Origin: Patescibacteria group bacterium
GTDB lineage: Bacteria; Patescibacteriota; Patescibacteriia; SG8-24; DYFX01
DNA length: 64,000 nucleotides
Direction of reading: 5' to 3'
Assembly (NCBI GenBank): GCA_030583805.1
Contig: CP129476.1
Span: 309,453 to 373,452 of the forward strand
Of the stretch, positions 1 to 64,000 are shown piece by piece (positions within the stretch are counted from its first letter, which is position 1; the number at the start of each line of letters is the position of its first letter). The notes under the pieces are model-generated. The model ran no database searches and was not told the origin of the DNA. It was given only the letters and a program-made list of their open reading frames with translations. The position numbers and the translations under genes were made by a program.

Positions 1-25
1 GCGCCGGTGCTGCTGAATCTTGCAT
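1..25 (-). CDS. 5' end (first ~8 codons, MQDSAAPA...) of a second acyltransferase-family paralog that runs off the window start
   Basis: Reverse-strand ATG at 23-25 followed by MQDSAAPA. N-terminus and the 16 nt upstream leader nearly match those of the acyltransferase gene starting at 2102. Confidence 0.35.
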
Positions 26-45
26 TTCGGACGAGTGTAGCAAAG
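1..45. repeat. Direct repeat copy A (~45 bp) covering the N-terminal codons and leader of the acyltransferase paralog
   Basis: gcgccGgtgctgCtgaatcTtgcatttcggacg-agtgtagca matches 2078-2122 with 4 mismatches and 1 indel. Confidence 0.7.
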
Positions 46-68
46 AACGTGGTGCTCCGCACCAGCGA

Positions 69-2102
69 TTACTGCAGGACTGCCCCCTTTCTTAGCGCTT
101 TTTCGAGGGCTGGATAGACCAGCATCGCACCATCCTCGCTTAAATGATCCGAATCGAAATAGAGAAACCTCCCGTTTTTAACCAACGGACATCTCCCCTC
201 CAGGCAGTAGACGTCCGTAAAATCAAGCACGGTCACATTCGAGCCGGCATAGCTGTGCAAGAGCGCGGCCATCCACCCCTGCGCCGTCTCATGCTCTTCC
301 GTCGTAAGCGATAAGGCGTTCATTGTGTCATCCGTACGCTCGCTTCTCCTCAGCACATCTACGGGCCGATATTTTTGAAGAGGATTATCGACGACAAGAT
401 ATACATGGACGCCGATCGCACGGTACGCCTCGATCGTCTGCTCCAAGCCTTCTTGCAGCGCGCGAAAGCTCGCCCTGCGCCCTTCGTACATCGTCTCTTC
501 GGCTGACGGCCTGGGTCGCGCGATACGAATCCGATCATCGTTATAGTTCGTCCAGCGCGCGACCAGAAACACATCGCGAATGCCGTGCTCTTTGACATAC
601 TCAAAAATCTGTCGATTGCGCTGGGCATAGGGGTCAGCGTACTGCCATCCCGAATCAGGACACGACAGGCCGAGTAATGGCGGCCTGCTGCTTCCGAAAA
701 CGAAGCTTTGGCCCTTGGCTCGAGCATATGCCGCAAACGCCGGCCGCATACTTTCCGCATGGGAATCTCCGGTGACAAAGGCTGTCAGTGGAGCGTCTTG
801 CGCGCCGAGACGGCAAAACATGGCCGGATCATCAATGGAAACGCAGCCACCCGCACCAAGCTTCACGGAGCGTAGATACGTTTCGAGTTTGCGCGACACG
901 GAACGGAACGCGAAACCGTCCGACCACATCACGGACACGCCAATCACACCGAGCGCCGCGAGCGCGACCAAGAGCGTCCTGGGCGAGATGAGTTTGTCGT
1001 AGCGCACCGGTTTCTCAACGAAGCGGTACGTCAGCCAGGCGAGAATAATCGAGACAGCGACCAATCCGGATTTAAGTACCCACGACGTCTCCACGCCGAC
1101 GACGATGCGCGAGTACGAGAGGAGCGGCCAATGCCAAAGATACAGCGGAAAGCTGATGAGACCGCACCAGACCAACGTTCTCTGCGAAAGAACGCGGCGA
1201 TTGATCCAGGCGTTTGCGCCGGCGGAGATGAGCAACGCCGCGCCGAGCGTGGGCAAAAGCGCCCACCAGCTCGGAAAAAGGTCTTCCTTAATGATCACGG
1301 CGAATCCGAAAGCAAGCAGGAACGCGCCCAGTATCGCGCAGAACTGCTCAAATACTCTGGCTTTCGGCCACCATGGAATATCGCGTCCGCCGCGAATCAG
1401 CCATTTGTCGATCGTTGCGGCGATGGAAGCAAGTATCGCGGACGGACGGTGCGTCGAGCTCGCGAGCACCGCGCCGAGCAAGAGCTCCCAAGCGCGGGTC
1501 TGCGGCGCGTAAAAATCCATCACGGGCTGCGCCTTGGCGACGGCGATATTCCACGCGAACGACGCGAGCACACCGGCGGACAGCACGACGAGAGGGCGCG
1601 CGCGCAACCGGTGCACTCCCCAAAGCAGAAGAGGAAAAACGAGATAGAACTGCTCCTCGATCGCCAGAGACCAGAGATGCAGCAAGACTTTGCGGTCCGA
1701 TTCCACATCGAAATAACCGCTCTCCTCCCAAAGGAGGAAATTCGAACTGAACGTCGCGCCGCCGAGAAGATGCTTGCCCGTATGCAATAACTCTTCCTTG
1801 CTCAAGAAGAGCCAGCCCGCGACGAACGTTGCGATCAGAACGATGATGAGCGACGGAAAAATTCTGCGGACACGACGCGCATAAAATTCAAGAAAGCTGA
1901 AACTCCCTTTTTCGAGGCCGCTCAAGATGATCGAAGCGATCAGGAAACCAGAAATGACGAAAAAAATATCGACGCCCATGAAACCGGCCGGAACCCACTC
2001 AGGAAAGGCGTGGAACGCAACCACGGCCAAGACGGCGAGCCCGCGAAGGCCGTCGATATCGGGGCGGTACGTTGGGCGCGCCAGTGCTGTTGAATCCTGC
2101 AT
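69..2102 (-). CDS. Membrane acyltransferase family 3 (OatA/OafA-like) with C-terminal SGNH hydrolase domain
   Basis: N-terminus MQDSTALARPTYRPDIDGLRGLAVLAVVAFH...GVDIFFVISGFLI is the classic acyl_transf_3 start, followed by multiple TM helices. C-terminal GDSHAES...SGNH-like region. ATG chosen at residue 69 of the track ORF. Confidence 0.85.
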   Translation of the reverse strand: MQDSTALARPTYRPDIDGLRGLAVLAVVAFHAFPEWVPAGFMGVDIFFVISGFLIASIILSGLEKGSFSFLEFYARRVRRIFPSLIIVLIATFVAGWLFLSKEELLHTGKHLLGGATFSSNFLLWEESGYFDVESDRKVLLHLWSLAIEEQFYLVFPLLLWGVHRLRARPLVVLSAGVLASFAWNIAVAKAQPVMDFYAPQTRAWELLLGAVLASSTHRPSAILASIAATIDKWLIRGGRDIPWWPKARVFEQFCAILGAFLLAFGFAVIIKEDLFPSWWALLPTLGAALLISAGANAWINRRVLSQRTLVWCGLISFPLYLWHWPLLSYSRIVVGVETSWVLKSGLVAVSIILAWLTYRFVEKPVRYDKLISPRTLLVALAALGVIGVSVMWSDGFAFRSVSRKLETYLRSVKLGAGGCVSIDDPAMFCRLGAQDAPLTAFVTGDSHAESMRPAFAAYARAKGQSFVFGSSRPPLLGLSCPDSGWQYADPYAQRNRQIFEYVKEHGIRDVFLVARWTNYNDDRIRIARPRPSAEETMYEGRRASFRALQEGLEQTIEAYRAIGVHVYLVVDNPLQKYRPVDVLRRSERTDDTMNALSLTTEEHETAQGWMAALLHSYAGSNVTVLDFTDVYCLEGRCPLVKNGRFLYFDSDHLSEDGAMLVYPALEKALRKGAVLQ

Positions 2103-2122
2103 TTCGGACGGAGTGTAGCAGG
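2078..2122. repeat. Direct repeat copy B (~45 bp), start region of the acyltransferase gene
   Basis: gcgccAgtgctgTtgaatcCtgcatttcggacgGagtgtagca, near-identical to 1-45. Confidence 0.7.
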
Positions 2123-2151
2123 ATCGCGAAGCCGGCAAAAGCGCGGGAAGT

Positions 2152-2490
2152 TCAATCCAACGCCCAAGGACTTTTCTTGGGCGCGTACAGCCAGAAGAGG
2201 TCGTCGCCTTCGACGGCAATCTCGATTTTTTCGAGTTCGGAACCTTCGGGCGCTCCCCCGGCGTCAGGTACGGCCACGCCCGTTTTGCAGTCGAACTGAC
2301 CGCCATGCCAATCGCACTCGAGGACGTCGCCGGTACAGCGAAGTTTGCCGCCCATGTGGGTGCAGAAGTTGACGTAGCCGCGCAGGCCGTCGCCGGTATT
2401 CACGACGATCAGGTCCTTTCCCATCGCGCGATAGCTTTTCGCGCGGCCGGCCGCGATCTCCGAAACTTTTCCGAGCGGAATCTTTTCCAT
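2152..2490 (-). CDS. Rieske [2Fe-2S] domain protein (small ferredoxin-like)
   Basis: CTHMGGKL...CDWHGGQFD gives the CXH...CXXH Rieske cluster ligands. 112 aa. Confidence 0.8.
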   Translation of the reverse strand: MEKIPLGKVSEIAAGRAKSYRAMGKDLIVVNTGDGLRGYVNFCTHMGGKLRCTGDVLECDWHGGQFDCKTGVAVPDAGGAPEGSELEKIEIAVEGDDLFWLYAPKKSPWALD

Positions 2491-2491
2491 C

Positions 2492-4174
2492 CTAGCGGAT
2501 CACGCCTCCCCATTCGACGACGGTGAAGCCGTCGCGCACTGGGGTTTGAATGTCGAAGCCTTGAACCGGGATCGGTTTTTCAAGCGGCAAGAAGTCCATG
2601 AGCACGCGGATGACCGTATCGGGCTTAGGCGAAATTTCAAGCGGTGCGAGCGCGTCCATCGTGCGGTTGCCCATGAAGGTCACGAAGTACCACGGCGAGC
2701 CCGACATGCGCGGCTCCCAGAATTCAATGAAGTCGGCGCGCTCTTGCGTATTCAATCCGAGCGCGGAAAGTTTTTCGACCAGGAAGGCATGCACGTCTTT
2801 CTGCGCCACGACGAAGCCTTGCTTCGGCGTCTCGTACAAGCCGCCGCGTCCCTCCCAGAAAAGATACGGGTACGCTTTGCCGTCCTTCAGGTTCGTGAGC
2901 TCCCCTTTCGGCGTCGCGCGCACGTTCCAACCGCCGTCGTAGGCCGGTTCGGTCACCGTGAACCCGCCTTGCGGGTACAGCTTCACGCTGACGTCGGTCG
3001 TCTCTTCGGGGTAGAGATAGATGACAGGCTTTCCGCATTCAACCGCCGGCAAGAAGGCGGCTTTCTGGAATTTCGCGAGACGGCCGAAGGGATCGCGCCA
3101 GAAAAACAGCGGCTGTGCCTTCACGAAGTCTTCGTAAGACATCTTGTCGTCGCCGCGGCCCATCGCATAGCTGTTCTCGTAGGTATCTTTCAGCAGCGCG
3201 TGATCGGCATTCTTGAGCGCATAGACGCTCTCCCCCTGCGAGGTCTTTCCCACGGCGACGAGATCGCCCTGCGCGACGCCCTGGACGACGGAGAGGAAGT
3301 TGGACGCGCCGCAGCCTCCGACGTCGGTTGCCCAATATTCTTCCGTATTTTTCAGGCCGTCCGCCCAGGTCACGTCGGGAACATGCACGTCTTCGTCATA
3401 GAACGGGACGTCGAGCGCGTAGGCGCGAACGGTTCCGTCCGGAGCAACCGCGTAAAAACCATGTTGCGGACGAGCGACCGCTTCCGTATCCGTGTACATC
3501 GTACCGAGCGTCTCGTGGACGAATGCGATCTTTCTATCTCTCGAGTCGAAAAGAGGCGCGTCTTTCTGCGGATCCTGCTGGCCGAAAAGCGACAGCCGCT
3601 GGATGCGCATGGTCGCTCCATTCTGTTCAATCGTCGTCGGGAAGATAAGTTCCGGAATGACGTTCGTGTCGTCAATCACGAATTTTTCGGCATCAAAACG
3701 GACCGGACCGTACTCGTTCGGCTCCGAATCGATAAACGGAGAATGGTTGGCGAGAAGCACGGGCTTGCCCGACTTCGGGAGCAGCGCGTGATACGTCGTA
3801 TAATCCCCCATGTTCATCGCCGTCACGGTCACGATCACGACCATCGCGCCGGCATACGGCTCCGACACGACCGTGCCCACGCGATGCAGCTTGTCCTGCG
3901 GTGGGAAGTCGGTCATGCGCTGGCGTTCGATCATTTCCTTGTACGCTTCGGAGAAGAGATCGGGGCTCGTCATTTCTTTCGGAGCCGACCACTTCACGGC
4001 CAGCACTGCCGTCGCGCTTTCCGTCGGCGCCGAAGGCTGCTCAACGGGCGTTTGCACCGGCGTTTCTGGCGTCACGACGGCACCATCGGGCTGCCGCACG
4101 AAGGCTGCGTATGCCACCACGATCAACGACGCCGCGCCGACGACGAGCAGGATCCGAAAATAGTGCTTATTCAT
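2492..4174 (-). CDS. Hypothetical membrane-anchored/secreted protein (560 aa)
   Basis: Start reassigned to ATG at 4172-4174 (MNKHYFRILLVVGAASLIVVAYAAF is a signal anchor). The track ORF starts upstream at TTG. Pro/Thr-rich linker, then a large domain with no motif I recognise. Confidence 0.6.
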   Translation of the reverse strand: MNKHYFRILLVVGAASLIVVAYAAFVRQPDGAVVTPETPVQTPVEQPSAPTESATAVLAVKWSAPKEMTSPDLFSEAYKEMIERQRMTDFPPQDKLHRVGTVVSEPYAGAMVVIVTVTAMNMGDYTTYHALLPKSGKPVLLANHSPFIDSEPNEYGPVRFDAEKFVIDDTNVIPELIFPTTIEQNGATMRIQRLSLFGQQDPQKDAPLFDSRDRKIAFVHETLGTMYTDTEAVARPQHGFYAVAPDGTVRAYALDVPFYDEDVHVPDVTWADGLKNTEEYWATDVGGCGASNFLSVVQGVAQGDLVAVGKTSQGESVYALKNADHALLKDTYENSYAMGRGDDKMSYEDFVKAQPLFFWRDPFGRLAKFQKAAFLPAVECGKPVIYLYPEETTDVSVKLYPQGGFTVTEPAYDGGWNVRATPKGELTNLKDGKAYPYLFWEGRGGLYETPKQGFVVAQKDVHAFLVEKLSALGLNTQERADFIEFWEPRMSGSPWYFVTFMGNRTMDALAPLEISPKPDTVIRVLMDFLPLEKPIPVQGFDIQTPVRDGFTVVEWGGVIR

Positions 4175-5984
4175 ACGTCTGTTTGAGTGTAAAAATTCCG
4201 GACGCGATCGCTGCTTTGACGTCTTCGGAGACGTAGGAATCCTCCGCGAGGGTTCGCAGCAACATACCGCGTTTTTCAAAGGACATCAAGGAGGGTTGGA
4301 CGGCCCGAATCTCAATCGGCATGAGGTGAAAGACCGTTTCTTTTTCATCGGCAGCGATGCCGACCGCGAGCCCCTGGCTGGTCTCCGCGCTGAACGATTG
4401 GTCAAAAATGAAATTGCCCAGCGAGTAAAAGATCGCCTTTCCTTTATAGACCTCGATCGGCTGGATGACGTGCGGGTGCGCGCCGAGCACGACGTCGGCG
4501 CCTGCGTCGATGAACGCGTGCGCGATATTTTTCTGCGCTTGCGTGGGAAAGCGCTCGTACTCCACGCCCCAGTGCGGATAGACGACGATGAACGCGCCTT
4601 GCCGCTTCGCATCGACGATCGCTTTCGCGATTTCTTCCATGTCCCGTCCGCCGAACTGGTGGTAGCCGATTTGAACGACCGCGCGGCCCCGCACGTCGGT
4701 CGTCGCCATCACCCCGTCGCGATTCGAAGGGTCGCCGAACGGCACCAGGCCGGCTTGGCGCGTGAGCTCGCGCGCGCCTTCGAGCGCGGAGGTGCCGAAA
4801 TTCAGCGCGTGGTTATTCGCGTAGCCGAGGTGCGTAAACCCCGCGCGTTTCAACGTCGAAAGCAGCCACGGTTCGAACGGAAAGCGCAAATCGTCCGGCG
4901 CGCGCGGTTTTTGCTCTTCCGGCACGTCAATGAACACGCCTTCGGCATTGGCCGTCACGAGATCGCTTCCTTTGAACAGCCTGGGCATGCCGGCAAACAG
5001 GTGATTCGGTTCTTTGCCCTGCAGCAACGCCTCGACACCGCGCGCAAGCATCATGTCGCCGAAGGCGAGCAGCGTGATCGTTGCGTCCTTTTCCTTCTTT
5101 CCGCCTTTGTAGGAACCGACGAGATAACTCGTGACGTCAGGTTGGCCGGGGTGTTCCGTCAGTTCCGCGGAGTTCGATTGCGCGAACAGCGAAAACCGCC
5201 GCGCGCCGACGCTGTCCATGAAACGCATGACGAGACGCAGCCCTTGCCTCGAATCGATATCGACCGCGCGGGCGCCCTCGTCATCCAGCGCCCGCAGAAC
5301 GGCCAAGCTTTTACGGTCGTGGAAGCGCGCGGCCGTATCGGTCAGCTCATGCGTGAAATCGAACGATCCGACGACAAGCACGCGCGACCCGAAAATCTCG
5401 CGCATCTCCCGCACGACGCGCTCGATCTCCGCATCCGTCGCCGTCTCTTTGACGATCAGCGGCACGATGCGCGCATTCGGCATCGATTTCTTGATGAACG
5501 GCACGATGCCGGAAATCCCGTGTTCGCGCGTGAAGGGTTCTTCCTCGATCGCGGCGGCGCCGACTCGCGCCAAACGTTCAACAGCGTCGCAATCGCTTTC
5601 CAGCTGACCGTACGGCGTGCGCCAGGAGGACGGCGTCGTGAGAATCGGCGCTTGACCCGCCATGAAATGATTCGGGCTCACGAGCACGACGGTCTTCGGA
5701 CGTTCCGTCTCGACGGCTTCGAACGCCTCGGCAATCAAGGAAGCCGCCAGGAGGTGATGCGGCACGATCAATCCCTTGATGTTGGCGTCAGATGCGCGCG
5801 GCTCGGCGCTTTGATACGCCTTGTCGAACGTATCCGGCGTGCTGAAGTAGGAATACTGCAGCGACTCGGGACAAACCTTGGCGATCTCGCGCTCTTCGAT
5901 CCTGCGCGTCCAAACGAAAAAAGCGCCAAACAGCGCTGCAACAAAGAGCGTCCCGACGACGATGTTATGAGCGATCCTTCGCAT
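4167..5984 (-). CDS. Fusion protein: N-terminal MEMO1/AmmeMemoRadiSam-B-like domain plus C-terminal CapA/PGA_cap metallophosphoesterase-like domain
   Basis: N-terminal TM anchor. GLIVPHHLLAAS and SFDFTHELT resemble the Memo-family PHAGY/DFSHYG motifs. C-terminal FGDMMLARGV, ANNHALNFG, YPHWGVEY and GAHPHVIQPIEVYKGKAIFYSLGNFIFDQ are the PGA_cap/CapA signatures. Confidence 0.75.
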   Translation of the reverse strand: MRRIAHNIVVGTLFVAALFGAFFVWTRRIEEREIAKVCPESLQYSYFSTPDTFDKAYQSAEPRASDANIKGLIVPHHLLAASLIAEAFEAVETERPKTVVLVSPNHFMAGQAPILTTPSSWRTPYGQLESDCDAVERLARVGAAAIEEEPFTREHGISGIVPFIKKSMPNARIVPLIVKETATDAEIERVVREMREIFGSRVLVVGSFDFTHELTDTAARFHDRKSLAVLRALDDEGARAVDIDSRQGLRLVMRFMDSVGARRFSLFAQSNSAELTEHPGQPDVTSYLVGSYKGGKKEKDATITLLAFGDMMLARGVEALLQGKEPNHLFAGMPRLFKGSDLVTANAEGVFIDVPEEQKPRAPDDLRFPFEPWLLSTLKRAGFTHLGYANNHALNFGTSALEGARELTRQAGLVPFGDPSNRDGVMATTDVRGRAVVQIGYHQFGGRDMEEIAKAIVDAKRQGAFIVVYPHWGVEYERFPTQAQKNIAHAFIDAGADVVLGAHPHVIQPIEVYKGKAIFYSLGNFIFDQSFSAETSQGLAVGIAADEKETVFHLMPIEIRAVQPSLMSFEKRGMLLRTLAEDSYVSEDVKAAIASGIFTLKQTYE

Positions 5985-6690
5985 GCACGTCTTTGGCGTG
6001 TCCGAAGGTGTAGGCGAAACGGTCGTCGCGGATCTGGCTGCGCATCAAAAGATGCAGCTCGGCCAAGAGATATTTGCCGAAAATGGAAAAACGGCCGTCG
6101 CGCTCGAAGCGGCGCACCGACACGCGGATGCGCGTGCCGTGCAGCACGCGGAACGTGCCGATCCTGCGCGCGCGTTCGACATAGTCGTGATCTTCCGCCA
6201 ACTTGATCGATTCGTCGAAACCCTTGATGCGTTCGTGCAGGCGCTTGCGCGCGAAAATGCAAAAGCCGGGAGCGTGCGCCAGCATGAATTGCGTCGCCAT
6301 CATGTGCGCGTTGAAGACGTTGTGGGAAACGTGGTCGATCAACTTTCCGTCCATCGGCTTCACGAGACACGTCGCCGCGTCGAGCTCGCGCCGCGTGAAC
6401 TGTTCCATTTTTCCGGCGAGCCAATCGACGTCGGGCAACACGACGTCGGCATCGAGGAACAAGAGCACGTCGCCCTTCGCCGCTTCGGCGCCGCGATTGC
6501 GTCCCGGTCCCGGCATACCGCCGTCGACGACCCGCGCGCCGAACTGCAGCGCGATCTCGCGCGTCCGGTCGCTTGAGTGCGCGTCCGCAACAACAATCTC
6601 ATACCCGTCAAAGTTCTGGCTTCGAATGGAAGCCAGGAGCCTCGGCAGATACCCTTCCTCGTTGTAGGTCGGAATGATGATGCTTAGCAT
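5965..6690 (-). CDS. Glycosyltransferase family 2
   Basis: MLSIIIPTYNEEGYLPRLLASI...VVADAHSSDRT...LFLDADV are GT2 motifs. ATG at 6688-6690. Overlaps the downstream gene start by 20 nt. Confidence 0.85.
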   Translation of the reverse strand: MLSIIIPTYNEEGYLPRLLASIRSQNFDGYEIVVADAHSSDRTREIALQFGARVVDGGMPGPGRNRGAEAAKGDVLLFLDADVVLPDVDWLAGKMEQFTRRELDAATCLVKPMDGKLIDHVSHNVFNAHMMATQFMLAHAPGFCIFARKRLHERIKGFDESIKLAEDHDYVERARRIGTFRVLHGTRIRVSVRRFERDGRFSIFGKYLLAELHLLMRSQIRDDRFAYTFGHAKDVHAKDRS

Positions 6691-6917
6691 ATGTGGTTTT
6701 TTAGCTCTTTTGAGCCAAAAAACCGTATCAATGGCTATGGTAGCATACTTTGGCACTTAAAGGAAGGGGCGCGGGAAGCACGCGATCTCGACCACTCTCG
6801 CTGACACCACGACATAACAAGGGCGCCGCGCCGCTGACGAAACATCGCTCCTGTGGAAAAGCCGCGTCGTACGAGCCTGCCGCGCGAAACGCCGGAGTCT
6901 GCTATCATAGAGGCACT

Positions 6918-8072
6918 ATGCGCCGCTTCGTTCTTGCTTTCACGCTCAGTCTCACCCTACTCTCCGCCGCTCCCGCCTTTGCCGCCGAAGGCTCCAAGCC
7001 TTTTTTCTCGGAGATCGGTAGGCACTTTCTCACGGGCGCGCGCTTTTACGGCAACACCATCAGCAACCTCTCATGGAAGCTCATGGTGCGTTTGGGGTTC
7101 GACCGGTTTTTTTCGACCACGGGCGAGGGCGGCCTCTGCGACCAGAGCACGCGCTGCGCGGAAGGGCTCGTATGCCTGAACACCTGCAAGGAAGCCTCGT
7201 GCGCCCGCTTTGAAAAGCACTGCGTGATCGGACCGGCGTCGGTGCCGGTCGTCGGTGCATCTTCCATTTGCGGCGCGGAAAACTTGTGCGTCGACGGCAC
7301 GGAATGCCTCCGCGTCTGTCCGGTCGGCGCGACGTGCAGCGCCTCGCATCGCTGCGTCGCGATCCGACGACCGGGGCTCGCCTGCTCGGATGATCTCGAC
7401 TGTAAAGCTTCGTGCGGCGCTCTCTCCGCCCCTGAAATCGGCCCGGGCGCCTACGCAGCGCGCTGCGATCAAGGAAGTTGCGCTTGCGACCCCGTCGAAA
7501 TTACGCCCAACGCTGAACGCATGGCCTGCGGAACATCGACCGTGCTGCTCGGCTGCCCGACAAGCACGTTCCAAGCCTGCGCAAGAGGCGAGAACGGCCA
7601 GCCGTACGCCACCTGCCTCACCTCCCCCGAGTACGGCGGCATGTGTTTTGAAGACGCGGAATGCTCCGCCGCTGCTTGTCCGGAAGGCGCGACGCCGTTC
7701 TGCGACGAAAGCCGCGCCTGCAAATGCCGCGCCACGGAAACGAACGTTATCGCCTGCTCCAACAACGACGAATGCAGCGCGTCGATCTGCGCGCAAAACG
7801 AAATCGCGGCTTGCGTTTCCGGCGCGTGCGCCTGCGCGCCCGCCGGAGTCACCTCGGCCTGCACCACGACCTCCGACTGCTCGACAGAGTGCCCGTCGGG
7901 ATTCGAAGCCGCTTGCGAACAATCGACCTGCGTCTGCCAGCGCACGCAAGAAAACGTCCCCGTCGCCTGCCAAACGGTAGCAGACTGCGGAGCGGTCACG
8001 TGCTTGGGTGACTTTCAAAAAACCTGCCTGGATAACGTCTGCGCCTGCACGCGAACGACTGCGCCCCGCTGA
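6918..8072 (+). CDS. Secreted cysteine-rich repeat protein (hypothetical)
   Basis: Signal peptide MRRFVLAFTLSLTLLSAAPAFAAEG. About 5 tandem ~30-aa modules of the form Cx4-5(D/E)Cx3-4Cx5-9Cx5CxC, each ending in CAC, CKC or CVC. Confidence 0.65.
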   Translation: MRRFVLAFTLSLTLLSAAPAFAAEGSKPFFSEIGRHFLTGARFYGNTISNLSWKLMVRLGFDRFFSTTGEGGLCDQSTRCAEGLVCLNTCKEASCARFEKHCVIGPASVPVVGASSICGAENLCVDGTECLRVCPVGATCSASHRCVAIRRPGLACSDDLDCKASCGALSAPEIGPGAYAARCDQGSCACDPVEITPNAERMACGTSTVLLGCPTSTFQACARGENGQPYATCLTSPEYGGMCFEDAECSAAACPEGATPFCDESRACKCRATETNVIACSNNDECSASICAQNEIAACVSGACACAPAGVTSACTTTSDCSTECPSGFEAACEQSTCVCQRTQENVPVACQTVADCGAVTCLGDFQKTCLDNVCACTRTTAPR

Positions 8073-8110
8073 TTGACGAACGATCCGAAACGCGGTAGCG
8101 TTGGGCGGAT

Positions 8111-9421
8111 ATGAAGTACGGCGAGAAGATCACCTTGCGCGTCGAAGCGTTCGACGAACGCGGCCGCGGCATCGGACCATCCGAAGCCAAAAAAACGGCC
8201 GCGTCTTTTGTCATTCCAGGCGAAACGGTTGAAGGCATCTTCGTCGGACGGAAACAGGGCGTCGCCAAGATGGGAGATATCAACGTCCTGCAGCCGTCCC
8301 CCGACCGCGTGGCGGTCGAGTGCCCGCATGCCGGCGTCTGCGGCGGCTGCGCCTGGCAGCACGTGCGGTACGAGCGGCAGGCCGAGGAGAAGCGCTCCAT
8401 GGTCGCCGAGGCGCTTGCTCCAGTCGGCGTCACCGTTTCGGACTACATCCAAGCCGAAGAGAAATTCCGTCATCGCAACCGGATGGACTTCGTGTTCGGG
8501 CCGCACGGCGAACTCGGACTGAAAGAACCCGGTCGATGGGACAAGCATCTGAACCTCACGACCTGTCTCATGCTTTCCCCCGAAGCAACCGACGTGCTGA
8601 ACACGGTCCGCGCCTGGGTCCTGACCACGTCGCACAAGCCGTGGGACAACCGCAGTCACAAGGGCTTCCTGCGTTACGTCGTGATTCGCGAAGGCAAGTT
8701 TACGAACGAGCGCCTGGTCACGCTCGTGACGGCGGAGGGCGAGCTTGAAAAAAAAGAAGAACTCGTCGCCGCCTTGTCGCCGCTCTGCACTTCGCTCGTG
8801 CACGGCATCAATCCCCTGCTGACCGACCTTTCGATCGCCACGGAACTGCGTCCTCTTAAAGGAGAGGCTTTACTTCGAGAAAAGATCGGCGACATCACGT
8901 ACCGCATCCACCCGAACGCGTTTTTCCAAACCAACAGCCGCATGGCCGGCCGCCTCCTGGAACGCGTACGCGCGCTTGTCCTGGCCGGACCGCATGACCG
9001 CTTGCTCGACCTGTACTGCGGCGGCGGCTTCTTCTCGCTCGCATTGGCCAAAGACGTCACCTCCGCGCTCGGCATCGAACTCGACGCGCAGGCCATCGCG
9101 CAGGCGGAGGCGACAGCCGAGGAAAACGGCGTGCGGAACGTCACGTATCGCGCCGAAGCGGCCGAGCAGCTTTCCTGGGAAACGGAAAAGCCCGACGTCA
9201 TCATCGTCGACCCGCCCAGGAGCGGCTTGCATCCGAAGGTGAAAAAGCTGCTGCTGGAGAAAAAGCCGCCGCGCATCGTCTACGTCTCCTGCAACTACCG
9301 CACGCTCGCCATGGACCTGAAAGACCTGCTCGCGGCCTACCGCGCGGAACCGGCAACCTGCGTCGACCTCTTCCCGCATACGCCGCACATCGAAACAGTG
9401 GTACACTTAACCTTGCTATGA
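8111..9421 (+). CDS. rlmD: 23S rRNA (uracil-C5)-methyltransferase RlmD/RumA family (TRAM + Fe-S + SAM MTase)
   Basis: TRAM-like N-terminus, the CPHAGVCGGCAWQH cluster, LLDLYCGGGFFSLALA (motif I) and DPPRSGL. Confidence 0.85.
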   Translation: MKYGEKITLRVEAFDERGRGIGPSEAKKTAASFVIPGETVEGIFVGRKQGVAKMGDINVLQPSPDRVAVECPHAGVCGGCAWQHVRYERQAEEKRSMVAEALAPVGVTVSDYIQAEEKFRHRNRMDFVFGPHGELGLKEPGRWDKHLNLTTCLMLSPEATDVLNTVRAWVLTTSHKPWDNRSHKGFLRYVVIREGKFTNERLVTLVTAEGELEKKEELVAALSPLCTSLVHGINPLLTDLSIATELRPLKGEALLREKIGDITYRIHPNAFFQTNSRMAGRLLERVRALVLAGPHDRLLDLYCGGGFFSLALAKDVTSALGIELDAQAIAQAEATAEENGVRNVTYRAEAAEQLSWETEKPDVIIVDPPRSGLHPKVKKLLLEKKPPRIVYVSCNYRTLAMDLKDLLAAYRAEPATCVDLFPHTPHIETVVHLTLL

Positions 9422-10278
9422 AAGTCGGATTCGTCGCCCTTGTTGGGCGCTCCAACACCGGAAAATCGACGCTCGTGAACGCGCTCGTCGGCACCAAAGT
9501 CGCCATCACGACGCCGAAACCGCAAACCACGCGCCAAGCCATCCAAGGCGTCCATCACGGCGAGGAGGGCCAGATTATTTTTGTCGATACGCCCGGCATC
9601 TTCAGGAAGAAGCGCGACAAGGTTACGGCCCGCATGAACCAGGCCGCCAAAGGCGCGCTTGAAGGCGTCGACCTCATCTTGAACGTCGTCGATCCGACAC
9701 GCGCGATCGGCGAAGAGGAAGAGGACATTTTGCGCCTTTTGAAAGACGTCGAAGCGCCGAAGGTGCTCGTCATCAACAAAATCGACGAGCCGCGGCCGCG
9801 CTATCTCGAAGACTACCGCGCGCTCTCTACCGACTTCGCGCAGACCGTCGAAATTTCGGCGCTCAAGGGAACGCACATCAAAGCGCTCCTTACGGCCGTC
9901 TACGCGCGCTTGCCGGAGGGCGAACCGATTTACCCCGAACACCAGATCACGAACATCGACAACAAGACGTGGTACGCCGAACTGATCCGCGAAAAGGTCT
10001 TCTTGTCGCTCTATCAGGAAATCCCGTACACCACGACCGTCGAAGTCGACGAGATCGAGCGCCGTCCGTCGAAAAACAACAAGGAGATGCTCTACGTGAA
10101 AGCGCGCATCCTGACCGACGACGACCGCCACAAGCGCATGATCATCGGCGCGGGCGGCATGATGATCCGCAAGATCGGCACCATGGTGCGCAAAGAGCTG
10201 GAACAGATCCACGGCAATCCGGTCTATTTGGAGCTCGAAGTCGAAACCGACCCGCATTGGCCCGAGCGTCTCCAGTAG
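9418..10278 (+). CDS. era: GTPase Era
   Basis: GRSNTGKSTLVNALVG (G1), DTPG (G3), NKID (G4) and a KH domain C-terminus. ATGA overlap with rlmD. Confidence 0.95.
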   Translation: MKVGFVALVGRSNTGKSTLVNALVGTKVAITTPKPQTTRQAIQGVHHGEEGQIIFVDTPGIFRKKRDKVTARMNQAAKGALEGVDLILNVVDPTRAIGEEEEDILRLLKDVEAPKVLVINKIDEPRPRYLEDYRALSTDFAQTVEISALKGTHIKALLTAVYARLPEGEPIYPEHQITNIDNKTWYAELIREKVFLSLYQEIPYTTTVEVDEIERRPSKNNKEMLYVKARILTDDDRHKRMIIGAGGMMIRKIGTMVRKELEQIHGNPVYLELEVETDPHWPERLQ

Positions 10279-10294
10279 GTTATACTGGGGATAT

Positions 10295-10999
10295 ATGGAG
10301 GAAAAAATCTCAGACGAATTCGGCTGGCGCATCTTCCGCATCATGGCGGAATTTGTCGACGGCTTTCAATTGATCCGCGGACTGAACAAGACCGTATCGT
10401 TTTTCGGCTCGGCACGCTTCGGCGAGGACGACCACCACTATGAAGAGGCGCGCGAACTGGCGCAGAAGCTCGGGAAATCCGGTTATACGATCGTGACCGG
10501 CGGCGGCCCCGGCATCATGGAGGCCGGCAACCGCGGCGCCATGGAAGTCAAAGCCAACTCCGTCGGTTTGAACATCGAGCTGCCGCAGGAGCAGAGCCTG
10601 AATCCGTACACCACGCGCTCGCAAGGCTTCCACTACTTTTTCACCAGAAAGGTGATGCTCTCGTATGCGGCGCAGGCCTACGTCTTCTTTCCGGGCGGAT
10701 TCGGCACGCTGAACGAGCTGACCGAGCTGCTCATGCTCGTGCAGACGAAAAAGATCGATCCGCTTCCGATCGTCCTCGTCGGCAAGGATTTCTGGCGTCC
10801 GTTCATGAAATGGATCGAAGAGCACGTCTACGAAAACCACAAGGCGATCGACAAGGCGGACATGAACATCTACCACCTCGCCCAAAACGTCGAGGAAGCG
10901 TATCAGGTCATCACGAGCGTCGATACATGCCCGCCGAACGCGGCAAAATGCTGGTACGGCTACCAGCCGCACCAAGTCAGGGGCGCGAAATCGAAGTAA
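10295..10999 (+). CDS. LOG family protein (TIGR00730; cytokinin riboside 5'-monophosphate phosphoribohydrolase-like)
   Basis: GGGPGIMEA and PGGFGTLNEL hallmark motifs. Confidence 0.9.
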   Translation: MEEKISDEFGWRIFRIMAEFVDGFQLIRGLNKTVSFFGSARFGEDDHHYEEARELAQKLGKSGYTIVTGGGPGIMEAGNRGAMEVKANSVGLNIELPQEQSLNPYTTRSQGFHYFFTRKVMLSYAAQAYVFFPGGFGTLNELTELLMLVQTKKIDPLPIVLVGKDFWRPFMKWIEEHVYENHKAIDKADMNIYHLAQNVEEAYQVITSVDTCPPNAAKCWYGYQPHQVRGAKSK

Positions 11000-11804
11000 T
11001 TTCGTACCCGAGCTCGTTCCAATGCACCGGCGTGGGTTCAAGCGCCTTGAGCGCCGGCTGCGCCGCCGTATGTACAACGACTTTCAGAATCAGCGGGTTT
11101 TCAGGATGGTCGAGAATGAAGAGATCGGCGAACCAGCTCGAAGCGCGCACGACGCGCACGAGCGTGAGGCGTCCGTCCACGAGAAGCGGGAACGTATCCG
11201 ACGTTCCCGTTTTTTTCAAATGAAACGGCGAAGCCGCTCCCGACGTAGTCGCCGATCCGGCGTACGTGATTGCCAAGGTATTGAACGTCTGAAAAGCGCG
11301 CGAGACGACGGAGAGCGTTTGTTCGGCAAGGCCGAGCCGCCATTCAACGCCGCCCTCGTTCTGCAGCGTCTCGAACGCGGCGCGCGTCATCCAGAGGCCG
11401 CCGTTCTGCCGCGCCTCTCCTTCGCCGACGGGCCAAAAGGCCGGCAGGAGCATCGCCTCGGCATCGCCGTAGAGCGCCAGCGCGAGCGTGCCGGTCGCCG
11501 AAGCGCTTTCCCACGTCGTCGCCAAAAACGTTTCCGGCGCCGCTTCGCGCACCGTCACGCGCAACGCCCGGCTTTCGTCGCCGATCACCCCATCAAACGC
11601 CCCGGTCACGCCGAGCGTCGAGGGACGCACGGTGAACGCCAAGCCGGACTCGAGGGCGATGGAGCGAGAGGCTTCGGAAGCGGCGTTCGAGGGCGCGCCG
11701 AACCACGGCACCTTGGCGAGCGCGTTCTCAAGGCGCTCCCGCGGCGCGCAGCCGGCGCCGGAAAGCAGCAACGCCGAAAGAAGGATGACGAAGCGTGTTC
11801 TCAT
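10977..11804 (-). CDS. Hypothetical lipoprotein
   Basis: Signal peptide with lipobox LLSGAGC. Convergent 23-nt overlap with the LOG gene. Confidence 0.6.
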   Translation of the reverse strand: MRTRFVILLSALLLSGAGCAPRERLENALAKVPWFGAPSNAASEASRSIALESGLAFTVRPSTLGVTGAFDGVIGDESRALRVTVREAAPETFLATTWESASATGTLALALYGDAEAMLLPAFWPVGEGEARQNGGLWMTRAAFETLQNEGGVEWRLGLAEQTLSVVSRAFQTFNTLAITYAGSATTSGAASPFHLKKTGTSDTFPLLVDGRLTLVRVVRASSWFADLFILDHPENPLILKVVVHTAAQPALKALEPTPVHWNELGYEITSISRP

Positions 11805-11821
11805 GCCGTCATCGTATCACA

Positions 11822-12667
11822 CTAGGCAAGGACCCAGCGTCCGTTTTTCCGCTTGATCAAGCCGTCTTTTTCCAATCCAGGTAAAACGTGGAGAAGGCCC
11901 GCCAGGTCTTTTTCGGCGGCCGGACCTTTCCTCAGTGTCTCGATGACGCGGCCGCGATAGATACGATTCGGTATTCCATCCGCGTCGACGCGCTCTTTTC
12001 GCGCGGGCTTTTGTTTTGGCAGCGTCTTTACTTTTAAAATCCGAGGATAGGAACGGCAGAGCGTTTTGAGCGGGCACTCCATACAGAACGGCCGGCCCGC
12101 CTTGCAAATAGTCGCGCCGATATCCATCAATCCCTGGTTTACCTCGTACGAGAGATGTTCGGGCAACGTTTGCTCCCACAAAAGCCAGGAGCGCTCATCG
12201 AATGTTTTCGGATCCGCCGCCGGTCCTTTGAAGAAGCGGTACAGCACGCGCCGCAGATTCGTATCCGGCGCGAGCGCGCGCTTGCGGAAGGCGAACGCCC
12301 GGATCGCGCGGGCGGTATAAGGACCGATACCCTTCAAAGCAAGCAACGCCTCGGCATTTTCAGGCAGCAGCCCGTCATGCCGCGCAACGATCTCCCCGGC
12401 CATGTTGCGCAGCCGCACGGCACGCATGTTGTATCCGAGACCCTTCCATGCCCGCACGACGTCGGCCTGCGGCGCTTCGGCCAATTTCTTCCAGGACGGA
12501 AATGCGGCGACGAACTTTTTGAATAGCGGCGCGACGCGATCGACCTGCGTTTGCTGCAGCATGAACTCCGACACGGCGATGCGGTACGGATCATCCGTGC
12601 GGCGCCATGGCAAATCGCGGCCATGGGCGCGATACCATGCTGCGATCGCCTTCCACGGCAGCTTCAT
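11822..12667 (-). CDS. mutY: A/G-specific adenine glycosylase (MutY family, HhH-GPD + 4Fe-4S), short form lacking the NUDIX-like C-terminal domain
   Basis: WRRTDDPYRIAVSEFMLQQTQ, HhH-GPD LKGIGPYTA and the CKAGRPFCMECPLKTLC Fe-S loop. ATG at residue 43 of the track ORF (MKLPWKAI...). ATGA overlap with the upstream gene. Confidence 0.8.
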   Translation of the reverse strand: MKLPWKAIAAWYRAHGRDLPWRRTDDPYRIAVSEFMLQQTQVDRVAPLFKKFVAAFPSWKKLAEAPQADVVRAWKGLGYNMRAVRLRNMAGEIVARHDGLLPENAEALLALKGIGPYTARAIRAFAFRKRALAPDTNLRRVLYRFFKGPAADPKTFDERSWLLWEQTLPEHLSYEVNQGLMDIGATICKAGRPFCMECPLKTLCRSYPRILKVKTLPKQKPARKERVDADGIPNRIYRGRVIETLRKGPAAEKDLAGLLHVLPGLEKDGLIKRKNGRWVLA

Positions 12668-13362
12668 GCGGCGAGCGATGCGCGTTCCGCTGCCGTCAGC
12701 GGGCGCCAATCCCCTTCCGCGAGCTCGCCGAGCTCGACGCCTGCGACGCGCACGCGTACGAGCTTCAAGACGCTGTACCCGAGCGCTTCGCACATCCGGC
12801 GGATCTGCCGATTCTTGCCTTCCGTGATCGTGATGCGGAAGCGCGCACCGTCGCTTTGTTCCACTTTAGCGGGGCGCGTCTTGAGGCCGAGGATGCGGAC
12901 GCCTTCGCGCATCTGCTTCAAAAAGTCCTCGGTCAACGGCTTGTTGACGCCGACGATATATTCCTTTTCCGTTCCGGAGTCCGGGCGCATCAAGCGGTCG
13001 GCCAGCGCCGTATCGTCCGTGAAAATCAAGAGGCCGCTCGACGCGACGTCGAGACGCCCGACCGGAAACAGCCTGACGTCCGGAAGCTTCTTCTTGGAAC
13101 GCCGAAGCGCTTCCATGACGTTGTCGGGCGAGGATGCGTCGGTCGTCACGATGACGCCGACCGGCTTATGGAACGCGATCACGGCATGCTCGGCTGGCGG
13201 AACGACGCGCTTGCCGCCGACAGCGACTTCATCGCCGTCCTGAATCTGGTCGCCAAGCTTTGCGACGCGCCCGTTGATCGTCACCTTGCCCGCCTCGATC
13301 AGGCGGTCGGCCTCGCGGCGCGAGGATACCCCGGCGCCGTTCAAGTATTTATTGATACGCAT
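12664..13362 (-). CDS. rsuA: rRNA pseudouridine synthase, RsuA/RluB family (S4 domain + catalytic domain)
   Basis: MRINKYLNGAGVSSRREADRLIEAGKVTINGR is an S4 domain. GRLDVASSGLLIFTDD contains the catalytic Asp motif. Confidence 0.85.
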   Translation of the reverse strand: MRINKYLNGAGVSSRREADRLIEAGKVTINGRVAKLGDQIQDGDEVAVGGKRVVPPAEHAVIAFHKPVGVIVTTDASSPDNVMEALRRSKKKLPDVRLFPVGRLDVASSGLLIFTDDTALADRLMRPDSGTEKEYIVGVNKPLTEDFLKQMREGVRILGLKTRPAKVEQSDGARFRITITEGKNRQIRRMCEALGYSVLKLVRVRVAGVELGELAEGDWRPLTAAERASLAA

Positions 13363-13381
13363 GGCCCCATGCTAGCACATT

Positions 13382-13411
13382 GACAAGGGTCGAAAAGGGC
13401 GTTACGATGTC
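13382..13411 (+). promoter_or_regulatory. Sigma70-like promoter for tRNA-Gln
   Basis: TTGACA-16 nt-TTACGAT, about 8 nt upstream of the tRNA 5' end. Confidence 0.5.
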
Positions 13412-13418
13412 GGCGCAT

Positions 13419-13489
13419 TCGGGGATCGTCTAATGGTAGGACAACAGACTCTGAATCTGTTTATCTTGGTTCGAATCCAGGTCCCCGAG
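13419..13489 (+). tRNA. tRNA-Gln (anticodon CTG)
   Basis: Hand-folded cloverleaf: acceptor tcgggga/tccccga, D-arm gtc-taatggtag-gac, anticodon stem acaga/tctgt with loop ctCTGaa, T-arm cttgg-ttcgaat-ccagg, discriminator G, encoded CCA at 13490-13492. Confidence 0.85.
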
Positions 13490-13664
13490 CCAAAGAAATT
13501 AAGTTCAGGTAGACCGGAACCTCCGCCCAAAACTGACGGGGTTCCAATAGACCGGAATGCCTGAAATCGAATGTGAAAGCACTGGAGAGATCCGGTGTTT
13601 TCGTTTTGACGAAGCCTTTCCTGAGGGGTACGGTGATGTCCGAATAATAACCCTAATAAAGTGA

Positions 13665-16600
13665 GTGGTGGCCAAGCCTATTAAGAGGAAAATATACGCG
13701 GCCAATCTGACCACCCTCATGGGGTTTGGCCTATTCGGCATCCTTTCGGCCGAAGCCTACTATGTTGGATCTTCCACGGCCTCCAAGCTTGTGGGTGATT
13801 TCCACAGAGGTGATTACGGATATTGGCTGGCGACCATCTGCACGGGCTACCTGCTGTATGTCGTCGCCTATTTCATCTTGAGAGGCGGTCCGGCTGCTGC
13901 TGCGAAACTGCTTAAGAGCAGGCGCGCGGATGTCGTTGGTGTCTTCGTGGCCGGAGCACTGATGAGTATCTCGTTCGGCGGATTCGGCAGTCCCCTCTAT
14001 CAGAAATTGGCATATACACTCACCGTCTATCAAATACTCACGCTCGCCCTGCTGCCATTTGCGCTGGGACTTTTGATCTTGCTCCGAGCATTGCAGCGTG
14101 GTCCGGATCGAGAGGGCTTGCCGCCGTTTTTCATCAGCGACGTTGAGCAGAAAAACAAGACTGGCGACCTACTTGACCTTGCGGATGAGGCAGATCGGTT
14201 TGCAGAGCGCGTCTGGAACAACGGCTCAATAGAAAGCATGGTGTTCGGCATTGACGCGCCATGGGGCATCGGAAAGTCATCATTCGTAAATTTTTGCAGG
14301 GAGTCATGGGAAGGAAAACACAGAGGACGGGTCATCCTCTATAATTTCAATCCCCTAAGGTATGAAGATCGGGCGAATCTCCTTGAGAAGTTCGTCGACG
14401 GCCTTGTTCGCGTCGTACAAAAACACGCTTTTGTCCCAGAGATTAGGCCACTGGTTTCAAAATATTCTCGCTTCATCAAAAGCGCCAAAGCGTCATTCAG
14501 TTTTTTGGGGGTTGATTTCGAATTGGCACCCGGCACATATACGGTCGATGATGCCTTCGCAGATCTTGAATCAGCCCTGACCGACATCGACAGAAAAATT
14601 GTCATCGTCATCGACGATCTCGACAGGTTGGATTTCTCGGCGATTAAGGACGTCCTCTCTGTGATTAAGAAGAGTTTTAACCTGCCCAATGTTTCCTACG
14701 TCCTCTGCTACGACACTGAGAATATCAATGTGCTGGAAAGGGAACGGCCTGATGTTGAGAAAGTGACGGAGTTCCTTGAGAAATTCGTCAACGTCAAGGT
14801 GGGCCTGTACCTCGACAGCGAGACGCTCGCTAAATACGTCTCCACCAATCTCGCCAGGGCCCTAGTGGGTAACTCTCAGGCCGATCCGAAGCTGGTTTCG
14901 GCGGCGGTTGGTGGTCTCATCGACATCTATAAGTCTCCCGAATTCCACCGCTACCTGCCCTTCATCGGCGATGTTAGAAAAATCAAGAGGTTCATCAATA
15001 CACTCCTGCTTCTTGAAATCGAAAAGGCTGATTTCAAGAATAGTGATTTCGACAAGCAGGACTTGGTTCATCTGCTGTTGATCTATATTAATTATCCGAG
15101 CATCTTCCGGAAGATTTATAACGCCGAGACGAATGGGCGCCGGGGGTTCTTTTCGGTCGCCATGCCCCTCGATGATAACTACCCGAAGGATCCGAGTGCG
15201 GCGCGATCAGGACTAGAAAACACCTACAAAAACTCTACGGATTACGAGGCCTATGTGAAAAAACTTACCGATAACCAGAAATTCCTGCTCGGCAAGATTT
15301 TTGACGTTCCTCTAAGGTTGAAGGACGCGAGAATTGACGGCGTCCCTCAAGAAGCCAAGCATGTGTACGCTTGTTTCAATGGGGGCGTGTTCGGCGGCGG
15401 CCAAAATCTTGAGGCCTACCTCAATTTGATCGTCAAACTTTCCAAGCCCCAAAAGAGTGGCCAGTACAAGTTTTACGCAAATCTCAAGGACGAGATCCGC
15501 GACGGAAAGAAGTCCATCGATGATGTACTGTCAACATCCGATTTTTCGTATGATTGCCCAGAGAGCAACCGCGAACAGCTGTGGAAAGTCATCATCAACA
15601 GCCTGTCGGAATTCAAGAGTGTGGTGGGTAGCAAGCTGATCGTTCACCTGCTAGGGAATATGCAGAACTATTCCCTCTTCACAAATCAGGTGATTGGCGT
15701 CGGTTTGCGAGACGACCTAGATATTTTCCTGACGAGGCTGCTCGATCAGGTGGGTTGGAAGGATCAGAAAGGCGAGCACACCGACAACACCCCAGAAAAC
15801 ATTTCTGAAATTGCCGAATGGGTCTTTGGCGAAGGGCGGCACGCTGGTCAATCGGTTCTTTTGACACTCGCCAAAGAAGACCGCGGCACCCTCGGCCTCT
15901 ATGATCTGCTTTGCTTCCGCCTCTTTTGCAGCGCCGATCGAGGGGGTGATATCTTCAATCTTTCTCGTGCACTCTCAAAGCATGGCGACCCCAACGCACC
16001 GACAGATGGTTCAATAAGGGAGATTGCTATCGGGGAAATGCGTGAAATATCGCAAGCTGTCTTCGGTATTTTCAAGTCTCAATACATCGATCCCGGAAAA
16101 AACATTTTTGATTTAATCGATGGGCTCTCTTTGGCTGATTTTGCCGGAAAATACCAAGCATACATCGAAGGAAAGGTTACATCTGGAGAGATCGAAAATG
16201 CTGAAACTACGGTTGCCGATCTTAAGTCACGCATGAAGTCATTCATCACCTACCAACTGACCAATACCTACATCAGTAGCGGCGTCGGCTGCGGTTACTA
16301 CGACCCGTCAGGCAAAGAGGACGCTGGAGGAATCAGCCACAGCGTCAATGACTACCTTTTCGGTACGTGTTTTAACCCCAGCGTCGCCGGGAAAAATTAT
16401 GAACACTTCTTGGACTACTTGCTCATAAATTTTGCCAGCACCTTTGAATCAAGGGGTGGTCGTGAATACACCCCACATATCAATGAATTCACAAAAATCC
16501 TCGACAAGTCAAAGCTCGCAGAGTACTGGCGCGAACACGCCACCACGATCAGGGGTCTGAACCTAACTGAGAAGGAAAAGACAGTGATCACCTCAAATTA

Positions 16601-16700
16601 TTCTGCTTCGTACAAAGACGATCTGGCGGGCGTGTTTCAGGTGCTGGACAAGCTCATCGAAGAACCTGTAGTCGAGGCACCTGTCGCGCCTAGCGCTTAG
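13665..16700 (+). CDS. KAP family P-loop NTPase with four N-terminal transmembrane helices
   Basis: GTG start. Four hydrophobic helices in the first ~140 aa. FGIDAPWGIGKSSFVNF (KAP Walker A GxWGxGKS) and VIVIDDLDRL (Walker B). Confidence 0.8.
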   Translation: MVAKPIKRKIYAANLTTLMGFGLFGILSAEAYYVGSSTASKLVGDFHRGDYGYWLATICTGYLLYVVAYFILRGGPAAAAKLLKSRRADVVGVFVAGALMSISFGGFGSPLYQKLAYTLTVYQILTLALLPFALGLLILLRALQRGPDREGLPPFFISDVEQKNKTGDLLDLADEADRFAERVWNNGSIESMVFGIDAPWGIGKSSFVNFCRESWEGKHRGRVILYNFNPLRYEDRANLLEKFVDGLVRVVQKHAFVPEIRPLVSKYSRFIKSAKASFSFLGVDFELAPGTYTVDDAFADLESALTDIDRKIVIVIDDLDRLDFSAIKDVLSVIKKSFNLPNVSYVLCYDTENINVLERERPDVEKVTEFLEKFVNVKVGLYLDSETLAKYVSTNLARALVGNSQADPKLVSAAVGGLIDIYKSPEFHRYLPFIGDVRKIKRFINTLLLLEIEKADFKNSDFDKQDLVHLLLIYINYPSIFRKIYNAETNGRRGFFSVAMPLDDNYPKDPSAARSGLENTYKNSTDYEAYVKKLTDNQKFLLGKIFDVPLRLKDARIDGVPQEAKHVYACFNGGVFGGGQNLEAYLNLIVKLSKPQKSGQYKFYANLKDEIRDGKKSIDDVLSTSDFSYDCPESNREQLWKVIINSLSEFKSVVGSKLIVHLLGNMQNYSLFTNQVIGVGLRDDLDIFLTRLLDQVGWKDQKGEHTDNTPENISEIAEWVFGEGRHAGQSVLLTLAKEDRGTLGLYDLLCFRLFCSADRGGDIFNLSRALSKHGDPNAPTDGSIREIAIGEMREISQAVFGIFKSQYIDPGKNIFDLIDGLSLADFAGKYQAYIEGKVTSGEIENAETTVADLKSRMKSFITYQLTNTYISSGVGCGYYDPSGKEDAGGISHSVNDYLFGTCFNPSVAGKNYEHFLDYLLINFASTFESRGGREYTPHINEFTKILDKSKLAEYWREHATTIRGLNLTEKEKTVITSNYSASYKDDLAGVFQVLDKLIEEPVVEAPVAPSA

Positions 16701-17985
16701 CCACACTTAGATGTTGGTCTGCTAGAACAATGCTAGTTTTTACACAGAGGAGAAGCTCACGCTTTTCCTCTTTTGTTCCGTTGATTAGGACGTGGCGGAG
16801 GTACTTCTTGTGATCCAGCCGAGGCATTTTTGTGCTCGCCTCTGCACCGAGCATGGATGCCATGAAACGCTGATTCCGCTCAAGCTCGTCCTGGAATTTC
16901 TTTTTTGAAACCGCGTGGTCGATCTCCAGCTCGTCGAGGATGCCGACGAGCTGTTCAATGAGCACCTCCTCGCGAACGTACGGTTCCTTGCAGTCTTTGT
17001 CGGTGGTCCGCCCACAGTGATAGTAGACGTAGCGCTGGCGCGTGCCGTCGCGTAAGCTCTTGAACTTCTCCTGCGCTGTGACGCCGGAGCCGCACGCGCC
17101 GCACTTCATGAGGCGGGTGAAGGCAAACTCTTTCGACCCCCACTTGGTCTTTTTCTTTTCCATCGCCAGCTGCCTCTGCACGTCGTTGAACAATTCCTCC
17201 GTGACGATGGACTCGTGGGCCACCGGGAACCAGTTTCCGCTTCCGCATGGATACTCGAACCTGCCGTAGTAATAGGGGTTCCGGAGCATGAGGTAAATCA
17301 TGCTTAGCGGCAGTTTCTTGCCCTTCCGCGTTTTGAACCCGACCTCGTCGAGCCATACCTTGATCTTCCTGCCGCTGTGACCGAGGTTCGAGACGCGCTC
17401 GAACATCTCCTTGATGATTGGCGCACGTTCGGGATCGAGGAGAACCTTCTGCTCGCCCTTCATCGTTGTCTTGGTGTTGAAGTACCCGAGCGGCGACTGG
17501 TTCGGCCTCCAGCCCTGCTGCACCTTGGCACGTTGCCCCCGTTTCACGTTGACACCACGGTTGTCATTCTCGAGTTTTGCCTGACTGCACAGGATCATCA
17601 GCAGGAACTTCTCGTTCGGCGAGTTGGTGAAGTGCTGGCTCGGTGTTCGGATCTCGACGAGCTTCCCTTGATCCATGAGGTCGACGAGTGCCCCCAGGTC
17701 GCCGCCGTTGCGGCTGAGTCGGTCCGGTGCCCACGTCAGGATGCCGTTGAATGTCCCGGCGCGCACATCCGTGATCAGGCGGTTGTATTCCGGACGCTGG
17801 TTCGAGTCCTTCGCGGAGTGGCTCTCGCGCCGCGTCGCCACGACCTCCAGCTTCTCACGCTCGGCGAGCTCGAGCATCTCCTTGATCTGCGCGTCGATCG
17901 ACAGCGCCTGCCGCTCGTCCTGCTCGCTCGACTTCCGGGCGTACAGGCAGTACCGAACAGGTACGGCTTCAGTTGGCTTGTTCAT
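16690..17985 (-). CDS. Large serine recombinase (resolvase/invertase N-domain + recombinase domain + zinc ribbon)
   Basis: YCLYARKSSEQDERQALSIDAQ is the catalytic Ser region. CGACGSG in the C-terminal zinc-ribbon region. 431 aa. Confidence 0.85.
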   Translation of the reverse strand: MNKPTEAVPVRYCLYARKSSEQDERQALSIDAQIKEMLELAEREKLEVVATRRESHSAKDSNQRPEYNRLITDVRAGTFNGILTWAPDRLSRNGGDLGALVDLMDQGKLVEIRTPSQHFTNSPNEKFLLMILCSQAKLENDNRGVNVKRGQRAKVQQGWRPNQSPLGYFNTKTTMKGEQKVLLDPERAPIIKEMFERVSNLGHSGRKIKVWLDEVGFKTRKGKKLPLSMIYLMLRNPYYYGRFEYPCGSGNWFPVAHESIVTEELFNDVQRQLAMEKKKTKWGSKEFAFTRLMKCGACGSGVTAQEKFKSLRDGTRQRYVYYHCGRTTDKDCKEPYVREEVLIEQLVGILDELEIDHAVSKKKFQDELERNQRFMASMLGAEASTKMPRLDHKKYLRHVLINGTKEEKRELLLCVKTSIVLADQHLSVAKR

Positions 17986-18064
17986 AGCCCTTATTTGCCC
18001 TTACAGCCCCTTAATAGAAGGCATGTAGGACATCAATGCCGCACCCCGACCGTGAAGGCTAGGC

Positions 18065-18175
18065 TGGCCTTAAAAGCTCTTTAAAGCCATATGACACCGA
18101 CGAATCTCCGAACATCCCTGGCAATCCTGATGACAAGCATGGGGAAGGCATCCGCGAGATAGCTCGGCTATGCGA
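18065..18175 (-). pseudogene. Truncated 3' fragment of a second terminase large-subunit (terL) copy
   Basis: Reverse translation gives ...LADAFPMLVIRIARDVRRFVGVIWL*, matching the C-terminus of the intact TerL (...LADAFSMLVIRVAKDVRRFVGIIWL*). About 80% nt identity to 19360-19470. Confidence 0.7.
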
Positions 18176-18304
18176 ACCATCGAGACGAGGTCGGGATGAC
18201 ATTTTTGTCCCATAACGCACCATCATCGGATATTTGACGAGGATTAATCCACATGTTAGTCTTGCACCGGCTCACAACAACCACCCGAGCCATTGGAGGC
18301 AGAA

Positions 18305-18775
18305 ATGAAGCGCATCGTTCTTTTGACGGCGGTTCTCGCATACGGCGTGTTGACCTCGGGCTGTGTCGTGGATGACGACGGCGAGGACCTAGGGGTCACG
18401 GAGCAGGAGGTTACGGTCAACGACACACTGCCCACATCTGGGAGTAAGACGGTCAGCGTAGCCGTCTATCCTGGTGCACCCTCAGACATTATCATGAGTT
18501 CTCCGTCTTCCGGCAACTGGAAGTTCGAGACGTACGGCAGCCCAATCAGTCTGGGTGGTTGCTCGGCCGGCGACTTCATCGTCTACACCTACTGGCGAGA
18601 CACAAGCGTCAGCTCGACGTGGAACTACTGGCCAGGAGGCGGGCCGGTCTGTTACCCGACATCCGGGTGGTCGACGAACCTGTACAGCGGGAGCAGCACC
18701 ATTCAGTACAAGTTCGAGTACTACGCGTACGGCGGTTATGGCGAAACCGTTTACGCGAAGTTCACGAAGCAATAG
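18305..18775 (+). CDS. Hypothetical lipoprotein (Trp/Tyr/Ser-rich)
   Basis: GGAGG SD 5 nt upstream of the ATG. Signal peptide with lipobox LTSGC. Confidence 0.6.
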   Translation: MKRIVLLTAVLAYGVLTSGCVVDDDGEDLGVTEQEVTVNDTLPTSGSKTVSVAVYPGAPSDIIMSSPSSGNWKFETYGSPISLGGCSAGDFIVYTYWRDTSVSSTWNYWPGGGPVCYPTSGWSTNLYSGSSTIQYKFEYYAYGGYGETVYAKFTKQ

Positions 18776-18816
18776 TCGAGGGCTCGTACGTCGTGCTAGT
18801 ATGTGAATACAGCACG

Positions 18817-19287
18817 ATGTTTTTAAACCCAAACCATATGTCCATGCCCAAGCGTGTCCGGGAACTACTTTCCACAGCGTCCTTGTTGTTTTTTGTGTGG
18901 CTTTCCGCATTTAGTGGCGATTTCATTGCCGCGCGCACATTCCAAATGAATGATGCCTCCATCCGCAATCCTTGGTGGTCAGTAATCGTAATAGGGTTGC
19001 TCCAACTGATGTTCATGTACGTCGGAGCGCAAGCCATACTGCATATTCTTAAACCCGGCCGCGTCAATAAAAAGCTAGGATTACTTACAGCCCTAATCGC
19101 GTGGCTTTCACTAGAAAAAGTTCTCGCGTTTCCTCGATTGCTTGCGACTCTGCTTCCCAACGGGATTATCGGTACAAACACCGCTCTTTCTACGGTTATC
19201 GTAATTGCAGCACAACTTTCGGTGACGTATCTGCTGGTGTTGATTATCTCGCGCTTGTTGCTTACGGGAGAGGGTGATAGCAAGTGA
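18817..19287 (+). CDS. Hypothetical integral membrane protein (~4 TM)
   Basis: MFLNPNHMSMPKRV... start inside the longer track ORF. Multiple hydrophobic helices. Confidence 0.5.
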   Translation: MFLNPNHMSMPKRVRELLSTASLLFFVWLSAFSGDFIAARTFQMNDASIRNPWWSVIVIGLLQLMFMYVGAQAILHILKPGRVNKKLGLLTALIAWLSLEKVLAFPRLLATLLPNGIIGTNTALSTVIVIAAQLSVTYLLVLIISRLLLTGEGDSK

Positions 19288-19369
19288 CGATTGGGAGCAT
19301 ATAGTTACCGGGAGTAGCTAATGCCTTTCTGCTTGTGACTGTCTGGCTTGTGCCGCCCTTAAAAACCCC

Positions 19370-20860
19370 TTAAAGCCAGATGATACCGACGAATCGCCGA
19401 ACGTCCTTGGCAACCCTGATGACGAGCATCGAAAAGGCGTCCGCAAGATCGTCGTGTCGCTCCGCGCCGAAGCCGACGAGCTGGCGGATCAGGTCATCGC
19501 ATCCGGTCTTCGGAAAGTAGATGTTGCCGAGTTCCATCTCTCGCGCCGCCAGCGTTAGTCGCGCCCGCTTGTCCATGCCCTCTGGACTCACGCCGTAGGT
19601 CGTGAGGTTCGCGTGCTTCATAGTCTCGATCGCCGCGCGTTGAAAGGCGACGTCCTCGACGTAGAAGCGGTGGTACTTCCGATCCGTCATCGTCTTGGTG
19701 AGCTTGGCGGCCTGGATGATCCCTTCGAACGTGAGGTGCTTGTTCGTTACGAACGGCAGGATGTAAACGCGATAGTCCTCACAGAAACCCTGTCGGTCGG
19801 ATTTCTTGTACACGGCAGCGGTGACCATCGCGGTGTAGTCAGCCGACTCGCGCTGTGAAATCGCGAGATCTATACCAGTCGCCACAAACTCGAAGTGCCA
19901 CCCCGGTTCAAGAATGTTCGGCGGCTCGTCCGGAAGGCCCGCGTATCGCTTAATCCATTCCGGCTGCACGACCTGATCTCGGTCGGGCACGATCTCCTGC
20001 ATATACTCCCTGCGAAAGGCCCACTGGTCACCGATCTTTCGCTTGAGATCCTCGATGTGCTCCATCGTCGGGAACTTGGCCGGCCACGCGGGACACCCGT
20101 CTATGACGATCGGGTACTGGCGATAAATGCCGGTCAGTTCCTTTTTCTCAATCTCGTCCTTGAGACGGGCGACAAGCGATTCCTCGTGGAGGAGGTTGCC
20201 GACGATGAAGATGTTGCAGGAGTCGCCGCCCGCCGGGATGACTTCCGATTTCAGCCATCGATATCGCTTCTCACGGATCTCGCTCGAACGAACTGAATCG
20301 AGGTCCTCGACGTCGTCGATAATGATCAGGTCGGGGCGGTTGGAGTGGTTCTTGAGTCCTCGGAGTGAGCTGTCCGCCGAAAGCGCGACAATCCTCGCCT
20401 TGTATCGCGGTAGGACAAGCGAGTTCTCGTTCCAAATATCACCCACGTTGAACGGGCCGTAGTCATTGATGAGGCGGGCGTTCGTTTCCAGCTCAGACTT
20501 TATGTTGTAGAGGATCTGTTTGGCCTGCGGCTCGGTCTTGCTGATGATCAGGATGAACTTCTTGCGTCCCGTCACCGCCGCCCAGATGGGATACGAAAGC
20601 GAGGCGATCGTGGACTTGCCCGAGTTCCTGAAGGCGACCACGACACGGAGCGGGTCTGCACATGACTCCGTCAGCCGGAAGATCTCTTTATGAAAGAGGG
20701 CGAACGGCACCGTCATGTGCTCGCCGAGATACGTCATGAAGAACCACAGATGACTTTCCGTGGTGAGACCGATCCGAAAGGCGCGCTCCTTCTCGATACG
20801 CGAGAAGGTTTCCTCAAGAGATCCGTTTTGAGGTTGAATTCTTTCCTGCATCGCCGTCAT
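19370..20860 (-). CDS. terL: Phage terminase large subunit (TerL; ATPase + RNaseH-like nuclease)
   Basis: AFRNSGKST (Walker A), LIIIDDVED (Walker B), ATGIDLAISQRESADYTAMV in the nuclease domain. Start taken at MTAMQERIQ, overlapping the terS 3' end. Confidence 0.85.
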   Translation of the reverse strand: MTAMQERIQPQNGSLEETFSRIEKERAFRIGLTTESHLWFFMTYLGEHMTVPFALFHKEIFRLTESCADPLRVVVAFRNSGKSTIASLSYPIWAAVTGRKKFILIISKTEPQAKQILYNIKSELETNARLINDYGPFNVGDIWNENSLVLPRYKARIVALSADSSLRGLKNHSNRPDLIIIDDVEDLDSVRSSEIREKRYRWLKSEVIPAGGDSCNIFIVGNLLHEESLVARLKDEIEKKELTGIYRQYPIVIDGCPAWPAKFPTMEHIEDLKRKIGDQWAFRREYMQEIVPDRDQVVQPEWIKRYAGLPDEPPNILEPGWHFEFVATGIDLAISQRESADYTAMVTAAVYKKSDRQGFCEDYRVYILPFVTNKHLTFEGIIQAAKLTKTMTDRKYHRFYVEDVAFQRAAIETMKHANLTTYGVSPEGMDKRARLTLAAREMELGNIYFPKTGCDDLIRQLVGFGAERHDDLADAFSMLVIRVAKDVRRFVGIIWL

Positions 20861-21317
20861 TTTTCGGTTTCGAGTTGGCCTCTGTCTCTGCCAGCCCAGT
20901 TTCGCCGCCGGCCGCCTCCGCGAGAAGCGCAACGGATTGTCGGATGATCTCTTTCTGTGTATCCGAGATCTCGACGGGCTCCTGCTGTTGCGGCGCGAGG
21001 AGTTCGACTTTTGTCGCGTATGCGCGGTGGTGGTGCTTGAGCCAGAAGATCACGGCCGTGAGGTTTCCTTCCCTAATGGCAGTCATGAGCTGTGACTCAG
21101 CCATGTCGTTCACAAGACCCGCGCCGGTCTCAACGGCCTCGTCGACGGCGGCGGCGAACGCCGCGTCATCCTTCCGCCAGCGGTAAAATGTTGCGCGGCC
21201 GATCCCGACCTTTTGGCAGGCTCCTTGAACGATCGGCCGCTTGCGTAGCTCTTCGACCAGAACCTCTTTCTGCTTTTCCTGCCGTATGGTGACGGCGTCC
21301 TTCTTCTCAGTCCCCAT
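20814..21317 (-). CDS. terS: Phage terminase small subunit (TerS, HTH + FWLK motif)
   Basis: HTH CQKVGIGRATFYRWRK and NLTAVIFWLKHHHRAY, resembling Terminase_2-family small subunits. Sits immediately upstream of terL. Confidence 0.65.
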   Translation of the reverse strand: MGTEKKDAVTIRQEKQKEVLVEELRKRPIVQGACQKVGIGRATFYRWRKDDAAFAAAVDEAVETGAGLVNDMAESQLMTAIREGNLTAVIFWLKHHHRAYATKVELLAPQQQEPVEISDTQKEIIRQSVALLAEAAGGETGLAETEANSKPKNDGDAGKNSTSKRIS

Positions 21318-22638
21318 ATGAGATGCGTGTGGCCTTGAGGCCTGTCAGGTTCTCCCAGCGCTTCCGGATGACCTCGGCGTACACGGGGCTTTTCTCCATC
21401 AGGAAACATCGGCGCTTGAGCTTCGTCGAAGCGATCAGCGTGCTGCCACTCCCGCCAAACGGCTCGATGACGAGGTCGCCGCGCTTCGTGAGCATCTTGA
21501 TGTATGGAATCAGGATTTCGGTCGGCTTCGTGCCGAAGATGACGCCCTGACCCGAGTGCTTTTCGTCGGACGAGCGGAACTCGATGAAGTCCGTGGGGCA
21601 GTTCTTTTTGCCCTTCTCGTAGGACTCCCATTGCGGCTTGCCGCTGATGGCGTAGAGGGCGGTCTCGTACTCCTCTTGGAGCGGGGCGTCTTCCGGCTCA
21701 TTGTTGTATGGGACGTCGCCTGACGCGCCGACCATGGCGATGTCATGCTTATTGAAGAACCGGTATTTCGACGAGAAGCCCTGATGCCGGTTTTCGAGAT
21801 GCCACACGATCATGTTCTTCACCTTCCAACGCTTCTCCATCTCGTCCCAGATCGTCCGGATGTTCTTCCAGTTTTCAAACACGATGATGGCGAAGTTTGG
21901 CTTGGCCGACGCCGCCACGCTGTTCATCCATAGCTCGGTGAAGTTGTCTGGCAGGGACTCGGTCTCGAGGTAGCGTCGGTCCCGCTTATAGCCGAAGCCG
22001 GTCACCGGATCGCCGTGCTTCTTCTTGCCCTTCAGGTAATCGAGAATGTAAGGTGGGTCCGTCATGCACATGTCGGCCTTCTCGCTGCCCATGAGCTTCT
22101 GGAATTCCGCTTCGACGGTCGAGTCCCCACACATGAGGCGACTGTCGCCGAGCGCCCAGACATCGCCCTTCTTGATCTCGATCTCGTTGATGTCCAATTT
22201 TTCGAGCTCCTTCTGTAGGTCGAACGTCTCTGGCGTATCCTCGACGTCGAAGATGCGGTCGAGTTCTTGACTCGAGAACCCGACGTCGGACAGGAATGAC
22301 TCGTCAAACTTGGCCAGCATTTCCCAATCGAACTCTCCGGTCGTGAGGTTGCTTCGGACGTTATACTCCTCGAACTCTTCCATTGTGAGCTTCCGATTCG
22401 GGACGCGCACGTCGATTTCTTCCTCCCCGCGCCCAAGCGCCAGCAGAATCTTGATCCTCTGATGCCCGGCGATGAGACGATTATCCGTATCGATCGCGGG
22501 GATCTCTACGAGATTGAATCTTTCAAGCGACCGCTTGAGCTGTTCCACTTGCTCGTCGGAAATCTTGCGAGGATTTCCCTCCCACGGCAGGATCTCCGCG
22601 ACCTTTCTTTTCTCCGTAAGCCAGTGAAGGCTGTCCAT
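21307..22638 (-). CDS. ParB-like nuclease N-terminal domain fused to N6-adenine/N4-cytosine DNA methyltransferase
   Basis: LIAGHQRIKILLALG (ParB/Srx fold), MTDPPY (motif IV DPPY) and EPFGGSGST (motif I). 11-nt overlap with the terS start. Confidence 0.85.
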   Translation of the reverse strand: MDSLHWLTEKRKVAEILPWEGNPRKISDEQVEQLKRSLERFNLVEIPAIDTDNRLIAGHQRIKILLALGRGEEEIDVRVPNRKLTMEEFEEYNVRSNLTTGEFDWEMLAKFDESFLSDVGFSSQELDRIFDVEDTPETFDLQKELEKLDINEIEIKKGDVWALGDSRLMCGDSTVEAEFQKLMGSEKADMCMTDPPYILDYLKGKKKHGDPVTGFGYKRDRRYLETESLPDNFTELWMNSVAASAKPNFAIIVFENWKNIRTIWDEMEKRWKVKNMIVWHLENRHQGFSSKYRFFNKHDIAMVGASGDVPYNNEPEDAPLQEEYETALYAISGKPQWESYEKGKKNCPTDFIEFRSSDEKHSGQGVIFGTKPTEILIPYIKMLTKRGDLVIEPFGGSGSTLIASTKLKRRCFLMEKSPVYAEVIRKRWENLTGLKATRISYGD

Positions 22639-22710
22639 AAAAAATGGTCATGATGAGTTATCACCATGACCATATCAATCGACAGGTTCGGGTCGTGGGA
22701 AGTCTGACCC

Positions 22711-23520
22711 CTATGATTTCCCACGCTTCCGGAATCGTTTTTTCCTTGTTTTCTCAAGATCCTTCACGATGTAGCGAACCGCATCAGATTTCTTGTCGGT
22801 GCCCAAAAGTTCCGATGCAATTTCGGCCGTCGTGGTCTTGTAGGGCTTCTGTTCGACCGGATCAAACTGTTCCCCCCGTCGGTACCACTCTTCGATGCTG
22901 AGATCGCGGTCGATGTGCTTCATCGGCTTGTAACGCGGCATACCCCTATGCTTTGCGAACCATTCGACCTGCTGCATCGCGAGGCGGATATCTTCTTGGG
23001 TCGGTATCGTATAGAACGTGACTGGGATGTGTCGCACCGTGCTGAGCCTTTCGTTTGATCTCAGCTCTGTCCAAGGTCCGATGACAAAATTATGATACGG
23101 GGCAGTTATCCTGCCTTGGACGATGTACGTGTCAACGTGGTTCTGATAGTTCTCCGGGAGGTTAAACTTTTCGACAATGAAACGCGCCCTGCCCGATCGG
23201 TAGTTGATGGGCACCTCCTCGCGGTAAAGGTTGATCCGCCTGTAGTACTCGTCTGAATTTATTTTCTTGGCCTTCCATTCATCGGTGATAGCTCGACCGC
23301 GGGCATAATAATCAGGCTTTCCAAGAACTGCGTCGCTGGCGGCAATCCACGAATCCGACCAGCGCTTCATGTCATCGTCAGTCTTTAACCCGCCGCCCGC
23401 GATTCCAAGCGTCTGTCGCACCTCCGCGACGATATTCTGAAACTCCTTGTCAGAAACAAGGAGTTTCATATTCGCCAAATTGGCTTCGTAGCATTTCGGG
23501 TGCTTGTGCGGCTTCGCCAT
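22711..23520 (-). CDS. Hypothetical protein (269 aa, basic C-terminus)
   Basis: Clean ORF in the low-GC island, divergent from the Type III mod gene. No motif I recognise. Confidence 0.5.
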   Translation of the reverse strand: MAKPHKHPKCYEANLANMKLLVSDKEFQNIVAEVRQTLGIAGGGLKTDDDMKRWSDSWIAASDAVLGKPDYYARGRAITDEWKAKKINSDEYYRRINLYREEVPINYRSGRARFIVEKFNLPENYQNHVDTYIVQGRITAPYHNFVIGPWTELRSNERLSTVRHIPVTFYTIPTQEDIRLAMQQVEWFAKHRGMPRYKPMKHIDRDLSIEEWYRRGEQFDPVEQKPYKTTTAEIASELLGTDKKSDAVRYIVKDLEKTRKKRFRKRGKS

Positions 23521-23765
23521 ATAAAAATACTGAGATAGTCAGCGTCTGAGAGACTTATTCAATCAGACGGATCAGTTTGGGTGTCGCTATGAACTTATTG
23601 AAGTGCTGGGTCTCCATAAGGCTATTATATGCCGCAGAAAACCTGATCCGCCAGTTTTGGAAGACCTAAATAACCTTAACGAGACAGGCGGAATGCCTAA
23701 AATCCCCTTAAAAAGCAAGTCCTCTAAAGAACTTCACTTTTTCCAGTTTCTAAGCTACTCTTTGT

Positions 23766-23881
23766 CTGTCTAGACCCAACCCGAACAGGGCAAGTTTTGC
23801 CTATTTCCGGATCGCGCGCATAGAGCGGCATCCGGATAAAACAATCCTCGCACGATCCGTGCTTGGGTTGGGTCTAGACAC
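23766..23881. promoter_or_regulatory. Inverted-repeat-rich control region between divergent genes
   Basis: gtctagacccaacccgaaca (23766-23786) and its complement cttgggttgggtctagac (23860-23879), about 75 bp apart. Internal palindromic tccgga sites. GGGTGTCGCT direct repeat at 23578 and 23886. Confidence 0.5.
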
Positions 23882-23940
23882 CTCCGGGTGTCGCTTTGTT
23901 TTTATAGGCATCCGGCGGGCTTACACGTCATCTGTAGCCC

Positions 23941-25662
23941 ATGCCTCAAAATCCTGCCCAACTAAAAGAAGGAGAGCTGCTGCTTCGTGTTGCGGAGCTT
24001 GAATCCGAGATAAAAAAGTTAAAGGAGAGAAAAAAGTACGGTCTCGTCTGGGAGGATCGGTCGGAAGACGTGGTTTTGCAATGCCGCGAAAATGTTCCGA
24101 TTCTTCAAGAATACAAGGCGCAAAAAATCGTCACTGATGAAGCAACGTCCGCAAACATCCTAATCGAGGGCGATAACTATCACGCCCTCTCCGTGTTGAA
24201 CTATACCCATCGAGAGGCTTTCGACGTAATCTATGCCGACCCACCTTATAACACTGGCAATAAAAGCTGGCGGTATAACAACGACTACGTTGAGAAGGAC
24301 GACGATTTCAAGCACAGCAAGTGGCTATCCTATATTCACAAGCGCCTCCTTTTGGCGAAAAACCTACTGACGGATTCGGGCATCCTGATATTTGCTATTG
24401 ACGATTATGAAGCCCACACCCTGCGTCTGCTCCTTGATGAGGTCATGGGTGAGGATAATCGCCTCGGCACGATAGCTGTAGTACACAATCCTCGCGGAAG
24501 AAACGACGATCAATTTTTTGCGACCCAGCACGAATACATGCTCGTTTACGCAAAAGATCATAGCAGGGCTGAAATAGGAAACTTCGAACTCACGGAAGAA
24601 GACCGCAACCAATATAAAAAACATGATGAGATTTCTCCGTACGCAGAAACGTCGTTTATGCGCACTGGAAACAACTCAAACCATCACGAAAGACCCAAAC
24701 TTTTTTACCCCATATTTTTTAATCCGAGAACCCGGAAGCTCTCTCTAAAATTAGAGAAAGGGGGCATCGAAATACTGCCAATCAACGAAGCGGGTGAAGA
24801 GAAAACGTGGCGCTGGGGTAAAGAGACTTTTGAAAGGCTGTGCGACACCGATCTTTTTGTAAAGACTGTTAAGGGCAGGGATCGGATTTTTAAGAAAAGA
24901 AGACTAACGGTCGATACGGGAAAGAAACCAAAGAGCGTCTGGTATAACTCCAGGTATGATGCCTCGACACAAGGCATCATGGTTTTGCAGGACATTTTTG
25001 GCCGCGGCAATCATTTCAATTACCCAAAATCATTGCTCTTGATGGAGGATATTTTGGAGATCACTTCAAAGCCAGACTCGCTAGTCCTCGATTTTTTTGC
25101 TGGAAGTGGCACCACTGGTCACGCCGTTCTCAAGCTCAATAAGAAAGATGGCGGCAACCGTCGCTTCGTACTGTCTACGAACAATGAAAATAAGATTTGC
25201 GAGGAGGTAACCTATGAACGCCTGAAACGCGTTATAAAGGGTTATACGAATAGCAAAGACAAAAATACTGTGGGCCTCGGCGGAAATCTGACTTACTACA
25301 AAACCGCCCTCGTGAGCATCGACCAGCTTCAGAAGGTATCTGACGAAGCAAAAATCAAGATTGCATATCAGGCAGGCGAGATGATTGCCGTCCGGGAGAG
25401 CACGCCGGATGAGTTAGAAAAAAATGACTGGTGGCAGCTGTTCGGGGGAAGCGGAAAAATCATGGCCGTCTACTTCAAGGAGGACAAGGCCAGGCTATCC
25501 GACCTCGTAAAGAAACTCGAAAAAACAGGCCGCCCGGTCGTGCTGTATGTCTTCGGTTGGGGCAAGAACGAATACAAGAACGAGTACGGGTCGGGAAAGA
25601 TCCGCGTCGAGGACATCCCCGAACCTATCCTTGAGGTCTACAAGGAACTGAACCGTCTCTAG
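23941..25662 (+). CDS. mod: Type III restriction-modification system methyltransferase (Mod)
   Basis: DVIYADPPYNTG (motif IV) and DFFAGSGTTGHA (motif I). N6-adenine MTase beta-class layout, followed by res. Confidence 0.9.
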   Translation: MPQNPAQLKEGELLLRVAELESEIKKLKERKKYGLVWEDRSEDVVLQCRENVPILQEYKAQKIVTDEATSANILIEGDNYHALSVLNYTHREAFDVIYADPPYNTGNKSWRYNNDYVEKDDDFKHSKWLSYIHKRLLLAKNLLTDSGILIFAIDDYEAHTLRLLLDEVMGEDNRLGTIAVVHNPRGRNDDQFFATQHEYMLVYAKDHSRAEIGNFELTEEDRNQYKKHDEISPYAETSFMRTGNNSNHHERPKLFYPIFFNPRTRKLSLKLEKGGIEILPINEAGEEKTWRWGKETFERLCDTDLFVKTVKGRDRIFKKRRLTVDTGKKPKSVWYNSRYDASTQGIMVLQDIFGRGNHFNYPKSLLLMEDILEITSKPDSLVLDFFAGSGTTGHAVLKLNKKDGGNRRFVLSTNNENKICEEVTYERLKRVIKGYTNSKDKNTVGLGGNLTYYKTALVSIDQLQKVSDEAKIKIAYQAGEMIAVRESTPDELEKNDWWQLFGGSGKIMAVYFKEDKARLSDLVKKLEKTGRPVVLYVFGWGKNEYKNEYGSGKIRVEDIPEPILEVYKELNRL

Positions 25663-25666
25663 TGAT

Positions 25667-27994
25667 ATGTTTCCACTCAAGCCATTCCAAGAGCAGGCGG
25701 TCGCAAAGCTGAAGAACGAGTTTCTTTCTCTTTGGAAGTCGCCTCACCATAATGTACCGCTCGTCTTCAAGTCGCCAACGGGTTCCGGCAAGACGATCAT
25801 GCTCGCGCAGTTCCTGCGCGACATCGTGAGCGATCCGCGCTTTCAAGGCAACGATGTGGCGTTTCTGTGGTTCTCGTTCAGCGAGGACTCCTACGTCCAA
25901 AGCAAGGAGAAGCTGTTCGCGTACTACGGCGGCGCTTCAGAGCTGGACCTGCTCGATCTGAACGACCTCACCCGAGGCAGGCTTCAGAAAAATAACGTCT
26001 TCTTCATCAACTGGCAGAAGATCAAGGGTAAGTCGAAGGACAGCCGAAAACTACGGCGCGAGAACGAATGGGGCCTGACATTTGATAACGTCATCAATAA
26101 GACCCACGAGGACGGACGCAAGCTCGTGGTCATTATCGACGAGGAACACGTCGGGGCGGATACGGACCTTGCGCTTGAGGTCATCGACGGCCTCATCCGT
26201 CCGAAGGTCACCATACGTGTCTCGGCGACGCCCAAGTACATTCCAAATGCGGAAGAGATCGCCGATGGGAAGGGCGGCTTCGTCAACGTAAAACGGGACG
26301 AGGTGGTTCTGGCCGGACTCATCAAGGAAAAAATTATCTTCCAGACGGAAGAAGACCTCAACAAGAAGGAGTTCAAGAGCGCCGACCAGGACGAGATTCT
26401 TCTTGAGCTTGCTTATCGCAAGCGACTCGATCTGATCCGCTGGTACAAGGAGATTGGCATCGATATCAACCCACTCGTCCTCGTCCAGCTCCCGAACGAT
26501 GATCAAGAATCGAAGACGAATGTCGCAACGAAACGCGGCATCGTTTCCGACTACCTCAAGCGGAAAGGTGTTTCGGAAAGCGAGATAGGCGTTTGGCTTT
26601 CGAATGAAAAGGTGAACCTTGAGAACATCGAGGCGAACGAGTCGCCTGTCTCTTTCCTTTTATTCAAGCAGGCGGCCGCGACCGGCTGGGACTGCCCGAG
26701 AGCGGGAGTGCTCGTCATGTTCCGCGAGATCAAGAACCCGACGTTCGCCATCCAAACGGTCGGCCGCATTTTGCGCATGCCGTTGGGTTCCCATTTTCCG
26801 CGTCCCGAACTCAACGTCGGCTATCTGTACACCAACTATAAAAGGAACGAGGTACTGGCCGAATATGCGAAATCGAAGTCCGACAACCGGCCGGCGATCA
26901 ACGGGAGCTATCGTAAAGCAGACGTGAAGTCGATCACGCTCGATTCGGTCTTCATGAGCCGTACGGACTACAACGACCTAGGCGACACCTTCCAGGCGAT
27001 ATTTGGGACGGCAGCCGATGGTCATTTCGGTATCAGCGACAAAGACGGCAAGCAGACTGCTCTCGATAAGCTCGCCAAGAAAGGCTTCGATACGTCGCCG
27101 AAGGTCACGAACGGCCTCATCGTCGGCGTCGAGATCGACGACTATGACAACTTCATCCAGGAGCTTGTCGCCGAGGGTGCGAGCCACGATCAGGAGATGT
27201 CGGAATACGACCTTGAACGCCTCTACAACCTCCTCTGCTTCAAGCTGATCGCCAAACAGACCGATGAACAAAAGAAGTTCGCGCCCGAGCGCTCTTGGGG
27301 AAAGCTCAAGACGGCGCTCAACGTCTGGATGATCGGACGTACGAGGGAATTCCGCCGGGCTGCCTACAGAATGATCGTCAATGACCTCCTGAACCCCGCA
27401 AGCGTCCTCGCACCGCTCATCGGCTCCTCGTTGGCGCTATATCGCCCTCTTCGAGAGCAAGAAGTGAACAGGCGTTCCGAGCGGTCGAAACGCACAGAGA
27501 CGATTGATCTCCCCCGCGAGGCACTGTTCTTCACTGATCAGTACACGGAGATGAAGGTGAAGAAATGCGCGATGTCGCCCTTCTACATCGAGAAGGACTA
27601 TCAAGGGGAGGATAATGAAAAGGGGTTCATTGCCTTCCTTGAGAGCCATAAGAATGTCCTCTGGTGGCACAAGAACGGTGATATCGGGAGCGAGCATTTT
27701 TCGATCTCGTACTACAACCCGGACGAAAACAAGGAGAGGCTCTTTTATCCCGACTGGATCGTGAAGACGCCTGCCGCCGTCTGGATCATTGACACCAAGC
27801 AGGGAGCGACGGCCGAGCTCGCCGACACCAAGCATAAGGCAGAGGCGCTACAGGCCTGGTTAAAGAGCAGGAAAGGCTTTGCTGGAGGCATAGCCGTTCA
27901 AGACGGCCCGAACGGGTGGAAACTGAACAGGAACTCTAAATACTCCTATGCGCCCTCGTTCACAGGATGGGAAGCCTTTAATGATTTGCTGTGA
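25667..27994 (+). CDS. res: Type III restriction enzyme Res subunit (SF2 helicase + endonuclease)
   Basis: FKSPTGSGKT (Walker A) and VVIIDEEHV (DEEH box). Immediately downstream of mod. Confidence 0.9.
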   Translation: MFPLKPFQEQAVAKLKNEFLSLWKSPHHNVPLVFKSPTGSGKTIMLAQFLRDIVSDPRFQGNDVAFLWFSFSEDSYVQSKEKLFAYYGGASELDLLDLNDLTRGRLQKNNVFFINWQKIKGKSKDSRKLRRENEWGLTFDNVINKTHEDGRKLVVIIDEEHVGADTDLALEVIDGLIRPKVTIRVSATPKYIPNAEEIADGKGGFVNVKRDEVVLAGLIKEKIIFQTEEDLNKKEFKSADQDEILLELAYRKRLDLIRWYKEIGIDINPLVLVQLPNDDQESKTNVATKRGIVSDYLKRKGVSESEIGVWLSNEKVNLENIEANESPVSFLLFKQAAATGWDCPRAGVLVMFREIKNPTFAIQTVGRILRMPLGSHFPRPELNVGYLYTNYKRNEVLAEYAKSKSDNRPAINGSYRKADVKSITLDSVFMSRTDYNDLGDTFQAIFGTAADGHFGISDKDGKQTALDKLAKKGFDTSPKVTNGLIVGVEIDDYDNFIQELVAEGASHDQEMSEYDLERLYNLLCFKLIAKQTDEQKKFAPERSWGKLKTALNVWMIGRTREFRRAAYRMIVNDLLNPASVLAPLIGSSLALYRPLREQEVNRRSERSKRTETIDLPREALFFTDQYTEMKVKKCAMSPFYIEKDYQGEDNEKGFIAFLESHKNVLWWHKNGDIGSEHFSISYYNPDENKERLFYPDWIVKTPAAVWIIDTKQGATAELADTKHKAEALQAWLKSRKGFAGGIAVQDGPNGWKLNRNSKYSYAPSFTGWEAFNDLL

Positions 27995-28461
27995 ACAAGA
28001 GTCGTCACCTTGAGGTACTAATAGAATCCGTGAGAGATAAGTGTGACTTCCTAGCTGAGGCGAACAACACGTTAGATGGGAAAGCTGCGACATTAATGGG
28101 CTTTGAGATCACCCTCGGCATAGGCTACGCGTCATTGGTACTTGGAAATGTGGGTGGTACTAATCATGACGAGGGTGTCGCTGGGTTATTCATGTTGGGC
28201 ATGTCTGTAGCTTCTCTGCTGTACGTGAACTGGCCCCGAGATTACACGACGACCTGCGTCGATCTTTTCGAACACACAGAATACCTGGAGAAGGGGACGG
28301 GAGATTTGTTGCTCCAATTAACGAGTGATGCACAGAACGCCTTCTCTCAAAACAACCAAAAATTGAAAACCAAGGCCAGGTTCTATAAAGCTGCGATCGT
28401 CCTGCTTCTCGTCGCTACATTCTTGTTCCTGATGTCAAAATCACCAAACTTCTATGTCTGA
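27991..28461 (+). CDS. Hypothetical small membrane protein (3 TM), translationally coupled to res
   Basis: ATGA-type overlap with the res stop. Hydrophobic segments ITLGIGYASLVLGNVGG, VAGLFMLGMSVASLLYV and AAIVLLLVATFLFLM. Confidence 0.55.
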   Translation: MNKSRHLEVLIESVRDKCDFLAEANNTLDGKAATLMGFEITLGIGYASLVLGNVGGTNHDEGVAGLFMLGMSVASLLYVNWPRDYTTTCVDLFEHTEYLEKGTGDLLLQLTSDAQNAFSQNNQKLKTKARFYKAAIVLLLVATFLFLMSKSPNFYV

Positions 28462-28644
28462 TACTCGACAACCCCAACCTCAACCCAAGCCGATCGAGCT
28501 TCCGAAACCGAATCAGGGAGAGACTGTGACAAAGGGTGGCTAGAGCCCACAACACGAATCTCAACCCCATTTCCAGACCATGTGTAAATATGCGTGAGTT
28601 TCTGGTGTGGTCGAACCAGCGAAGAATTATAGCATCGGCCGTCC

Positions 28645-30009
28645 TCATACGTGTGCACATTGTAGTACCGCCACAAACAGACTCTCTACCTCATTCTCGA
28701 TTTCATTAGGCCCAACTCTATAAGACGACGATAAGGGATCCGAAATCACAATATAACCCGTCGGGGCGAAGGCACTAGTTGGCAACATAAAAAACTTCTC
28801 GACCTGCTCAGCGCCGGTGGTATCCACCGCCACTGCCAGTACTCTGTCGAACCAGCGCTGATGCTCCTTGATCAAAAAACACCATCGCCCGATATTGTCT
28901 GGCCCTACGGTACGAGCGGCATAAAGTACGGGAATCATCCGGGCAAAACGGATTGCCTCGGCGGAATCCAAGCCCTTCCGCACTAAGTATGAACGCAGTT
29001 CCTTGAGAACAGATTTGCGCGCCTTCCGAATAGCTCTCTCGCCAGCTTTGCATCTGGATGGGAGAATCCAATAAAGCCTTTCTTGGGCGAGCTCGAAGGT
29101 CTGCTTGTCGATAATTGCTGGAATGGCGTTTTCTGTTTTGATCCATTCGCTACGCGGATTCTTCCGATGTCCCTTCTTCAGCTTATTCCAAGTTTTGTTA
29201 TATACGAGTGTGCCGGTATAGACCTCGTTCATCAGTATTCGAATGATCTTAGTTTTGTTCCATGTCCCGCCATTGGGCGAACGGACTTCCGATGCATTGA
29301 GCATCCCAACGATGCGATCCAAGCCCAGCCGTCTCGTCACGAAATACTGAAAAATATCCTGTACGGTCTGGGTTGTTCCATCATCAGCAGGAACGAATAC
29401 GACACGTTCATTCGCTATGCACTTGTGCTCGCCTTTTCTCAAAACCCGCACCGGCTTCTTATCGATGTCTAGAAGAAATCTGGCCAATCCGAAGCAGGCA
29501 ATGCCACCGTTTGAATAACCCTGCTGTGATGTTCTTATACATCCCTTGGAGACCTTGTCACTAAGCTCGGCGCTGTACTGGCCCGCCATGATTCGATGGA
29601 AAGGATTTTCCATCTGCGCCATCGGTGACTCGTCCGGCTTCGGAAGACCACGAGAGAGGTAGACGACAGGCCTCCCGTGTTTTTTGCAGAGAAACTGATA
29701 ATGAGCTGACTCATCCTGATCTTGAAAGCGCCCCCACCGGGACACGTCGAGGACCAATACAAAGTCGAAGACGGGTGCCTCTGGATTCAAAACCCACTCG
29801 TCAAACAACCTTTGGAATCCAGGTCGCCCGGCTGTGAGGCCACTTTTACCCTCATCGACTTCCTCATGAATGATGTCGATGCTGTGCCGATCGGCGAATC
29901 GCTGTACCTGTTCTCGTTGAATTGGGACCGAATTCTCCTGTTTATCCTCCGCTGAATGACGATAATACGCAACGGCCTTTTTCCTAGTGACGCCTCCAAA
30001 CAAGCTCAT
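28645..30009 (-). CDS. Large serine recombinase (second copy, distinct sequence)
   Basis: AVAYYRHSAEDKQENSVPIQ is the catalytic Ser region. Recombinase domain with a Cys-containing C-terminus. 454 aa. Confidence 0.85.
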   Translation of the reverse strand: MSLFGGVTRKKAVAYYRHSAEDKQENSVPIQREQVQRFADRHSIDIIHEEVDEGKSGLTAGRPGFQRLFDEWVLNPEAPVFDFVLVLDVSRWGRFQDQDESAHYQFLCKKHGRPVVYLSRGLPKPDESPMAQMENPFHRIMAGQYSAELSDKVSKGCIRTSQQGYSNGGIACFGLARFLLDIDKKPVRVLRKGEHKCIANERVVFVPADDGTTQTVQDIFQYFVTRRLGLDRIVGMLNASEVRSPNGGTWNKTKIIRILMNEVYTGTLVYNKTWNKLKKGHRKNPRSEWIKTENAIPAIIDKQTFELAQERLYWILPSRCKAGERAIRKARKSVLKELRSYLVRKGLDSAEAIRFARMIPVLYAARTVGPDNIGRWCFLIKEHQRWFDRVLAVAVDTTGAEQVEKFFMLPTSAFAPTGYIVISDPLSSSYRVGPNEIENEVESLFVAVLQCAHV

Positions 30010-30022
30010 AAGACCGCCTCGC

Positions 30023-30889
30023 TTAAATCAACTCGATCAGTAACTTTTTCAGCTGTTGAAGCATCGGCTTCTCGTCAGTCGAGAACTCAACTGCATTTTT
30101 CTTTTTACCCGCAATTGCTTGGATCAATTCATCGATCAAGAGTGAAAAACCTGATTGCTGAGATCGTTCTTCTAGTTCCTGAATGGTCATGTCCGGGTCG
30201 GTTAGGAACGCGTAGAGTGCGTCTTCGTTCACGGCCGCACGGATGAAGATGCGTTTTAGTGTTCTGATGTCTTGGGCATTGGTAATCACGTCGTAACTGA
30301 TTTTCTCGAAAATGGTGCGGATAATGGCATCGACTTCCAGGTTTTTAATCTTCCGAATCTTGGGTTTCATTTTCAAGAATTCCACCCGATAACTTTCTTT
30401 CAGCTGATAGCGTTCCATCATGGCGATGTGCTCGACATTTTGATCCCGCATTTTTAGAACATAGGTTACTGTGGAGTGTGACAGGTGCAGTGCATCAGCC
30501 AGTTCGACCGTCGATTTATAGCCCATCGCTGATTTGATTTTAACGAAGGCGTTGGAGCGTTCGGCAGGCGTCCACTGGCGCTTGTTGTTTTGAATCTCAA
30601 ATCGTCTCAGCTCGAACTCCCCCGGATCCATTTTCGGATATACTCGGCAAGGAACGGCCGTGAGGCCGATTTCCTTGGCACACTCAAAACGACGGTGGCC
30701 GTCGAGAATCAGGTAACGGTCCTTGTCGATCTCGCTCACGGCCAGGGGCATCTCAATACCCATATCCTTAATTGAGACGAGTAGGCGGTTGTGTTCGCCC
30801 TTTACTCCGAATTCTTTACGAGGTTGGTCGGGATCCATCGCTATCTGGGCAACAGCTATCTCACGAAACACGGGTTTGTATTTTTCCAT
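30023..30889 (-). CDS. ParB-like protein (ParB N-terminal nuclease-like domain + HTH)
   Basis: LILDGHRRFECAKEIG is the ParB box. HTH LADALHLSHSTVTYVL. ATG at 30887-30889; the track ORF begins at an upstream TTG. Confidence 0.75.
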   Translation of the reverse strand: MEKYKPVFREIAVAQIAMDPDQPRKEFGVKGEHNRLLVSIKDMGIEMPLAVSEIDKDRYLILDGHRRFECAKEIGLTAVPCRVYPKMDPGEFELRRFEIQNNKRQWTPAERSNAFVKIKSAMGYKSTVELADALHLSHSTVTYVLKMRDQNVEHIAMMERYQLKESYRVEFLKMKPKIRKIKNLEVDAIIRTIFEKISYDVITNAQDIRTLKRIFIRAAVNEDALYAFLTDPDMTIQELEERSQQSGFSLLIDELIQAIAGKKKNAVEFSTDEKPMLQQLKKLLIELI

Positions 30890-31099
30890 ACAGGACAAAG
30901 AGCAAACGAGTTGTACCCGTTTTTACCCTTTTTTATGTTTTACGCTCGGAGTGATTATTTTCACTCCCGAATGGGAGGAAGTTAACGAAGTGGGTGTTTT
31001 TTGTCAAGAAAATATAGGAGTGTTCGTGACATTGACGCATGGGGCCTGTCAGCGTACAGTTGAGTTATATTTGTACGCATTATAAGCTTACGTAAGACT

Positions 31100-31450
31100 A
31101 TGAGTAATAATCAGACCCTTGGGCAGCGCATCAGGGAGCTGAGAGACGAGAAAGACCTCTCCCTAAGAGACTTTGCGGTGAAGCTCAAGCTTTCTCCCGC
31201 CTTCGTCTCTGACGTAGAATTAGGTAGGCGCTACCCCAGCGAGGACGTCATTGCAAAGATGGCATCGGTGCTGGGTGTAAAATTGAAAGACCTCGAGGCA
31301 TACGACCCCAAGCCAGTCGTTGAAGAAATAAAAAGACGCACCCTTCAGATTGATCCTGAGCTCGGTATTTTAATGCGCGGCAATCTAAAGAGCGATGCGG
31401 ATTACGAGGAGTTGAAGAAATTTTTGAGAACGAAAGACAGCAAGAAGTAA
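31100..31450 (+). CDS. XRE-family HTH transcriptional regulator
   Basis: LGQRIRELRDEKDLSLRDFAVKLKLSPAFVSDVELGRR is an HTH_3 motif. Confidence 0.85.
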   Translation: MSNNQTLGQRIRELRDEKDLSLRDFAVKLKLSPAFVSDVELGRRYPSEDVIAKMASVLGVKLKDLEAYDPKPVVEEIKRRTLQIDPELGILMRGNLKSDADYEELKKFLRTKDSKK

Positions 31451-31454
31451 CACG

Positions 31455-32177
31455 ATGCTGCTATTCCCCACCGAAAGCTCGCCGTTCACGGAACGGACCG
31501 TCTATAAGCCGGCCGAGTTGGAATTGATGGCCATGGATGAGCTTCGGAAAGCTGGACTGCTCCCGCGCACCCCTGAACCGATCCGCATCGAGGCCTACGT
31601 TACCAAGAGGTATAATCTGACACCGGACTACAGCGCACCCCTACCCGATGGGGTTCTTGGCCTTACACGCTTTGGTGCCAAAGGACCGACTGACATTCTC
31701 GTCTCGAAAACACTGGGAGACGATCTCTCGGACGTTGGAAGGCGGAGAACCAATGCGACACTGGCTCACGAAGCTGGTCACTGCCTCCTTCACGGTCCTC
31801 TTTTCGCAGTGAGCGGTCGGGTCGGTGGTGGGATCTTGGAAAGAGGCGGTGACAGTCACGGAGCCGATGCAGGTATTGATACTTCTGATCCCAGCATCCT
31901 TTGTCGTGAGATCGGCACTGACGTGCCCACCTACAACTGGGTGGAGTCGCAGGCCAATGCCATGATCGGTCCACTCCTGATGCCGCAACCTCTCGTCGCG
32001 TCGTTGCTCAAAATCGAGTTCGGCATGAGCTTGCCTACCCCGAAGACCGGCGTCATCTCCCTAAGCAAGGACGATGCGGCCACCATCGTCAGGAAGCTGT
32101 CGGAAATTTTCGATGTGAATCCGGCCGTGGCGCGCCTTCGCATCGAAAAGATGGGGTTCAACATCCCCCGGACTTGA
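31455..32177 (+). CDS. ImmA/IrrE family metallo-endopeptidase
   Basis: HEAGHCLLH (HEXXH). Directly downstream of the XRE regulator, in the ImmR/ImmA arrangement. Confidence 0.8.
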   Translation: MLLFPTESSPFTERTVYKPAELELMAMDELRKAGLLPRTPEPIRIEAYVTKRYNLTPDYSAPLPDGVLGLTRFGAKGPTDILVSKTLGDDLSDVGRRRTNATLAHEAGHCLLHGPLFAVSGRVGGGILERGGDSHGADAGIDTSDPSILCREIGTDVPTYNWVESQANAMIGPLLMPQPLVASLLKIEFGMSLPTPKTGVISLSKDDAATIVRKLSEIFDVNPAVARLRIEKMGFNIPRT

Positions 32178-32592
32178 CACGGATATTTTTTTACTTGCGC
32201 TGTCTTCAAAATAAGCGTACATTGTACGAGATGGTTCCCGTCGGAAACGGAAACGACGGCCTTGAAGGGCCGCCGTTCCCGGCGCCGATGCGGGGTCGGT
32301 ACAGGGCATCTCGGGAGAGAAGCTGGTCGAACTGTACCACGGAAGCGGCCGCCGCCTCCACCCCGCCAAGCCCGGGATCTATTCACCGAAGACTGCGTAT
32401 GGCCCAAAAACCTGCGTCCAAGACGGTGCATCGGAGCTCGGAGTCTGGAAAGTTCGTGACGGAACGGTACGCCGACCGCCACCCCCGGACCACTGAGACC
32501 GAGCGCATCAAGAGGACGGGTCGCAAGTGACCGAACCTGCGCGGGACGGCCGGTGTAAGGGCCGCCGTCCCGCCAAGGTGCGGCACGCGAAA

Positions 32593-32901
32593 ATGGGCCA
32601 CAGCAGGACTCAAAATATGGATCTACTCGGCTATACATTCCAAGGTCCGTACTCCATCGACGGCAAGTTCAATGACGTCCCCGGGATCTACCTCATCCTC
32701 ACGACGGCGCGGAATAAGGTCGTGGACGTCGGACAGACCGACAAGCTCGGTCAGCGCATTCCGAACCACGACCGTAAGCCAGACTGGCGTCAGTGCGGCA
32801 GCTGCGAGTTGTGGTTCCATCATGAAGCCAACGAACAGACTCGGCTGACGAAGGAATCCCGGCTCCGCGCGACCTACGATCCGCTTTGCGGAGAAAGGTA
32901 G
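32593..32901 (+). CDS. GIY-YIG nuclease domain protein (small)
   Basis: PGIYLILTTARNKVVDVGQTDKLGQRIPNH matches the GIY-(~10)-YVGQT-L-R-H pattern. Start ambiguous between MGHS at 32593 and MDLL at 32617. Confidence 0.55.
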   Translation: MGHSRTQNMDLLGYTFQGPYSIDGKFNDVPGIYLILTTARNKVVDVGQTDKLGQRIPNHDRKPDWRQCGSCELWFHHEANEQTRLTKESRLRATYDPLCGER

Positions 32902-33018
32902 ATCGACGCGGTTCGGCGACTAGGAAATACCGGGAGGGCGCATTCGGGCGCCCTCCCGGTCAAGTCCGACTCGCCGTATTTCATCCGTCTTTAAGAAAAT
33001 CTTCTATGTAATAATCCT

Positions 33019-33417
33019 ATGGACCCCAATACCCCTACACTCATGTTCCCGCCGGACTTCTGGCAAAAGGCTATAACAGACGGAACCGCTCAGGCGGCTA
33101 CCATCCTGCGCCCCATTTTCACACAGGCCGCGCTAGCGATCTGGCATCATGCACCGGCCATCATCGCCGTCGTATCCCTACTACTCGTCATCGCTCTATT
33201 CAAAGCCGCTTTCGGCTATTGGGGCATGCTGGGTAGCCTGTTGTACCACATCTTCTACTTCAGTATCTTCGGAGTAATCCTCTGGGTGCGAGGCCCCGAA
33301 CTGCTGTTCAGTGATTATTACGAGCTCATCGGCCTTATTCTGAACCCGATCTGTTACTGGCTGACCGGGCTTATACTCCAGAGGTTCCGACTTAGACGGA
33401 CGCATGCGTTCATCTAA
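33019..33417 (+). CDS. Hypothetical membrane protein (3 TM)
   Basis: Hydrophobic helices. Last ORF before the island-boundary terminator. Confidence 0.5.
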   Translation: MDPNTPTLMFPPDFWQKAITDGTAQAATILRPIFTQAALAIWHHAPAIIAVVSLLLVIALFKAAFGYWGMLGSLLYHIFYFSIFGVILWVRGPELLFSDYYELIGLILNPICYWLTGLILQRFRLRRTHAFI

Positions 33418-33579
33418 GACCGGGTGTTTGGCGACTCTTGAGACACTTCGCAGCTAGCCCATTTCAGTCCCAAGGTGTCTCAATTAGCCTTGACCGGAAC
33501 GTCTCCTGAGAATCGCTGAAGGACTGTCTCAAAAAGTCCTAACACATACGGGTCCTGACAGGTACGTCGAGCCATGAAA

Positions 33580-33607
33580 AAACGCCCGTCGTCCGGGCGT
33601 TTTTTCT
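33580..33607. terminator. Bidirectional rho-independent terminator
   Basis: aaaaaacgcccgtcgtccgggcgttttttc is a GC hairpin flanked by an A-run and a T-run. Confidence 0.7.
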
Positions 33608-33645
33608 TACGTGGATATTTTTTCCAGCAGTGTTACACTGCATAC

Positions 33646-34425
33646 ATGATCATCGACGCGCACACTCATATCGGTTTCGGGAAAGCGATCACCAAGTCGG
33701 CGAAGCAGCTGCTTGCCGAGCTCGATCGCGGCCACGTCGACAAGGCGATGGTTTTTGCCGGTGCTATCAACGCGTGCACCAACGAAGCCTTGCTGAAGGA
33801 AATCGCGCCGCATAAGAAGCGCTTGTTCGGCGTCGGTTCGGTATCGCCGAACGGCCCGAAGTCGTATCGCCCGTCCCTGGCCTCGATGGAACGCTGGCTG
33901 AAAAGCGGCGAACTGCGCGCGATCAAGTTCTATCTCGGCTACGAGCCGTTCTATCCGAACGACAACCGTCTCCGCCCGTATCTCCGCCTGCTGCAGAAAT
34001 ACGACCGTCCGGCGATCTTCCACAGCGGCGACGTCTACAACGTCGTCAAAGGCGCGAAGCTGAAGTACGCGCACGCGCTCCACGTCGACGATCTCGCCTC
34101 GGAAATGCCAGATCTCAAAATCATCATCGCCCACCTCGGCAGTCCGTGGATTATCGACGCCGCGCAGGTCTGCTACAAGAACGAGAACGTCTACGCGGAT
34201 TGCTCCGGCTTCGTCTACGGCGATTTTACGCCCGTGAAGCGCAAGGAGTTTGCCTGGGTCTGGAAGGAGTTCGAGCGCGTCACCGAATCGAACGGCCGCA
34301 TCCTCTTCGGCAGCGATTGGCCGATCAGCGACGTCCGGCCTTATATCGAGGTCGTTCGCAAGCTAGCCGGCCGTCATTCGGCAGCGGTTTTCCACAAAAA
34401 TGCCGAGAAACTGTTCGGCATTTAA
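33646..34425 (+). CDS. Amidohydrolase-family metal-dependent TIM-barrel hydrolase
   Basis: MIIDAHTHIGF N-terminal metal-binding HxH, HSGD, and HLGSPW. Start moved downstream of the terminator that sits inside the track ORF. Confidence 0.8.
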   Translation: MIIDAHTHIGFGKAITKSAKQLLAELDRGHVDKAMVFAGAINACTNEALLKEIAPHKKRLFGVGSVSPNGPKSYRPSLASMERWLKSGELRAIKFYLGYEPFYPNDNRLRPYLRLLQKYDRPAIFHSGDVYNVVKGAKLKYAHALHVDDLASEMPDLKIIIAHLGSPWIIDAAQVCYKNENVYADCSGFVYGDFTPVKRKEFAWVWKEFERVTESNGRILFGSDWPISDVRPYIEVVRKLAGRHSAAVFHKNAEKLFGI

Positions 34426-34564
34426 GCTCAGGCATTGACGTTTCCCGCAGCGCGTGCTATTCTACAACCTTAATCAGGAGCCCCATTTCATGGGGCTGGA
34501 CTCGATCCCGTAGCGGCAGTTGTCGTGACCTAGGGGCCTCGGGTCACTGACACTATCTCTCCAC

Positions 34565-36037
34565 ATGTCGCAACCGCTCCCGTCCGGCGACGGCCAGGCC
34601 TTTCATGGTCTCGGCATCGCTCCTAAATTGCTGGAAATCCTGGGCAAGCACAATTACCAGGTGCCGACCCCGATCCAGCACAAGTCCATCCCCGTCTCCA
34701 TCGAGGGGAAGGACATGATCGGTATCGCCCAAACCGGTACCGGCAAAACGCTGGCCTTCGGCGTTCCTATGCTCCAGCGCCTCGCGATCCACAAGGGCCG
34801 CGGCTTGGCGCTTTTGCCGACCCGCGAGCTCGCGCTCCAGGTCGACGAAACGCTCCACAAGATCGGCAAGGACATGGGCATCCGTACGGCCGTCTTGATC
34901 GGCGGCGCGTCCATGCGCCAGCAGATCGACAACCTCCGCCGCAACCCCCACGTCATCGTGGCGACCCCGGGCCGCCTGATCGACCACTTGCAACAGAAGA
35001 CCGTCGATCTCTCCGACGTGAAGATTCTCGTCCTCGACGAAGCCGACCGCATGCTCGACATGGGTTTCTTGCCGCAGATCAACCGCATCCTCCGCACCGT
35101 GCCGAAGGAGCGCCAGACGATGCTTTTCTCCGCCACCATGCCGGAAGACATCGTCTCGATCGCCGCGAACCACATGAAGACGCCGGTACGCGTCGAAATC
35201 GCGCGCCAGGGCTCCTTGGCCGACACGGTCGCCCAAGAAATGTACGTCGTGCGCAAGGATCAGAAGATCCGCTTGCTCGACAAAGTGCTCGAGGAGCACA
35301 AAGGTTCCGTCCTTGTCTTCACCCGCACGAAATTTTCCGCCAAGAAAATCGCCCGCGCCGTCCGCGGCATGGGCCATGGCGCCGACGAAATCCATTCCAA
35401 CCGCAGCCTGAACCAGCGCAAAGCGGCTCTTGAAGGATTCAAGACCGGCAAGCACCGCGTCCTCGTCGCCACCGACATCGCCGCGCGCGGCATCGACGTG
35501 ACGGGTATCGAGCTCGTCATCAACTTCGACGTGCCGGAGAATCCGGACGACTACGTCCACCGCATCGGCCGCACCGGCCGCGCGGGACGCCTCGGCAAGG
35601 CCATCACCTTCGCCCAGCCCGACCAGGGCAGCGAGGTGCGCGACATCGAGCGCCTGACGCGCAAGATGCTCCCGATCACCCCGATGCCGAAAGATCTTCC
35701 GCCCGATCGCCCGATGCACCACGAAGCCGAACGTCCCGACCTGGGCGTCTGGCAGCCGCGCAGCGGAAGCCGCGGTGGCTACCAAGGCCGCTCCGGCGGA
35801 CACGGCGGAAGCCGCGGCGGCTACCAAGGCCGCTCCGGCGGACAGGGAGGCTACGCGCCGCGCCAGGGAGGCTCCGGGAGCCACTCCGGCGGCCACAGCC
35901 AGGCCTCAAGCTCGTCCCACCAGGGACAGAGCCAGGGCGCCTCGCAAAGCGGCTCCCACGGCCGTTCCAGCGGCTTCGGCGGCAAGAAGGGCGGCAAGCG
36001 CCGCATGCCCCCGAAAAAGTTCTACTACGCGATTTAA
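34565..36037 (+). CDS. DEAD-box ATP-dependent RNA helicase with C-terminal RGG/Gly-rich tail
   Basis: Q-motif, AQTGTGKT, LVLDEADRML, SAT, HRIGRTGRAG. C-terminus RGGYQGRSGGHGGSRGGYQGRSGG. Confidence 0.95.
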   Translation: MSQPLPSGDGQAFHGLGIAPKLLEILGKHNYQVPTPIQHKSIPVSIEGKDMIGIAQTGTGKTLAFGVPMLQRLAIHKGRGLALLPTRELALQVDETLHKIGKDMGIRTAVLIGGASMRQQIDNLRRNPHVIVATPGRLIDHLQQKTVDLSDVKILVLDEADRMLDMGFLPQINRILRTVPKERQTMLFSATMPEDIVSIAANHMKTPVRVEIARQGSLADTVAQEMYVVRKDQKIRLLDKVLEEHKGSVLVFTRTKFSAKKIARAVRGMGHGADEIHSNRSLNQRKAALEGFKTGKHRVLVATDIAARGIDVTGIELVINFDVPENPDDYVHRIGRTGRAGRLGKAITFAQPDQGSEVRDIERLTRKMLPITPMPKDLPPDRPMHHEAERPDLGVWQPRSGSRGGYQGRSGGHGGSRGGYQGRSGGQGGYAPRQGGSGSHSGGHSQASSSSHQGQSQGASQSGSHGRSSGFGGKKGGKRRMPPKKFYYAI

Positions 36038-36068
36038 TAAAACACCCCCGGCCTGTCCGGGGGTGTTT

Positions 36069-36377
36069 TTATTCGCTTTCTTCCAGTACGAGGCGCTTTT
36101 CGAAACCGCCGCGCTCCAGCTCTTTCTTTTGCCGTATCGCCTCGACCTCGCGAGGATCGAAGCCGAGCCGCAGGCAGATCGCCTTGATCACTTCGAGAAT
36201 GTCGGCCAGCTCTTCGGCGTTGCGGTCGCGATCGAATTCGTCGACCTCTTCTCGCAGCTTGGCGACCAAACGCGCCAAATATTCTTCGTCGTCCGCGCAG
36301 GCATGAAACGTGGCGCGCTTGCCTTTCGAGGCGATGATCTCCGGAATCAAGTCGCGAACAAGCTTGTCGTAGCGCAT
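36069..36377 (-). CDS. MazG-like nucleotide pyrophosphohydrolase (small all-alpha NTP-PPase)
   Basis: KLVRDLIPEII...LREEVDEF...ELADILEV is the MazG-type EExxE pattern. 102 aa. Confidence 0.75.
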   Translation of the reverse strand: MRYDKLVRDLIPEIIASKGKRATFHACADDEEYLARLVAKLREEVDEFDRDRNAEELADILEVIKAICLRLGFDPREVEAIRQKKELERGGFEKRLVLEESE

Positions 36378-36383
36378 AGAGAG

Positions 36384-37931
36384 TCAGCCCGCCGCGACCG
36401 TGCCGCCGAATTCCTTCACGAGATCGGCAAAGCCGTCCGGGAGATTCGCCGACGCCTCGACTTGGATATGCGGGGAAGGCTCGACAAGCCCGTCGGTGCG
36501 CTGCGCGACCAGAACCGCCTTCACGCGCATAGCGCTTCCAAGAACTTCACCAAGCGCGGCTTCAAACGATTCGCGATGCCGCTTGTCGTTCAAGCGGTCG
36601 CGGTACATGGCGTACTGGAAGCCGACCGTCAGAAGGCCGCCATCGCAATTCAAAAGCTCGGCGGCGCCGAGCATATACGGCAGTCCGTGATTCCGCTTCT
36701 GCGCGGCCATCAGGATTTCCGTCCACTTTTCCTTCACCTGCGCGAACGCTTCGGAGTTCTCCGGAGACACCGCCTCAACGCGTTCGGCCTGCATCGGCGC
36801 GGGCGCCGCCTCGGGCGAAGCGGCTGCCGTCGGCTCCGGTTTGGATGCGGGCGCCGTCGGCGGCGCGGGCGGCTCATGTCTCGGCGGCTCCTCCTTGGCA
36901 CGCGCGGGCTCGGCGCACCATTCAGCCAGGAGCAGCTCGAAACCGAGCTCCGGCGGATCCAGGCGCTTCATCTCGCCGTGCGCGCGCACAAGGCGCTCAA
37001 GCAGCGAAGATCTTGCCGCAAGGCCGTTCCCGGCGTCTTTCATCGAAGCAAGCGCCGCTTCGCGTCCGCGTTCGACGAGCTCTGAAACGATCCGGATCGG
37101 ATCGGCTCCGGCGGCAAGAAGCGCTTCCCAGCTCGCCAGGGTTTTCGAAGCGTCGCGGGCCACGAGCGCGGACATGAGATCATTCACCGCTTCCGAAGAA
37201 ACGATCGGCAGTACGAGCGCCGCCGTTTCGGCCGTAATCTTCTTCTCGCCGAGCGAAAAAATCTGGCTGAGCAGGCTCTCGGCGTCACGCAGGCAACCTT
37301 CGCTGAGGCGCGCTACGGCTGAAAGCACGTCTTCCTCAACCGTTACTCCTTCTTTTGCGGCGAGTCCGTTCAATCTCTCGACCAGTTCCGCAGACGGAAT
37401 TTTGCGAAAATCGAAACGCTGGCAGCGCGAAACCACCGTGGCTGGCAGCTTGTGCAGCTCCGTCGTCGCCAAGATGAAAACGACGCGCGCGGGCGGCTCT
37501 TCGAGCGTTTTCAAAAGCGCGTTAAACGCCGACGTCGAGAGCATGTGCACTTCGTCGATGATGAACACCTTGTAGGCCAGCTTGGACGGGGCGAAGCGCG
37601 CGTTCTCGATTACCTGCTCGCGCACGTTATCGACGCCCGTATGGGACGCCGCGTCGATTTCAACGACGTCGAGCGCGCGACCTTCGGCGATTTCGACGCA
37701 CGCATCGCAGCTGCCGCACGGCTCCCCGGCCTTCGAGCGTTCCCGGCAATTGAGCGCCTTCGCGAAAATACGCGCCAAGCTCGTCTTGCCGACGCCACGC
37801 GGACCGGAAAACACATAACTGTGCGCGATGCGCTCCGTGGCAACCTCATTCGCGAGCGCCGTTTTCACGTGCTCCTGTCCGGCGACTTCCGCGAACGTCT
37901 TGGGCCTGTATTTTCGATACAGTACGGTCAT
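36384..37931 (-). CDS. dnaX: DNA polymerase III subunit gamma/tau
   Basis: YRKYRPKTFAEVAGQEHV, GPRGVGKTS (Walker A), zinc module CGSCDAC, IIDEVHML. Confidence 0.95.
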   Translation of the reverse strand: MTVLYRKYRPKTFAEVAGQEHVKTALANEVATERIAHSYVFSGPRGVGKTSLARIFAKALNCRERSKAGEPCGSCDACVEIAEGRALDVVEIDAASHTGVDNVREQVIENARFAPSKLAYKVFIIDEVHMLSTSAFNALLKTLEEPPARVVFILATTELHKLPATVVSRCQRFDFRKIPSAELVERLNGLAAKEGVTVEEDVLSAVARLSEGCLRDAESLLSQIFSLGEKKITAETAALVLPIVSSEAVNDLMSALVARDASKTLASWEALLAAGADPIRIVSELVERGREAALASMKDAGNGLAARSSLLERLVRAHGEMKRLDPPELGFELLLAEWCAEPARAKEEPPRHEPPAPPTAPASKPEPTAAASPEAAPAPMQAERVEAVSPENSEAFAQVKEKWTEILMAAQKRNHGLPYMLGAAELLNCDGGLLTVGFQYAMYRDRLNDKRHRESFEAALGEVLGSAMRVKAVLVAQRTDGLVEPSPHIQVEASANLPDGFADLVKEFGGTVAAG

Positions 37932-37949
37932 GACAGGCCTATGCGTTTC

Positions 37950-38690
37950 TTAGATCTGCGGCTTCTTCCTGATGATGTTTTCGACGGCCGCCCACTTCGA
38001 CGGCGCGTTCTTCGGCACGAGGATGACGGCTTCGTCGCCGGCTTCGGCCTTGTAATAGGTGACGGAGGCTTTGATGACTTTCCACGAGCGTCCGCCGGCC
38101 ACGACGAGGAACTGGCTCGTCTCTTGATCGAAGGCGAGCGAACCGATCAGTCGCTGGCGTTCGATGGGGCCTATCTGCTTGTAAATGAAGTTTCCGCGTC
38201 CGCCGATCGTGAGTTTCAGCATGTCGCCCTCAACGAGCTTGGACTTTGAAGCGTAATTGGGCGGCACGGCGTAGCTTTTGCCGTCGTCGCCGACCATTTC
38301 CTGGCCGTCGAAGACGCCTTCGACGACGCGATCGCCCGACGCAAACGCGTCCGCCGCGTTTTGGGACGGCGGAACGAGCGGGATAGCCGTGACGTTCCAA
38401 GTCTGAGCCTCTTGCACGAGACCGGCGGGAGCGCTTTTCGCTTCCGGCGCCGTGTCGTCAAGGAGTTTCAAAGCGTTATCAATCGAATCGCGGACGTTTT
38501 TAAGGATTGCGCGCAACGTCGCGGCCTTTGACGGCGCGACATCGGTGCGGACGACCGCTTCCACTAATGCATCAAGACGGTCCGTTTTTTCTTTCGTCGC
38601 AACGCCGTCGGCAGATACCGGGCGTCCTTCCTGATCGATCTCTTCCGTGAGCCATTCCATAGTGAACTTTTGTTTGATTCTTCCTGTCAT
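37950..38690 (-). CDS. Hypothetical protein (246 aa)
   Basis: Clean ORF upstream of dnaX. No motif I recognise. An alternative start MEWL lies at 38660. Confidence 0.5.
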   Translation of the reverse strand: MTGRIKQKFTMEWLTEEIDQEGRPVSADGVATKEKTDRLDALVEAVVRTDVAPSKAATLRAILKNVRDSIDNALKLLDDTAPEAKSAPAGLVQEAQTWNVTAIPLVPPSQNAADAFASGDRVVEGVFDGQEMVGDDGKSYAVPPNYASKSKLVEGDMLKLTIGGRGNFIYKQIGPIERQRLIGSLAFDQETSQFLVVAGGRSWKVIKASVTYYKAEAGDEAVILVPKNAPSKWAAVENIIRKKPQI

Positions 38691-38738
38691 CTATAGCATA
38701 CGGATTGCCGCCGCGCCATCTGGACATTCTGTGGATAG

Positions 38739-41192
38739 TTACAGAAGTCGCAGCCGTTCGCGGATTTCCGCCTCGACGATCTCGCGATCGCGACCGTACT
38801 TGAGACGCGAGAGCTGCTTGATAGCCGCCGTCAGCCGCGTGTCCGGTTTTCGCAGCGGGCCCATCGCCATGTTGAAGGGGCGCGAGGCGGTATTGTCGAT
38901 CAAGAGCTTCGTGTTTGCCGTATACGCTTCGACGTTTACGAGATCGAACGGCGTGAAGACGGGCGCGAATTCCTTTCCAAGGAAGTCGGCATCCTCCGGA
39001 CCGACGCGGAAAGCGACCATCGTACCGACGTTGCCGAAGACCGCGTCGCGAATCGCCGTATCCCCCTTCTGCGAGATCTGGCCGATATATTGGTGCGCGA
39101 TCGTCAGGTCGAGACCGTATTTACGCGCTTCGGAAAGGATCGTCGAAATCGAATCGGTGATGAAGTTCTGGAACTCGTCGATATAGAGGTAGAAGTCCTT
39201 TCGCTCTTCGGCCGACAGGTCGGTGCGCGAGAGCGCGGCCATCAGAATCTTACCGACCAAGACCATGCCGATGAGATACGCGTTCAAGTCGCCGAGCTTG
39301 CCCTTTGAGAGGTCGAGTAGCAGGATCTTCTGCTGATCCATCGCTTCGCGCACGTTGATCGCGCTCTTCTGCTGGCCGATGATCGGCCGGACGATGTCGT
39401 TCGTGATGAACGGCGTGAGTTTCGACGTGATGTACGGAACCATGTTGGCGAGCGAGGCTTCGCCGCCGGCTTTCGACGCTTCCTTCAGCCAGAAATCCTT
39501 CACGACCTGCGTCTTGCACTTCGAAAGCTTGTAGGCGCGGAAACGCTCGTCGGAGAGCACGCGCGGAATTTCCATGAGCGTCGAGCCCGAGGCCGGGTCG
39601 TCCATAACGAGAATCATGGCGTTCCGCATGTATTGCTCGAACATCGGGCCGCCCGTCGACTTGAGGTCGTAGAGCTTGTCGAAGATCTTGAGCATCTCGT
39701 TCACGACGAACGTCTTCTGTTCCGGATAGCGCTCGTCGTATTCAAGGAGGTTCAGCCCCATCGGGCGCTCGGAATCCGCCGGCGAGAAATAGATCACGTC
39801 GTCGGCACGCTCCTTCGGCACGAAGGCCAAGCAATCCTGCGCCAAGTCACCGTGCGGGTCGATGACGCACACGCCGCGCCCAGCCTCGATATCCTGCCGC
39901 ACCATCGACTTGATGAGCTCCGATTTACCGGAACCGGATTTACCGATGATGTACATGTGGCGGCGGCGGTCGGCCTGCTTGATACGGACGGCGTGCTCTT
40001 GGCCGCGATATTTCACAACACCGAGCAAAAGCCCTTCCTTCGGAAGATTCGACGGCGGCGGCGCTTTGCGGGCGGTCAGCCATCGGATGTTGGGCGTTTC
40101 GGTCGAGCTGAGCGGAAGATGCCAAAGGCTTGCGAGCTCGTCCGGCGTCAGCACCATGCGCCGCTTATCGTGGAAAATGCGCAAAATAAAGTCGCTCACG
40201 ATTCGGCTTTTGCCTTCGCTAATCCGCTTGAACGCATTGCCGTATTGCGGGCTCGAAAACTGATTGAAAGCACCGATCAAATTCCCAAGCACGAGCTCCG
40301 CCCGACCCGGCGTCGGCGATGAAGCGACCAGGTTCACGTTGGCGTCGAGTCCGAGCTGACCGACCTTCTCTTCGATCGATTTGACCATTTGCTCCTCGAG
40401 CGGCGACAGGCGGTAGTCCTTGGCCTTCTCGCCTGTCTTTTCCTCTTGCGACGCGCGCTTGATGACGCCCGAACCCTTGCGCGCCTGGGCGTACGAACGC
40501 CCCTGCTGCATGAGCGAGGCGATCTTCACGCCTTTTTCGCGCCAGGATTTCTTCGCGGAGCGCACCAAAATCTGGATTGCAGCGCCGTCGCCCGCCTCGA
40601 CTTTTGCCAGAGCGTTCGTGAGCGCGTTCAAAGGATCCGTCTCCAGTTTCTTGTAGGTATGGATCGGGAAAAAGTTTTCGCGTCCGAAAACGAGATGCGC
40701 GCTCGCGATCGTGCCGTTCGGCTGGAAAACGTTGTAATCGGAAACCTCCTCGATTTGCGCGAGCGGGTACTGGGCGTGCACTTGCTGCTCCATGAACTCG
40801 CGGAAGCGCTTCGGAACGGCGATGTAAAACGAAACGAGGCCGGCCGTCGCCACGATTTCAAAGGCGATGACGTCCCCGCGCCCGGCCAGCCAAGCGCGGA
40901 AGCCCCGTTCGGCCTTGAGGCCGCCGACGCTTTTGAACACGCCTTCCGCCACGGCGATCGCGGCTTGGATCTCCTGCAAAGATTTATCCCGCTGGCCCCC
41001 ATCTTTTTCTCCGGATTCCTTCGGCACCGTGACGAGCAGCACGACGTTATCGAACCCGCGCGCGACCTCCGCTCGGGCAGTCAGGATGCGGCGGATGATC
41101 CGCACGGCGGCCAAAAACGCGAAAAGCCCGAGCACGTACGGCACGGTCGACAGTGCGATCGCCAAAAAATCGGGGACCTGAAACGGATTCAT
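38739..41192 (-). CDS. VirD4/TraG/TraD-like type IV coupling-protein-family ATPase
   Basis: N-terminal TM helices. IIGKSGSGKSELIKSM (Walker A), VIDPHGDL, YIDEFQNF (Walker B-like), and the 817-aa size are consistent with T4 coupling proteins. Confidence 0.7.
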   Translation of the reverse strand: MNPFQVPDFLAIALSTVPYVLGLFAFLAAVRIIRRILTARAEVARGFDNVVLLVTVPKESGEKDGGQRDKSLQEIQAAIAVAEGVFKSVGGLKAERGFRAWLAGRGDVIAFEIVATAGLVSFYIAVPKRFREFMEQQVHAQYPLAQIEEVSDYNVFQPNGTIASAHLVFGRENFFPIHTYKKLETDPLNALTNALAKVEAGDGAAIQILVRSAKKSWREKGVKIASLMQQGRSYAQARKGSGVIKRASQEEKTGEKAKDYRLSPLEEQMVKSIEEKVGQLGLDANVNLVASSPTPGRAELVLGNLIGAFNQFSSPQYGNAFKRISEGKSRIVSDFILRIFHDKRRMVLTPDELASLWHLPLSSTETPNIRWLTARKAPPPSNLPKEGLLLGVVKYRGQEHAVRIKQADRRRHMYIIGKSGSGKSELIKSMVRQDIEAGRGVCVIDPHGDLAQDCLAFVPKERADDVIYFSPADSERPMGLNLLEYDERYPEQKTFVVNEMLKIFDKLYDLKSTGGPMFEQYMRNAMILVMDDPASGSTLMEIPRVLSDERFRAYKLSKCKTQVVKDFWLKEASKAGGEASLANMVPYITSKLTPFITNDIVRPIIGQQKSAINVREAMDQQKILLLDLSKGKLGDLNAYLIGMVLVGKILMAALSRTDLSAEERKDFYLYIDEFQNFITDSISTILSEARKYGLDLTIAHQYIGQISQKGDTAIRDAVFGNVGTMVAFRVGPEDADFLGKEFAPVFTPFDLVNVEAYTANTKLLIDNTASRPFNMAMGPLRKPDTRLTAAIKQLSRLKYGRDREIVEAEIRERLRLL

Positions 41193-41638
41193 AGCTTCAG
41201 GATCTTATCGGTTTTGATCTTCGCCTCCTGCGTCAGGAAAAACCGGTTGACGCCGGGTATCATCTTGAGCCAGCGGGCGAGCATGTTCAGCACGAGACGC
41301 GCGTTGACCTTCGCGTTCCGCACCATCTCGACAATCACCGCGGTAATACGTTCCCCCTCTTTCCGAAACTTCGCCTGCATCTCAGGTGTCATTTTCCGGA
41401 AGGCATCGCCGAGATCCTCCTCGAGAATAGCTTCGACCGCACGCACGGACGGATCCTTCGGCGCCGCAATAGGCGCCGGTGCAGGAGAAGCGACAGGCGC
41501 GGCTGGAACGGGCTCGGACGGCTGTTCAACCGCAGGCGTTGGAGACTCGAACGAAGCCCCTGTTTCAGGGACTTCGTTGCGTTGCTCCGGAATCGCCGGA
41601 ACCTCTTCAAAACCGGGCTTCGATCCTCCTGGAGGCAT
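41189..41638 (-). CDS. Hypothetical Pro/Ala-rich protein (150 aa), translationally coupled to the VirD4-like gene
   Basis: ATGA overlap with the VirD4-like start. ATG at residue 103 of the track ORF. Confidence 0.5.
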   Translation of the reverse strand: MPPGGSKPGFEEVPAIPEQRNEVPETGASFESPTPAVEQPSEPVPAAPVASPAPAPIAAPKDPSVRAVEAILEEDLGDAFRKMTPEMQAKFRKEGERITAVIVEMVRNAKVNARLVLNMLARWLKMIPGVNRFFLTQEAKIKTDKILKL

Positions 41639-41711
41639 AGGCGTTGACGTCTTCAGTATACCATACCTATACTGGCTCTGGTGCGTCACAAACCCCAAAG
41701 GGACGGAGCGC

Positions 41712-42347
41712 ATGCCAGTGCCAAAAAAGGATCGAAACGGTTTCTCGCTTCTTGACCGCGGACAGCGGCGGAAGCAGCGGATTCCGCAAGGGCTCGAAGA
41801 TCCGAAACCGCAGCCGCAACCAACGGAGGTGCCCGCCGTCACGGTTCGCAGAAAGCTCACCGCGCGCGAAATGGCCGCAAGAAGCCTTCCGCTCGACGGT
41901 ACTTCCCTCAGCGAACCTGTCGCGCTGCTCAACATTCCCCGCACGGAACTTGGCGCCGATCTCGTTCTCTACCTGATCGCCGCGTATCCCGATACGAGCC
42001 TGCTCACGAGCCAATTGGAGTATGTTCGTCTCGGCGACATCGCGCTGATCGAAAAACCCGAGACCATCGCGATCCCAGCCCAGCTTCCGCCCCTCGCGGA
42101 AGCGCCGCCGATCGCCTGGATCCCGGTCCGCCACGCCTCTCGGATGGAGAAGCGGGACAACGGCGTGCTCGCTGACACTCCGATCCGGATTCCGAACATT
42201 CCGGACTCGGAAGGCGGCCGCGCAGTGTTGGACCAGATCTTCAACGACTACGCCTCCCGCGAGGCGTACGAGTACCTTCTCTACACGTCCGAGAATGGTT
42301 TTTCCCCGGTCTACGTGCTGGCTGCCGCCAACCGGCCGCCGCGCTAA
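41712..42347 (+). CDS. Hypothetical protein (211 aa)
   Basis: ATG (MPVPKKDRNG...) within a long shadow ORF. Divergent from the gene at 41638. Confidence 0.45.
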   Translation: MPVPKKDRNGFSLLDRGQRRKQRIPQGLEDPKPQPQPTEVPAVTVRRKLTAREMAARSLPLDGTSLSEPVALLNIPRTELGADLVLYLIAAYPDTSLLTSQLEYVRLGDIALIEKPETIAIPAQLPPLAEAPPIAWIPVRHASRMEKRDNGVLADTPIRIPNIPDSEGGRAVLDQIFNDYASREAYEYLLYTSENGFSPVYVLAAANRPPR

Positions 42348-42384
42348 AACCGCAACTCCGCGATCGCCCGCGGAGTTTTCATTT

Positions 42385-43758
42385 CTAGGCTTTCTTCAAT
42401 TTTTGACCTTGCGGCGTATCTTCCGCGACCCAGCCCTTGGCCGCAATCTCGTCACGCAAACGATCGGAGGCCGCCCAGTCCTTATTGGCACGGGCTTCAG
42501 CTCGCATCTGTGCGAGCGCCTGCACCTCATCCGGGATCTGCTGCGATTTTGTCTCAAAGAGTCTCAGGCCGAAAATGCCGTCGAAAGCGCGCATAAACGA
42601 AGCGCCTTCATTTTTATCGATATTCCCCTTGTTCGCTTCGGTCATGAAGCCGTGCACGATCGCCAGGACGGCGGACACGTTCATATCGTCGTCCATTGCC
42701 TCCACGAGACGCGTTTCATAGGCGCCTTTCACCGGATCCGCGCCGGCAAACTGCTCCGTCACTGAGCGCATCTGCGCCAACGTGCGTTCCGCCGCTTTCA
42801 AGCCTTCGAACGTGAAATTAAACTGCGTGCGGTACTGCGAAGACAGCAACAGGAAACGCACGGCCTCGGGCGAATACCCTTTTGCGACGAGATCAGGCAG
42901 CGTGTACGTATTCCCCTTTGATTTAGACATTTTTTCGCCCTCGACCAAGAGGAACGAAACGTGCAGCCAATGCTTGGAGAACGGCGCATGATTGGCGCTT
43001 TCGGACTGGGCGATTTCGCATTCGTGGTGCGGGAACTTCAAGTCTTCGCCGCCGATATGGAGGCTCAGCGTGTCGCCGAGGTACTCCTTGGCCATCGCCG
43101 AGCATTCCAAATGCCAGCCGGGGTAGCCCTGGATGCCGCGCGGCCCCTTCCATTGCATGACATGGTTCGGATTGTGGATCCAAAGCGCGAAGTCGGCCGG
43201 ATGTTTTTTGTCGTCCTTTACCTCGACGCGCGCGCCGGCGACAAGATCATCGACGGAGTTGCCGGAGAGCTTGCCGTAGTCCTTGAAAGAAGCGACGTCG
43301 AAATAGACGTCGTTTTTCTCCGTGACGTAGGCGTGCCCCTCTTCCAAAAGCTTTTCGACGAGCGCGACCATCTGCGGGATGTGCTCGGTGGCGCGCGGAT
43401 GCTTCCAGGCACGTTTGAAATTCACGGCATCGAGATCGCGAAAGAACGCTTCTTCGTAGAAGCGAGCGATTTCTTCCGGCGTTTTACCCTCCTTCGCGGC
43501 TGAGGCCGTCATTTTATCCTCGCCCGTGTCGGCATCGTTCAGCATATGCCCGACGTCGGTGATGTTCATGACGAGTTTCACTTCCAAACCGCGGTACTCC
43601 AAATACCGGCGCAAGAGATCGGTCGTTAAAAACGTCCTCAGGTTTCCGATCGAAGCGTATTGATACACCGTGGGCCCGCAGGCGTATATCGTGACGGGCG
43701 CGGAACCCCCCTCCGGGAATTCCTTCAATTTCCCACGCAAAGAATCGTACAACAGCAT
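42385..43758 (-). CDS. cysS: Cysteine--tRNA ligase
   Basis: [17 protein letters not shown] (HIGH region), the Zn-binding Cys residues, and KMSKSKGN. Confidence 0.95.
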
Positions 43759-43802
43759 AGTTGTGCTATACTATCATCAACTTAGTCCTATCACAATTCC
43801 GT

Positions 43803-44363
43803 ATGGACATGAAGAAAGCGGCCCTTGCCGCCCTTGGCTTGGCCGTTGGTTTCGTGGCCGGGTACGGGACGGGTCGCGTCTCGACCGGCACGCCGATCAA
43901 TCCCCTTTCCGGAGGGAAGGGCGGCTACGAAGAGGGATATGCAGCGGCGGCAAAACTCATTGCCGACTCTGGAGTGTTTCCGCCAGCACCGACAGAACTT
44001 TCCTCTTTAAGCGGCGTGGTCGTTGCTGTTGAGGGGCCATCCGTCGCTTTTGACGCCAACCTAACCACACTGAACCCGCTCGTGCAGCTTGAAGGCCCGA
44101 AACGCCGTGTTGTACTCCTCACCGCTGATACGAAGATCGTTCGTATGGAGGAACAGAGCCCGGAGGATTTTGCCCTGTCTCTTGAGAACTTCAACGCAAC
44201 TGTCGCTGCTGGGGAGCCCAGCCCTCCGCCGCAGCTTGCGAAAGAGGTTCCGTACACCTCGCCGCTCAAGGCGGGAGACATGATCACCGTTGCGGCTGCT
44301 ACGAACATCTTGTCATCCGAAATGTTCGAAGCAACCACAATCATCGTCTCCCCCGCTCCGTAA
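43803..44363 (+). CDS. Hypothetical membrane-anchored/secreted protein
   Basis: MDMKKAALAALGLAVGFVAGYG is a signal anchor. No motif I recognise. Confidence 0.5.
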   Translation: MDMKKAALAALGLAVGFVAGYGTGRVSTGTPINPLSGGKGGYEEGYAAAAKLIADSGVFPPAPTELSSLSGVVVAVEGPSVAFDANLTTLNPLVQLEGPKRRVVLLTADTKIVRMEEQSPEDFALSLENFNATVAAGEPSPPPQLAKEVPYTSPLKAGDMITVAAATNILSSEMFEATTIIVSPAP

Positions 44364-44450
44364 CGCACAAAGCCCCGGAACGCTTCCGGGGTTTTTGTTG
44401 TATGTAAAAAGCAAGGCAATGAGCCTTGCGATGCCTGTCGATGCAGCCGA

Positions 44451-44969
44451 TTACGGCTGGCCGAATTCGCGAACGTCGGAACAGATGTGCCCGGCTACCG
44501 GGTACTCGAGCGCATTCTTCACCAAGCGGCCGGTGAGGCGCGTCGCGCCGTCGTCGCTGATCTCGAATCGGCCGATCATTTCCACGTAGAGACGGCCGTG
44601 ATCGCCGGGAACGTCCTTCCAGACGTGGAAGTGACCGTCCGAGCGGACGCCCGACTTCTCGAACACGTAGGAACGGGATCCGTCCGTGTTCACGAAGGTC
44701 ACCGTGAAGGTGTACAGGCGCAGCGGCGCAGCGTTCTCACGAACCACGTCGACGTGAACCTCCGAACCGCCGACCGTCACGATCTGCTCGGAGCCGTCCT
44801 GGCAAACCTGGGTGAAACGTTCGATCTCGGCAGCATAGCTGCCTTCCGGGTAGGCGTCGCCCGACCAGGTCGCAGGCTCCGGCGACGCTTCGTCGACGGG
44901 TTCCTGGTTGGAGCCGAAGCACGCCGAAACGATCATGCAGAACGAAAGACAAAGAACGGACTTGAACAT
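44451..44969 (-). CDS. Hypothetical lipoprotein
   Basis: MFKSVLCLSFCMIVSACFGSN contains a lipobox. Start at residue 19 of the track ORF. Confidence 0.55.
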   Translation of the reverse strand: MFKSVLCLSFCMIVSACFGSNQEPVDEASPEPATWSGDAYPEGSYAAEIERFTQVCQDGSEQIVTVGGSEVHVDVVRENAAPLRLYTFTVTFVNTDGSRSYVFEKSGVRSDGHFHVWKDVPGDHGRLYVEMIGRFEISDDGATRLTGRLVKNALEYPVAGHICSDVREFGQP

Positions 44970-45068
44970 GGCATCCTCCTCTTGTGGTACGCGGAATCTA
45001 TCATGGAAACGCCCACTTGTCAAGACGCTCCAAATGCCAAAAACCCCGGTTACCCGGGGCTTTCTTGC

Positions 45069-48000
45069 TCAGTTTTTGATCAAGGCCTTCAGCTCATTAA
45101 GCTCCGCGCGAAGCGCATCGATCTCTTTCGCCTGCGCCTGCACTTCCTGATCCAGCTCCTTGATGGCGTTGATACTGATGTAGGTGAAGTCGCTTGGATC
45201 GACCATGTAAACCTCGGTCCTGGTCGTGTCCTCTGGTTTCAACTTTCGATAATCGGTTCGGACCATGGACGGAGCGACTTTTTGAAGTTCCTGCGCGATC
45301 ACGCCGACGCTCTTATACCCCTCTGGCATTCCGCCCAAACCGTTGTACGTGTAGTTGACCGGATTGATCTCACGAATCACCGAGAGGCCATTTGTATAAG
45401 GGGTCACGTCTTTCTTCAACCGCTCGTCGGACGTCGCCGACCAGCTTCCGCCACCTGGCTTCGCCGCGCCGCCGGAGGCCACATAAATTCCCCAGGCCGT
45501 GGCACCGCTGGCTGAAGCGTGGATCGCCGTGTTCTGCGTGGAGCTATTGGCAGCCGTGAAGACTCCCGCATAGTTGATTCCGGATCCCACCGCGGTCGCC
45601 ACTGAATAAACACCATATCCACCCGAGGTCGTCGCTACAGCATGAAGGCCACGAGAAGAACCGCTGGCATACACGCCAGTGGAACCGGATGTCGCATAGA
45701 GTCCGTAGATGCTTCCTGTCGTTTGAATACCCCAACCACCGACTGCTGCCGCGCCATTCACACCGAGAGTATCCGTAATCCTTACGCGACCCTGCGCATA
45801 AAGCGCTGTGTCGTAGGATTGGAATGCCTGAGCATACAAGGCTGTTCCGCCCGACTGCGATGAGCCGAAGTAACCGCCGTAAGACGTTCCCGCACCGTTC
45901 ACACCTATCGATCCGCCGGCACCATACAGCGCCGTGCCTCCGGCCTGCACCACGGCACTGACGCCGCCGACCGTACCGCGAACGGAGAGCGCCGTGTCAA
46001 ACGATGAGAAACCAACGCCCGTGTTGCTAATACCGATGTAATTGTTGATCTGGCGTCCACGTGCGGCGACCGTATCGAGCGTATCCTCTTCCGCGCCGCA
46101 GTTGTTCCAAGTTCCACCTTCGTAGCAGCGAAGCTTGTTGTTGATGGAGTTGTAATACAGCATGCCGTTCACGCCGGCCGGGTTCACGCCCATGCTGCCG
46201 AGCACGAGCTCGCCGCCGATCGTCGTGCGATCCGTCGTCGCATTGCCGAGCGTCGCGTTATCCGCAACCCAGAATGTGCCGTTCACCGTCAGCGTGGAGC
46301 CGGGACCAGCCAAACCGATACCGACGCGGTTGTTGGCGGCATCGATGTAGAGCGTGTTCGAATCGATGTTGAGGCTGTTCGGAATAGCAACGCTTGATCC
46401 TGTAATCGTCAGGGTGTCGAGCGCCGCGTTACCAATCGTCGTATTGCCGTTGACCGCGAAGTTTTGCGCCGCCGTGACCGTTGCGCCATCGTCCGTCAAC
46501 GTCGAGTTGCCAAGCGTCGTGGCAGCCGTGAATTTCGGAATCGTGTTGACCGAACCGCTTCCCGCCATACCGCCATCACGGCAGTCTTGCCATGCGCCGT
46601 TTTCAAAGCAGCGAAATTTGTTCGTCGTGGTGTTGTAGTACATGCGGCCGTTCGTACCGCCGATATCGTTCGCTGATAGACCGAGAATCAGCGATGCGCC
46701 GTTGCCAATCTGAGCTCCGCTCGAGAAAAGGGCGAGGCCGGAAGAAACGCGAAGTGATGTGAAATCGCCACCCCAGCCGGAACTAGAGCCGCCGTACACG
46801 CCCGCGCCAGATGTCGTCGAATAACCGTAGACACCATAGACGGGCGAGATGCCGTACACGCCGGTGGACTGACCGCTACCCATAATACCGGTGGAGGCGG
46901 CTCCTGAAGCCACGACCTGAACCGGTGTCGCCCCCGCACCCGCATTGTTGACGCTGATAACAGGCACGGAGATCGAGTTCGCATTAAAGACTCCGTAGAC
47001 GCGCATCGCGTACGAGGCATCCGGGGCACCGCCGACGCCAATCGTGGCGCCGTTGTCCCAGATATTCGAGTTGCCCACGACACTTCCGTTTACCGTGAAC
47101 TTCGCGAGACGGTATTGTTCGCCCGTACCTTCGATGCCCGCCTGGCAGTTCACGCCGTTCGCGAGACAAACCGCTTGGCCTCCAGAGTAGATCGTGCCGG
47201 CCGCGCTCACGTTGCCGTCGACATCGACGCTGAAGCGGTCCGTGTTCTCGGCTTGAAGAAGCATGATATAACCACCCGCAAACTGATCGACGTTTCCGTA
47301 AATCAAGTTTTCACCAGGGTTCAGCAACCGCACGTCCGGGCCGCCGAACATCACCATGCCCTCGATATCAACCGTACCGTTTTCGTTCAAAGACATGACC
47401 TGCGAGTTGTCTCCGGCCAGCCAGTAATAGGCGTTCGAGGAGTCGTTATCGGCGTCGATGCGGTAATACATCGAGCCGTCAGCGTACTGATTGAAGGCGT
47501 TTTCACCGGTGCCGTACACTTCAATGCCGCCGACCTGGTTCGTGATCGACATGACCGTACCTCCGGAAACGTTGTTAAACGTCGTGTTCGTGTTGAACGT
47601 CTTCGCGCCGGTAAACGTTTGCGTGTTGTTCAACAAGGCAACGTTGGAGGAAAGACGAGCATCATTCAACGTGCCGGACGTAATGTTGTTGGCATTGATG
47701 TTCGTGATACCGCTACCATCGCCGCCAAGCGCGGCATCAAGGCCGCCTTGCACATGAAGCCTGCCGGGTACGACAACGCTGTTGGTCGAGGAGTACGTCA
47801 TTGAACGCACTCCGTTCGTCACGACCGTCATCGTATCGGCTGACGGGTGATAGATACCGGTGTTCGAATCGCCAGCAAACGTGTAACCAGGCGCGCCTAC
47901 CGAACCGACCGGCACGTACAACGCGCCCGTCGTCACGGCTACGCCGCCGTTGTTCACCGTAAGCCGTTGTACGCCGCCCGTCGTAACGCTGACGTTGTCA

Positions 48001-48461
48001 GTGCTCGCCCAATAAAGGCCCGTGTTCGGGTCACCGCTGAATGTGTATGCGGGGAGACTGACGGAACCTGTTGAAGCGGTGATGGGGCCGGACGTCGTCA
48101 CTGCGCCGTCGATACCCACGCGGAAGCGATCGGCAGCACCTACTTGAAGAAGCATCAAACTGCCAGCCGTAGAAGTACCGCTGACATTTCCGTAGTAAAG
48201 ATTTTGTCCCGAAGCGTTCAAAACGGGGGTGCTAGCGCCGGCCTGGAACGTTGCGCCGAGCTTGCCGTCGCCTGTGACGTTAATGCTCGCATTCTGTGCC
48301 GCGCTCGTAATCGGAATATTTTGAATGACGGCCGGGCTGCAGTTCGGAGGCGTGCAGGTAGGCGCGGCAAATTGCGCGTGTACGCCTCGTGCGCCAAAAA
48401 CCAATGCGATCAAAGCGACGAGCGAAACGAAAATCTTGCGGCCGGTCGTATCGATGCGCAT
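45069..48461 (-). CDS. Large secreted Gly/Thr/Ser-rich fibre-like protein with C-terminal intramolecular-chaperone (Peptidase S74 / tail-fibre chaperone) domain
   Basis: Signal peptide MRIDTTGRKIFVSLVALIALVFGARGVHA. Long degenerate G/T/S/A-rich repeats. C-terminal SDERLKKDV...VNYTY...coiled-coil resembles the endosialidase/tail-fibre auto-chaperone domain. Confidence 0.65.
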   Translation of the reverse strand: MRIDTTGRKIFVSLVALIALVFGARGVHAQFAAPTCTPPNCSPAVIQNIPITSAAQNASINVTGDGKLGATFQAGASTPVLNASGQNLYYGNVSGTSTAGSLMLLQVGAADRFRVGIDGAVTTSGPITASTGSVSLPAYTFSGDPNTGLYWASTDNVSVTTGGVQRLTVNNGGVAVTTGALYVPVGSVGAPGYTFAGDSNTGIYHPSADTMTVVTNGVRSMTYSSTNSVVVPGRLHVQGGLDAALGGDGSGITNINANNITSGTLNDARLSSNVALLNNTQTFTGAKTFNTNTTFNNVSGGTVMSITNQVGGIEVYGTGENAFNQYADGSMYYRIDADNDSSNAYYWLAGDNSQVMSLNENGTVDIEGMVMFGGPDVRLLNPGENLIYGNVDQFAGGYIMLLQAENTDRFSVDVDGNVSAAGTIYSGGQAVCLANGVNCQAGIEGTGEQYRLAKFTVNGSVVGNSNIWDNGATIGVGGAPDASYAMRVYGVFNANSISVPVISVNNAGAGATPVQVVASGAASTGIMGSGQSTGVYGISPVYGVYGYSTTSGAGVYGGSSSGWGGDFTSLRVSSGLALFSSGAQIGNGASLILGLSANDIGGTNGRMYYNTTTNKFRCFENGAWQDCRDGGMAGSGSVNTIPKFTAATTLGNSTLTDDGATVTAAQNFAVNGNTTIGNAALDTLTITGSSVAIPNSLNIDSNTLYIDAANNRVGIGLAGPGSTLTVNGTFWVADNATLGNATTDRTTIGGELVLGSMGVNPAGVNGMLYYNSINNKLRCYEGGTWNNCGAEEDTLDTVAARGRQINNYIGISNTGVGFSSFDTALSVRGTVGGVSAVVQAGGTALYGAGGSIGVNGAGTSYGGYFGSSQSGGTALYAQAFQSYDTALYAQGRVRITDTLGVNGAAAVGGWGIQTTGSIYGLYATSGSTGVYASGSSRGLHAVATTSGGYGVYSVATAVGSGINYAGVFTAANSSTQNTAIHASASGATAWGIYVASGGAAKPGGGSWSATSDERLKKDVTPYTNGLSVIREINPVNYTYNGLGGMPEGYKSVGVIAQELQKVAPSMVRTDYRKLKPEDTTRTEVYMVDPSDFTYISINAIKELDQEVQAQAKEIDALRAELNELKALIKN

Positions 48462-48523
48462 AAGGCGTAATGGTTGATGTGCCCAGTATACCTTATTTCG
48501 CTTAGATCCGACCTTGGGGATAA

Positions 48524-49579
48524 CTACACCCCTTCGTCACGCAATTCCTCAAGCAGCTGTTTGGATTTCCTGGAGAGGTGGCGTGGGGTGCGGATCCGCA
48601 CGCGCACGTAGTGGTCGCCGCGGCCGGAAGCTTGCAAACGCGTGATGCCGCGATGCTTAAGGCGGATTTCCTCGCCCGCTTGGACGCCCGCCGGGATTTT
48701 GACCGTCAGGGAGCCGTCGAGCGTTTCGATTTCCTTTTCGGTGCCGAGCGCGGCGTCGGCGAAACCGATTTCGAGATTGGAGTAAACGTCAAAGCCGTCG
48801 CGTTCGAAACGCGTGTCAGGCTGGATGCGGATGTGCAAGTACAAATTACCGCTCGGCGCGCCGTGCGGCCCAGCTTCGCCGCCGCCTTGCACGCGGATCG
48901 TTTCACCATGATCGATGCCGGCCGGGATCTTGACCGTCATCGACGTTTTCTCGCGCTTCACGCCCGCGCCGCCGCAATCCTTGCATTCCTTTTCCGGAAT
49001 ATTGCCGGCACCGCGGCAAGCGCCGCACGTCGCGACCGCCTCGAAGCTGCCGAGGATCGTGCGCTGCATCTGGCGCACGCGGCCTTGGCCGCTGCACGTC
49101 TTGCAGGTGATCATTTTCGATCCGGGCGGAATGCCGGTGCCGGAACAGGCGCTGCAAGCGACGGGCTTGTACAGCTCCAGCGTCTTTTCCGCGCCGAACG
49201 CTGCTTCGCTGAACGAAATGGTCACGTTGACCTCGATGTCGCCGCCGCGCGCTTGCCTCCGGCCGCCGCGTCCGCCGCCGAAGCCGAACATGTCGCCGAA
49301 CATCTCTCCCAAATCCCCCATGTCGAAATTGGCGCCTTGGAAGCCGCCTTGCCCGAACCCGCCGAACCCCGGTCCGGCCGAGCCGAACTGATCGTACTGC
49401 GCCCGTTTTTTGGCGTCGCCGAGCACTTGGTAGGCCTCGTTGATTTCCTTGAACTTGGCTTCGTCGCCGCCTTCTTTGTCGGGGTGGTATTTGTGCGCCA
49501 AAACGCGGAAGGCTTTTTTGATCTCGTCTTCCGAAGCGCCCTTGCTAATTCCGAGGATTTGGTAATAGTCTTTAGACAT
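48524..49579 (-). CDS. dnaJ: Molecular chaperone DnaJ
   Basis: J-domain with HPD (YHPDK), a G/F-rich region, and four CxxCxGxG zinc repeats. Confidence 0.95.
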
Positions 49580-49597
49580 CGGTGGTCATTATACAGG

Positions 49598-50269
49598 AGG
49601 CCCGCCATGCACCTCTGCGAAACGTGTCGCGCGGAGCGCGAATGGGATACGGACGAAAGCGTGCGGTGGCAGATCGCTGCCAATCTCGCCCGCTCCGAGC
49701 GTGACCCGGCCAAGGCCCGCTGCGCGGAGTGTACACAGATCGGGTCTGGCGCGCCGACCTTCATCAGGAACCCGCTCTTCCAGATCTGTCGGAAGTGCGC
49801 GGAGCGCCTCGACCAATGCCAGCACTGCCGGAAGCCGATGTCTTCTTCGTCGGTTGCGGGATGCGGCGAGGTCTTCGAGACGCTCTTCGATGCCTACGTG
49901 ACGCTCGTGAAGACGTACGGCCGATCGACGGCGCGCACGCTGCTCGCCGCGGCGGACCTTTCGTCGGCGGAAGCCCTGCACGTTCCGACGCTCGTCGAGC
50001 TGGACGTCGGCCTGGTCGATTCCATGCAGCCGCACCAGCGGTACCACTACCGGCTGAAGCGCGATATCTGGACGAAGGTCTGGGGACAGCTCGGCTTCAG
50101 CGTGGTGCCGCCGCGCTGCGAGGCATGCCCGCCGCCGGCGCGCGCCGCGCCCGCGATGGTCCGAGCCGCGCATTGCGAGCATTGGACCGCGGGGAGCAGC
50201 GCCGTCTGGTGCCTGCCCTGCGCGGTCCTGAACCGCCAGTGCGCGATCTGCGAGACCTCTACCGAGTAG
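49598..50269 (+). CDS. Cysteine-rich zinc-ribbon protein (7 CxxC motifs), hypothetical
   Basis: AGGAGG SD 7 nt upstream of the ATG. CETC, CAEC, CRKC, CQHC, CEAC, CLPC and CAIC pairs. Lies between dnaK and dnaJ on the opposite strand. Confidence 0.6.
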
Positions 50270-50276
50270 AGGTCTT

Positions 50277-52160
<1,884 letters not shown>

Positions 52161-52161
52161 A

Positions 52162-52566
52162 TTATTTCCCCTTGACTTCAATCTTAATTTCTTTCTTCTT
52201 GCCTTCTTCGGCTTTCGGGATGGTGATGCGGAGGAGTCCGTGCTCGGACGTCGCTTCCGCTTTCTCGCCGATGACTGGCGCGGGCAGGGCGATCTTGCGC
52301 TGGAAGGCGCCGTAGCGGACTTCTTTATAGAGATAATCCTTCTCGTCGACTTCCTTACGGTGTTCCGTCTTGCCGCGGAGCGTCAGCACGCCGCCTTCGA
52401 CCGTGACTTCGACGTCTTTCGGATCAACGCCCGCAAGCGCCGTCTCGACGACCACGTCGCCCGCGTTCTCATACACGTCGACCGCCGGGATGAAGCCTTT
52501 GGAGAGATCCATCAAACCACGATCGAGATCCTCAAGAGGGTTCTGGTTTTTTGGAAGCAAGGACAT
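52162..52566 (-). CDS. Hsp20/alpha-crystallin family small heat-shock protein
   Basis: Alpha-crystallin domain [39 protein letters not shown]...GLLRITIPK. Confidence 0.85.
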
Positions 52567-52573
52567 ACACAAT

Positions 52574-52867
52574 TTACTTCGCCAACGCCTTGAAGCTTGC
52601 GCCGACGGTGTCAAACTTTACCAGCTTGTTCTGGGTTTGGACGCTCAGCTTGATGCTGTTGAGTCCCGCTTTGTGTTTCGGGAGGTCGGCCAGGCGGATT
52701 TTTTGGTCGCGCATTTCGGTGCCCTTATCGCCAACGACGCGGGTCGGGACGGTGACCAGCATGTCGCCGCTCAAGCGGAAGAACATCAAGAACTTCGGCC
52801 ACTCTTTAAAAGAGAAGCTGTGCTTTTCGTATTCTTCGTCCCATTCAAGATCGCTTTTGAGCAACAT
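52574..52867 (-). CDS. Hypothetical protein (97 aa) inside the heat-shock operon
   Basis: Clean ORF between grpE and the hsp20 gene. No motif I recognise. Confidence 0.45.
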   Translation of the reverse strand: MLLKSDLEWDEEYEKHSFSFKEWPKFLMFFRLSGDMLVTVPTRVVGDKGTEMRDQKIRLADLPKHKAGLNSIKLSVQTQNKLVKFDTVGASFKALAK

Positions 52868-52870
52868 AGT

Positions 52871-53356
52871 CTATTTGTTTACGATGACTTTTGCGGGCCG
52901 TACCGTCTTGCCGCCGATCTCGTAGCCGGCTTGGACTTCTTTCAAGATCGTGCCGTGCGGCTTGCCTTCGTCTTCTTCGCCGACCGCTTCGTGCTTCGTC
53001 GCGTCGAAGGTTTCGCCGGCGGTTTTGATGATCGTGAGGCCGAGGTTTCGGAGCGCCTCTTCAAGCTGCTTTTGGATGAAGCCGACGCCGACCGCCCAGT
53101 TCACGACCGTCTTGTCGTCGGACTTCGGCATGTGCGCCAACGCGGTGTTGAAGTTGTCGAAGATGGGCAGGAAGCGCTCGACGACGCGCAGTGTCGCGTA
53201 CTGCCCCATCTCGGCGCGTTCGCGGGCGACGTCTTTTTGGAGATTCTGGTAGTCGGCCAGCGCGCGTTTCCAGTTGAGCTCCATTTCCGCGCAGAGCTGC
53301 TCGGGCGTTTTTTCCGGCGTCTCCGCGAGTTCTTCGTTTTTCTTTTCTTCTTCCAT
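52871..53356 (-). CDS. grpE: Nucleotide exchange factor GrpE
   Basis: GrpE coiled-coil plus beta-domain, ...NYQNLQKDVARE...KHEAVGEE. ATG placed immediately after the hrcA stop. Confidence 0.9.
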   Translation of the reverse strand: MEEEKKNEELAETPEKTPEQLCAEMELNWKRALADYQNLQKDVARERAEMGQYATLRVVERFLPIFDNFNTALAHMPKSDDKTVVNWAVGVGFIQKQLEEALRNLGLTIIKTAGETFDATKHEAVGEEDEGKPHGTILKEVQAGYEIGGKTVRPAKVIVNK

Positions 53357-53357
53357 A

Positions 53358-54047
53358 TCAGGTTTTGAGCGTTTCAACGGCCGTTTCAAGAAGAGCGAGG
53401 TCGGTGTCGTAGTCCATGCGCATCGGACCGAGGAGGCCGAGGAGGCCGATCGGCGAACGCACGACGAGGAGGCCGCATTCGGCGCCGAACGGATTTTCCG
53501 AACCGATCAGGATGCGCGTTTCGGAACCGACTTCGGGGAACATTTTTTCCATCGTCTCGTCGAGATGGTCGAGCACGCGCGACATCGAGGCGACGAGCGA
53601 GAGCTGTTTGAACTCCGGCTTGGCGAACAGATTGGCGAGGCCGGTGTAATAGACGTCGCGCGGAGCGAAGGCAGCGAGCGCCGACTCGTTCGCGAGTTCG
53701 GCGAGCGCTTTGGCGACGCGGCGCAACTTGTCGCTTTCTTCTTGCGCGGCCTCAGCGGCTTCGGCGAGCGCGGTCGCAGCGGCGGCTCCCGGTTTTTTCT
53801 TTTCGAGGAAACGATCGACGTAGTAGCGATAGCCTTTTTCGCTGGGCGCGCGTCCGGCGGAGGTGTGCGGCTGGAGCAGGAAGCCTTGTTCTTCGAGCGT
53901 CGCGAGTTCGTTCCGGATCGTCGCCGAGGAGACGTCCAGGCCGGATTCATCGGCCAGCCACGCCGAACCGACCGGCTCGGCGCTCTGGATGAAGCGCCGG
54001 ACGGTCAGTTTCAGCAGGATTTCTTGGCGAGAATCAAGCTGTTCCAT
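53358..54047 (-). CDS. hrcA: Heat-inducible transcription repressor HrcA (short form)
   Basis: Winged-HTH N-terminus PVGSAWLADESGLDVSSATIRNELATLEEQGFL. First gene of the operon, with CIRCE immediately upstream. Confidence 0.85.
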   Translation of the reverse strand: MEQLDSRQEILLKLTVRRFIQSAEPVGSAWLADESGLDVSSATIRNELATLEEQGFLLQPHTSAGRAPSEKGYRYYVDRFLEKKKPGAAAATALAEAAEAAQEESDKLRRVAKALAELANESALAAFAPRDVYYTGLANLFAKPEFKQLSLVASMSRVLDHLDETMEKMFPEVGSETRILIGSENPFGAECGLLVVRSPIGLLGLLGPMRMDYDTDLALLETAVETLKT

Positions 54048-54052
54048 AGTTT

Positions 54053-54079
54053 CTAGCACTCAGATTATACGAGTGCTAA
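54053..54079. promoter_or_regulatory. CIRCE operator (HrcA binding site)
   Basis: cTAGCACTC-agattatac-GAGTGCTAA matches TTAGCACTC-N9-GAGTGCTAA. On the reverse strand the N9 spacer contains TATAAT, with TTGACG about 15 nt upstream. Confidence 0.9.
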
Positions 54080-54103
54080 CGAACCGTCAAGCGCGCCGCC
54101 AAG

Positions 54104-54565
54104 CTTGACAAATCGATCATTTTATGGTAGGTTTTCATGGCCATGATCGCCCATGGATCATGGAGAAGAGCTCGTCTCCGAGCCCTTGGACAACATCCGC
54201 CACTTTGGAGTTATTAGCGTCAAAATCTTCCGATTTCGCCCACGAAAGGCTTGCCTTTCCGGGGGCTGGATTCCTTAGGGAGTCCAGTGTGGTCGGTGTG
54301 AGTATGACGTGAGGAGCGAAACTTTTCCCACAAGGATATAAGGTGGGAAGACCAAGCCGACGCCTGTCGGTTTCCCATTCACCTTCGGGTGGATGCATGG
54401 GTCTGGCGAACTTTTTTCCCCAACGGTAACCGACTGGTCGGCAACAGGATCGCCGACCCCCGACCATACCCGGACTTCGGTCCAAACACGGTCAGCGCAT
54501 CCTACGCCGCCAGTCGGTTACCGATCTCTCTCATCCACGGACCCTCTTGGGTCCGTTTACGTTTG
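54104..54565 (+). ncRNA. Candidate structured ncRNA unit 1 (promoter-like TTGACA-17-TAGGTT to terminator-like hairpin), identity unknown
   Basis: No credible ORF. Long inverted repeat ggtaaccgactgg...ccagtcggttacc (54421-54433 and 54509-54521). Hairpin ggaccctcttgggtcc plus a U-rich tail at 54539-54565. Confidence 0.3.
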
Positions 54566-54593
54566 TCTTGACTTTTGGCAAAAAATCCGGGAT

Positions 54594-54990
54594 GCTTGAC
54601 ATGGCGGGTCCGATCTGCTAGAACGTAGCCATCGCGGAGTACGGAACAGGTGTGCGGCATCCGCTGAAGCGCACGGCCGAAAAGGGACGAGGTGGTCCCG
54701 CTATGACCCACTGAGGCTGTCCATACCCCGCTTCGTTTCAAAGAAAGGTTGCTCTGTTTAGAGCAAGCCTAGGCACCTGTTCGGTCGATGGCTCGTCAGG
54801 CAGAGAAGCTCGAGGCTTGAGAGGCCTCAACCCCCAGAGCAATCTCACCTGGCTATCATCGATGGCGTACGCGCGAGCCCTCCCAGCAATGGTTGAGAAC
54901 CGCGTGTCCAGGCCGATGCGGCTATGTCGCAGGGCATTCGACGCCAAGAACAGACCGGACTTCCCTTGTGAAGTCCGTTTTATTTTTTCG
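54594..54990 (+). ncRNA. Candidate ncRNA unit 2 (~370 nt) between a TTGACA-17-TAGAAC promoter-like element and a strong terminator, identity unknown
   Basis: No credible ORF. Multiple local hairpins (gtgcg...cgcac, gaggcttgagaggcctc). Terminator ggacttcccttgtgaagtcc plus gttttatttttt at 54955-54987. Confidence 0.35.
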
Positions 54991-55094
54991 CACGCCCCCC
55001 CCCTTGCGGCTTGCACAGAAATAAAGAGGGGGGCCAGCGGCGCTTCCGGTCTCGTCGACAGACGGGAACCTCGGTGCAGGATCGGCATTTCTCA

Positions 55095-55157
55095 GCGGAC
55101 TCTTCAAGGGTCCGCTTTTCATTTTATAAAAAGAAAAAGTCCTGAGCATCAGGACTT
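55095..55157. terminator. Bidirectional rho-independent terminators
   Basis: Plus strand: gcggactcttcaagggtccgc followed by ttttcatttt. Minus strand: agtcctgatgctcaggact followed by tttttcttttt. Confidence 0.65.
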
Positions 55158-55385
55158 GCGACCGGGACGGCGACGAGGTCTGAGCGGCGGGGGCTTCGGC
55201 TTGGTTGCCTTGGCCGGCGCGGCTTTGCGTGCCTTCTTCGTCGCCGGAGAAGGACGCGTCGGCGCGGGCGAACGACGGACAGACAGCGTTATTGGGGCGA
55301 CGAAGTCCTTTTGCAGGATGTCCGTCTCAAGATCAGCGCCATCCGTCTTCACGACCCGAAATGCCTCGGGGTGGTCGAGATCCAT
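55149..55385 (-). CDS. Hypothetical small protein with Lys/Ala/Pro-rich basic tail (histone H1/HupB-tail-like)
   Basis: MDLDHPEAFRVVKTDG...KKARKAAPAKATKPKPPPLRPRRRPGRKS. Its stop abuts the minus-strand terminator. The start is uncertain; the track ORF extends to 55553. Confidence 0.35.
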   Translation of the reverse strand: MDLDHPEAFRVVKTDGADLETDILQKDFVAPITLSVRRSPAPTRPSPATKKARKAAPAKATKPKPPPLRPRRRPGRKS

Positions 55386-56163
55386 GACGACGATCTTCGA
55401 TCCGTTCTCCTCAGCCGCCGCCTGCTCGACGGCGGCACTGATCGAGAGGGCAATGAGCGAGAAGTTCAGGCCGCGCGTTCTTGATCCGATCACTTCTTCC
55501 TCCAAAGCCCGCCCAGCAGGAAGCCGAGCCAGGACGCGTCGAGGCGCTTGCACGCCTTGTCCACGAGAGCCAGGAGATCGACCACGCGAATCAGCGCGTT
55601 CTTTCCTTCGGGACCGCCGGAACCCATAGTGTTTCCTCCTGGGGCAAGCGTTGCACGAAAAAGGCTGTGCGTCAACATAAAAGCTCGGCGCATGCGCCGA
55701 GCAGGATCAAGAACGCTTCGTCCGTCGTTGACGGCGCGGCCTACGAGTGACCCGTTTCCGCTCCGAAGCATGGCGCACGACAGGTTCGCCGTCGCGCATG
55801 GTCACGGTAGCCAGCAGTACGGGTCGGGCGGTCCACACGATGCTTCGCCGTCGTTGCCCAACGGCCGGACCAAGGACGATGGCTTGCTCTCCTCGCTCGA
55901 AGAGATACGACCCCCGCCCCAAAGACAGCACGCGTACGGGCAAGACGTTTCTTGGGTCAGCCGCGGCCGCATAGGATGCGGCCCGAACGGCCATTTGCAC
56001 CGGATCGAAAGCGCCACGGAACGGGTCGGGACGAAACGGAACGTCTTCCGGCAACGCAACATTGTCCTGGATGCGTTCGAAGCCGCCATTCAATGGCCGC
56101 ACACGCTTGCTTGACATGTCTACCTCCGAAAAAGGTATAGAAGAAAATGGCCTACGTGTCAAT

Positions 56164-58896
56164 CTAGAGCCAACGTTTCGGAATCATGCCGCGGCGGATC
56201 AAGAGCTTCCACCCCTCGACGCACCAAAGCACCGACGAGCTCACGAGGATCGCCATGCCCCACTCCCTCCAGCCGACGGCGGAAAGGCCGAAGACGCGCT
56301 GGAGCGCGGGCACGTAGATAATGAGCGCGGCGAGCGCGATCGAAACCGCGACGCCGGCCGGCACCCAGCGGTTGGAGCGGAAGCCGAGCGTGAAGACCGA
56401 TTCCGTGGCCGAACGAAGACTGAAGACATTCCAAAGCTGGAAGAAGGTCATGGCCAGGAAGGCGACGGTGCGGGCATAGGTTTCGCCGTCGCGTCCGTCG
56501 GCCCAGCGGAACATGAGGAGCGTGCCGGCGGCCATGAGCGCGGCGGCGAGCGCAGTCAGAATGAACACGCTGCGTGAAAGCATCCGTTCATTCTTGCGGC
56601 GCGGCGGATTGGCGAGCTCGTCGCCATGGCGTCGTTCGGCGGCGAGGGCGACGCCGGTGAAGCCGTCCGTCACGAGGTTCAGCCACAAAATTTGCGCGGG
56701 CAAAAGCGGGATCGGCAGCGCGAGCACGAGCGCCGCGAGAATCGTCACGACTTCGCCGACGTTCGTCATGACAAGATACGAAACCGTCTGCTTGACGTTG
56801 CGGTAGACGATACGGCCTTCTTCGACGGCTGCGACGATGGAAACGAAATTATCGTCGGCCAGCACCATTTCAGCGACTTCCTTCGTGACGTCGGTGCCGG
56901 TGATGCCCATCGCCACGCCGATGTCGGCGCGCTTGAGCGACGGCGCGTCATTGATGCCGTCGCCCGTCATTGCCACGGTGTGGCCGAGATCCTGGAGTGC
57001 TTTCACGACGCGGAGCTTCGTCTGCGGGGAAACGCGCGCGAAGACCGCGGCGCGCGCAAGAATGCCGCGCAGCGCTTCGTCGGAAACCGGCGCGACCTCG
57101 GCATCGATGAACACCTTGCCGGCGAGATCTTCGTCGCGATCCAAAATGCCGACTTCGCGCGCGATCGCGACGGCCGTATCGCGATGATCGCCGGTATTCA
57201 TGATGACGCGGATGCCGGCGCGGCGGCATTCGAGAATCGCTTCGCGCACGTCTTTGCGCGGCGGATCGATCATGCCGACGAGACCGAGCATCGTCAGGCC
57301 GTGGAGATCTTTTTCGTGCAGCTCGACATGGGATACGTCGACGCGTTTGTAGGCGATCGCCAGCACGCGCAGCGCCCCATCAGCCATCTTCCCGGTTTCC
57401 GCCTCCAAGCGGGCGCGCATCTCCGGCGTCATTGCATGCGCCGCGCCTTGCTCGGCGACGAAGTCCGTCATCGCCAAAATCGGCTCGAAGGCGCCCACGA
57501 TCATGATTTCGCGCGTCGGTTTGTCGCCGGGAGCCACGTATTCGTGCAAAATCGCCCGATACTTGCGTTCGGACGTGAACGGGATCTCGTCTACGGTTTT
57601 TTCGGTGCGCAAAAGGTCGTTTTTCTCATACCCGCCCTTGCCGGCCATCACGACGAGCGCGGCTTCCGTCGGATCGCCTGAAGCGATCCAGCGCTCGTCA
57701 CGCCGCTCGACCGCCGCGCGGTTGCAAAGCGCGGCCGCGCGCAGCAAGTGGAGGAACGAGGGGTGCTCGGCCGGCGAGGCCTTCTTTCCCTGGATCAGGA
57801 ATTCGCCTTCCGGCGCCCAGCCTTCTCCCGTCACTTCGATCTCATGCGTCAACGTGAAAGCCTTGCGCACCGTCATCTGGTTTTCGGTCAGCGTTCCGGT
57901 CTTGTCGGTGCAGATGACGTCGACCGTGCCGAGGGTTTCGACGGCGGGCAGGCGGCGCGTAATGGCGTTGCGACGTGCCATACGCTGCACGCCGATCGCG
58001 AGCACGACGGCGAGCACGGCCGGCAAGCCTTCAGGAATGCTGGAGACCGCCATCGCGACGGCGACGAGGAACATTTCAAGCGGTTCAAGCCCTTGGCGCA
58101 CGCCGATGAAGAAAATCAATCCCGCGCAGGCGATCGCCGCGACCGCCAAGCCGCCGCCGAGCCGGTCGACCCGACGTTCAAGCGGCGTTTTTTCGCGCTT
58201 GATCACGGAGAGCGATTGGGCGATTTGGCCGAATGCCGTGGCGCGGCCGGTGGCCGTGACGACGCCGACGCCCTCGCCGGAGACGGCCAGGGTTCCCATG
58301 AACGCCATCGAAGATCGATCGCCGATCGCGGCGCGCTCGGAAACCGCTTCAAGCTTTTTCGACGCCGGCAAAGATTCTCCCGTGAGCGCCGCTTCGTCGA
58401 TCGTGAGATCGCGCGCGTTGATCAAACGGAGATCGGCCGAGATGCGGTCGCCCTGGGCGATCAAGACGATGTCGCCCGGAACGAGCGACGACGATTCGAT
58501 CCGTACCGCGTGATCGCCGCGTTTGACGGTAACGCTCGGCACGACCATCGCCTTGAGCTTGGAGAGCGCGGCTTCGGCCTTGCGCTCTTGGGCATAGCCG
58601 ATGAGCGCGTTGGCGAGCACGATGATGCCGATCGCCGCCGCGTCGAGCGGATGTCCGGCCAGAAGCGAAATGACGGCGGCCACGAACAGCACCCACACGA
58701 GGGCGCTCTTGAACTGTTTCAGAAACAAAAGGAACTTCGACGCCGGCGGCTCGGCGGGAAGTTCGTTCGGTCCGTAGGTCTCAAGGCGCGCTGCGGCCTC
58801 GTCGTCGGACAGTCCGGCTGCCGACGACGTGAGCGCGAGCAGGACTTCATCCACGCTGAGCGCGTGCCATGCGCGATTATTGGTTGTCTTCAGCAT
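56164..58896 (-). CDS. Cation-transporting P-type ATPase (P2-type, Ca2+/Mg2+-ATPase-like)
   Basis: ICTDKTGTLT (phosphorylation site), TGDHRDTAVAIA, TGDGINDAPSLKRADIGVAMG, 10 TM segments. ATG at 58894-58896 (MLKTTNNRAWHALSVDEVL). Confidence 0.9.
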   Translation of the reverse strand: MLKTTNNRAWHALSVDEVLLALTSSAAGLSDDEAAARLETYGPNELPAEPPASKFLLFLKQFKSALVWVLFVAAVISLLAGHPLDAAAIGIIVLANALIGYAQERKAEAALSKLKAMVVPSVTVKRGDHAVRIESSSLVPGDIVLIAQGDRISADLRLINARDLTIDEAALTGESLPASKKLEAVSERAAIGDRSSMAFMGTLAVSGEGVGVVTATGRATAFGQIAQSLSVIKREKTPLERRVDRLGGGLAVAAIACAGLIFFIGVRQGLEPLEMFLVAVAMAVSSIPEGLPAVLAVVLAIGVQRMARRNAITRRLPAVETLGTVDVICTDKTGTLTENQMTVRKAFTLTHEIEVTGEGWAPEGEFLIQGKKASPAEHPSFLHLLRAAALCNRAAVERRDERWIASGDPTEAALVVMAGKGGYEKNDLLRTEKTVDEIPFTSERKYRAILHEYVAPGDKPTREIMIVGAFEPILAMTDFVAEQGAAHAMTPEMRARLEAETGKMADGALRVLAIAYKRVDVSHVELHEKDLHGLTMLGLVGMIDPPRKDVREAILECRRAGIRVIMNTGDHRDTAVAIAREVGILDRDEDLAGKVFIDAEVAPVSDEALRGILARAAVFARVSPQTKLRVVKALQDLGHTVAMTGDGINDAPSLKRADIGVAMGITGTDVTKEVAEMVLADDNFVSIVAAVEEGRIVYRNVKQTVSYLVMTNVGEVVTILAALVLALPIPLLPAQILWLNLVTDGFTGVALAAERRHGDELANPPRRKNERMLSRSVFILTALAAALMAAGTLLMFRWADGRDGETYARTVAFLAMTFFQLWNVFSLRSATESVFTLGFRSNRWVPAGVAVSIALAALIIYVPALQRVFGLSAVGWREWGMAILVSSSVLWCVEGWKLLIRRGMIPKRWL

Positions 58897-59458
58897 GGGT
58901 CTCGCGGATTTCGGAGAGCAGCACGTTCTCGACGCGGATGCCGCGCGGGAAGAAGATGCGTTCCAGCTCCTGCTTGGTTTCAATCTCGATTTGGTCGCGC
59001 TTGCCCGAGAGCGCGTCCGCGAACGAGAAGCGCGCGCTGATCATGCGCATGCGGCTTCGGATCGTCGGCCGGACGATTTTCTGGACGAAGTCGTCGCCGA
59101 TCGTCTGCCAAATCGTGGGAACTTGTTCGATATCGAGGCGGAGCAGCACCGTACCTTCGACTGAAACGCGCTTGCCGTCGGCCGTCTGGGCTACGACCGG
59201 CACGTCGCCGAGCGCGCGGGCGTGCGACGGGTCAAAATCCCTCGAGATCGAGTATTCAAGCGTCTGCGTATTAAAAAGCTTGGCTTTCTGCCAGAACGGG
59301 ATCTTGAGATGCAGGCCGGGCATCATCACCTTTTTCAAAACGCCGCGCCCCAAATCATAGACGCAGGCTACATAGCCCGGCGGCACGTGAATGAAGAGTC
59401 CTTTCAGGACGTCTTCAACCACGAACGAATACATCATTTGGTCGAGTCGGTCGGCCAT
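58877..59458 (-). CDS. SPFH/Band 7 domain protein
   Basis: LFIHVPPGYVACVYDLGRGV...NTQTLEYSISRDFD resembles prohibitin/HflC-like domains. ATG at residue 120 of the track ORF. Confidence 0.6.
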   Translation of the reverse strand: MADRLDQMMYSFVVEDVLKGLFIHVPPGYVACVYDLGRGVLKKVMMPGLHLKIPFWQKAKLFNTQTLEYSISRDFDPSHARALGDVPVVAQTADGKRVSVEGTVLLRLDIEQVPTIWQTIGDDFVQKIVRPTIRSRMRMISARFSFADALSGKRDQIEIETKQELERIFFPRGIRVENVLLSEIRETHAEDNQ

Positions 59459-60096
59459 AGCGCGCGGCGGATAGTTGACACGGTCAAGGAAAATACCATC
59501 GATGTCAGGACGAACAGGCTCTTGGCCATCGGCAAGATCGACAATACCACGACCGCAAAGGCCGGGAAAGCGTAGCGATAGATGGCATCCTTCTTCTGCA
59601 AGAGATGCGCGACCTTCCTTTGTTGCAGGGAAATTTCGACGAAAAAGAGGACGCCGACGGCGAGCGCCCAATACACGTTGCGCTTGCCGAGCTCCGTACC
59701 GAAGAACGTGGTGTTGATCGGCTGGGAAAAGCTGCCGTAGATGCCGCGCTGGAACACCTGGTACAGCACGATCATGACGACGAACTGGACGAGCAGGATC
59801 GTCGCCTTCGCCCAATGGCTCACCCTATGTTCCTTGAGAAACGCGCGGATATGCTCCCCCGCCAGCACCTCGTCGTGCTTGAAACGCTCCTGGATCTCGG
59901 CGACCTGCGACTCAAGATGCTCGTACCGCGCCGCGTCGCGCTCCGCCTTGATGGTGAGCGGGATAAGGGCGAGGCGCAACAAAAACGTCATCTCGATGAC
60001 CGCCACGCCGAGGTTGCCGAAGGCGACGGTTTCGTAGAAAAAAATGAGGAGATCGAGAAGCGGCGCGACCAGGAAATTTCGCCAGAGTTCGATCAT
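59434..60096 (-). CDS. yidC: Membrane protein insertase YidC/Oxa1 family (short form)
   Basis: MIELWRNFLVAPLLDLLIFFY...GNLGVAVIEMTFLLRLALIPLTIK and 5 TM segments. 220 aa. Confidence 0.8.
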   Translation of the reverse strand: MIELWRNFLVAPLLDLLIFFYETVAFGNLGVAVIEMTFLLRLALIPLTIKAERDAARYEHLESQVAEIQERFKHDEVLAGEHIRAFLKEHRVSHWAKATILLVQFVVMIVLYQVFQRGIYGSFSQPINTTFFGTELGKRNVYWALAVGVLFFVEISLQQRKVAHLLQKKDAIYRYAFPAFAVVVLSILPMAKSLFVLTSMVFSLTVSTIRRALWPTDSTK

Positions 60097-60103
60097 AGGG
60101 GTC

Positions 60104-61060
<957 letters not shown>

Positions 61061-61114
61061 AAAACTACGAGGGCAAGTGCCCATCGTAGTCTTTTTTTTC
61101 GACCCTCGTCAATC

Positions 61115-61591
61115 CTAGGCCTTGGGCGCCATCGGCATCGAGGCGTCGTGTTCGCCCGAACCTTTTTTCATCATCCAAGCGTCGATCGCATAGGCGCCGG
61201 CTCCCGAAAGAAGCAAATTGACGGAAGCAGCCAACAGAACGACTTCCAGTTCGATCTTCGCCCAGCTGGAGAGGCCTTTGGCGGCCAGGATCGCGACAAC
61301 CATCGTTGCGGCGTGAAGGAAGGCGATCGGGCGGACGGCGAAGCCCAGAATCAGGAGCAAGCCGCCGAAGAACTCGACGCCGCCGATAAACGGCGCCATG
61401 ATGCCCGGCATCGGCACGCCGATCTTGTCGAAGAAACCCGTCGTCATTGCCAAGCCGCCGAAGAGCTTCATCTTTCCGTGGTAGACGAAGACGGCGCCGA
61501 CAGCGACGCGGAGAATGAGCTTCGCCCAGTCGGTGTTGCACGGCTTACGCAAGTGCATCATAAACGGACTGTGCATGAGCTTGTGAAACAT
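61115..61591 (-). CDS. DoxX family membrane protein
   Basis: WAKLILRVAVGAVFVYHGKMKLFG is a DoxX signature. 4 TM segments. Confidence 0.75.
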   Translation of the reverse strand: MFHKLMHSPFMMHLRKPCNTDWAKLILRVAVGAVFVYHGKMKLFGGLAMTTGFFDKIGVPMPGIMAPFIGGVEFFGGLLLILGFAVRPIAFLHAATMVVAILAAKGLSSWAKIELEVVLLAASVNLLLSGAGAYAIDAWMMKKGSGEHDASMPMAPKA

Positions 61592-61632
61592 AAAAAATAT
61601 GAGGTTAATGCGCTTTAAACATAGCATACGAC

Positions 61633-61661
61633 TAGACAAACTTCCAATCGCGTGCTATCTT
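61633..61661 (+). promoter_or_regulatory. Sigma70-like promoter for tRNA-Glu
   Basis: TAGACA-17 nt-TATCTT ending about 11 nt before the tRNA 5' end. Confidence 0.5.
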
Positions 61662-61672
61662 CCTTAGCGCCC

Positions 61673-61748
61673 GCCGCGTTCGTCTAGCCCGGTCCAGGAC
61701 GTCGCCTTCTCACGGCGAAAATCAGGGGTTCAAATCCCCTACGCGGTA
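61673..61748 (+). tRNA. tRNA-Glu (anticodon CTC)
   Basis: Hand fold: acceptor gccgcgt/acgcggt (G1-U72), D-arm gtc-tagcccggtccag-gac, anticodon stem tcgcc/ggcga with loop ttCTCac, T-arm agggg-ttcaaat-cccct, encoded CCA at 61749-61751. Confidence 0.75.
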
Positions 61749-61755
61749 CCAAAAA

Positions 61756-61787
61756 AGACCTCACCCTTGCGGTGGGGTCTTTTTTTC
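61756..61787 (+). terminator. Rho-independent terminator after tRNA-Glu
   Basis: agacctcacccttgcggtggggtct followed by ttttttt. Confidence 0.8.
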
Positions 61788-61812
61788 TGATAAGCAGCAA
61801 GCGGGAGGAACC

Positions 61813-62628
61813 ATGCTCGCACTGACCGACGCCCTTTTCGCCCGCCACGGCCACTCCGAAGCGAATCTTGCGACGCAGTTGCTGAGGCAAGGCGACCAGG
61901 AGAAGGCCGCGCAGCTCTTGTCCGGCCGCCATCCCGACAACGTCCGTCTCACGAGCTTGGGCCGCGCGCAAGCCGAGCGGCTTGGCGACTGGCTGCGGAC
62001 CGCAGCCCGGCTGCGCATCGATCATTACCGCACATCGTCCCTTCCGCGCGCGATCGAAACGTCCGGACGCCTCCGGCTTCCGAACGCCGCCTGGCTGATC
62101 GAACCACTTCTCGTCGAACGCAGCCTTGGCACGATCACGCTGCCGGAGACCGGCGCGCACGTACCCGCGTGGGAAGCCCACGCGCGGGCGCAGATCGAGA
62201 AGCCTCTCACCTGGGAGCCGCCCGGGGGCGAAAGCATCCTGCACGTCGCCAAGCGCGTCCGATTCATGTTGGCGAGCCTGCAGCACGAAACGGGCGCCAT
62301 GCTCTGCGTCACGCACCGCGAGACGCTCTGGGCGATCCGCACGCTTTTCGAACACCTGTCGAAAGACGCGTTTGAAGCCGCCTATCGCTCCCGCGCCCCC
62401 GAACACCGGATCTGGAATTGCGAGCTGTTTCACTACAGTCGACGCGACCCGGCGACCGGAGCGCTCTCGCCGACGTTCGACTGGATGCGCCGCGTGCGTA
62501 TCCATGAAAGCGCGCCCGCGCAGGAAACGGTCTGGAAGCACATCGCGCGACCGCGTCATTCCAACGACGACCTCCTCGCGATCGCCGCGAGCCACCCCTC
62601 AATCCTCGAACCGGATGAAACGCCTTAA
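61813..62628 (+). CDS. Histidine phosphatase family protein (phosphoglycerate mutase-like)
   Basis: ARHGHSEAN (RHGxSxxN catalytic motif). GGGAGG SD upstream. Confidence 0.8.
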   Translation: MLALTDALFARHGHSEANLATQLLRQGDQEKAAQLLSGRHPDNVRLTSLGRAQAERLGDWLRTAARLRIDHYRTSSLPRAIETSGRLRLPNAAWLIEPLLVERSLGTITLPETGAHVPAWEAHARAQIEKPLTWEPPGGESILHVAKRVRFMLASLQHETGAMLCVTHRETLWAIRTLFEHLSKDAFEAAYRSRAPEHRIWNCELFHYSRRDPATGALSPTFDWMRRVRIHESAPAQETVWKHIARPRHSNDDLLAIAASHPSILEPDETP

Positions 62629-62683
62629 ACCGACGCTGTCGGTTCTTTTTTTGCAAATGAAAAACCATCCGAACAGGATGGTG

Positions 62684-63340
62684 TCAGCGCGAGGCGATGA
62701 CGTCGTCGACGTTGGATTCGACGATCGGCGGTTCGTTGCCCGCGAGAAGCTCCACGCGGCGCGCGCGGTACCAAGGACCGAGCACGTCCGTCGTGAGCAA
62801 GAGCAGCACGGCCCAAAGGAAGCACGAGGCCACCAAGTTGATGCCGTTCAAGATATCCGCATCCGGCCGAAACGCTCCCAGCATGAACGCCAGCGAGATG
62901 AGTCCGGCGACGGCGTAATCGACCGGGAAGAGGCCGAAGACCCACCAGCGGCCGTCGTGCCATTCGATTTCTTCCTTCTTGAAACGCTTCAGGCCGTAAG
63001 CCGGATTCAAGACGAACCAGAGGAAATCCCAGGTCGGGCACACGAGGAAGAACAGCGCCAAGGTCATGCTTTCGTTCTGCCAGGTGAACGGCGTGCCCTG
63101 GAAGTAGCAGAGATGGAACGCCGCGAGCTGGAGCGTGAACATGCAGCCGTGATAGCCGGTGACGGGGCGGCCGCCGAAGAAGATCACCTGCACGAGACGG
63201 AACAGTCGTCCGCCCTGCGTGCGGCGCCAGGTCGGAAGCGATGCGGCCCAGCCGCGCGATCCTTCGATGTGCACTTCGAGCGCGGCGGAAAGCAGAGCCC
63301 AGACGAAGAACACGATGATCTGCAGGAACGAAAAGGGCAT
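62684..63340 (-). CDS. Hypothetical integral membrane protein (~6 TM)
   Basis: MPFSFLQIIVFFVWALLSAAL... Multiple hydrophobic helices, Trp-rich. Confidence 0.5.
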   Translation of the reverse strand: MPFSFLQIIVFFVWALLSAALEVHIEGSRGWAASLPTWRRTQGGRLFRLVQVIFFGGRPVTGYHGCMFTLQLAAFHLCYFQGTPFTWQNESMTLALFFLVCPTWDFLWFVLNPAYGLKRFKKEEIEWHDGRWWVFGLFPVDYAVAGLISLAFMLGAFRPDADILNGINLVASCFLWAVLLLLTTDVLGPWYRARRVELLAGNEPPIVESNVDDVIASR

Positions 63341-63436
63341 CGGTCTCTCCTTACGTGGCAGCCGGACGTTCCCACAAAATTTCGTATTCGTCAATACAAA
63401 AAAGGTACGCGGATGCGTACCTTGCTGAGAACGGCC

Positions 63437-63946
63437 CTAACGGACTTTGGACTTACCGTTGACCCAGAAGTCAACGAGTTCGGCTTGATCCTTGTCGCGC
63501 TTGGGATGATCGAGAAAGAGCTGGCAGTCCTTCTGCTTGTCGGCGTGTCCGAGAAAATGCTCGGCCGCGCAGAGGCAGTAGAGGTACCGAGCGTCGAGCG
63601 AACCGGCCTTGAGGGGTTTCAGGATCTCGATGGCGAGACTGTTCTGATTCTCCTCGTAGGCCCGACAGCCGTCGTCCGCCGTACGCGGAGCAGCGGGTGC
63701 CAGAACGGCATCGCGCGGCGCCGGAGCGACGATCTCTTGGAACGCGCCCGCATCTTGCGCGGACGACGCGTCCGAACCTCCGAGCGTTCGGCTGTTGAAG
63801 ACCGTCCATGCAAGCATGGCGAGTCCGACGAACACGGCGGCGGCTGCGAACCCCTTCAGGAACGAGACGTACCGCGGTCGCCTCTTTGCCGGCGCGAGCG
63901 ACTCCACCGAAACCGGTGGAGGCGCGCTCGTGCGGCGCGGACGCAT
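63437..63946 (-). CDS. Hypothetical membrane-anchored protein
   Basis: Basic N-terminus, then TM FAAAAVFVGLAMLAWTV, then a periplasmic domain with 5 Cys. Confidence 0.45.
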   Translation of the reverse strand: MRPRRTSAPPPVSVESLAPAKRRPRYVSFLKGFAAAAVFVGLAMLAWTVFNSRTLGGSDASSAQDAGAFQEIVAPAPRDAVLAPAAPRTADDGCRAYEENQNSLAIEILKPLKAGSLDARYLYCLCAAEHFLGHADKQKDCQLFLDHPKRDKDQAELVDFWVNGKSKVR

Positions 63947-64000
63947 GGCGGCCGGAGGAGGAGGCGGGGGCGTACTCGGCCTGTGCGGACGAGGAGCGGG

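What the first reader, a model, noticed from the sequence alone, without database searches (positions are those of the whole stretch)
13665..16700. Membrane-anchored KAP-family P-loop NTPase as first island gene: candidate phage-exclusion (PifA-like) factor
This 1011-aa protein has four N-terminal TM helices, a KAP Walker A (APWGIGKSSF) and a DD Walker B (VIVIDDLDRL), followed by a ~500-aa C-terminal region with no motif I recognise. KAP NTPases include the F-plasmid PifA phage-exclusion protein. It sits between the tRNA integration site and a serine recombinase, where defence cargo usually lies. The unrecognised C-terminal half could be an effector domain.
Basis: partly seen in the sequence, partly recalled or inferred. 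Interest (0 to 1): 0.65.

Follow-up and report, generated by a model that had tools for sequence, protein, structure and literature searches.

The report
Membrane-anchored KAP NTPase, mobile defence candidate
This is a real 1011-residue membrane-anchored KAP-type ATPase gene. It rides at the tRNA end of a phage-like mobile element in a Patescibacteria genome. It is a plausible but untested anti-phage gene that shares only its ATPase core with the F-plasmid protein PifA.

Summary
ORF 13665-16700 (+) encodes 1011 aa with three to four N-terminal membrane helices, a KAP P-loop domain (Pfam E 9e-41) and a ~520-aa all-helical C-terminal domain with no Pfam, PDB or viral-structure relative.

It belongs to a coherent ~1000-aa family, about 283 clusters at 50% identity. 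The family is conserved end to end, patchy across bacteria and common in Patescibacteria. It is not housekeeping: GC3 is 0.60 against 0.68-0.86 in flanking core genes, neighbourhoods vary, and no partner gene is conserved.

The gene is cargo of a compact element: large serine integrase, TerL, TerS and a ParB-methylase. In several genomes this element sits beside different tRNA genes, often with restriction-modification systems.

Similarity to F PifA is confined to the NTPase domain (22% identity). PifA lacks the membrane helices and the C-terminal domain, so this is not a PifA orthologue.

A 2026 study showed that other KAP NTPases fused to unknown C-terminal regions, encoded next to serine recombinases, protect against phage.

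Verdict: probable single-gene defence or superinfection-exclusion factor, and a new variant of a known kind. The mechanism is inferred, not shown: C-terminal sensor, NTPase switch, membrane effector or anchor. Interest is moderate.

The parts
13419..13492 (+). tRNA-Gln (anticodon CTG), chromosomal landmark at the left edge of the island
   Evidence: ARAGORN. In homologous loci a tRNA or tmRNA of a different identity lies directly next to the KAP gene: Asn, Gln(ttg), Ser, Arg, Glu, Gly, tmRNA.
13502..13612 (+). Conserved non-coding leader of the KAP gene. It starts about 10 nt after the tRNA end. It contains a terminator-like hairpin (stem 13580-13585/13592-13597, T-run 13598-13607) and a possible -35 TTGACG at 13606-13611, with a possible -10 TACGGT further on at 13629-13634.
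   Evidence: The leader aligns with the equivalent region of L065, which lies downstream of a different tRNA (Asn) and different core genes. The hairpin stem keeps pairing through a T-to-C change. The promoter hexamers were read from the sequence and did not pass the consensus scan, so they are inference only.
13665..16700 (+). KAP-family P-loop NTPase gene, 1011 aa (the GTG at 13668 is an alternative start)
   Evidence: ORF and translation. Identical NCBI protein and more than 120 full-length homologues. AlphaFold2 model with pLDDT 87.5 and pTM 0.76.
13698..14096 (+). N-terminal membrane region, residues 12-144, with 3-4 transmembrane helices. It is the least conserved part of the family (32% mean pairwise identity).
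   Evidence: Hydropathy and positive-inside analysis. Helical bundle in the model. Conservation by region.
14190..15011 (+). KAP P-loop NTPase domain, residues 176-449. Walker A is at 14256-14279 (APWGIGKS). Walker B is at 14601-14627 (VIVIDDLDR).
   Evidence: Pfam PF07693, E 9.1e-41. The motifs are invariant in 116 sequences. The fold resembles RdrA, Orc/Cdc6, Avs4 and Apaf-1.
15129..16664 (+). Family-specific all-alpha C-terminal domain, residues 489-1000, with many invariant polar residues. Examples are the YACFNGG, SADRGGD, GCGYYD and NTPEN (consensus NTEEN) motifs.
   Evidence: Model pLDDT 90.9. No PDB or BFVD match at E<0.001. No Pfam family. Found only in ~1000-aa proteins of this architecture, 283 clusters. 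Motifs.
16690..17985 (-). Large serine recombinase (integrase), convergent with the KAP gene and overlapping it by 11 nt
   Evidence: Pfam Resolvase, Recombinase and Zn_ribbon_recom. PHROG integrase, E 7e-69. Orthologues at 50-78% identity lie in the same position in L007, L012, L028 and L065.
19370..22638 (-). Phage-like core of the element: TerL (19370-20932), TerS-like (20814-21317) and a ParB-domain DNA methyltransferase (21307-22638)
   Evidence: PHROGs: TerL 1e-72, TerS 2.5e-10, methyltransferase 2e-70. Pfam. The same gene order next to KAP occurs in L007 and L065. Rearranged versions occur in L012, L013, L017, L028 and L029.
23941..27994 (+). Type III restriction-modification pair in the same island: Mod 23941-25662, Res 25667-27994
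   Evidence: Pfam N6_N4_Mtase and ResIII. A methylase plus ResIII-helicase pair lies directly next to KAP homologues in L005, L010, L017 and L042, and the neighbour set gives PADLOC type III MTase and REase hits.

Best explanation
The gene encodes a stand-alone, membrane-anchored KAP P-loop NTPase. It is an accessory cargo gene of a compact phage-like mobile element made of a large serine integrase, TerL, TerS and a ParB-methylase. The element has inserted beside tRNA-Gln.

The most likely function is single-protein defence against phage or other incoming DNA, that is, superinfection exclusion on behalf of the element and its host.

Inferred mechanism, by analogy with STAND/Avs proteins, PifA and Tmn:
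1. The cytoplasmic, family-specific all-helical C-terminal domain recognises an infection cue.
2. This changes the nucleotide state or oligomerisation of the KAP NTPase.
3. The signal passes to the N-terminal 3-4-helix membrane module. That module either perturbs membrane or ion integrity or simply positions the complex where phage DNA enters.

Shown here: domain anatomy, family membership, mobility and genomic context. Inferred: the defence role, which domain senses and which acts, and any effect on the membrane.
For: **KAP domain and fold**
- KAP domain and intact Walker motifs.
- STAND/AAA+-like fold. The best PDB match is the RADAR defence ATPase RdrA, followed by Orc/Cdc6, Avs4 and Apaf-1.
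- PADLOC PifA model E 4e-29, with weaker hits to QatA and PDC-S20.

**Foreign composition**
- GC3 0.60 against 0.68-0.86 in core genes.

**Distribution**
- Only 63 loci in 185,579 species genomes, in unrelated phyla, plus Burkholderia plasmids.

**Stand-alone unit**
- No conserved partner gene, even by phmmer.

**Cargo of a mobile element**
- KAP, its leader, the serine integrase, TerS and the methylase are collinear with L065 next to a different tRNA. Protein identities are 69% (KAP), 78% (integrase), 77% (TerS) and 83% (methylase).
- KAP lies between TerL and the integrase in L029, and between integrases and the TerS-methylase genes in L013.
- A tRNA or tmRNA lies directly next to KAP in about 10 Patescibacteria loci.
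- On the one IMG/VR contig with a full-length member, KAP sits between a serine integrase and a nuclease, an HTH repressor-like gene and an HTH-M78 peptidase gene.

**Defence neighbourhood**
- RM genes and serine recombinases are the commonest neighbours. A methylase plus ResIII-helicase pair is directly adjacent in four loci.

**Published precedent**
- KAP NTPases with membrane helices and unknown C-terminal regions, encoded next to serine recombinases, protect against phage. They need both the Walker B motif and the C-terminal region (PMC13552941).
- PifA is thought to sense T7 proteins and cause membrane depolarisation (PMC8594841).
- The membrane NTPase Tmn senses a phage protein and collapses the cytoplasm (PMC13001434).
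Against: - No experiment exists for this family.
- The neighbourhood evidence is suggestive, not statistical. Only about 20 of 148 neighbouring genes are RM or recombinase genes, and many loci show nothing defence-related.
- The C-terminal domain is well conserved (51% mean identity, many invariant polar residues). That is unusual for a sensor in an arms race and could equally mark an enzyme or a partner-binding surface.
- The membrane region is the most variable part (32%). This fits an anchor as well as an effector.
- The characterised EF_KAP does not act by abortive infection, so a PifA-style membrane-collapse model need not apply.
- No member was found in 50,697 deposited phage genomes.
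Confidence: 0.55

Rival explanations
1. The protein is a defence protein, but the roles are reversed. The conserved C-terminal domain is a new enzymatic or otherwise active effector. The membrane helices only anchor the protein, and no membrane damage or abortive infection occurs.
For: - Many invariant polar and cysteine residues lie in the C-terminal domain, in motifs such as SADRGGD, GCGYYD, NTPEN (consensus NTEEN) and YACFNGG.
- It is more conserved than the membrane region.
- EF_KAP needs its C-terminal region and is not abortive (PMC13552941).
Against: - The fold is all-helical. The only structural matches are non-significant ARM/HEAT-like solenoids, which usually bind rather than catalyse.
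- No catalytic family is detected by Pfam or by a PDB sequence profile.
- The domain is never found recombined with other NTPases, unlike typical effector modules.
Confidence: 0.25
2. The protein works for the mobile element itself rather than for host defence. Possible roles are membrane-associated control of excision, packaging, transfer or lysogeny.
For: - Tight, recurrent linkage to the integrase and the TerS/TerL/methylase module, including an overlapping convergent gene end.
- Position in the integrase-proximal lysogeny region on L067.
Against: - Most family members, including all those in Paenibacillus and Pseudomonas and many in Patescibacteria, have no such module nearby.
- GC3 differs from the integrase, TerL and methylase genes: 0.60 against 0.76-0.80.
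- KAP diverges at a different rate from the module genes.
- Its position within the element varies.
Confidence: 0.12
3. The gene is a conserved housekeeping or envelope-signalling gene of Patescibacteria.
For: - High full-length conservation: 47-69% identity across classes of Patescibacteria.
- Many carriers are Patescibacteria.
Against: - Only 63 loci in 185,579 species genomes, and only 283 clusters in 1.84 billion representatives.
- The family also occurs in Paenibacillus, Pseudomonas, Burkholderiales, Ignavibacteria and on plasmids.
- Neighbourhoods are unrelated between genomes.
- Composition is foreign.
- Several copies are split into two ORFs.
Confidence: 0.04
4. The gene is an orthologue of F-plasmid PifA and works the same way: it senses T7-like gp1.2 or capsid protein and causes membrane leakage.
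For: - PADLOC PifA model E 4e-29.
- BLASTP E 3e-14 and hhalign probability 97.7% against F PifA.
Against: - The match covers the NTPase domain only, at 22% identity.
- The C-terminal halves are unrelated.
- PifA has no N-terminal membrane helices.
- No pifC-like gene lies upstream.
- tblastn against 72,556 plasmids did not recover F-type pifA.
Confidence: 0.04

Closest known systems
[quoted passage not shown]
   Same: - A single protein with membrane helices, a KAP NTPase domain and a long C-terminal region with no recognisable domain or structural relative.
- Encoded beside a serine recombinase on mobile DNA.
   Different: - This protein has 3-4 helices, all N-terminal and none inside the NTPase domain. 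EF_KAP has one N-terminal helix and one inside the domain.
- The C-terminal region is ~520 aa here and 322 aa in EF_KAP.
- The recombinase here is a large serine integrase, convergent and not co-transcribed.
- The hosts are Patescibacteria.
- Sequence relatedness to those proteins could not be tested, because their sequences are not held.
- There are no experimental data for this family.
PifA of the E. coli F plasmid (phage T7 exclusion)
   Same: - KAP NTPase core, homologous at 22% identity (hhalign probability 97.7%).
- A single-gene system on a mobile element.
- Membrane-associated action is reported for PifA.
   Different: - PifA is 741 aa with no predicted membrane helices.
- Its C-terminal half is unrelated.
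- It is expressed from the pifC-pifA operon.
- No full-length similarity exists.
Antiviral STAND NTPases (Avs) and RdrA of RADAR
   Same: - Three-part layout with a central oligomerising NTPase and a helical C-terminal region.
- RdrA is the best structural match, and Avs4 and Apaf-1 are also matched.
   Different: - TM-scores are low (0.15-0.26) and apply mainly to the NTPase.
- There is no NACHT or NB-ARC signature.
- There are no TPR repeats.
- No RdrB-like partner gene is present.
[quoted passage not shown]
   Same: A membrane-embedded P-loop NTPase that acts alone as a defence protein.
   Different: - It belongs to a different NTPase family, with helices inserted in the P-loop domain.
- It has no large accessory domain.
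- No PADLOC Tmn model was matched.
QatA of the QatABCD system
   Same: KAP-type NTPase, with weak HMM similarity over residues 435-523.
   Different: - NCBIfam QatA scores 39.5 bits against a cut-off of 600.
- No QatB, QatC or QatD genes are nearby.

Membership tests
KAP family P-loop NTPase (Pfam PF07693) | Match to the family HMM above the curated threshold | tested here: met
   140.4 bits against a cut-off of 20, E 9.1e-41, residues 176-449 covering model positions 5-288 of 293. All 26 homologues scanned also match.
KAP family P-loop NTPase (Pfam PF07693) | Intact Walker A (GxxGxGKS/T) and Walker B (hhhhDDxDR) motifs | tested here: met
   WGIGKS at residues 200-205 and VIVIDDLDR at 313-321. 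Both are invariant in 116 sequences.
KAP family P-loop NTPase (Pfam PF07693) | Two or four transmembrane helices associated with the NTPase. In the original description they are inserted within it (Aravind et al. 2004, recalled from memory). PMC13001434 describes four helices outside the P-loop domain. | tested here: inconclusive
   3-4 helices are present, but all precede the NTPase (residues ~15-142), and none lies after residue 150. Membrane association is met. Insertion within the domain is not. PifA itself lacks helices, so this feature does not hold for every family member.
PifA (F-plasmid T7 exclusion protein) | Full-length sequence similarity to F PifA | tested here: not met
   BLASTP aligns residues 191-481 with PifA 46-357 at 22% identity. 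hhalign aligns 159-481 with PifA 14-357. Nothing matches beyond those ranges.
PifA (F-plasmid T7 exclusion protein) | pifC-pifA operon context | tested here: not met
   Upstream lies tRNA-Gln and a non-coding leader. No PifC/RepC-like gene is present. The F locus was read for comparison.
PifA (F-plasmid T7 exclusion protein) | Exclusion of T7 triggered by gp1.2 or gp10, with membrane leakage | not testable with these tools
   This needs phage challenge and membrane-potential assays. The facts about PifA come from PMC8594841.
KAP-plus-unknown-region antiphage proteins (PMC13552941) | KAP NTPase with membrane helices, fused to a long C-terminal region without known domains or structural relatives | tested here: met
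KAP-plus-unknown-region antiphage proteins (PMC13552941) | [quoted passage not shown] | tested here: not met
   The adjacent recombinase is a large serine recombinase of 431 aa with Recombinase and zinc-ribbon domains. It lies on the opposite strand, convergent with KAP.
KAP-plus-unknown-region antiphage proteins (PMC13552941) | Phage protection that depends on the Walker B motif and on the C-terminal region | not testable with these tools
   An experiment is required.
QatA (QatABCD) | NCBIfam equivalog score and QatB, QatC and QatD neighbours | tested here: not met
   39.5 bits against a cut-off of 600. No such neighbours are present.
STAND/Avs pattern-recognition NTPases | NACHT or NB-ARC type NTPase with a repeat-type sensor domain and an N-terminal effector | tested here: inconclusive
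   Structural matches to Avs4, Apaf-1 and RdrA are significant by E-value but have TM-scores of 0.11-0.26. NACHT was hit only at E 0.064, in 1 of 26 members. The C-terminal domain gives only non-significant solenoid matches. The layout is analogous. Membership is not shown.

The most novel reading that the evidence does not exclude
This ~1000-aa family could be a distinct, uncharacterised single-protein immune module. It would have a new all-helical sensor fold, a KAP NTPase switch and an N-terminal four-helix membrane effector. It would spread among Patescibacteria and other phyla in the tRNA-proximal cargo slot of a previously undescribed compact element. That element has a serine integrase, TerS, TerL and a ParB-methylase but no capsid genes, which suggests a phage-satellite-like element in ultra-small bacteria.
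Probability: 0.3. Interest if true: 0.65.

Novelty: new variant of a known kind. Interest (0 to 1): 0.45.

Why it matters
Defence systems of Patescibacteria, the ultra-small and mostly episymbiotic bacteria, are poorly known. Membrane-anchored KAP NTPases have only just been shown to be antiphage proteins.

This family offers a well-defined, highly conserved test case with a confident structure model. Homologues in culturable hosts (Paenibacillus, Pseudomonas, Burkholderia plasmids) could be tested directly.

Its C-terminal domain has no relative among solved or viral structures and may be a new sensor or effector.

The recurrent linkage to a compact integrase-terminase-methylase element beside tRNA genes also points to a mobile element type in these bacteria that may carry defence cargo. 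This would resemble the defence hotspots of phage satellites.

Full report
**1. The observation**

The ORF is real. Coordinates 13665-16700 on the + strand give 1011 codons from a GTG start. An identical protein, one residue shorter, is deposited at NCBI as 'P-loop NTPase fold protein [Patescibacteria group bacterium]' on a 1.17-Mb contig.

- **Motifs.** Both are invariant in an alignment of 116 homologues.
- **KAP domain.** Pfam KAP_NTPase matches residues 176-449 with E 9.1e-41.
- **Membrane helices.** Hydropathy analysis finds strong hydrophobic segments at 54-72, 90-108 and 124-142. A weaker one at about 15-35 did not pass the threshold and was read from the sequence. None lies after residue 150. 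Lys/Arg-rich loops fit an N-in/C-in topology, which places the NTPase and C-terminal domain in the cytoplasm.
- **Neighbours.** tRNA-Gln(ctg) lies at 13419-13492. A large serine recombinase at 16690-17985 (-) overlaps the gene end by 11 nt.
- **Composition.** The gene has GC 0.50 and GC3 0.60. Flanking core genes have GC3 0.68-0.86.

**2. The family**

The word-index protein search returned 606 hits. The top 120 are mostly full-length proteins of ~1000 aa (a few are truncated), at 47-69% identity. The named ones are mostly Patescibacteria.

The alignment is conserved along its whole length, including the C-terminal half. That half has many invariant polar residues and cysteines, in motifs such as YACFNGG, SADRGGD, GCGYYD, NTPEN (family consensus NTEEN) and EEMREISQ.

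Mean pairwise identity by region:

| Region | Mean pairwise identity |
|---|---|
| Membrane region | 32% |
| NTPase domain | 62% |
| C-terminal domain | 51% |
| Residues 701-830 | 59% |

An exhaustive HMMER search with the C-terminal domain alone, against 1.84 billion representative proteins, found only 283 clusters. Most are 900-1100-aa proteins with the domain at about 480-1000. The shorter hits look like fragments. The domain therefore exists only in this architecture.

**3. Structure**

AlphaFold2 with the 116-sequence alignment gives a confident full-length model (pLDDT 87.5, pTM 0.76). It shows an N-terminal helical bundle, an alpha/beta P-loop domain and an all-alpha C-terminal domain.

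Foldseek against PDB matches the model best to RdrA, the ATPase of the RADAR defence system. Orc/Cdc6, Avs4, Apaf-1 and SAMD9 follow. This is the STAND/AAA+-like neighbourhood, but TM-scores are low.

The C-terminal domain modelled alone is also confident (pLDDT 90.9). It has no match at E<0.001 in PDB, where the best hits are generic ARM/HEAT solenoids with TM-scores up to 0.31. It has none in the viral structure set BFVD either. A profile search of PDB sequences and Pfam scans of 26 members found nothing beyond the KAP domain.

**4. Relation to PifA**

The PADLOC PifA model scores E 4e-29. I fetched F-plasmid PifA itself, 741 aa, downstream of pifC.

- BLASTP aligns residues 191-481 with PifA 46-357 at 22% identity.
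- Profile comparison aligns residues 159-481 with PifA 14-357, probability 97.7%.
- The C-terminal halves do not match, and PifA has no N-terminal membrane region. PMC13001434 also states that PifA lacks transmembrane helices.

The protein therefore shares the KAP core with PifA but is not its orthologue. QatA is excluded as well: 39.5 bits against a cut-off of 600, and no Qat neighbours.

**5. Not housekeeping; mobile cargo**

A scan of one genome for each of 185,579 species found 63 loci. About half are in Patescibacteria lineages: Parcubacteria, Saccharibacteria, Peregrinibacteria, Paceibacterota and Altimarinota. The rest are in Paenibacillus/Cohnella, Burkholderiales, Pseudomonas, Stenotrophomonas, Ignavibacteria, Flavobacteriaceae and others. 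Burkholderia glumae plasmids carry full-length members.

I called ORFs in all loci and clustered 812 neighbouring proteins. No partner gene is conserved, even by phmmer on the adjacent same-strand ORFs. The gene is a stand-alone unit.

The commonest neighbour families within two genes are serine recombinases, DNA methylases, ResIII helicases, Mrr nucleases and type I specificity subunits. A methylase plus ResIII-helicase pair lies directly next to the gene in L005, L010, L017 and L042.

**6. The element**

The genes next to KAP in the window are, in order:

- a large serine integrase (PHROG integrase, E 7e-69);
- two small unknown ORFs;
- TerL (E 1e-72);
- a TerS-like gene (E 2.5e-10);
- a ParB-domain methyltransferase (E 2e-70).

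No portal or capsid genes are present. The same compact set next to a KAP gene recurs elsewhere:

- L007 and L065 have the same order as the window.
- L012 and L028 have the convergent integrase and the TerS-methylase pair.
- L017 has a methylase plus ResIII-helicase pair inserted between KAP and the integrase.
- L029 has KAP between TerL and the integrase.
- L013 has KAP between two integrases and the TerS-methylase genes.

In L065, which carries the closest homologue, protein identities to the window are 69% (KAP), 78% (integrase), 42% (TerL), 77% (TerS) and 83% (methylase). There the unit lies after ClpP and tRNA-Asn instead of tRNA-Gln.

About 110 nt of non-coding leader is nevertheless conserved between the two loci. 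It begins about 10 nt after the tRNA end and includes a terminator-like hairpin that keeps pairing through a base change. This places the left boundary of the element at the tRNA and puts the KAP gene inside it.

A tRNA or tmRNA lies directly next to the KAP gene in about ten Patescibacteria loci, and its identity differs between loci.

The alternative was that the integrase element inserted into the KAP gene. It is not supported. The KAP C-terminus is intact, and no displaced fragment exists elsewhere in the window.

On the single IMG/VR contig with a full-length member, KAP lies between a serine integrase and a group of genes for a nuclease, an HTH protein and an HTH-M78 peptidase. That is a lysogeny-type region. 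Deposited phage genomes contain no member.

**7. Mechanism**

What is shown:

- a cytoplasmic KAP NTPase tethered by 3-4 N-terminal helices;
- a family-specific helical C-terminal domain;
- no partner gene;
- carriage as cargo on mobile elements together with RM systems.

What is inferred is the function. It is most likely defence or superinfection exclusion. The published precedents are:

- PLoS Biol 2026 (PMC13552941). KAP NTPases with membrane helices and unknown C-terminal regions, found beside small serine recombinases, reduced plaquing by up to six logs. They required the Walker B motif and the C-terminal region. In the case of EF_KAP they did not act by abortive infection.
- PifA. It is thought to sense T7 proteins and depolarise the membrane (PMC8594841).
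- Tmn. This membrane NTPase senses a phage protein and causes plasmolysis (PMC13001434).

By analogy with STAND proteins, I favour this order of events: the C-terminal domain senses the cue, the NTPase acts as the switch, and the membrane module is the output or anchor.

The reversed assignment, with the C-terminal domain as effector, cannot be excluded. The high conservation of that domain gives it some support.

**8. Verdict**

'PifA-like' holds only for the NTPase core, and the 'effector' role of the C-terminal half is unsupported.

The protein belongs to an uncharacterised, well-delimited family and is best described as a new variant of a known kind. Interest is moderate. There is no functional evidence yet. 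The family is clean, partly present in culturable hosts, structurally novel in its C-terminal half, and tied to an unusual compact mobile element in Patescibacteria.

Noticed in passing
window 16690-23520; also L007, L012, L013, L017, L028, L029, L065: A compact, recurrent gene set is conserved in several Patescibacteria genomes: large serine integrase, one or two small ORFs, TerL, TerS-like and a ParB-domain methyltransferase. It has no portal, capsid or tail genes. It looks like a satellite-like or minimal phage-derived mobile element rather than a decayed prophage. Between the window and L065, TerL is only 42% identical while the integrase, TerS and methylase are 77-83% identical, so the element is mosaic.
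   Followed up: partly
window 18063-18160 and 19352-19449: A 98-nt direct repeat (83% identical) brackets a ~1.2-kb segment between the integrase and TerL. The segment carries + strand ORFs of unknown function (18293-18775, 18559-19287). The second copy covers the 3' end of TerL. This looks like a second variable cargo slot or an insertion scar. L007 and L065 have different small ORFs at this position.
   Followed up: no
window 27991-28461; L024 2545-3018: A 156-aa ORF of unknown function lies directly after the type III Res gene. It has a 39%-identical homologue directly downstream of a KAP-family gene in an Ignavibacteriaceae contig. This is the only example of a second accessory gene shared between KAP neighbourhoods in distant lineages.
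   Followed up: no
window 28645-30898 and 31100-33417: A second serine recombinase (28645-30009) and a ParB-like gene (30023-30898) both have low GC3 (0.55-0.57). They are followed by a run of short, overlapping + strand ORFs. The island may be composite, with two elements in tandem. Its right-hand boundary, between about 31 and 33.5 kb, was not resolved.
   Followed up: partly
window 23767-23790 / 23857-23880: A 24-nt inverted repeat (88% complementary, 66 nt apart) lies just upstream of the type III Mod gene, which starts at 23941. It could be a regulatory or recombinase-invertible site.
   Followed up: no
L015 1177-2853, L016 2008-3662, L059 5414-6971, L049 10753-12406: A different family of large serine recombinases (about 400-545 aa) has its gene end overlapping the 3' end of a tRNA gene (Asn, Gln or Glu). 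A KAP-family gene lies a few kb away. This suggests serine integrases that target tRNA genes in these bacteria.
   Followed up: no
L021, L039, L050, L058, L060: The KAP-family gene is split into two ORFs in five of the 63 genome loci. These may be pseudogenes, which would fit a dispensable accessory gene. They may instead be frameshift errors in long-read metagenome assemblies.
   Followed up: no

Follow-up and report, generated by a model that had tools for sequence, protein, structure and literature searches.

The window analysed here, a 64-kb stretch of Patescibacteria DNA taken as a whole, carries a low-GC island at ~13.5-33 kb that is evident from the GC profile, is bounded on one side by a tRNA-Gln gene, and contains the whole of the locus described below. 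Its relevant features, given with their position in the window and their strand, are the following.

13419..13492, + strand: tRNA-Gln(CTG), found with ARAGORN (Rfam 62.9 bits); marks one edge of the island
13665..16700, + strand: KAP-family P-loop NTPase (Pfam PF07693, E = 9e-41); cargo between the tRNA and the large serine recombinase (LSR)
16690..17985, − strand: LSR SR1, 431 aa (Pfam Resolvase, Recombinase, and Zn_ribbon_recom; PHROG 95 integrase, E = 7e-69)
17986..18080, − strand: conserved LSR-upstream block, ~95 nt, between the orphan stop codon and the LSR start; overlaps repeat copy 1 by its first 18-19 nt
18063..18160, − strand: repeat copy 1 (orphan), with 25 terL-like codons (18084-18158), a stop codon (18081-18083), and 18-19 nt downstream
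18161..19351, + strand: insert, 1,191 bp, not present in L002, L003, or L183 (blastn)
18305..18775, + strand: lipoprotein gene, 156 aa; the signal peptide carries an LTSGC lipobox, and the mature domain is predicted to be a beta-sandwich
18838..19287, + strand: small membrane protein gene, 149 aa; ~4 hydrophobic helices by eye, no Pfam match
19352..19449, − strand: repeat copy 2, the 3′ end of the working terL (last 26 codons, stop codon, and 18-19 nt downstream)
19370..20851, − strand: terL, terminase large subunit, 493 aa, intact (PHROG 38, E = 2e-72; Pfam Terminase_6C)
20814-21317, − strand: TerS-like HTH protein; conserved core (domain and PHROG searches)
21307-22638, − strand: ParB-N6/N4 DNA methyltransferase; conserved core (domain and PHROG searches)
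22711-23520, − strand: 269-aa protein (p269); conserved core (domain and PHROG searches)

The genes for p269, the ParB-methyltransferase, TerS, TerL, and the LSR form the conserved core of the island, and their order is shared with the related loci L002, L005, L006, and L008. In L002 and L005, a tRNA-Gln gene likewise lies past the cargo on the LSR side. The slot between tRNA and LSR is filled differently in every relative, with CBASS genes in L002 and an OLD-TOPRIM ATPase together with UvrD in L006. SR1 is 94-96% identical at the amino acid level to the LSRs of L002 and L183, and TerL is 97% identical to P0001. The dN/dS ratio of terL relative to L002 is 0.03, which indicates purifying selection. 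An alignment of the window with L002, L004, L005, and L008 shows that the block upstream of the LSR is kept even next to unrelated terL tails (L005, L008). A second LSR gene, at 28645-30009, shows no relationship to SR1, with which it shares ~22% identity over 82 aa.

No duplicated tRNA-Gln 3′ end marking the far boundary of the island was found with up to 3 mismatches in 23 nt, a motif search of the window for TAAGGGC-type repeats and the GGCAT...ATGCC element gave no informative second site, and an Rfam scan of the window region returned only tRNAs. Among viral contigs, the relatives of terL were no closer than 44% and the LSR-upstream block was unmatched. Cores of terminase and serine recombinase that lack capsid genes are widespread among Patescibacteria, where they lie beside tRNA genes and come with a different defence system in each relative; our literature search found nothing relevant describing terL/LSR islands in this group.

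The duplicated terL 3′ end

A repeat search identified a direct repeat pair, 18063-18160 and 19352-19449, that aligns over 98 nt without gaps at 83% identity and with a spacing of 1289. Within 13.3-35 kb no direct repeat approaches it in length and no other long repeat was found; it is the sole repeat family at the locus. Identity between the copies in 20-nt windows is 0.75-0.90 within the repeat and 0.15-0.55 beyond it, and the longest identical run is 11 nt. Smith-Waterman alignment of the 600 nt on either side of the inserted gene pair gave a score of 55.5, against 9.8 ± 1.2 for 100 shuffles (z = 38), and tblastn with TerL recovered the orphan at 18158-18084 (25 aa, 84%, E = 5e-8). Sequence identical to the locus, including both junctions (100%), is present in contigs from two read sets, L001/L095 (SRR24881069) and L096 (SRR31594170), so an assembly artefact is unlikely. 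The ends of contig L096 fall inside the two copies, at positions 81 and 44 of the repeat. The repeat is confirmed as real, with a similarity far above chance. The preliminary description, which had reported a ~110-bp direct repeat of ~80% identity at 18065-18175 and 19360-19470, had given slightly shifted coordinates that extend ~15-20 nt beyond the right end of the repeat, which measures 98 nt and is 83% identical over that length.

Copy 2 lies in terL, in agreement with its earlier reading as the C-terminal coding end of the intact gene. Copy 1 represents TerL residues 469-493 only and encodes (Y)LADAFPMLVIRIARDVRRFVGVIWL*; this peptide, the position of the orphan directly upstream of the serine recombinase (78 nt from the SR1 start codon), and the presence of two genes between the copies agree with the first description. 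With an in-frame TAG just upstream and no start codon, the orphan is not expected to be expressed. The window carries an intact terL and a dead orphan. DLADAF, the last motif that is invariant in TerL, marks one end of the duplicated segment, and the other end lies 18-19 nt beyond the stop codon. The segment begins directly after the last invariant TerL columns (D467, D468, L469, D471, and A472), beyond which the tails of the family are unrelated.

The insertion and its surroundings in relatives

A comparison with relatives, as the preliminary description had proposed, shows that in the closest ones (L002/L003 and L183) terL and the LSR are directly joined, with 92-95 nt between them, and the segment is single-copy. 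In the blastn alignment, L002 1267-3313 corresponds to window 21399-19352 and L002 3219-4647 to window 18158-16729. Since these relatives have a single segment and an undisturbed terL-LSR adjacency, the window carries, relative to them, a 1,191-bp insertion and a 98-bp duplication. Across 38 family loci in which terL is followed by the LSR on one strand, the two genes are adjacent in 22 and separated by 0.8-7.6 kb in 16, and the small gaps contain membrane, secreted, or XRE genes. The terL/LSR junction is a cargo hot spot in the family. We surveyed the 16 loci with cargo between terL and LSR for a duplicated terL end by blastn (word size 7) and by tblastn of the last 80 residues; the window, used as the positive control, was detected, and in none of the 16 did either the DNA or the peptide comparison reveal a duplication.

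The modules of the island family are mosaic, and the histories of terL and the LSR disagree. TerL identity to the window is 71, 70, and 61% in L005, L006, and L008, respectively, and LSR identity is 86, 58, and 76%; synonymous divergence from L002 is 0.40 for terL and 0.85 for the LSR. A sliding identity window against L002 is likewise mosaic (81-97%), with no clean breakpoint at the repeat. Some family loci have a doubled terL, arranged as terL-terL-LSR (L048, L035) or terL-ParBMT-MTase-terS-terL (L016, L020). The protein cluster of the window TerL has three members (window, L002, and L183), and no TerL with a hybrid tail is on record in it.

The inserted gene pair, or cassette, is oriented convergently to terL. 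Its GC content is 0.52, compared to 0.57-0.58 for terL and the LSR, a small difference, and no convincing promoter or terminator was recognized, as consensus scans gave no more sites than in shuffles. The cassette has no PHROG matches, and the lipoprotein has none in Pfam either; fold searches with its AlphaFold model (pLDDT 82) returned only generic beta-sandwich matches (TM ~0.5) that indicate no function. All 15 homologues of the lipoprotein are on Patescibacteria-type contigs. The membrane protein gene is always partnered with a lipoprotein gene, a pairing found in L087, L091, L093, L094, and L099, and the membrane protein of the window is 40-49% identical to these paired homologues. Elsewhere, the cassette occurs in housekeeping surroundings (YceG/UvrD/MetK in L087, M24 peptidase/PolA in L099) or directly downstream of tRNA-Asn (L093, L094). 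The cassette is a host-type Patescibacteria gene pair. One member of the lipoprotein protein cluster comes from the source genome, no second copy was found in the 64-kb window, and a scan of metagenome contigs for further copies of the cassette gave 2 short loci only.

In two of these contexts the cassette is also bracketed by repeats, namely a duplicated tRNA-Asn 3′ end and terminator in L094 (z = 11.8) and 33- and 26-nt repeats, 94-96% identical, in L091 (z = 15). Rfam returned only tRNAs on L091, L093, and L094, and the L091 repeat corresponds to no known RNA. Conservation between the window and L094 covers the genes and ~40 nt only, so the ends are not conserved. The repeat search found no terminal inverted repeats at the insert ends, the Pfam search found no transposase domain, and no recombinase lies between the repeats, where the only genes are those for the lipoprotein and the membrane protein. 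A transposon or insertion sequence does not fit: the duplication, 98 nt at 83% identity, is not of the short, fixed-length, identical kind, inverted repeats and a transposase are absent, and the ends are not conserved relative to L094. Native host DNA trapped between two elements was also rejected, as the window flanks share no synteny with the housekeeping contexts and gave only a 31% HhH-GPD match.

Origin of the duplication

To place the two copies among terL alleles, we compared copy 1, copy 2, L002, and L183 over 80 coding positions (78 nt and the stop codon). The copies differ from each other at 12 sites, comprising 8 synonymous changes and 4 conservative replacements, and every other pair differs at 8-15. 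Copy 1 groups with the functional terL of L183 at three sites, with L002 at one, and with copy 2 at none; it has 8 differences from L183 and 12 from copy 2, a gap that is not significant given about a dozen variable sites. Private changes number 4 in the orphan (2 synonymous, 2 replacement) and 2 in copy 2. A crossover scan along the 98 nt against L002 gave interleaved matches and no switch point. As judged from these small counts, the copies appear to have diverged as much as terL alleles of separate lineages, a pattern that favours recombination of two related elements, although so few sites do not suffice to reject a duplication in place.

The origin to which we give about an even chance is a recombination at the terL/LSR boundary, through an imprecise joint, between two elements that were related without being identical, or between an element already resident and related DNA coming in. 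The recombination point would be the boundary where the modules of the family reshuffle and cargo gathers. One partner would have supplied terL, its tail, and the cassette; the LSR module would have come from the other, along with the final 78 nt of that partner's terL. Both joints would have been illegitimate, with no common bases outside the repeat; terL keeps a complete 3′ end in the form of copy 2, and copy 1 remains on the LSR upstream block as a dead relic. On this reading the repeat itself is without function, the island gains an operon of surface/membrane cargo, and the insertion may also separate the LSR from terL read-through transcription. We infer both the bringing together of two alleles and the way in which the joint was made; our verdict on the duplication is an ordinary, one-off recombination scar where cargo tends to gather, rather than a repeat system at work. 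The corresponding donor arrangement, terL followed by the cassette at +19, was not found in any database. Several observations speak against a two-element origin. In-place duplication would give an identical pattern if the working terL tail was later replaced by another allele, the absence of duplications at the 16 cargo junctions surveyed leaves such a joint without precedent, and the significant direct repeats around the cassette in the unrelated contexts of L094 and L091 hint at a cassette-linked mechanism.

Alternatively, one event in this lineage may have inserted the 1.2-kb fragment into the 3′ end of terL and in doing so duplicated 98 bp of target sequence, either by template switching during replication or when a staggered break was repaired with filler DNA. 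The copies would initially have been identical, after which the orphan drifted and the working tail changed synonymously or was overwritten by recombination with other alleles. This is possible, though we find it doubtful. It needs the fewest events, namely one insertion relative to L002 and L183, and it is compatible with the private changes in the two copies, as a neutral branch of ~0.1 fits the synonymous divergence of 0.4 to L002 and the equal numbers of synonymous and replacement changes private to the orphan hint at relaxed constraint. The repeats flanking the cassette in L091 and L094 could then be younger or older cases of the same process. However, no site joins copies 1 and 2 against L002 and L183, while three join copy 1 with L183, and the ratio of 8 synonymous to 4 replacement differences contrasts with the ~60% replacements expected under free drift (binomial p ~0.05). 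Nor is a source for copying and pasting evident, with one member of the lipoprotein cluster in the genome and none else in the window, and the cassette, being unconserved relative to L094 beyond the genes and ~40 nt and lacking terminal inverted repeats, does not have recognizable ends.

We consider it unlikely that the gene pair and one target 3′ end form an integrase-less mini-element, a 1,289-bp circle whose integration, site-specific or of the Campbell type, takes place at the corresponding gene 3′ end, with the replacement end keeping the target intact, as in e14 and phage 21 at icd, and a recombinase, possibly that of the neighbouring LSR gene, acting in trans. Less probable still is a mini-cassette without an integrase that moves by means of recombinases in trans among unrelated gene 3′ ends (tRNA-Asn in L094, the short L091 locus, and terL) and duplicates or replaces the target end; if this were true, the terL/LSR boundary would act in cassette capture, with the adjacent serine recombinase serving it. 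The 1,289-bp circle would account for the attL/attR-like anatomy at a protein-coding target, where an intact gene on one side faces an orphan 3′ fragment on the other with mostly synonymous or conservative differences, and it draws further support from the flanking repeats at L094 and L091, from the start of the LSR gene 78 nt from copy 1, and from the ends of L096 inside both copies, which possibly reflect branching of the assembly graph. The LSR gene, however, lies outside the repeats, past copy 1, and there is no recombinase between them. Exchange by large serine recombinases takes place at a 2-bp core and leaves no long direct repeats, and the longest identical block of 11 nt is a poor substrate for homologous recombination. 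Moreover, three different targets would demand three attachment sequences on one cassette, the three-member TerL cluster contains no hybrid tail, the close relatives are cassette-free, and none of the 16 cargo junctions is duplicated.

The preliminary description had pointed either to a cargo insertion mediated by duplication or to two related terminase-bearing elements in tandem, one largely deleted. Cargo insertion with duplication is borne out by the single-copy relatives, but the tandem origin is not supported as stated, the 25-codon orphan being the only relic in the 64 kb. In its full form, this origin supposes that two complete related islands once lay in tandem at tRNA-Gln and that two internal deletions erased nearly all of one, which we regard as very improbable. 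Although the copies have diverged like alleles and tandem or doubled terL genes are known in the family (L048, L035; L016, L020), at least two separate deletions would be required, leaving the cassette exactly between them. The window has no relic of a second terS, ParB-MTase, p269, or SR1-type LSR, the LSR at 28645-30009 being unrelated, and tblastn of all core proteins against the 64-kb window returned the 25-aa TerL relic as the only trace of a second module. What survives of the tandem idea is the presence of two terL lineages, which the site patterns fit, albeit with small counts.

The repeat alone carries little weight. It dates and places one cargo acquisition and shows the boundary between the terL tail and the LSR as a cut-and-rejoin point of the island family. 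It has value as a marker: the orphan records a second allele of the terL tail, and the junction is a good spot to seek ongoing exchange in reads. More interesting is the setting, that is, a capsid-less core of terminase and serine recombinase found across Patescibacteria.

Comparison with known systems

The locus resembles an integron-type cassette platform in that a recombinase gene (SR1) adjoins the insertion site, but it differs in that recurrent same-site cassettes are absent (0/16 related loci with a duplicated terL end). Phage morons are extra transcription units between genes that are adjacent in related phages, a concept due to Hendrix and Juhala, and they normally come without a flanking duplication of the neighbouring gene end. 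The cassette is moron-like in being a small, oppositely oriented unit with surface/membrane proteins between terL and LSR, which are adjacent in the closest relatives, and in the presence of other small cargo at the same junction in the family. It departs from morons in the duplication of the neighbouring gene end; its GC content differs little from that of its neighbours (52% versus 57-58%), and the scans picked out no convincing promoter or terminator of its own. With cis-mobilisable elements (CIMEs) and other integrase-less islets between att-like repeats, the locus shares a short cargo segment that lies between direct repeats of a target gene 3′ end and lacks its own recombinase, and the tRNA-Asn cassette of L094 has exactly this appearance. 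A CIME, however, derives from an element with the same att site and depends on it for movement; no such partner was identified here, and the neighbouring recombinase is of the serine type, which does not yield long att repeats.

Template switching produces duplicates that are initially identical, and homology-facilitated illegitimate recombination usually leads to deletions. Although the copies at the present locus are 17% apart, it shares with the products of these processes the sharp breakpoints, the lack of shared bases beyond the repeat, the foreign DNA beside a homologous anchor, and the absence of element-specific ends. A further parallel is the insertion of e14 or phage 21 at E. coli icd, where icd is kept intact by a second version of its 3′ end and the C-terminal pseudogene icdC is left as the orphan (PMC13626634, citing Hill et al. 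1989). The e14 element is 15 kb long, encodes an integrase between its repeats, and is excised upon SOS induction, whereas the present insert is 1.2 kb long, consists of two cargo genes without a recombinase, and has no documented excision. The two cases nevertheless have in common an insertion in the 3′ end of a protein-coding gene, a direct repeat of the target 3′ end with the intact gene on one side and an orphan version at the far side of the insert, differences between the versions that are mainly synonymous or conservative, and a site that is found unoccupied in relatives, here L002/L003 and L183.

The duplicated terL end and its counterpart in relatives

The 3' end of the large terminase gene terL occurs twice, and two genes lie between the copies and ahead of a large serine recombinase (LSR), SR1. 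The copies form a single direct-repeat family of 98 nt, ungapped, 83% identical and spaced by 1,289 nt, which is the longest direct repeat across the 13.3–35 kb island. Identity is 0.75–0.90 per 20-nt window inside the repeat and at background level past either end; the breakpoints are sharp, with zero shared bases outside. Local alignment of 600 nt on each side of the inserted genes scored 55.5 against 9.8 ± 1.2 for shuffles (z = 38), which bears out the terL-end repeat of a preliminary description; its placement was right, apart from coordinates a few bases off and about 15–20 nt too long on the right.

Features of the terL–SR1 interval, read along the minus strand (window coordinates)
19370–20851, minus strand: terL, intact, large terminase of 493 aa (PHROG 38, E = 2e-72; Pfam Terminase_6C)
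19352–19449, minus strand: copy 2, the final 26 codons of terL, the stop codon and 18 nt downstream
19351 down to 18161: insert of 1,191 nt between the copies, its two genes on the strand opposite terL
18838–19287, plus strand: membrane protein of 149 aa, about four hydrophobic helices by eye
18305–18775, plus strand: lipoprotein of 156 aa, LTSGC lipobox
18063–18160, minus strand: copy 1, with TAG in frame ahead, encoding (Y)LADAFPMLVIRIARDVRRFVGVIWL*
16690–17985, minus strand: SR1, 431 aa, with Resolvase, Recombinase and Zn ribbon

The counterpart of the copy 1 peptide in the terL tail is DLADAFSMLVIRVAKDVRRFVGIIWL*. Copy 1 is a non-functional orphan, which continues unbroken into a block of ~95 nt and then the SR1 start codon. 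Neither the lipoprotein nor the membrane protein has a Pfam or PHROG match. At its other end, SR1 converges with a plus-strand KAP NTPase gene, the 3' ends overlapping by 11 nt (16690–16700).

Because the junctions recur at 100% identity in two contigs from other read sets, the arrangement is not a misassembly, and an artefact is essentially excluded as the explanation of the repeat. A contig of 1,253 nt, L096 (SRR31594170), matches window 18143–19395 at 100% identity. Both of its ends fall within the repeat, one at position 81 of copy 1 and the other at position 44 of copy 2; the latter, its right end, comes just past an 11-nt identical block and ahead of a mismatch between the copies. These ends could reflect an assembly-graph branch, and hence alternative junctions, or merely low coverage.

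A protein search returned one cluster at 97% identity, with the next matches only at 71%. The core order in the relatives L002, L003, L005, L006, L008 and L183 is a 269-aa protein, a ParB-N6/N4 methyltransferase, a TerS-like HTH protein, TerL, 91–122 nt, and an LSR. L002, among the closest relatives that lack the insert, matches window 21399–19352 (91%) and 18158–16729 (87%), and since the two matches overlap by 95 nt in L002, relatives hold one copy of the segment, which upstream resembles copy 2 and downstream copy 1. Compared with them, the window carries a 1,191-bp insertion and a 98-bp duplication, in line with the earlier suggestion of a cargo insertion with duplication.

Between window and L002, terL is under strong constraint (dS 0.40, dN/dS 0.03), and dS for the LSR is 0.85. 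Identities to the window in L005, L006 and L008 disagree between TerL (71, 70 and 61%) and LSR (86, 58 and 76%), so exchange between these two modules has been recurrent. The duplicated stretch begins directly past the last invariant TerL motif, and the tails beyond are unrelated among family members. This motif is HDDLADAF, and the tail that follows (residues 467–493, window 19370–19452) is unrelated in both sequence and length among members otherwise 55–70% identical. In other phages the C-terminal end of TerL contacts the portal; given this contact, tail swapping could alter helper or capsid specificity.

The ~95-nt block upstream of the LSR (window 17986–18080, minus strand; L002 3297–3390; equivalents in L005 and L008) is more conserved than the adjoining terL tail, even where the tail of relatives is unrelated. 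It holds GGCAT-N11-ATGCC and, just ahead of the start codon, three or four TAAGGGC-like direct repeats, and may act as a promoter/operator or as a site of recombination. In L004, a contig of the study that also produced L002, terL and the upstream block are identical to those of L002, and 5–8 nt past the LSR start codon the sequence gives way to an unrelated gene for a membrane protein (L004 1560–2199 compared with L002 3296–3400 and L038 19409–19602). A Saccharibacteria MAG has this gene too (87% identical at the DNA level), 8 kb downstream of its terL. The L004 arrangement forms an alternative junction precisely where the LSR begins; it could have come from a deletion, mark an att junction or be chimeric.

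The island and its cargo

The window is part of a 1.17-Mb contig of a Patescibacteria MAG. The island starts at a tRNA-Gln gene (13419–13492) and has a GC content of 48–58%, compared with 60% in its flanks. Beyond the core it contains the KAP NTPase, a type III restriction-modification pair, a second, unrelated LSR with a ParB-like gene, and an XRE regulator. The second LSR (454 aa, 28645–30009) lies in the same low-GC island, within a stretch (28645–32177) that also holds the ParB-like gene and the XRE regulator (31100–31450); an ORF there (31455–32177) has a HEAGH metallopeptidase-like motif and no Pfam match. The low-GC island may combine two integrative modules.

The core adjoins tRNA-Gln or tRNA-Asn, with a defence system on both sides that differs in each relative. 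The two cargo positions of relatives hold defence genes other than the KAP NTPase and the type III pair of the window: CBASS in L002, an OLD-TOPRIM ATPase with UvrD in L006, PLD-SNF2 with an Eco57I/MmeI-like methylase in L005 and L006, and an N6 methylase with MamI in a complete Woesebacteria genome. In a scan limited to a single genome for each species, the ParB-MTase/TerS/TerL module was present in about 65 of 80 loci, the majority from Patescibacteria. No locus examined showed portal or capsid genes close to the core. The core island (window 13419–33000; L002, L005, L006, L008, L018 and ~60 more) could be a satellite-like packaging island. Our literature search found no description of a capsid-less TerS/TerL/ParB-methylase/LSR core, which is not proof of novelty; such a core, widespread in Patescibacteria, adjoining tRNA genes and carrying swappable defence cargo, may merit separate study.

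A same-strand LSR follows terL in 38 of the loci with the module, adjacent in 22 and at 0.8–7.6 kb in 16. Small genes occupy the smaller gaps, for membrane-anchored or secreted proteins, XRE regulators and the like. Cargo is thus found repeatedly at the terL/LSR junction. None of these 16 has a duplicated terL end at the DNA or peptide level, with a script that recovered the repeat in the window. Two diverged full-length terL genes stand back to back before the LSR in L048 (9920–13042) and L035 (49–2211), and on either side of the ParB-MTase/TerS genes in L016 and L020.

Homologues of the lipoprotein number only 15 in a large protein collection, and the membrane-protein gene follows wherever the contig is long enough. 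These cassettes lie in ordinary chromosome, next to YceG, UvrD and MetK (L087), M24 peptidase and PolA (L099) or HSP20 and VanW (L091), or directly downstream of tRNA-Asn (L093, L094). Window 18268–19307, which comprises the two genes and about 20–40 nt per side, is 78% identical to L094 DNA, and the sequences outside are unrelated. By these neighbourhoods and limits, the cassette is host-type DNA that lacks conserved element ends. In L094 it lies between the two copies of a duplicated tRNA-Asn 3' end and terminator (40–123 and 1331–1377; z = 11.8), and in L091 between repeats of 33 + 26 nt that are 94–96% identical (7107–7183 and 8552–8609; z = 15); nothing significant flanks it in L087, L099 or L093. 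Each copy of the L091 repeat unit is followed by a terminator-like hairpin, and the unit matches no Rfam family.

Origin of the second terL end

Over the 26 tail codons, the copies differ by 8 synonymous and 4–5 replacement changes, the latter all conservative. Taking L183 as a third allele, we compared 80 coding positions, leaving out the final ~15 columns of the alignment on account of a misplaced gap. Copy 1 differs from copy 2 at 12 positions, from L183 at 8 and from L002 at 15; copy 2 differs from L183 at 9 and from L002 at 12; and L002 differs from L183 at 15. The copies are thus as distant as alleles of separate lineages. Copy 1 is grouped with L183 by three sites, with L002 by one and with copy 2 by none, and orphan states such as GTC ATA for Val-Ile are present in working terL elsewhere. 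Small as these numbers are, the pattern is as expected if for most of its past the orphan was the end of another functional terL.

Our preferred origin is recombination at the boundary of the terL tail and the LSR, either of two related elements with each other or of a resident element with incoming related DNA, and we give it an even chance of being right. The joint would have been imprecise, so that both terL tails were retained, and would also have trapped the host-type cassette, leaving the repeat as a scar. Duplicative insertion in place, with later drift or allelic replacement, needs fewer events; the pattern at the few informative sites would not be expected from copying of copy 2 in this lineage and subsequent drift, although later recombinational replacement of the working tail would blur the distinction between the two origins, and we regard this one as rather unlikely. 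The repeat-flanked cassettes of L094 and L091 and the LSR next door speak for a mobile cassette lacking its own integrase and bringing a surrogate target end, by the logic of e14 at icd. However, no recombinase lies between the repeats, the longest identical block of the copies is just 11 nt, the three targets are unrelated, a hybrid-tail TerL is absent from the record and, to our knowledge, serine recombinases do not make long repeats, which together leave this origin improbable. The tandem pair of terminase-bearing elements first proposed, two full islands of which one was largely deleted, fares worst: it would require two deletions, no other relic was found in the window, and we consider it very improbable.

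Comparison with known systems

The insert in the window failed the defining tests of a transposon insertion and of a self-encoded integrative element, and the terL/LSR junction failed those of a recurrent cassette platform. In form, the repeat pair most resembles attL/attR at a protein-coding target, for example icd/icdC around e14 (PMC13626634), whereas in content and position the cassette is closest to a phage moron. We class the feature among insertion scars that carry a duplicated gene end, a kind of thing that is already known.

Follow-up and report, generated by a model that had tools for sequence, protein, structure and literature searches.

We analysed a 64-kb window of DNA from a Patescibacteria MAG, in which an island carrying terminase genes is inserted at a tRNA gene. 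The features of the island and its borders are listed below by position in the window, with their strand and the basis of the call.

13419-13492, plus strand: tRNA-Gln(CTG) gene (ARAGORN), with integration at its 3' end (attB side)
13486-13492, plus strand: left 7-bp direct repeat CGAGCCA, at the end of the tRNA gene (island-free relatives)
13493-33567, no strand: entire inserted island of about 20.08 kb (synteny break relative to L093 and L094)
13493-13527, plus strand: element terminus adjoining the tRNA gene, candidate recombinase half-site (blastn)
13665-16700, plus strand: cargo, KAP-family P-loop NTPase, PifA/QatA-like (PF07693, 9e-41; PADLOC PifA, 4e-29)
16690-17985, minus strand: core, large serine recombinase (integrase) (Resolvase PF00239, Recombinase PF07508, Zn_ribbon_recom PF13408)
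18063-18160, minus strand: remnant of the 3' end of a second terL, encoding LADAFPMLVIRIARDVRRFVGVIWL followed by a stop (direct repeat D1)
18161-19351, plus strand: 1.2-kb insert between TerL and the recombinase (cargo slot), missing from the relative L002
18305-18775: lipoprotein-like ORF in the cargo slot, no family matches (Pfam, PHROGs, NCBIfam)
19009-19287: small membrane ORF in the cargo slot, no family matches (same three databases)
19370-20851, minus strand: core, TerL, with T7-like ATPase and RNase H-like nuclease (PHROG, Pfam, NCBIfam)
20814-21317, minus strand: core, TerS, with N-terminal HTH (PF13022 and PHROG)
21307-22638, minus strand: core, ParB_N-like domain fused to an N6/N4 DNA methyltransferase, here ParB-MTase (phrog_498, 2e-70; phrog_620; PF01555)
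22711-23520, minus strand: 269-aa all-alpha protein with a basic C-terminal tail, fast-evolving
23941-27994, plus strand: cargo, Type III restriction-modification (R-M), with mod at 23941-25662 and res at 25667-27994 (PADLOC MTase_III, 9e-89, and REase_III, 6e-15; Pfam N6_N4_Mtase and ResIII)
28645-30009, minus strand: second, unrelated large serine recombinase (Pfam, NCBIfam)
30023-30898, minus strand: ParB-like protein beside the second recombinase (Pfam, NCBIfam)
31100-31450, plus strand: XRE-type HTH repressor (HTH_3, 7.5e-13)
31455-32177, plus strand: HExxH ImmA/IrrE-like protein (HEAGH motif read from the sequence; weak capP and phrog_2439 matches)
33568-33574, plus strand: right 7-bp direct repeat CGAGCCA (empty-site comparison)

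Homology between the window and the two island-free relatives, L093 and L094, ends exactly at position 13492, and the empty site of L094 reads ...CCCCGAGCCA up to the junction and TGAAAAAACACCCG beyond it. At the other border, the hairpin 3' of the right CGAGCCA is the same as the one that follows tRNA-Gln in the empty site. The GC content is 0.48-0.57 in the island, compared to 0.59-0.64 in its flanks. The restored attB junction is predicted to be ...GGTCCCCGAGCCA joined to TGAAAAAACGCCCG, and the circular attP to be ...CCTGACAGGTACGT-CGAGCCA-AAGAAATTAAGTTCAGG... An att repeat that duplicates more of the tRNA-Gln 3' end was ruled out, since only the 7-bp CGAGCCA is repeated; internal 10-mers with one mismatch occur at the chance rate. 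A GACCGGAA motif lies near both island ends, and its seven occurrences in the window, against 3.9 expected, are not significant overall. The terminus at 13493-13527 is conserved in L003 and, through position 13606, in L002 (blastn). Moreover, in seven loci the recombinase side of the element adjoins the 3' ends of tRNA genes. The 3' ends of tRNA genes are the insertion sites of the element; in the window the site is tRNA-Gln, with a 7-bp repeat. None of 92 sequences (the window and the related loci L001-L091) is a contig with the terminal direct repeats of a circular or excised form. No recombination directionality factor was recognised and no pac site was identified.

The island as a whole is probably a composite, in which two or three serine-recombinase elements are stacked at a tRNA-Gln hotspot. 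The second recombinase and its ParB-like neighbour (28645-30898) have no counterpart in the other loci and probably belong to a neighbouring element in the stack. The XRE/ImmA-like pair at 31100-32177 is a possible induction switch.

The initial annotation had described a complete TerL, with Walker A and B motifs and a nuclease, next to an HTH-type TerS, and profile searches bear out both calls. The TerL ORF (19370-20932, minus strand) matches phrog_38, 'terminase large subunit', with an E-value of 1.1e-72, and Pfam Terminase_6C with 3.9e-5 and 24.1 bits (cut-off 22.6); its N-terminal part matches NCBIfam termin_lrg_T7 (1.8e-12). The likely start is the ATG at 20851, which yields a protein of 493 aa identical to GenBank WKZ29436.1, an entry that carries no annotation beyond 'hypothetical protein'. 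Walker A K79, Walker B D179/D180 and the nuclease residues D328, D338 and D467/D468/D471 are invariant across 24 sequences. TerS matches PF13022 (1.2e-9, 38.8 bits, cut-off 27.9), and not Terminase_2 as had been proposed, as well as seven PHROG 'terminase small subunit' families (best 2.5e-10); a PDB sequence search with TerS was empty. The TerS gene overlaps those of both TerL and the ParB-MTase, and the three genes are thus tightly coupled. A promoter and terminator scan of the core gave nothing above the shuffled background.

The ParB-MTase is the most conserved core gene, with 82-92% amino acid identity where TerL shows 60-97%. The 269-aa gene heads the core in a subset of loci and is present in L003, L009, L036 and L038. 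Its AF2 model is helical with medium confidence (pLDDT 66.6). Pfam gives no match for the protein at a threshold as loose as E≤5, neither BFVD nor PDB yields a fold match, and it has only nine homologues, on which grounds it was rejected as a hidden capsid, portal or regulator; a sigma-region-4-like look of its C-terminus is an unsupported impression only. The module had originally been delimited as 19370-21317. Both genes in this stretch are intact, but the unit is larger, as the ParB-MTase, the 269-aa gene and the recombinase belong to it.

In L002, TerL runs directly into the recombinase, without the 1.2-kb insert found in the window. Here the core and the recombinase/cargo block are joined across this insert and the 98-nt remnant of a second terL, which is 83% identical to 19352-19449, stays joined to the recombinase block and is supported by alignments to L002. 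Some relatives carry two tandem, intact TerLs. UGA recoding (code 25) was considered for these 'split' TerL ORFs and rejected, as they are two complete tandem genes. The remnant and the tandem-TerL relatives point to chimeras formed from tandem elements, and to the window element being such a chimera, with the core of one lineage and the recombinase/cargo block of another. The simplest route would be a deletion within a tandem pair of elements. The possibility that the terL 3' duplication marks a site where cassettes are generally inserted was discarded: among the other loci whose TerL and recombinase are separated by cargo, none shows such a duplication, and the one in the window is therefore read as a lineage-specific scar.

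Searches of Pfam, PHROGs and NCBIfam gave no portal, capsid, protease or tail match for any ORF of the island, which upholds the earlier statement that structural genes are missing. The hypotheticals at 22711-23520 and 18305-19287, named there as possible capsid or portal homologues, were checked and neither is structural. Neither prophage portal and HK97-fold major capsid genes nor pseudogenised traces of them are found after terL. Primase, helicase and Rep families have no match in the island ORFs or in the neighbours of eight related loci, and there are no lysis genes in the family backbone. Precomputed Pfam annotation lists no structural neighbour in relatives of the same architecture whose TerLs are 97, 71, 61, 61, 58, 48 and 47% identical. 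Portal and head families are also absent among the 25 leading PHROG/Pfam families of the 136+16 representative flanking ORFs, a survey that a rare gene could escape. A phmmer search with head proteins of sister phages against 1865 element ORFs returned one marginal match. As a positive control, a portal gene was found directly after TerL in 23 of 24 phage-type loci, most of which also have a major head gene.

To place the element in its family we mapped 91 loci, examined with 10-kb flanks, in which the ORFs are crude longest-ORF calls. The gene order ParB-MTase, TerS, TerL, 0-8 kb of cargo and large serine recombinase is found in 55 non-redundant loci, none of which showed a portal or capsid gene in this survey. 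Upstream of TerL, the ParB-MTase is present in all 55 and TerS in 50; a same-strand recombinase lies downstream in 34 of the 41 loci whose sequence extends 2 kb or more in that direction. The family backbone consists of the 269-aa helical protein (in a subset), ParB-MTase, TerS, TerL, cargo slot and recombinase, with more cargo on both outer sides. Named family members are mainly Patescibacteria (CPR). In IMG/VR, where membership is a viral prediction and not proof of particles, 479 stretches encode relatives of this TerL, and among the best 80 of these most are capsid-less islands, not phages. The cargo is hypervariable, 312 flanking ORFs falling into 239 clusters, and the window and L002 combine near-identical cores with different cargo. 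Most of the relatives' cargo consists of R-M and Abi-type defence genes, including R-M of types I, III, ISP and IIG, OLD, AbiU2, ThsB-TIR, SMODS/SLATT and KAP/PifA. A full-text literature search found no description of this architecture, an absence that is not proof of novelty.

In a neighbour-joining tree, which carries no support values, the element TerLs form one deep clade (37-97% identity) that is sister to the phage loci L042 and L043. Temperate Caudoviricetes (L042/L043 and L059-L091) have a TerL homologous to that of the element, with 31-42% identity; TerS is placed as in the element, and the same ParB-MTase is often encoded upstream. In these phages, however, TerL is followed by a long array of genes on the same strand that includes a portal (phrog_2662/12) and a major head gene, whereas the element has cargo and a serine recombinase there. 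As judged from these comparisons, the backbone has a single origin in the first part of a phage late operon (ParB-MTase, TerS and TerL), of which everything from the portal onward has been lost. The four core genes contain no frameshift and no internal stop. Relative to L002, which is 89% identical, dN/dS is 0.034 for TerL, 0.096 for TerS, 0.040 for the ParB-MTase and 0.050 for the recombinase, at dS values of 0.36-0.88. Strong purifying selection acts on all four of them.

On balance, we favour the view that terS and terL form the packaging core of an integrative, capsid-less, satellite-like element that spreads in the capsids of another phage. Such a satellite would enter the procapsids of a helper by means of a complete terminase that it encodes itself. 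The recombinase would excise and integrate the element, and TerS would recognise a pac-type site on it. TerL would then cut the DNA and pump it into the procapsids of a co-infecting or resident helper with a fitting portal. Phages related to those of the sister clade would be candidate helpers; outside the island, the 64-kb window contains housekeeping genes only and no helper phage. The methylase would mark the DNA of the element, which would thereby survive restriction in the next host, and the element would pay its host with defence genes. The lack of a recognisable replication module counts against a satellite cycle, as packaging substrates are normally concatemers. To our knowledge, no characterised satellite class has terL but no capsid genes, and the mechanism is without direct precedent.

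Among known satellites, PICIs are defined by an integrase, an AlpA/MerR/Stl regulator, a primase-replicase, (capsid morphogenesis genes) and terS, and they use the TerL of the helper (PMC10085698). Like PICIs and SaPIs, the element is a small island beside a conserved site, with its own terS, accessory or defence cargo and no capsid or tail genes. An integrase at one end is also present, here as a large serine recombinase, and SatelliteFinder accepts either a tyrosine or a serine integrase (PMC10085698). Unlike PICIs, the element has a large serine recombinase, a ParB-methylase in its core and, instead of terS alone, a complete and conserved TerL, but no primase-replicase and no capsid-size gene. 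No AlpA/MerR/Stl regulator lies beside the recombinase; the XRE/ImmA-like pair is about 13 kb away, possibly in the neighbouring element. The suggestion of a PICI-type satellite in the initial annotation is not borne out, as primase-replicase and capsid or capsid-size genes are missing. The only described satellite class listed with terL plus terS are the cf-PICIs (PMC10085698). They encode capsid, portal/protease, head-tail adaptor and connector proteins among 11 core components and steal only tails, whereas none of these capsid, portal/protease, adaptor and connector genes is found in the element or the related loci. The element is neither a PICI nor a cf-PICI.

The PLEs of Vibrio cholerae have a replication initiator and are not known to carry a terminase. 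They resemble the element in being integrated by a large serine recombinase, and act as anti-phage defence, but hosts, gene content and integration sites are unrelated. The helper phage provides the excision factor for the large serine recombinase of PLEs (PMC6002521). By analogy, a directionality factor for the present element might be supplied by its helper. In the PICMIs, a satellite terminase subunit redirects packaging; as far as is known, this is TerS only, and the TerL of the helper is relied on. Hosts and integration module differ from those of the element. PICMIs are minimalist islands of Vibrionaceae and are described as having a reduced gene content without capsid-remodelling genes (PMC10803314).

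The capsid-less architecture could also be explained by defence or interference, in which ParB-MTase, TerS and TerL act inside the cell against phages, transfer occurs by another route and the serine recombinase merely gives the island mobility. In one version, similar to R-M, the methylase would mark self and the TerS-guided motor-nuclease TerL would destroy unmarked invader DNA; in the other, a decoy terminase would jam or mis-load the procapsids of the invader. We think this unlikely. The module is always found among defence genes, its methylase is its most conserved gene, the pairing of a methylase with an ATP-driven translocase-nuclease recalls how Type I and III R-M systems work, and no replication or helper-related genes are seen. 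Yet bona fide phages with portal and head genes use the same order of ParB-MTase, (TerS) and TerL for packaging, and no PADLOC model matches TerL or TerS, while the methylase matches generic MTase models only. Moreover, the invariable link to an integrase and the tRNA insertion sites fit a mobility backbone better, and satellites normally disturb helper packaging as a side effect anyway.

Quite improbable, in our view, is headful packaging in situ from the integrated element, akin to lateral transduction or GTAs, with no satellite cycle of the classical kind. The cargo downstream and the host DNA next to it would then move in the capsids of a phage encoded elsewhere in the genome, and the recombinase would be used only after arrival. 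The missing replication module, the position of cargo directly downstream of terL, in the usual direction of packaging, and the fact that no circular form was seen in 92 sequences are consistent with this. The precise site-specific ends and the empty sites, however, show the element to move as a discrete unit, and a single headful would leave behind the part of the core upstream of the pac site unless the element were first excised or amplified.

Finally, that the genes are functionless leftovers of a temperate phage after deletion of its structural genes is very hard to believe, for although the module clearly comes from a phage late operon and the terL remnant at 18063-18160 is one obvious scar, exactly the same gene subset is kept in 55 independent loci, the element TerLs all fall into one deep clade, their catalytic residues are invariant, dN/dS is 0.03-0.10, the core genes are uninterrupted and some members have two intact TerLs. 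Thus, of the two options offered initially, 'satellite-like or remnant', the comparative data favour the first, and the second is rejected on the 55 loci, the clade and the dN/dS values.

If the terminase of the element does package it into the capsids of other phages, a satellite can bring its own motor and use a borrowed shell, and tandem TerLs could fit more than one helper portal. More tentatively, such elements may represent abundant, unrecognised 'terminase-only' satellites, which combine a TerS-TerL holoenzyme, sometimes with two different TerLs, and a protective ParB-methylase, do not reshape capsids and are major carriers and shufflers of R-M and Abi genes in the tiny genomes of Patescibacteria. 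Many CPR and IMG/VR 'proviruses' called on a TerL match would then be satellites and not phages. The Patescibacteria, whose phages and transfer routes are barely known, would gain a defined vehicle for R-M and Abi genes and a precise, tRNA-targeting family of serine integrases.

From 13.5 to 33.5 kb of the window the GC content is 0.48-0.57, down from ~0.60, and the island at this position is absent from two related genomes, L093 and L094 (RluF identity to the window 85% and 76%). Their alignment to the window ends at 13492, the CCA end of tRNA-Gln, and restarts at 33568. The empty site of L094 reads ...CCCCGAGCCA|TGAAAAAACACCCG and the right junction of the window ...GTACGT-CGAGCCA|TGAAAAAACGCCCG. 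Break points, empty site and junction thus define an insert of ~20.08 kb (13493-33567), bordered on both sides by 7 bp of the tRNA end as a direct repeat. The island is a discrete, site-specifically inserted element with the following content:

13665-16700 (+), KAP/PifA-like NTPase
16690-17985 (-), large serine recombinase
18063-18160 (-), 98-nt copy of the terL 3' end
18161-19351 (+), 1.2 kb with a lipoprotein-like ORF and a membrane ORF
19370-20851 (-), TerL
20814-21317 (-), TerS
21307-22638 (-), ParB_N-N6/N4 methyltransferase (ParB-MTase)
22711-23520 (-), 269-aa protein
23941-27994 (+), Type III R-M system
27991-28461 (+), small ORF
28645-30898 (-), second serine recombinase, unrelated to the first, and ParB-like protein
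31100-32177 (+), XRE repressor and HExxH ImmA-like protein

The tRNA-Gln 3' side is also occupied in L093, by a different insert of 2.5 kb (L093:4364-6708; tRNA-Gln 6812-6885), whose 603-aa and 157-aa ORFs have no Pfam match. The site is therefore a general insertion hotspot. The octamer GACCGGAA is found at 13512-13519, 13550-13557 and 33492-33499, always on the + strand and ~75 nt or less from the island ends; it is not enriched window-wide (7 observed vs 3.9 expected). Positions 28645-32177 are unrelated to the family core and probably represent a separate element stacked within the same island; an additional recombinase is likewise present in several related loci, 3-8 kb upstream of the core. 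The 269-aa gene and the Type III methylase gene are divergent, and the intergenic region separating them contains a 24-nt inverted repeat (23767-23880; 88% complementary, 66-nt spacer) that may serve as an operator or mark a module boundary. Outside the island the window encodes housekeeping functions (HSP70, CysRS, DNA polymerase III delta', P-type ATPase). One host-region ORF of at least 150 aa matches Peptidase_S74 (5e-14), the intramolecular chaperone of endosialidase and tail-fibre proteins, and may encode a large surface protein instead of being of phage origin.

The initial annotation had called a terS-terL module without structural genes, and profile searches bear out both genes and the absence. 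The TerL ORF (19370-20932, -) matches phrog_38 (PHROG, E 1.1e-72) and, slightly over the gathering score, Pfam Terminase_6C (3.9e-5); its N-terminal half aligns to NCBIfam termin_lrg_T7 (1.8e-12), and the closest solved structures by sequence are the weakly similar T7 large terminases. Translation probably starts at the ATG at 20851, and the resulting 493-aa product has exactly the sequence of WKZ29436.1 (GenBank), annotated as 'hypothetical protein' in a Patescibacteria group bacterium MAG; the flanking pseudouridine synthase maps to the contig that encodes it. The TerS ORF overlaps both of its neighbours, terL and the upstream gene. It matches PF13022 over the gathering score as well as small-terminase families of PHROG, seven in all. 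Neither PF13022 nor Terminase_6C is the family that had been guessed. No island ORF matches portal, capsid, protease, tail, lysis or replication families in Pfam, PHROG or NCBIfam.

We inspected the gene context of TerL homologues at 97, 71, 61, 61, 58, 48 and 47% identity. In all seven, ParB-MTase, TerS, TerL and a large serine recombinase lie on one strand, the recombinase either ~100 nt or less past TerL or beyond an unrelated gene block; some have a second MTase beside ParB-MTase. The precomputed Pfam annotation of all neighbours in these contexts contains no structural domains. Moreover, an IMG/VR scan with a TerL alignment yielded 479 related stretches, the best 80 of which were examined. 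Using our own ORF maps and HMMs made from the window proteins, we surveyed 55 non-redundant element-clade loci, in which ParB-MTase (55/55) and TerS (50/55) are found upstream of TerL. A same-strand recombinase follows in 34 of the 41 loci having at least 2 kb downstream; the gap is 250 nt or less in 20/39 loci and 8.3 kb at most. ParB-MTase is the best conserved core gene, above TerL, TerS and the recombinase: its amino acid identity is 82-92% across the family, and still 82-84% where that of TerL is down to 60-70%.

Loci with a TerL of 31-36% identity, together with L043 and L044 at 42%, have a phage-like layout: an ORF of 680-850 aa and a long array on the same strand come after TerL. Portal families (phrog_2662/12) are among the downstream ORFs in 23 of 24 such loci and major head families in most, and thus the approach detects structural genes where they are present. 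In element-type loci, portal and head families are absent among the 25 leading families, with 136 representative flanking ORFs (200-620 aa) and 16 larger ones scanned; a 'tail protein' PHROG was matched once, in one locus. When head-module proteins of the sister phages were compared by phmmer with the full set of 1865 element ORFs, one marginal match resulted. It links a 160-aa ORF directly past TerL (L054:7781-8260, -) to the L043 portal (6.9e-5), and could be a portal vestige or a chance match.

In a neighbour-joining tree of 84 TerLs, calculated without support values, all element-type TerLs form one clade, which is sister to the phage loci L042/L043 and nested among phage TerLs. ParB-MTase is also directly upstream of TerS/TerL in many sister phages. 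The backbone is therefore what remains, at the 5' end, of a phage late operon after loss of the portal and everything beyond it. In 24 TerLs of 43-69% identity there is no variation at Walker A K79, at Walker B D179/D180 or at the acidic residues of the nuclease, D328, D338 and D467/D468/D471. Compared with L002 (89% nucleotide identity, dS 0.36-0.88), dN/dS is 0.034 for TerL, 0.096 for TerS, 0.040 for ParB-MTase and 0.050 for the recombinase. The backbone, devoid of capsid and replication genes, is under selection, and these low values together with core-gene conservation rule out neutral decay.

The terL remnant, directly upstream of the serine recombinase, encodes LADAFPMLVIRIARDVRRFVGVIWL*, a TerL C-terminus, and is 83% identical to 19352-19449. 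L002 has only one terL 3' copy, running directly into the recombinase gene. All three copies differ from one another to a similar extent (A-B 83%, A-L002 87%, B-L002 81%), and relative to L003, another relative, the recombinase block (84% nucleotide identity) is closer than the TerL block (74.5%). We therefore reject a fresh target duplication; the same data make the remnant look like a scar at the join between two blocks of different ancestry, left by the fusion of two element lineages. No terL 3' duplicate was found in other loci. Seven loci (L018, L019, L022, L024, L026, L030, L057), however, have two complete tandem TerL genes (e.g., L019:1620-3233 and 3251-4813), which are 55-58% identical to each other and retain intact ATPase and nuclease motifs. 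Across loci, recombinase-proximal copies are 84-95% and TerS-proximal copies 55-93% identical. The simplest common explanation would be deletions fusing tandemly integrated elements: one ending before the second terL would leave dual TerLs, and one ending inside it the 98-nt remnant.

In the window, L003, L004, L025, L029, L033 and L051, a tRNA gene (Gln, Asn or Ser) abuts the recombinase-side end, its 3' end toward the element. L002 and L003 occupy the same tRNA-Gln as the window and share with it the 35-114 nt beside the tRNA, a candidate recombinase half-site; the cargo between recombinase and tRNA differs among the three. Cargo is hypervariable, 312 flanking ORFs falling into 239 clusters. 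According to locus annotation and family scans of flanking ORFs it consists mostly of defence functions: restriction-modification (Type I, III, ISP, IIG), OLD/AAA_15/AAA_21 proteins, nucleases (GmrSD, SNase, HNH), ThsB-TIR, AbiU2, SMODS/SLATT/SAVED and reverse transcriptase. Some elements (L009, L011) have transporters or metal resistance instead. The defence cargo is rapidly exchanged.

Judged by the published SatelliteFinder definitions, the element is neither a PICI, as it has a TerL and lacks a primase-replicase and a capsid-morphogenesis gene, nor a cf-PICI, as it lacks capsid, portal and head-tail genes (PMC10085698). Its minimalism recalls PICMIs (PMC10803314), and the serine recombinase is shared with PLEs. 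VEIMEs and tycheposons, which have tyrosine integrases and replication genes, carry terS or capsid genes. Neither PLEs nor PICMIs are known to encode a TerL. A literature search of limited coverage, which does not prove novelty, returned no ParB-MTase/TerS/TerL/serine-recombinase element in Patescibacteria or elsewhere. Of the satellite-like reading in the initial annotation, the general part is supported at the comparative-genomics level and the PICI and cf-PICI assignments are not; we regard the element as a probable phage satellite or hitcher element.

We consider the following mechanism reasonably probable. The recombinase would excise and integrate the element, possibly with a directionality factor supplied by the helper, as in PLEs (PMC6002521). 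TerS would bind a site on the element, TerL would cut its DNA and translocate it into the procapsids of a helper phage whose portal is compatible, and the methylase would protect it in the next host. The XRE/ImmA-like pair of this island, or the S24 LexA/CI-like repressor of L006, is a candidate induction switch. A defence or interference role for the ParB-MTase/TerS/TerL trio would fit the gene neighbourhood and the logic of a methylase with a motor-nuclease; we judge it unlikely, since these three genes function in packaging in real phages, and since their link to the integrase is fixed. Packaging in situ, resembling lateral transduction and dispensing with excision, is a rather doubtful variant. 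Plain decay of a prophage, also proposed initially, is highly improbable and we reject it, given the gene order conserved in relatives, the structural-gene controls, the single TerL clade, the invariant catalytic residues and the strong constraint.

Named source organisms are Patescibacteria and Moraniibacteriota. L002 (CAYFZV010000053.1) is titled 'uncultured Gammaproteobacteria bacterium', with a TerL 97% identical and a tRNA-Gln flank 96% identical in nucleotides to the Patescibacteria genome; the contig is either mis-binned or named after the epibiont's host. In L006/L007, an element with 58% TerL identity lies amid RND efflux, FecR, DsbD and CMAS genes, atypical for Patescibacteria, and the S24 repressor adjoins the L006 core. 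The RND-pump and FecR neighbours suggest a non-CPR host for L006, and the family may extend beyond CPR and may be SOS-inducible. Finally, single 25-55-kb IMG/VR contigs carry two separate family elements (L013+L031, L033+L036, L028+L047), and therefore one small genome can hold several copies. The high conservation of ParB-MTase may point to a central part for this gene in the success of the element.

Follow-up and report, generated by a model that had tools for sequence, protein, structure and literature searches.

In the window, by which we mean the whole stretch of 64,000 nucleotides analyzed here, taken from a Patescibacteria (CPR) genome, mod (23941–25662, forward strand) encodes a 573-aa Type III DNA methyltransferase, recognized by its Pfam, PADLOC, and PDB matches and by its motifs. 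It is followed by res (25667–27994, forward strand), whose product, 775 aa long, is a divergent restriction subunit of Type III that comprises an SF2 helicase and a C-terminal PD-(D/E)xK nuclease. The next gene on this strand (27991–28461, hereafter the TM gene) specifies a 156-aa membrane protein with three predicted helices, which we assign to the superfamily of PycTM and CBASS 2TM effectors, and the last is an unannotated micro-ORF (28454–28543, forward strand) for a peptide of 29 aa, MSDTRQPQPQPKPIELPKPNQGETVTKGG. Together, the four genes span 4.6 kb, and we refer to the TM gene and the micro-ORF as the cassette. The original prediction had placed mod, res, and the 156-aa ORF on the forward strand and had reported that the ORF overlaps the res stop codon by 4 nt, and all of this is borne out by the sequence. 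Only 4 nt separate mod from res, which lies directly 3′ of it, while the TM gene overlaps res by 4 nt because its GTG start codon (27991) sits inside ctGTGAac, within which the TGA of res occupies 27992–27994. At the other end of the TM gene, the ATG of the micro-ORF is located 5 nt ahead of the TGA (ATGTCTGA), giving an overlap of 8 nt. From these overlaps, we infer that res, the TM gene, and the micro-ORF are translationally coupled.

From mod to the cassette, scans for promoters and terminators brought up no internal site that was convincing, the counts being at shuffled expectation. Upstream of mod, a promoter-like site (23676–23703) and a terminator-like stem (23877–23892) were found, neither in a count above shuffled expectation, and the same intergenic region contains an inverted repeat (23767–23880) of 24 nt, 88% complementary with a 66-nt spacer, which is possibly an operator or a terminator. 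Downstream of the cassette, Rfam yielded no known RNA in the window or at three related loci (L018, L026, and L028), and in the window this region folds no better than shuffled sequence.

The Mod protein matches Pfam N6_N4_Mtase (5e-34), PADLOC MTase_III (9e-89), and the Type III Mod chains 7dsu, 6k0w, and 4zcf of the PDB, and carries a DPPY motif at residue 100 followed by FAGSG at residue 386; judged by these features, it is clearly a Type III Mod of the beta class, in which DPPY comes before FxGxG. The Res protein, in turn, matches Pfam ResIII (2.5e-13) and PADLOC REase_III (6e-15) only weakly and found no solved Res in a PDB sequence search. It nevertheless displays the helicase motifs GSGKT39, DEEH158, SAT186, and QTVGR363 and a nuclease motif, PDW..IIDTK, at residues 695–711, so that its predicted architecture, SF2 motifs plus a C-terminal PD-(D/E)xK nuclease encoded right after mod, is that of a Type III Res. 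The description of both genes as canonical thus applies fully to mod, and to res in its motifs but not in the strength of its matches. Compared with EcoP15I-type systems, the operon shows the same mod-res order, a beta-class Mod that matches the EcoP15I Mod structure, and a Res with both sets of motifs, but the Res is short (775 aa) and divergent from solved Res proteins, and two extra genes, probably coupled to it, come after res. At the sister element L059, the second locus with a Type III operon, Mod and Res are 38% and 31% identical to those of the window, the latter over ~760 aa.

The original prediction allowed that the 156-aa ORF might lack conservation. Instead, the TM gene has a dN/dS of 0.09, indicating strong conservation, and its homologues are ~156 aa long and can be aligned over their full length, which establishes it, on comparative grounds, as a real gene. 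The GTG start is supported because the alignment of these homologues begins at residue 1 and their first 35 aa are conserved, and on the same evidence we dropped the alternative start at Met36 proposed by the Logan gene caller, which would give a product of 121 aa. The GTG start also agrees with the NCBI product, likewise of 156 aa (WKZ29442.1) and annotated only as a hypothetical protein. As predicted, the protein has three hydrophobic helices: hydropathy places hydrophobic segments at residues 33–53, 62–80, and 131–149, and an AF2 model (pLDDT 82.9) shows three long helices spanning residues 3–52, 59–80, and 103–149. The polar residues conserved in the family (Y85, Y98, N121, and K128 in a diverse set of homologues, joined by Q109, D113, Q115, and N116 in a closer set) are concentrated in predicted non-membrane helices.

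As a single sequence, the window TM protein returned nothing useful from Pfam, NCBIfam, or PHROGs and no match when used as a query against genome contigs, and its alignment to PADLOC PycTM is partial (residues 26–81, E=0.006). The statement that it carries no recognizable motif is therefore right for this protein taken alone but does not extend to its family, since PADLOC PycTM models match 44 of the 49 family members. The CBASS "2TM Effector" models of PADLOC match 22 of the 49, at best with 1.4e-5. The relationship is clearest for P0011, a homologue 54% identical to the window protein, whose residues 3–153 align with positions 2–153 of a 160-position PycTM model (6e-9), and whose residues 15–148 align with positions 26–164 of the 174 in a 2TM model. 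Precomputed PF18967.6 matches are given for most TM homologues, while our local search with PF18967.5 matched 13 of the 49, none better than E=0.011, and Pfam SLATT matched a single member weakly. Taken as a group, and on profile evidence, these proteins form a clade that is a distant end-to-end relative of PycTM and the CBASS 2TM effectors, the window protein by itself falling below threshold.

PycTM is reportedly the membrane effector of Pycsar, and PycTM and CBASS 2TM effectors kill or arrest the cell through membrane disruption, upon being switched on by cyclic nucleotides. Besides the superfamily, the TM protein shares with PycTM its size (the PADLOC profiles have 154–165 positions), an end-to-end alignment for its close homologues, and the expectation that a small helical membrane protein would compromise the membrane and lead to abortive infection. 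It differs in that the window protein scores below the Pfam threshold and in the partners of its gene, which are R-M operons or a KAP NTPase together with the overlapping micropeptide gene rather than a cyclase. No cyclase, CD-NTase, or SMODS protein is listed in ~25 distinct loci (flanks of up to ±10 kb) or among the matches of the window ORFs; in particular, no PycC, the class III cyclase, is adjacent to the cassette in the window (±10 kb) or at related loci. PycTM, by contrast, has been described as a cyclase-linked Pycsar effector (PMC11224242). With the SLATT-like 2TM effectors of CBASS, the family has in common the matches just given, which in P0011 extend over most of the model, and the concept of a small membrane effector, but the likeness is weaker than to PycTM and no CD-NTase stands beside the cassette at any locus.

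The micro-ORF has a counterpart 3′ of the TM gene in 30 of the 37 loci examined, so that the two genes co-occur. The encoded peptides share the motif [LW]PxPNxGE-VTKGG (LPxPNxGE-VTKGG in the window), and a profile built on them recovered ~46 clusters of proteins (E≤1e-3), almost all 34–58 aa long and none with a Pfam domain. The dN/dS of the micro-ORF is 0.10 in its own frame versus 1.2–1.9 in the two other frames, and its indels come in multiples of three; these coding signatures identify it as a real gene. It is absent from the NCBI annotation, whose accession numbers pass without a gap from the TM protein to the neighboring recombinase. The micropeptide represents a conserved gene family that has neither a name nor a domain assignment in any source and that escaped the NCBI annotation of this genome. 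The functional unit would be the TM protein plus the micropeptide, sometimes with a KAP NTPase. Both the micro-ORF (28454–28543) and the KAP NTPase of the window had been overlooked in the original prediction.

A check suggested there, whether homologues of the 156-aa protein adjoin res or other R-M genes in other genomes, came out positive. The cassette forms the end of an R-M operon in 13 of 24 distinct contexts, and in all 13 it is co-directional and constitutes the last gene pair. The partners comprise two Type III systems (the window and L059), three IIG enzymes (of 942, 854, and 740+ aa), and eight Type II systems (two EcoRV, and one each of NgoPII, HinP1I, Tsp45I, HpaII, DpnII, and an EcoRI-type methylase with a GmrSD/HNH nuclease). 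At 9 of the 13 junctions, the distance between the R-M genes and the cassette is −14 to +5 nt. If 5% of random genes are assumed to have such a neighbor, the probability of at least 13 R-M contexts in 24 is 2e-11, and the linkage between the cassette and R-M systems is non-random. R-M genes are not required for the cassette, since it also occurs after a tRNA gene (L027), an XRE gene (L005), or an integrase gene (L053) and among metabolic genes (L058). We found no description of an R-M-linked membrane effector in the titles and abstracts of the literature searched.

At three loci (L059, L060, and L012), a gene for a KAP NTPase is located directly 5′ of the cassette and after the R-M genes, and at L059 it lies between res and the TM gene. 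The proteins encoded by these genes match PADLOC PifA at 5e-29. In the window, an orthologue is found at 13665–16700 on the forward strand: a PifA-like, KAP-family P-loop NTPase of 1011 aa with N-terminal hydrophobic helices (Pfam KAP_NTPase, 9e-41), sharing 53.5% identity from end to end with the KAP protein of L059 and 47–48% with those of L012 and L060. This gene occupies the same low-GC island as the cassette but is 11 kb from it, direct adjacency being seen only at the three other loci. The NTPase is probably a trans-acting partner of the cassette, although its involvement is a guess because of that distance. PifA of the F plasmid is a KAP-type NTPase that excludes T7. The resemblance lies in membrane-associated NTPases tied to abortive infection, in the PifA matches, and in the 47–54% identity of the window orthologue to the matching proteins; the module differs here in the 11 kb that separate its gene from the cassette. 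We know of no PifA that works with a PycTM-like partner or a micropeptide.

The island carries the hallmarks of a mobile element. GC content in the window falls from ~0.6 to 0.46–0.55 over 14–17 kb and 23–31 kb, and the island holds the KAP gene, two recombinase genes, mod-res, and the cassette, as well as a large-terminase gene, a ParB-methyltransferase gene, and an XRE/ImmA-like gene pair. A large serine recombinase (28645–30009, reverse strand; Pfam Resolvase and Recombinase), convergent with the operon, marks the mobile element. A second one (16690–17985, reverse strand), with Pfam Resolvase and Recombinase among the window ORF matches, adjoins the KAP gene and shares 55% identity with the recombinase beside the L059 mod. 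A tRNA-Gln gene detected by ARAGORN (13419–13492, forward strand) probably marks the left edge of the island or the site at which it integrated. Similar features recur elsewhere: the cassette has serine recombinases at its flanks in L005, L024, L032, and L059 too, and tRNA genes lie upstream of the R-M plus cassette unit in L001, L008, L018, L033, L038, and L059. A single inverted-repeat pair encloses R-M genes and cassette together in L024 and L036, and L016, L028, and L041 are arranged in the same way with one repeat arm cut by the contig end; the repeats around these sister units measure 49–193 nt. The window contains no such long flanking inverted repeats and no att-like direct repeats, while L008 has only short direct repeats, terminator- or RBS-like and not convincing.

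Most likely, judging from homology and gene order, the cassette is an abortive-infection or toxin module co-expressed with restriction. More specifically, we tentatively favor, with a little less confidence than would make it probable, a portable effector unit in which the effector TM protein and its 29-aa micropeptide would provide second-line abortive infection behind restriction. In Patescibacteria, this unit would be attached through the TM start codon to the 3′ ends of R-M operons, whatever their type, and at some loci a membrane-anchored PifA-like KAP NTPase comes between the two. The cassette would be co-transcribed with mod-res and translated at a low level via termination-reinitiation at the GTGA and ATGTCTGA overlaps, and the TM protein would stay latent in the inner membrane. 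Infection that gets past restriction would then lead to oligomerization of the TM protein and depolarization of the membrane, amounting to second-line abortive infection, with the micropeptide, and the KAP NTPase where present (here 11 kb off), acting as regulator or sensor. Membrane toxicity is attributed to the TM protein by analogy with its relatives, and we infer its latency and trigger as well as the roles of the peptide and the NTPase. The idea of an Abi-like effector, one of several put forward in the original prediction, agrees with the homology to PycTM and CBASS 2TM effectors.

The closest conceptual precedent for such wiring is PrrC of the EcoprrI Type Ic R-M locus of E. coli, an anticodon nuclease that is encoded amid the hsd genes and that one particular enzyme physically masks. 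In both cases, an abortive-infection effector would be built into an R-M operon as a second line; unlike PrrC, the effector of the cassette is a predicted membrane protein whose gene always comes last and combines promiscuously with R-M systems of several types. R-M systems are usually treated as self-contained units of two or three genes, and PycTM and 2TM effectors are thought to need a nucleotide-signal synthase, whereas here one effector clade without a cyclase, lost or never possessed, and with a micropeptide partner in most loci, is repeatedly attached, right at the start codon, to R-M systems, 13 of them unrelated to one another. If functional, the arrangement would be an example of first-line restriction and second-line abortive infection hard-wired together, and it would reveal a new principle of regulation in a widespread family of effectors. 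It would also add a layer of defense to the Patescibacteria, in which few defense systems are annotated. A bolder version, which we consider doubtful, holds that the cassette is a modular kill switch of CPR bacteria that needs no cyclic-nucleotide signal and makes any R-M operon a two-layer system, with abortive infection coming after restriction, the micropeptide (plus the PifA-like NTPase where present) replacing the cyclase as the switch. Were it true, a PycTM-type effector would have a new form of control that dispenses with the cyclase, and R-M would be wired to abortive infection in a general way.

Two other explanations are improbable in our estimation, and to the same degree. One is that the cassette is an addiction module, with the TM protein as a membrane toxin and the micropeptide as its labile antidote, whose main role would be to stabilize the mobile R-M unit through the death of cells that have lost it, rather than to stop phage. 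A toxin-like gene and an adjacent peptide gene that overlap by 8 nt and co-occur across loci do resemble the two-gene layout of toxin-antitoxin pairs, the roles of toxin and antidote being only putative; the units are mobile, as seen from their inverted repeats, serine recombinases, tRNA genes, and GC below that of the host; and the gene before the cassette in L005 is of the XRE-HTH kind, which is common among toxin-antitoxin regulators. However, because the peptide gene is downstream and probably coupled by reinitiation, the peptide is expected at or below the level of the toxin, which is unusual for an antitoxin. The homology to signal-activated Abi effectors and the PifA-like NTPase partners point instead to infection sensing, and Type II R-M systems are already self-stabilizing. 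Addiction and abortive infection are roles compatible with each other.

The other is that the TM-peptide block and the flanking repeats form the backbone of a small mobile or invertible element, that the R-M genes are interchangeable upstream cargo, and that the TM protein has a job unrelated to restriction, such as exclusion, transport, or maintenance of the element. Between loci with different R-M systems, DNA homology begins, in most comparisons, no more than 3 nt before the TM start codon and ends ~160–340 nt past the TM stop, and TM proteins 94–99% identical to one another are found behind NgoPII, IIG, Tsp45I, EcoRV, and HpaII systems; so sharp an edge and such near-identity could reflect the mechanics of cargo swapping instead of a functional tie. 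In the same direction, L031, L033, and L039 retain 3′-end remnants of IIG genes upstream of the cassette, L027, where 27 nt separate a tRNA-Pro gene and the TM start codon, resembles an empty site, and GC3 in the window is mosaic (0.73 in res versus 0.57 in the TM gene). Mobile R-M units flanked by long repeats have reportedly been described, and the sister loci in which inverted repeats enclose R-M genes and cassette resemble them, except that a conserved non-R-M cassette is the constant right-hand part and that the window has no such repeats. Against a mere vehicle, the cargo is overwhelmingly R-M or PifA-like defense rather than random genes, the constant orientation and minimal spacing would be needless for passive cargo, and the TM family is a family of defense effectors.

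Very unlikely, in turn, is an orphan cyclic-nucleotide receptor, that is, a TM protein working as PycTM or CBASS 2TM effectors do, with its cyclase encoded elsewhere in the genome or by phage. The end-to-end alignment of the family with PycTM and 2TM models speaks for such a receptor, and the conserved polar residues in the non-membrane helices would suit a ligand-binding site, but no cyclase or CD-NTase is listed at the ~25 loci or among the window ORF matches, CPR genomes have only ~1 Mb (1,167,441 bp for the source contig, CP129476.1), and what constantly accompanies the TM gene is a gene for a peptide, not for a cyclase.

Even less can be said for a holin-like lysis protein or a superinfection-exclusion protein of a phage-like island. 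The protein is indeed a small multi-helix membrane protein, and its island includes the large-terminase, ParB-methyltransferase, and XRE/ImmA-like genes, but most homologues lie in small chromosomal R-M units without phage genes; we dropped the holin, as no endolysin-family match is listed for the neighboring genes and the phage-genome searches gave no relative (none in IMG/VR, and in INPHARED a single non-significant match at E=0.8), PLSDB likewise containing no TM relative.

Least probable of all is the narrow reading of the original prediction, supported by the 4-nt overlap with res, in which the TM protein belongs to the Type III enzyme as its own third subunit and contacts Mod or Res to tether it to the membrane or to regulate it. 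A conserved TM gene at the end of R-M operons stands, and the second Type III operon (L059) also has a cassette further downstream, but the specific tie to Type III does not: this reading was dropped because the cassette also follows unrelated Type II and IIG enzymes, with TM proteins 94–99% identical behind different R-M systems, or has no R-M genes beside it, making specific contact with so many partners implausible and a tether unlikely, and because at L059 the KAP NTPase gene separates res from the TM gene.

The mod gene (23941-25662, 573 aa), the res gene (25667-27994, 775 aa) and the gene for the small membrane protein, hereafter the TM gene (27991-28461, 156 aa, GTG start), lie head to tail on the + strand of a 1.17-Mb Patescibacteria (CPR) contig. 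The GTG sits within ctGTGAac, which confirms the predicted 4-nt overlap with the res TGA. Both R-M genes had been described as canonical; this stands for mod, a clear Type III Mod, while res is divergent, yet displays SF2 helicase motifs and, near its C-terminus, a PDW...IIDTK nuclease motif. GC3 values form a mosaic (mod 0.56, res 0.73, TM gene 0.57; host genes 0.72-0.86), suggesting that res and its neighbours have differing histories. Upstream, the divergent intergenic region between a 269-aa ORF and mod contains a 24-nt inverted repeat with a 66-nt spacer (23767-23880), which may be a regulatory site.

Hydropathy analysis recovered the three hydrophobic helices attributed to the TM protein (residues 33-53, 62-80 and 131-149). 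AlphaFold2 modelling from 49 homologues (pLDDT 82.9) yielded three long helices (3-52, 59-80 and 103-149), with neither the N-terminal segment nor residues 81-130 falling within a predicted membrane span; nothing similar to the model was found among solved and viral predicted structures. NCBI lists the product, with an identical start, as hypothetical protein WKZ29442.1. In a library of 1.8 billion proteins, ~85 representative clusters match it, nearly all of 145-170 aa, and alignments with close relatives (~55% identity, mostly CPR) begin at residue 1. Conservation extends over the first 35 residues; the GTG start is therefore right, and the 121-aa version starting at Met36 in one assembly, which we rejected, is truncated. 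The concern that the small ORF might lack conservation is removed by a pairwise dN/dS of ~0.09. Scanned alone, the protein gave no Pfam match and a weak PADLOC match to PycTM, the Pycsar membrane effector (E=0.006), so the absence of a recognisable motif in the original prediction holds for this protein but not for its family: PADLOC PycTM models match 44/49 members and models of the CBASS membrane effector (“2TM Effector”) 22/49. A 54%-identical homologue aligns with one PycTM model end to end (residues 3-153 to positions 2-153 of 160, E=6e-9) and also matches a 2TM model (E=2e-5). Most homologues carry precomputed PF18967 matches, the local PF18967.5 model being weak on them. On these profile matches, the assignment of the family as PycTM/2TM effector relatives holds.

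Aligning the DNA 3′ of the TM gene from 13 loci revealed a fourth gene, a conserved micro-ORF (28454-28543, product MSDTRQPQPQPKPIELPKPNQGETVTKGG) whose ATG lies 5 nt ahead of the TM stop (ATGTCTGA) and which is missing from the PGAP annotation of this genome. A corresponding micro-ORF is found in 30 of the 37 loci examined, including those whose TM protein shares only 26-39% identity with the window's; at most of the others the contig stops too soon past the TM gene. One homologous locus, L034, has a micro-ORF with the same beginning that has lost the C-terminal motif. The peptide has a P/Q-rich middle of variable length and a conserved C-terminal motif, [LW]PxPNxGE-x-[VIF]-[TS]-K-G-G. Its indels are multiples of three, its variation is greatest at third-codon positions, and dN/dS is 0.10 in frame versus 1.2 and 1.9 in the two other frames, which together indicate that it is coding. 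A peptide profile recovered ~46 protein clusters at E<=1e-3 (best 1e-12), nearly all of 34-58 aa and none with a Pfam domain or an informative name. Judged from these sequence patterns, the TM gene and the micro-ORF are real and form a cassette.

We then annotated the upstream genes at ~60 homologue loci using Pfam and PADLOC. Of the 24 distinct contexts with at least one readable upstream gene, 13 have the TM-peptide pair at the 3′ end of an R-M operon and co-directional with it, and the distance from the preceding gene is -14 to +5 nt in 9 of these 13. Even with 5% of random genes so neighboured, 13 or more of 24 would arise with P = 2e-11; by this estimate the R-M linkage is non-random, and the suggested check for adjacency to res genes elsewhere comes out positive. 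The partners are Type III (the window and locus L059), Type IIG of the Eco57I/MmeI-like kind (942, 854 and 740+ aa) and Type II: EcoRV with a D12 methylase (two lineages), NgoPII with a C5 methylase, a C5 methylase with HinP1I, Tsp45I with an N6/N4 methylase, a RadC-C5 methylase with HpaII, DpnII with two methylases, and an EcoRI-type methylase with a GmrSD/HNH nuclease. In the non-R-M contexts, the cassette lies directly 3′ of tRNA-Pro (L027), 3′ of an XRE-HTH gene adjoining a serine recombinase (L005), 3′ of a tyrosine integrase (L053), in a phage-like element that shares the window's ParB-methyltransferase (L055), amid metabolic genes (L058), or on several short contigs with unannotatable upstream proteins. 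L027, where the cassette begins 27 nt past the tRNA with no intervening R-M gene (6898-7001), might represent a vacant slot or the cassette in stand-alone form; at L001 the same tRNA-Pro(ggg) precedes a IIG gene, behind which the cassette lies.

TM proteins 94-99% identical sit 3′ of entirely different R-M systems. In most comparisons, DNA homology among such loci starts no more than 3 nt 5′ of the TM start codon, spans the micro-ORF and ends ~160-340 nt past the TM stop. Moreover, 69-142-nt fragments of IIG 3′ ends precede the cassette at three loci now occupied by other R-M systems (L031, L033 and L039; duplicated in L033, 5474-5543 and 6109-6176), and look like scars of cargo replacement. 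The non-coding tail of the cassette contains GC-rich hairpins and ends in a conserved segment of 43 nt. At L024 it recurs as an inverted repeat beyond the R-M genes (193 nt, 99.5%, both arms internal), with arms at 3615-3807 and 7623-7815 bracketing DUF5655, EcoRV, methylase, TM and peptide genes. The same arrangement is seen at L036 (49 nt, 96%) and, with one arm cut by the contig end, at L016, L028 and L041; a search of the window for such flanking repeats found none. The R-M genes and the cassette of these loci hence share one repeat-bounded unit, which at L024 could be invertible or mobile. Taken together, these alignments show a constant part with an exchangeable R-M cargo, and fit both selection for co-expression and the mechanics of cargo swapping.

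At L059, L060 and L012/L014, a KAP-family NTPase gene (~1,000 aa) separates the R-M genes from the cassette, which it overlaps or adjoins at a distance of 4-5 nt; these NTPases match PADLOC PifA (5e-29). The window's element has a sister in L059: there the order is serine recombinase, mod (570 aa), res (779 aa), KAP, TM, 34-aa peptide and a PDDEXK gene, and it also has a ParB-methyltransferase and a large-terminase gene (40% identical to the window's); Mod and Res are 38% and 31% identical, respectively. Scanning the remaining ORFs of the window with Pfam revealed a single KAP NTPase (13665-16700, 1011 aa, with N-terminal hydrophobic helices) directly after tRNA-Gln. It is 53.5% identical to that of L059 over its full length, and the adjoining serine recombinase is 55% identical to the L059 recombinase. 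By homology, the window holds all five L059 operon components, with KAP 11 kb away in the same low-GC island.

The earlier suggestion of an Abi-like accessory has two independent lines in its favour, PycTM/2TM effector homology and repeated pairing with a PifA-like NTPase. These favour, somewhat short of an even chance, a latent membrane-disrupting effector that would be co-expressed with restriction as a second line of defence, with the micropeptide and, at loci that have one, the KAP NTPase acting as putative regulator or sensor. We infer the protein's membrane toxicity and its trigger, as well as translational coupling and any phage phenotype; the reality of both genes, their cassette, its R-M linkage and the family assignment are much firmer than this model. 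Among rivals, the pair might be a toxin-antitoxin-like addiction module of the mobile unit, or a vehicle or anchor functionally unconnected to restriction. The TM protein might also be an orphan cyclic-nucleotide receptor (no cyclase or CD-NTase family was listed at any locus), or a holin or exclusion protein. The narrow reading, a dedicated third Type III subunit, is untenable because the partners span Types II, IIG and III. The effector family is already known, and PrrC/EcoprrI is a precedent for wiring an Abi effector into an R-M locus; our literature search found no description of a cyclase-less PycTM-like effector on R-M operons, of the micropeptide family or of the R-M/KAP/TM/peptide architecture.

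The operon lies in a composite low-GC island (13419-33000) adjoining tRNA-Gln. Its genes are, in order, the KAP NTPase, a serine recombinase (16690-17985), a large-terminase gene (19370-20932), a 167-aa HTH protein, a ParB-N6/N4 methyltransferase fusion (21307-22638), a 269-aa unknown, the R-M genes with the cassette, a second serine recombinase, a ParB-like gene (30023-30898) and an XRE and ImmA-like pair (31100-32177). Since no capsid or tail matches are listed in the island besides the terminase, it may be a satellite or remnant. Related copies occur in L055 and L059.

Other loci yielded further observations. The ~200-nt conserved non-coding block 3′ of the micro-ORF (L018 7600-7810; also L024, L026 and L028) holds a hairpin straight past the stop codon, two 10-bp GC stems and the 43-nt end segment. 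By eye in alignment A3, hairpin pairing appears kept through two-sided changes (CCAGTT/AACTGG, CCAAC/GTTGG, CCACGC/GCGTGG); the block has no match in Rfam. At L024, a second pair of long, near-perfect inverted repeats (1829-1962 and 3485-3618) adjoins the first and brackets a serine recombinase gene beside tRNA-Trp. NgoPII loci (L018 6551-6979; also L017, L022 and L041) encode, between the C5 methylase and the cassette, a conserved 142-aa protein without a Pfam match and with a weak PADLOC tm_HEPN match (E=0.0026). Three unannotated proteins directly 5′ of the cassette (L025 294-1025, L029 50-658 and L038 883-1923) have a common N-terminal domain of ~85 aa (47-61% identity) and differing C-terminal parts, and may, by this similarity, be a further recurrent partner family. 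Finally, at 8582-10798 of L001, 3′ of its IIG and cassette unit, lie a 246-aa unknown, a 260-aa RelA/SpoT-like small synthetase and a 242-aa protein, perhaps a toxin or defence module next door.
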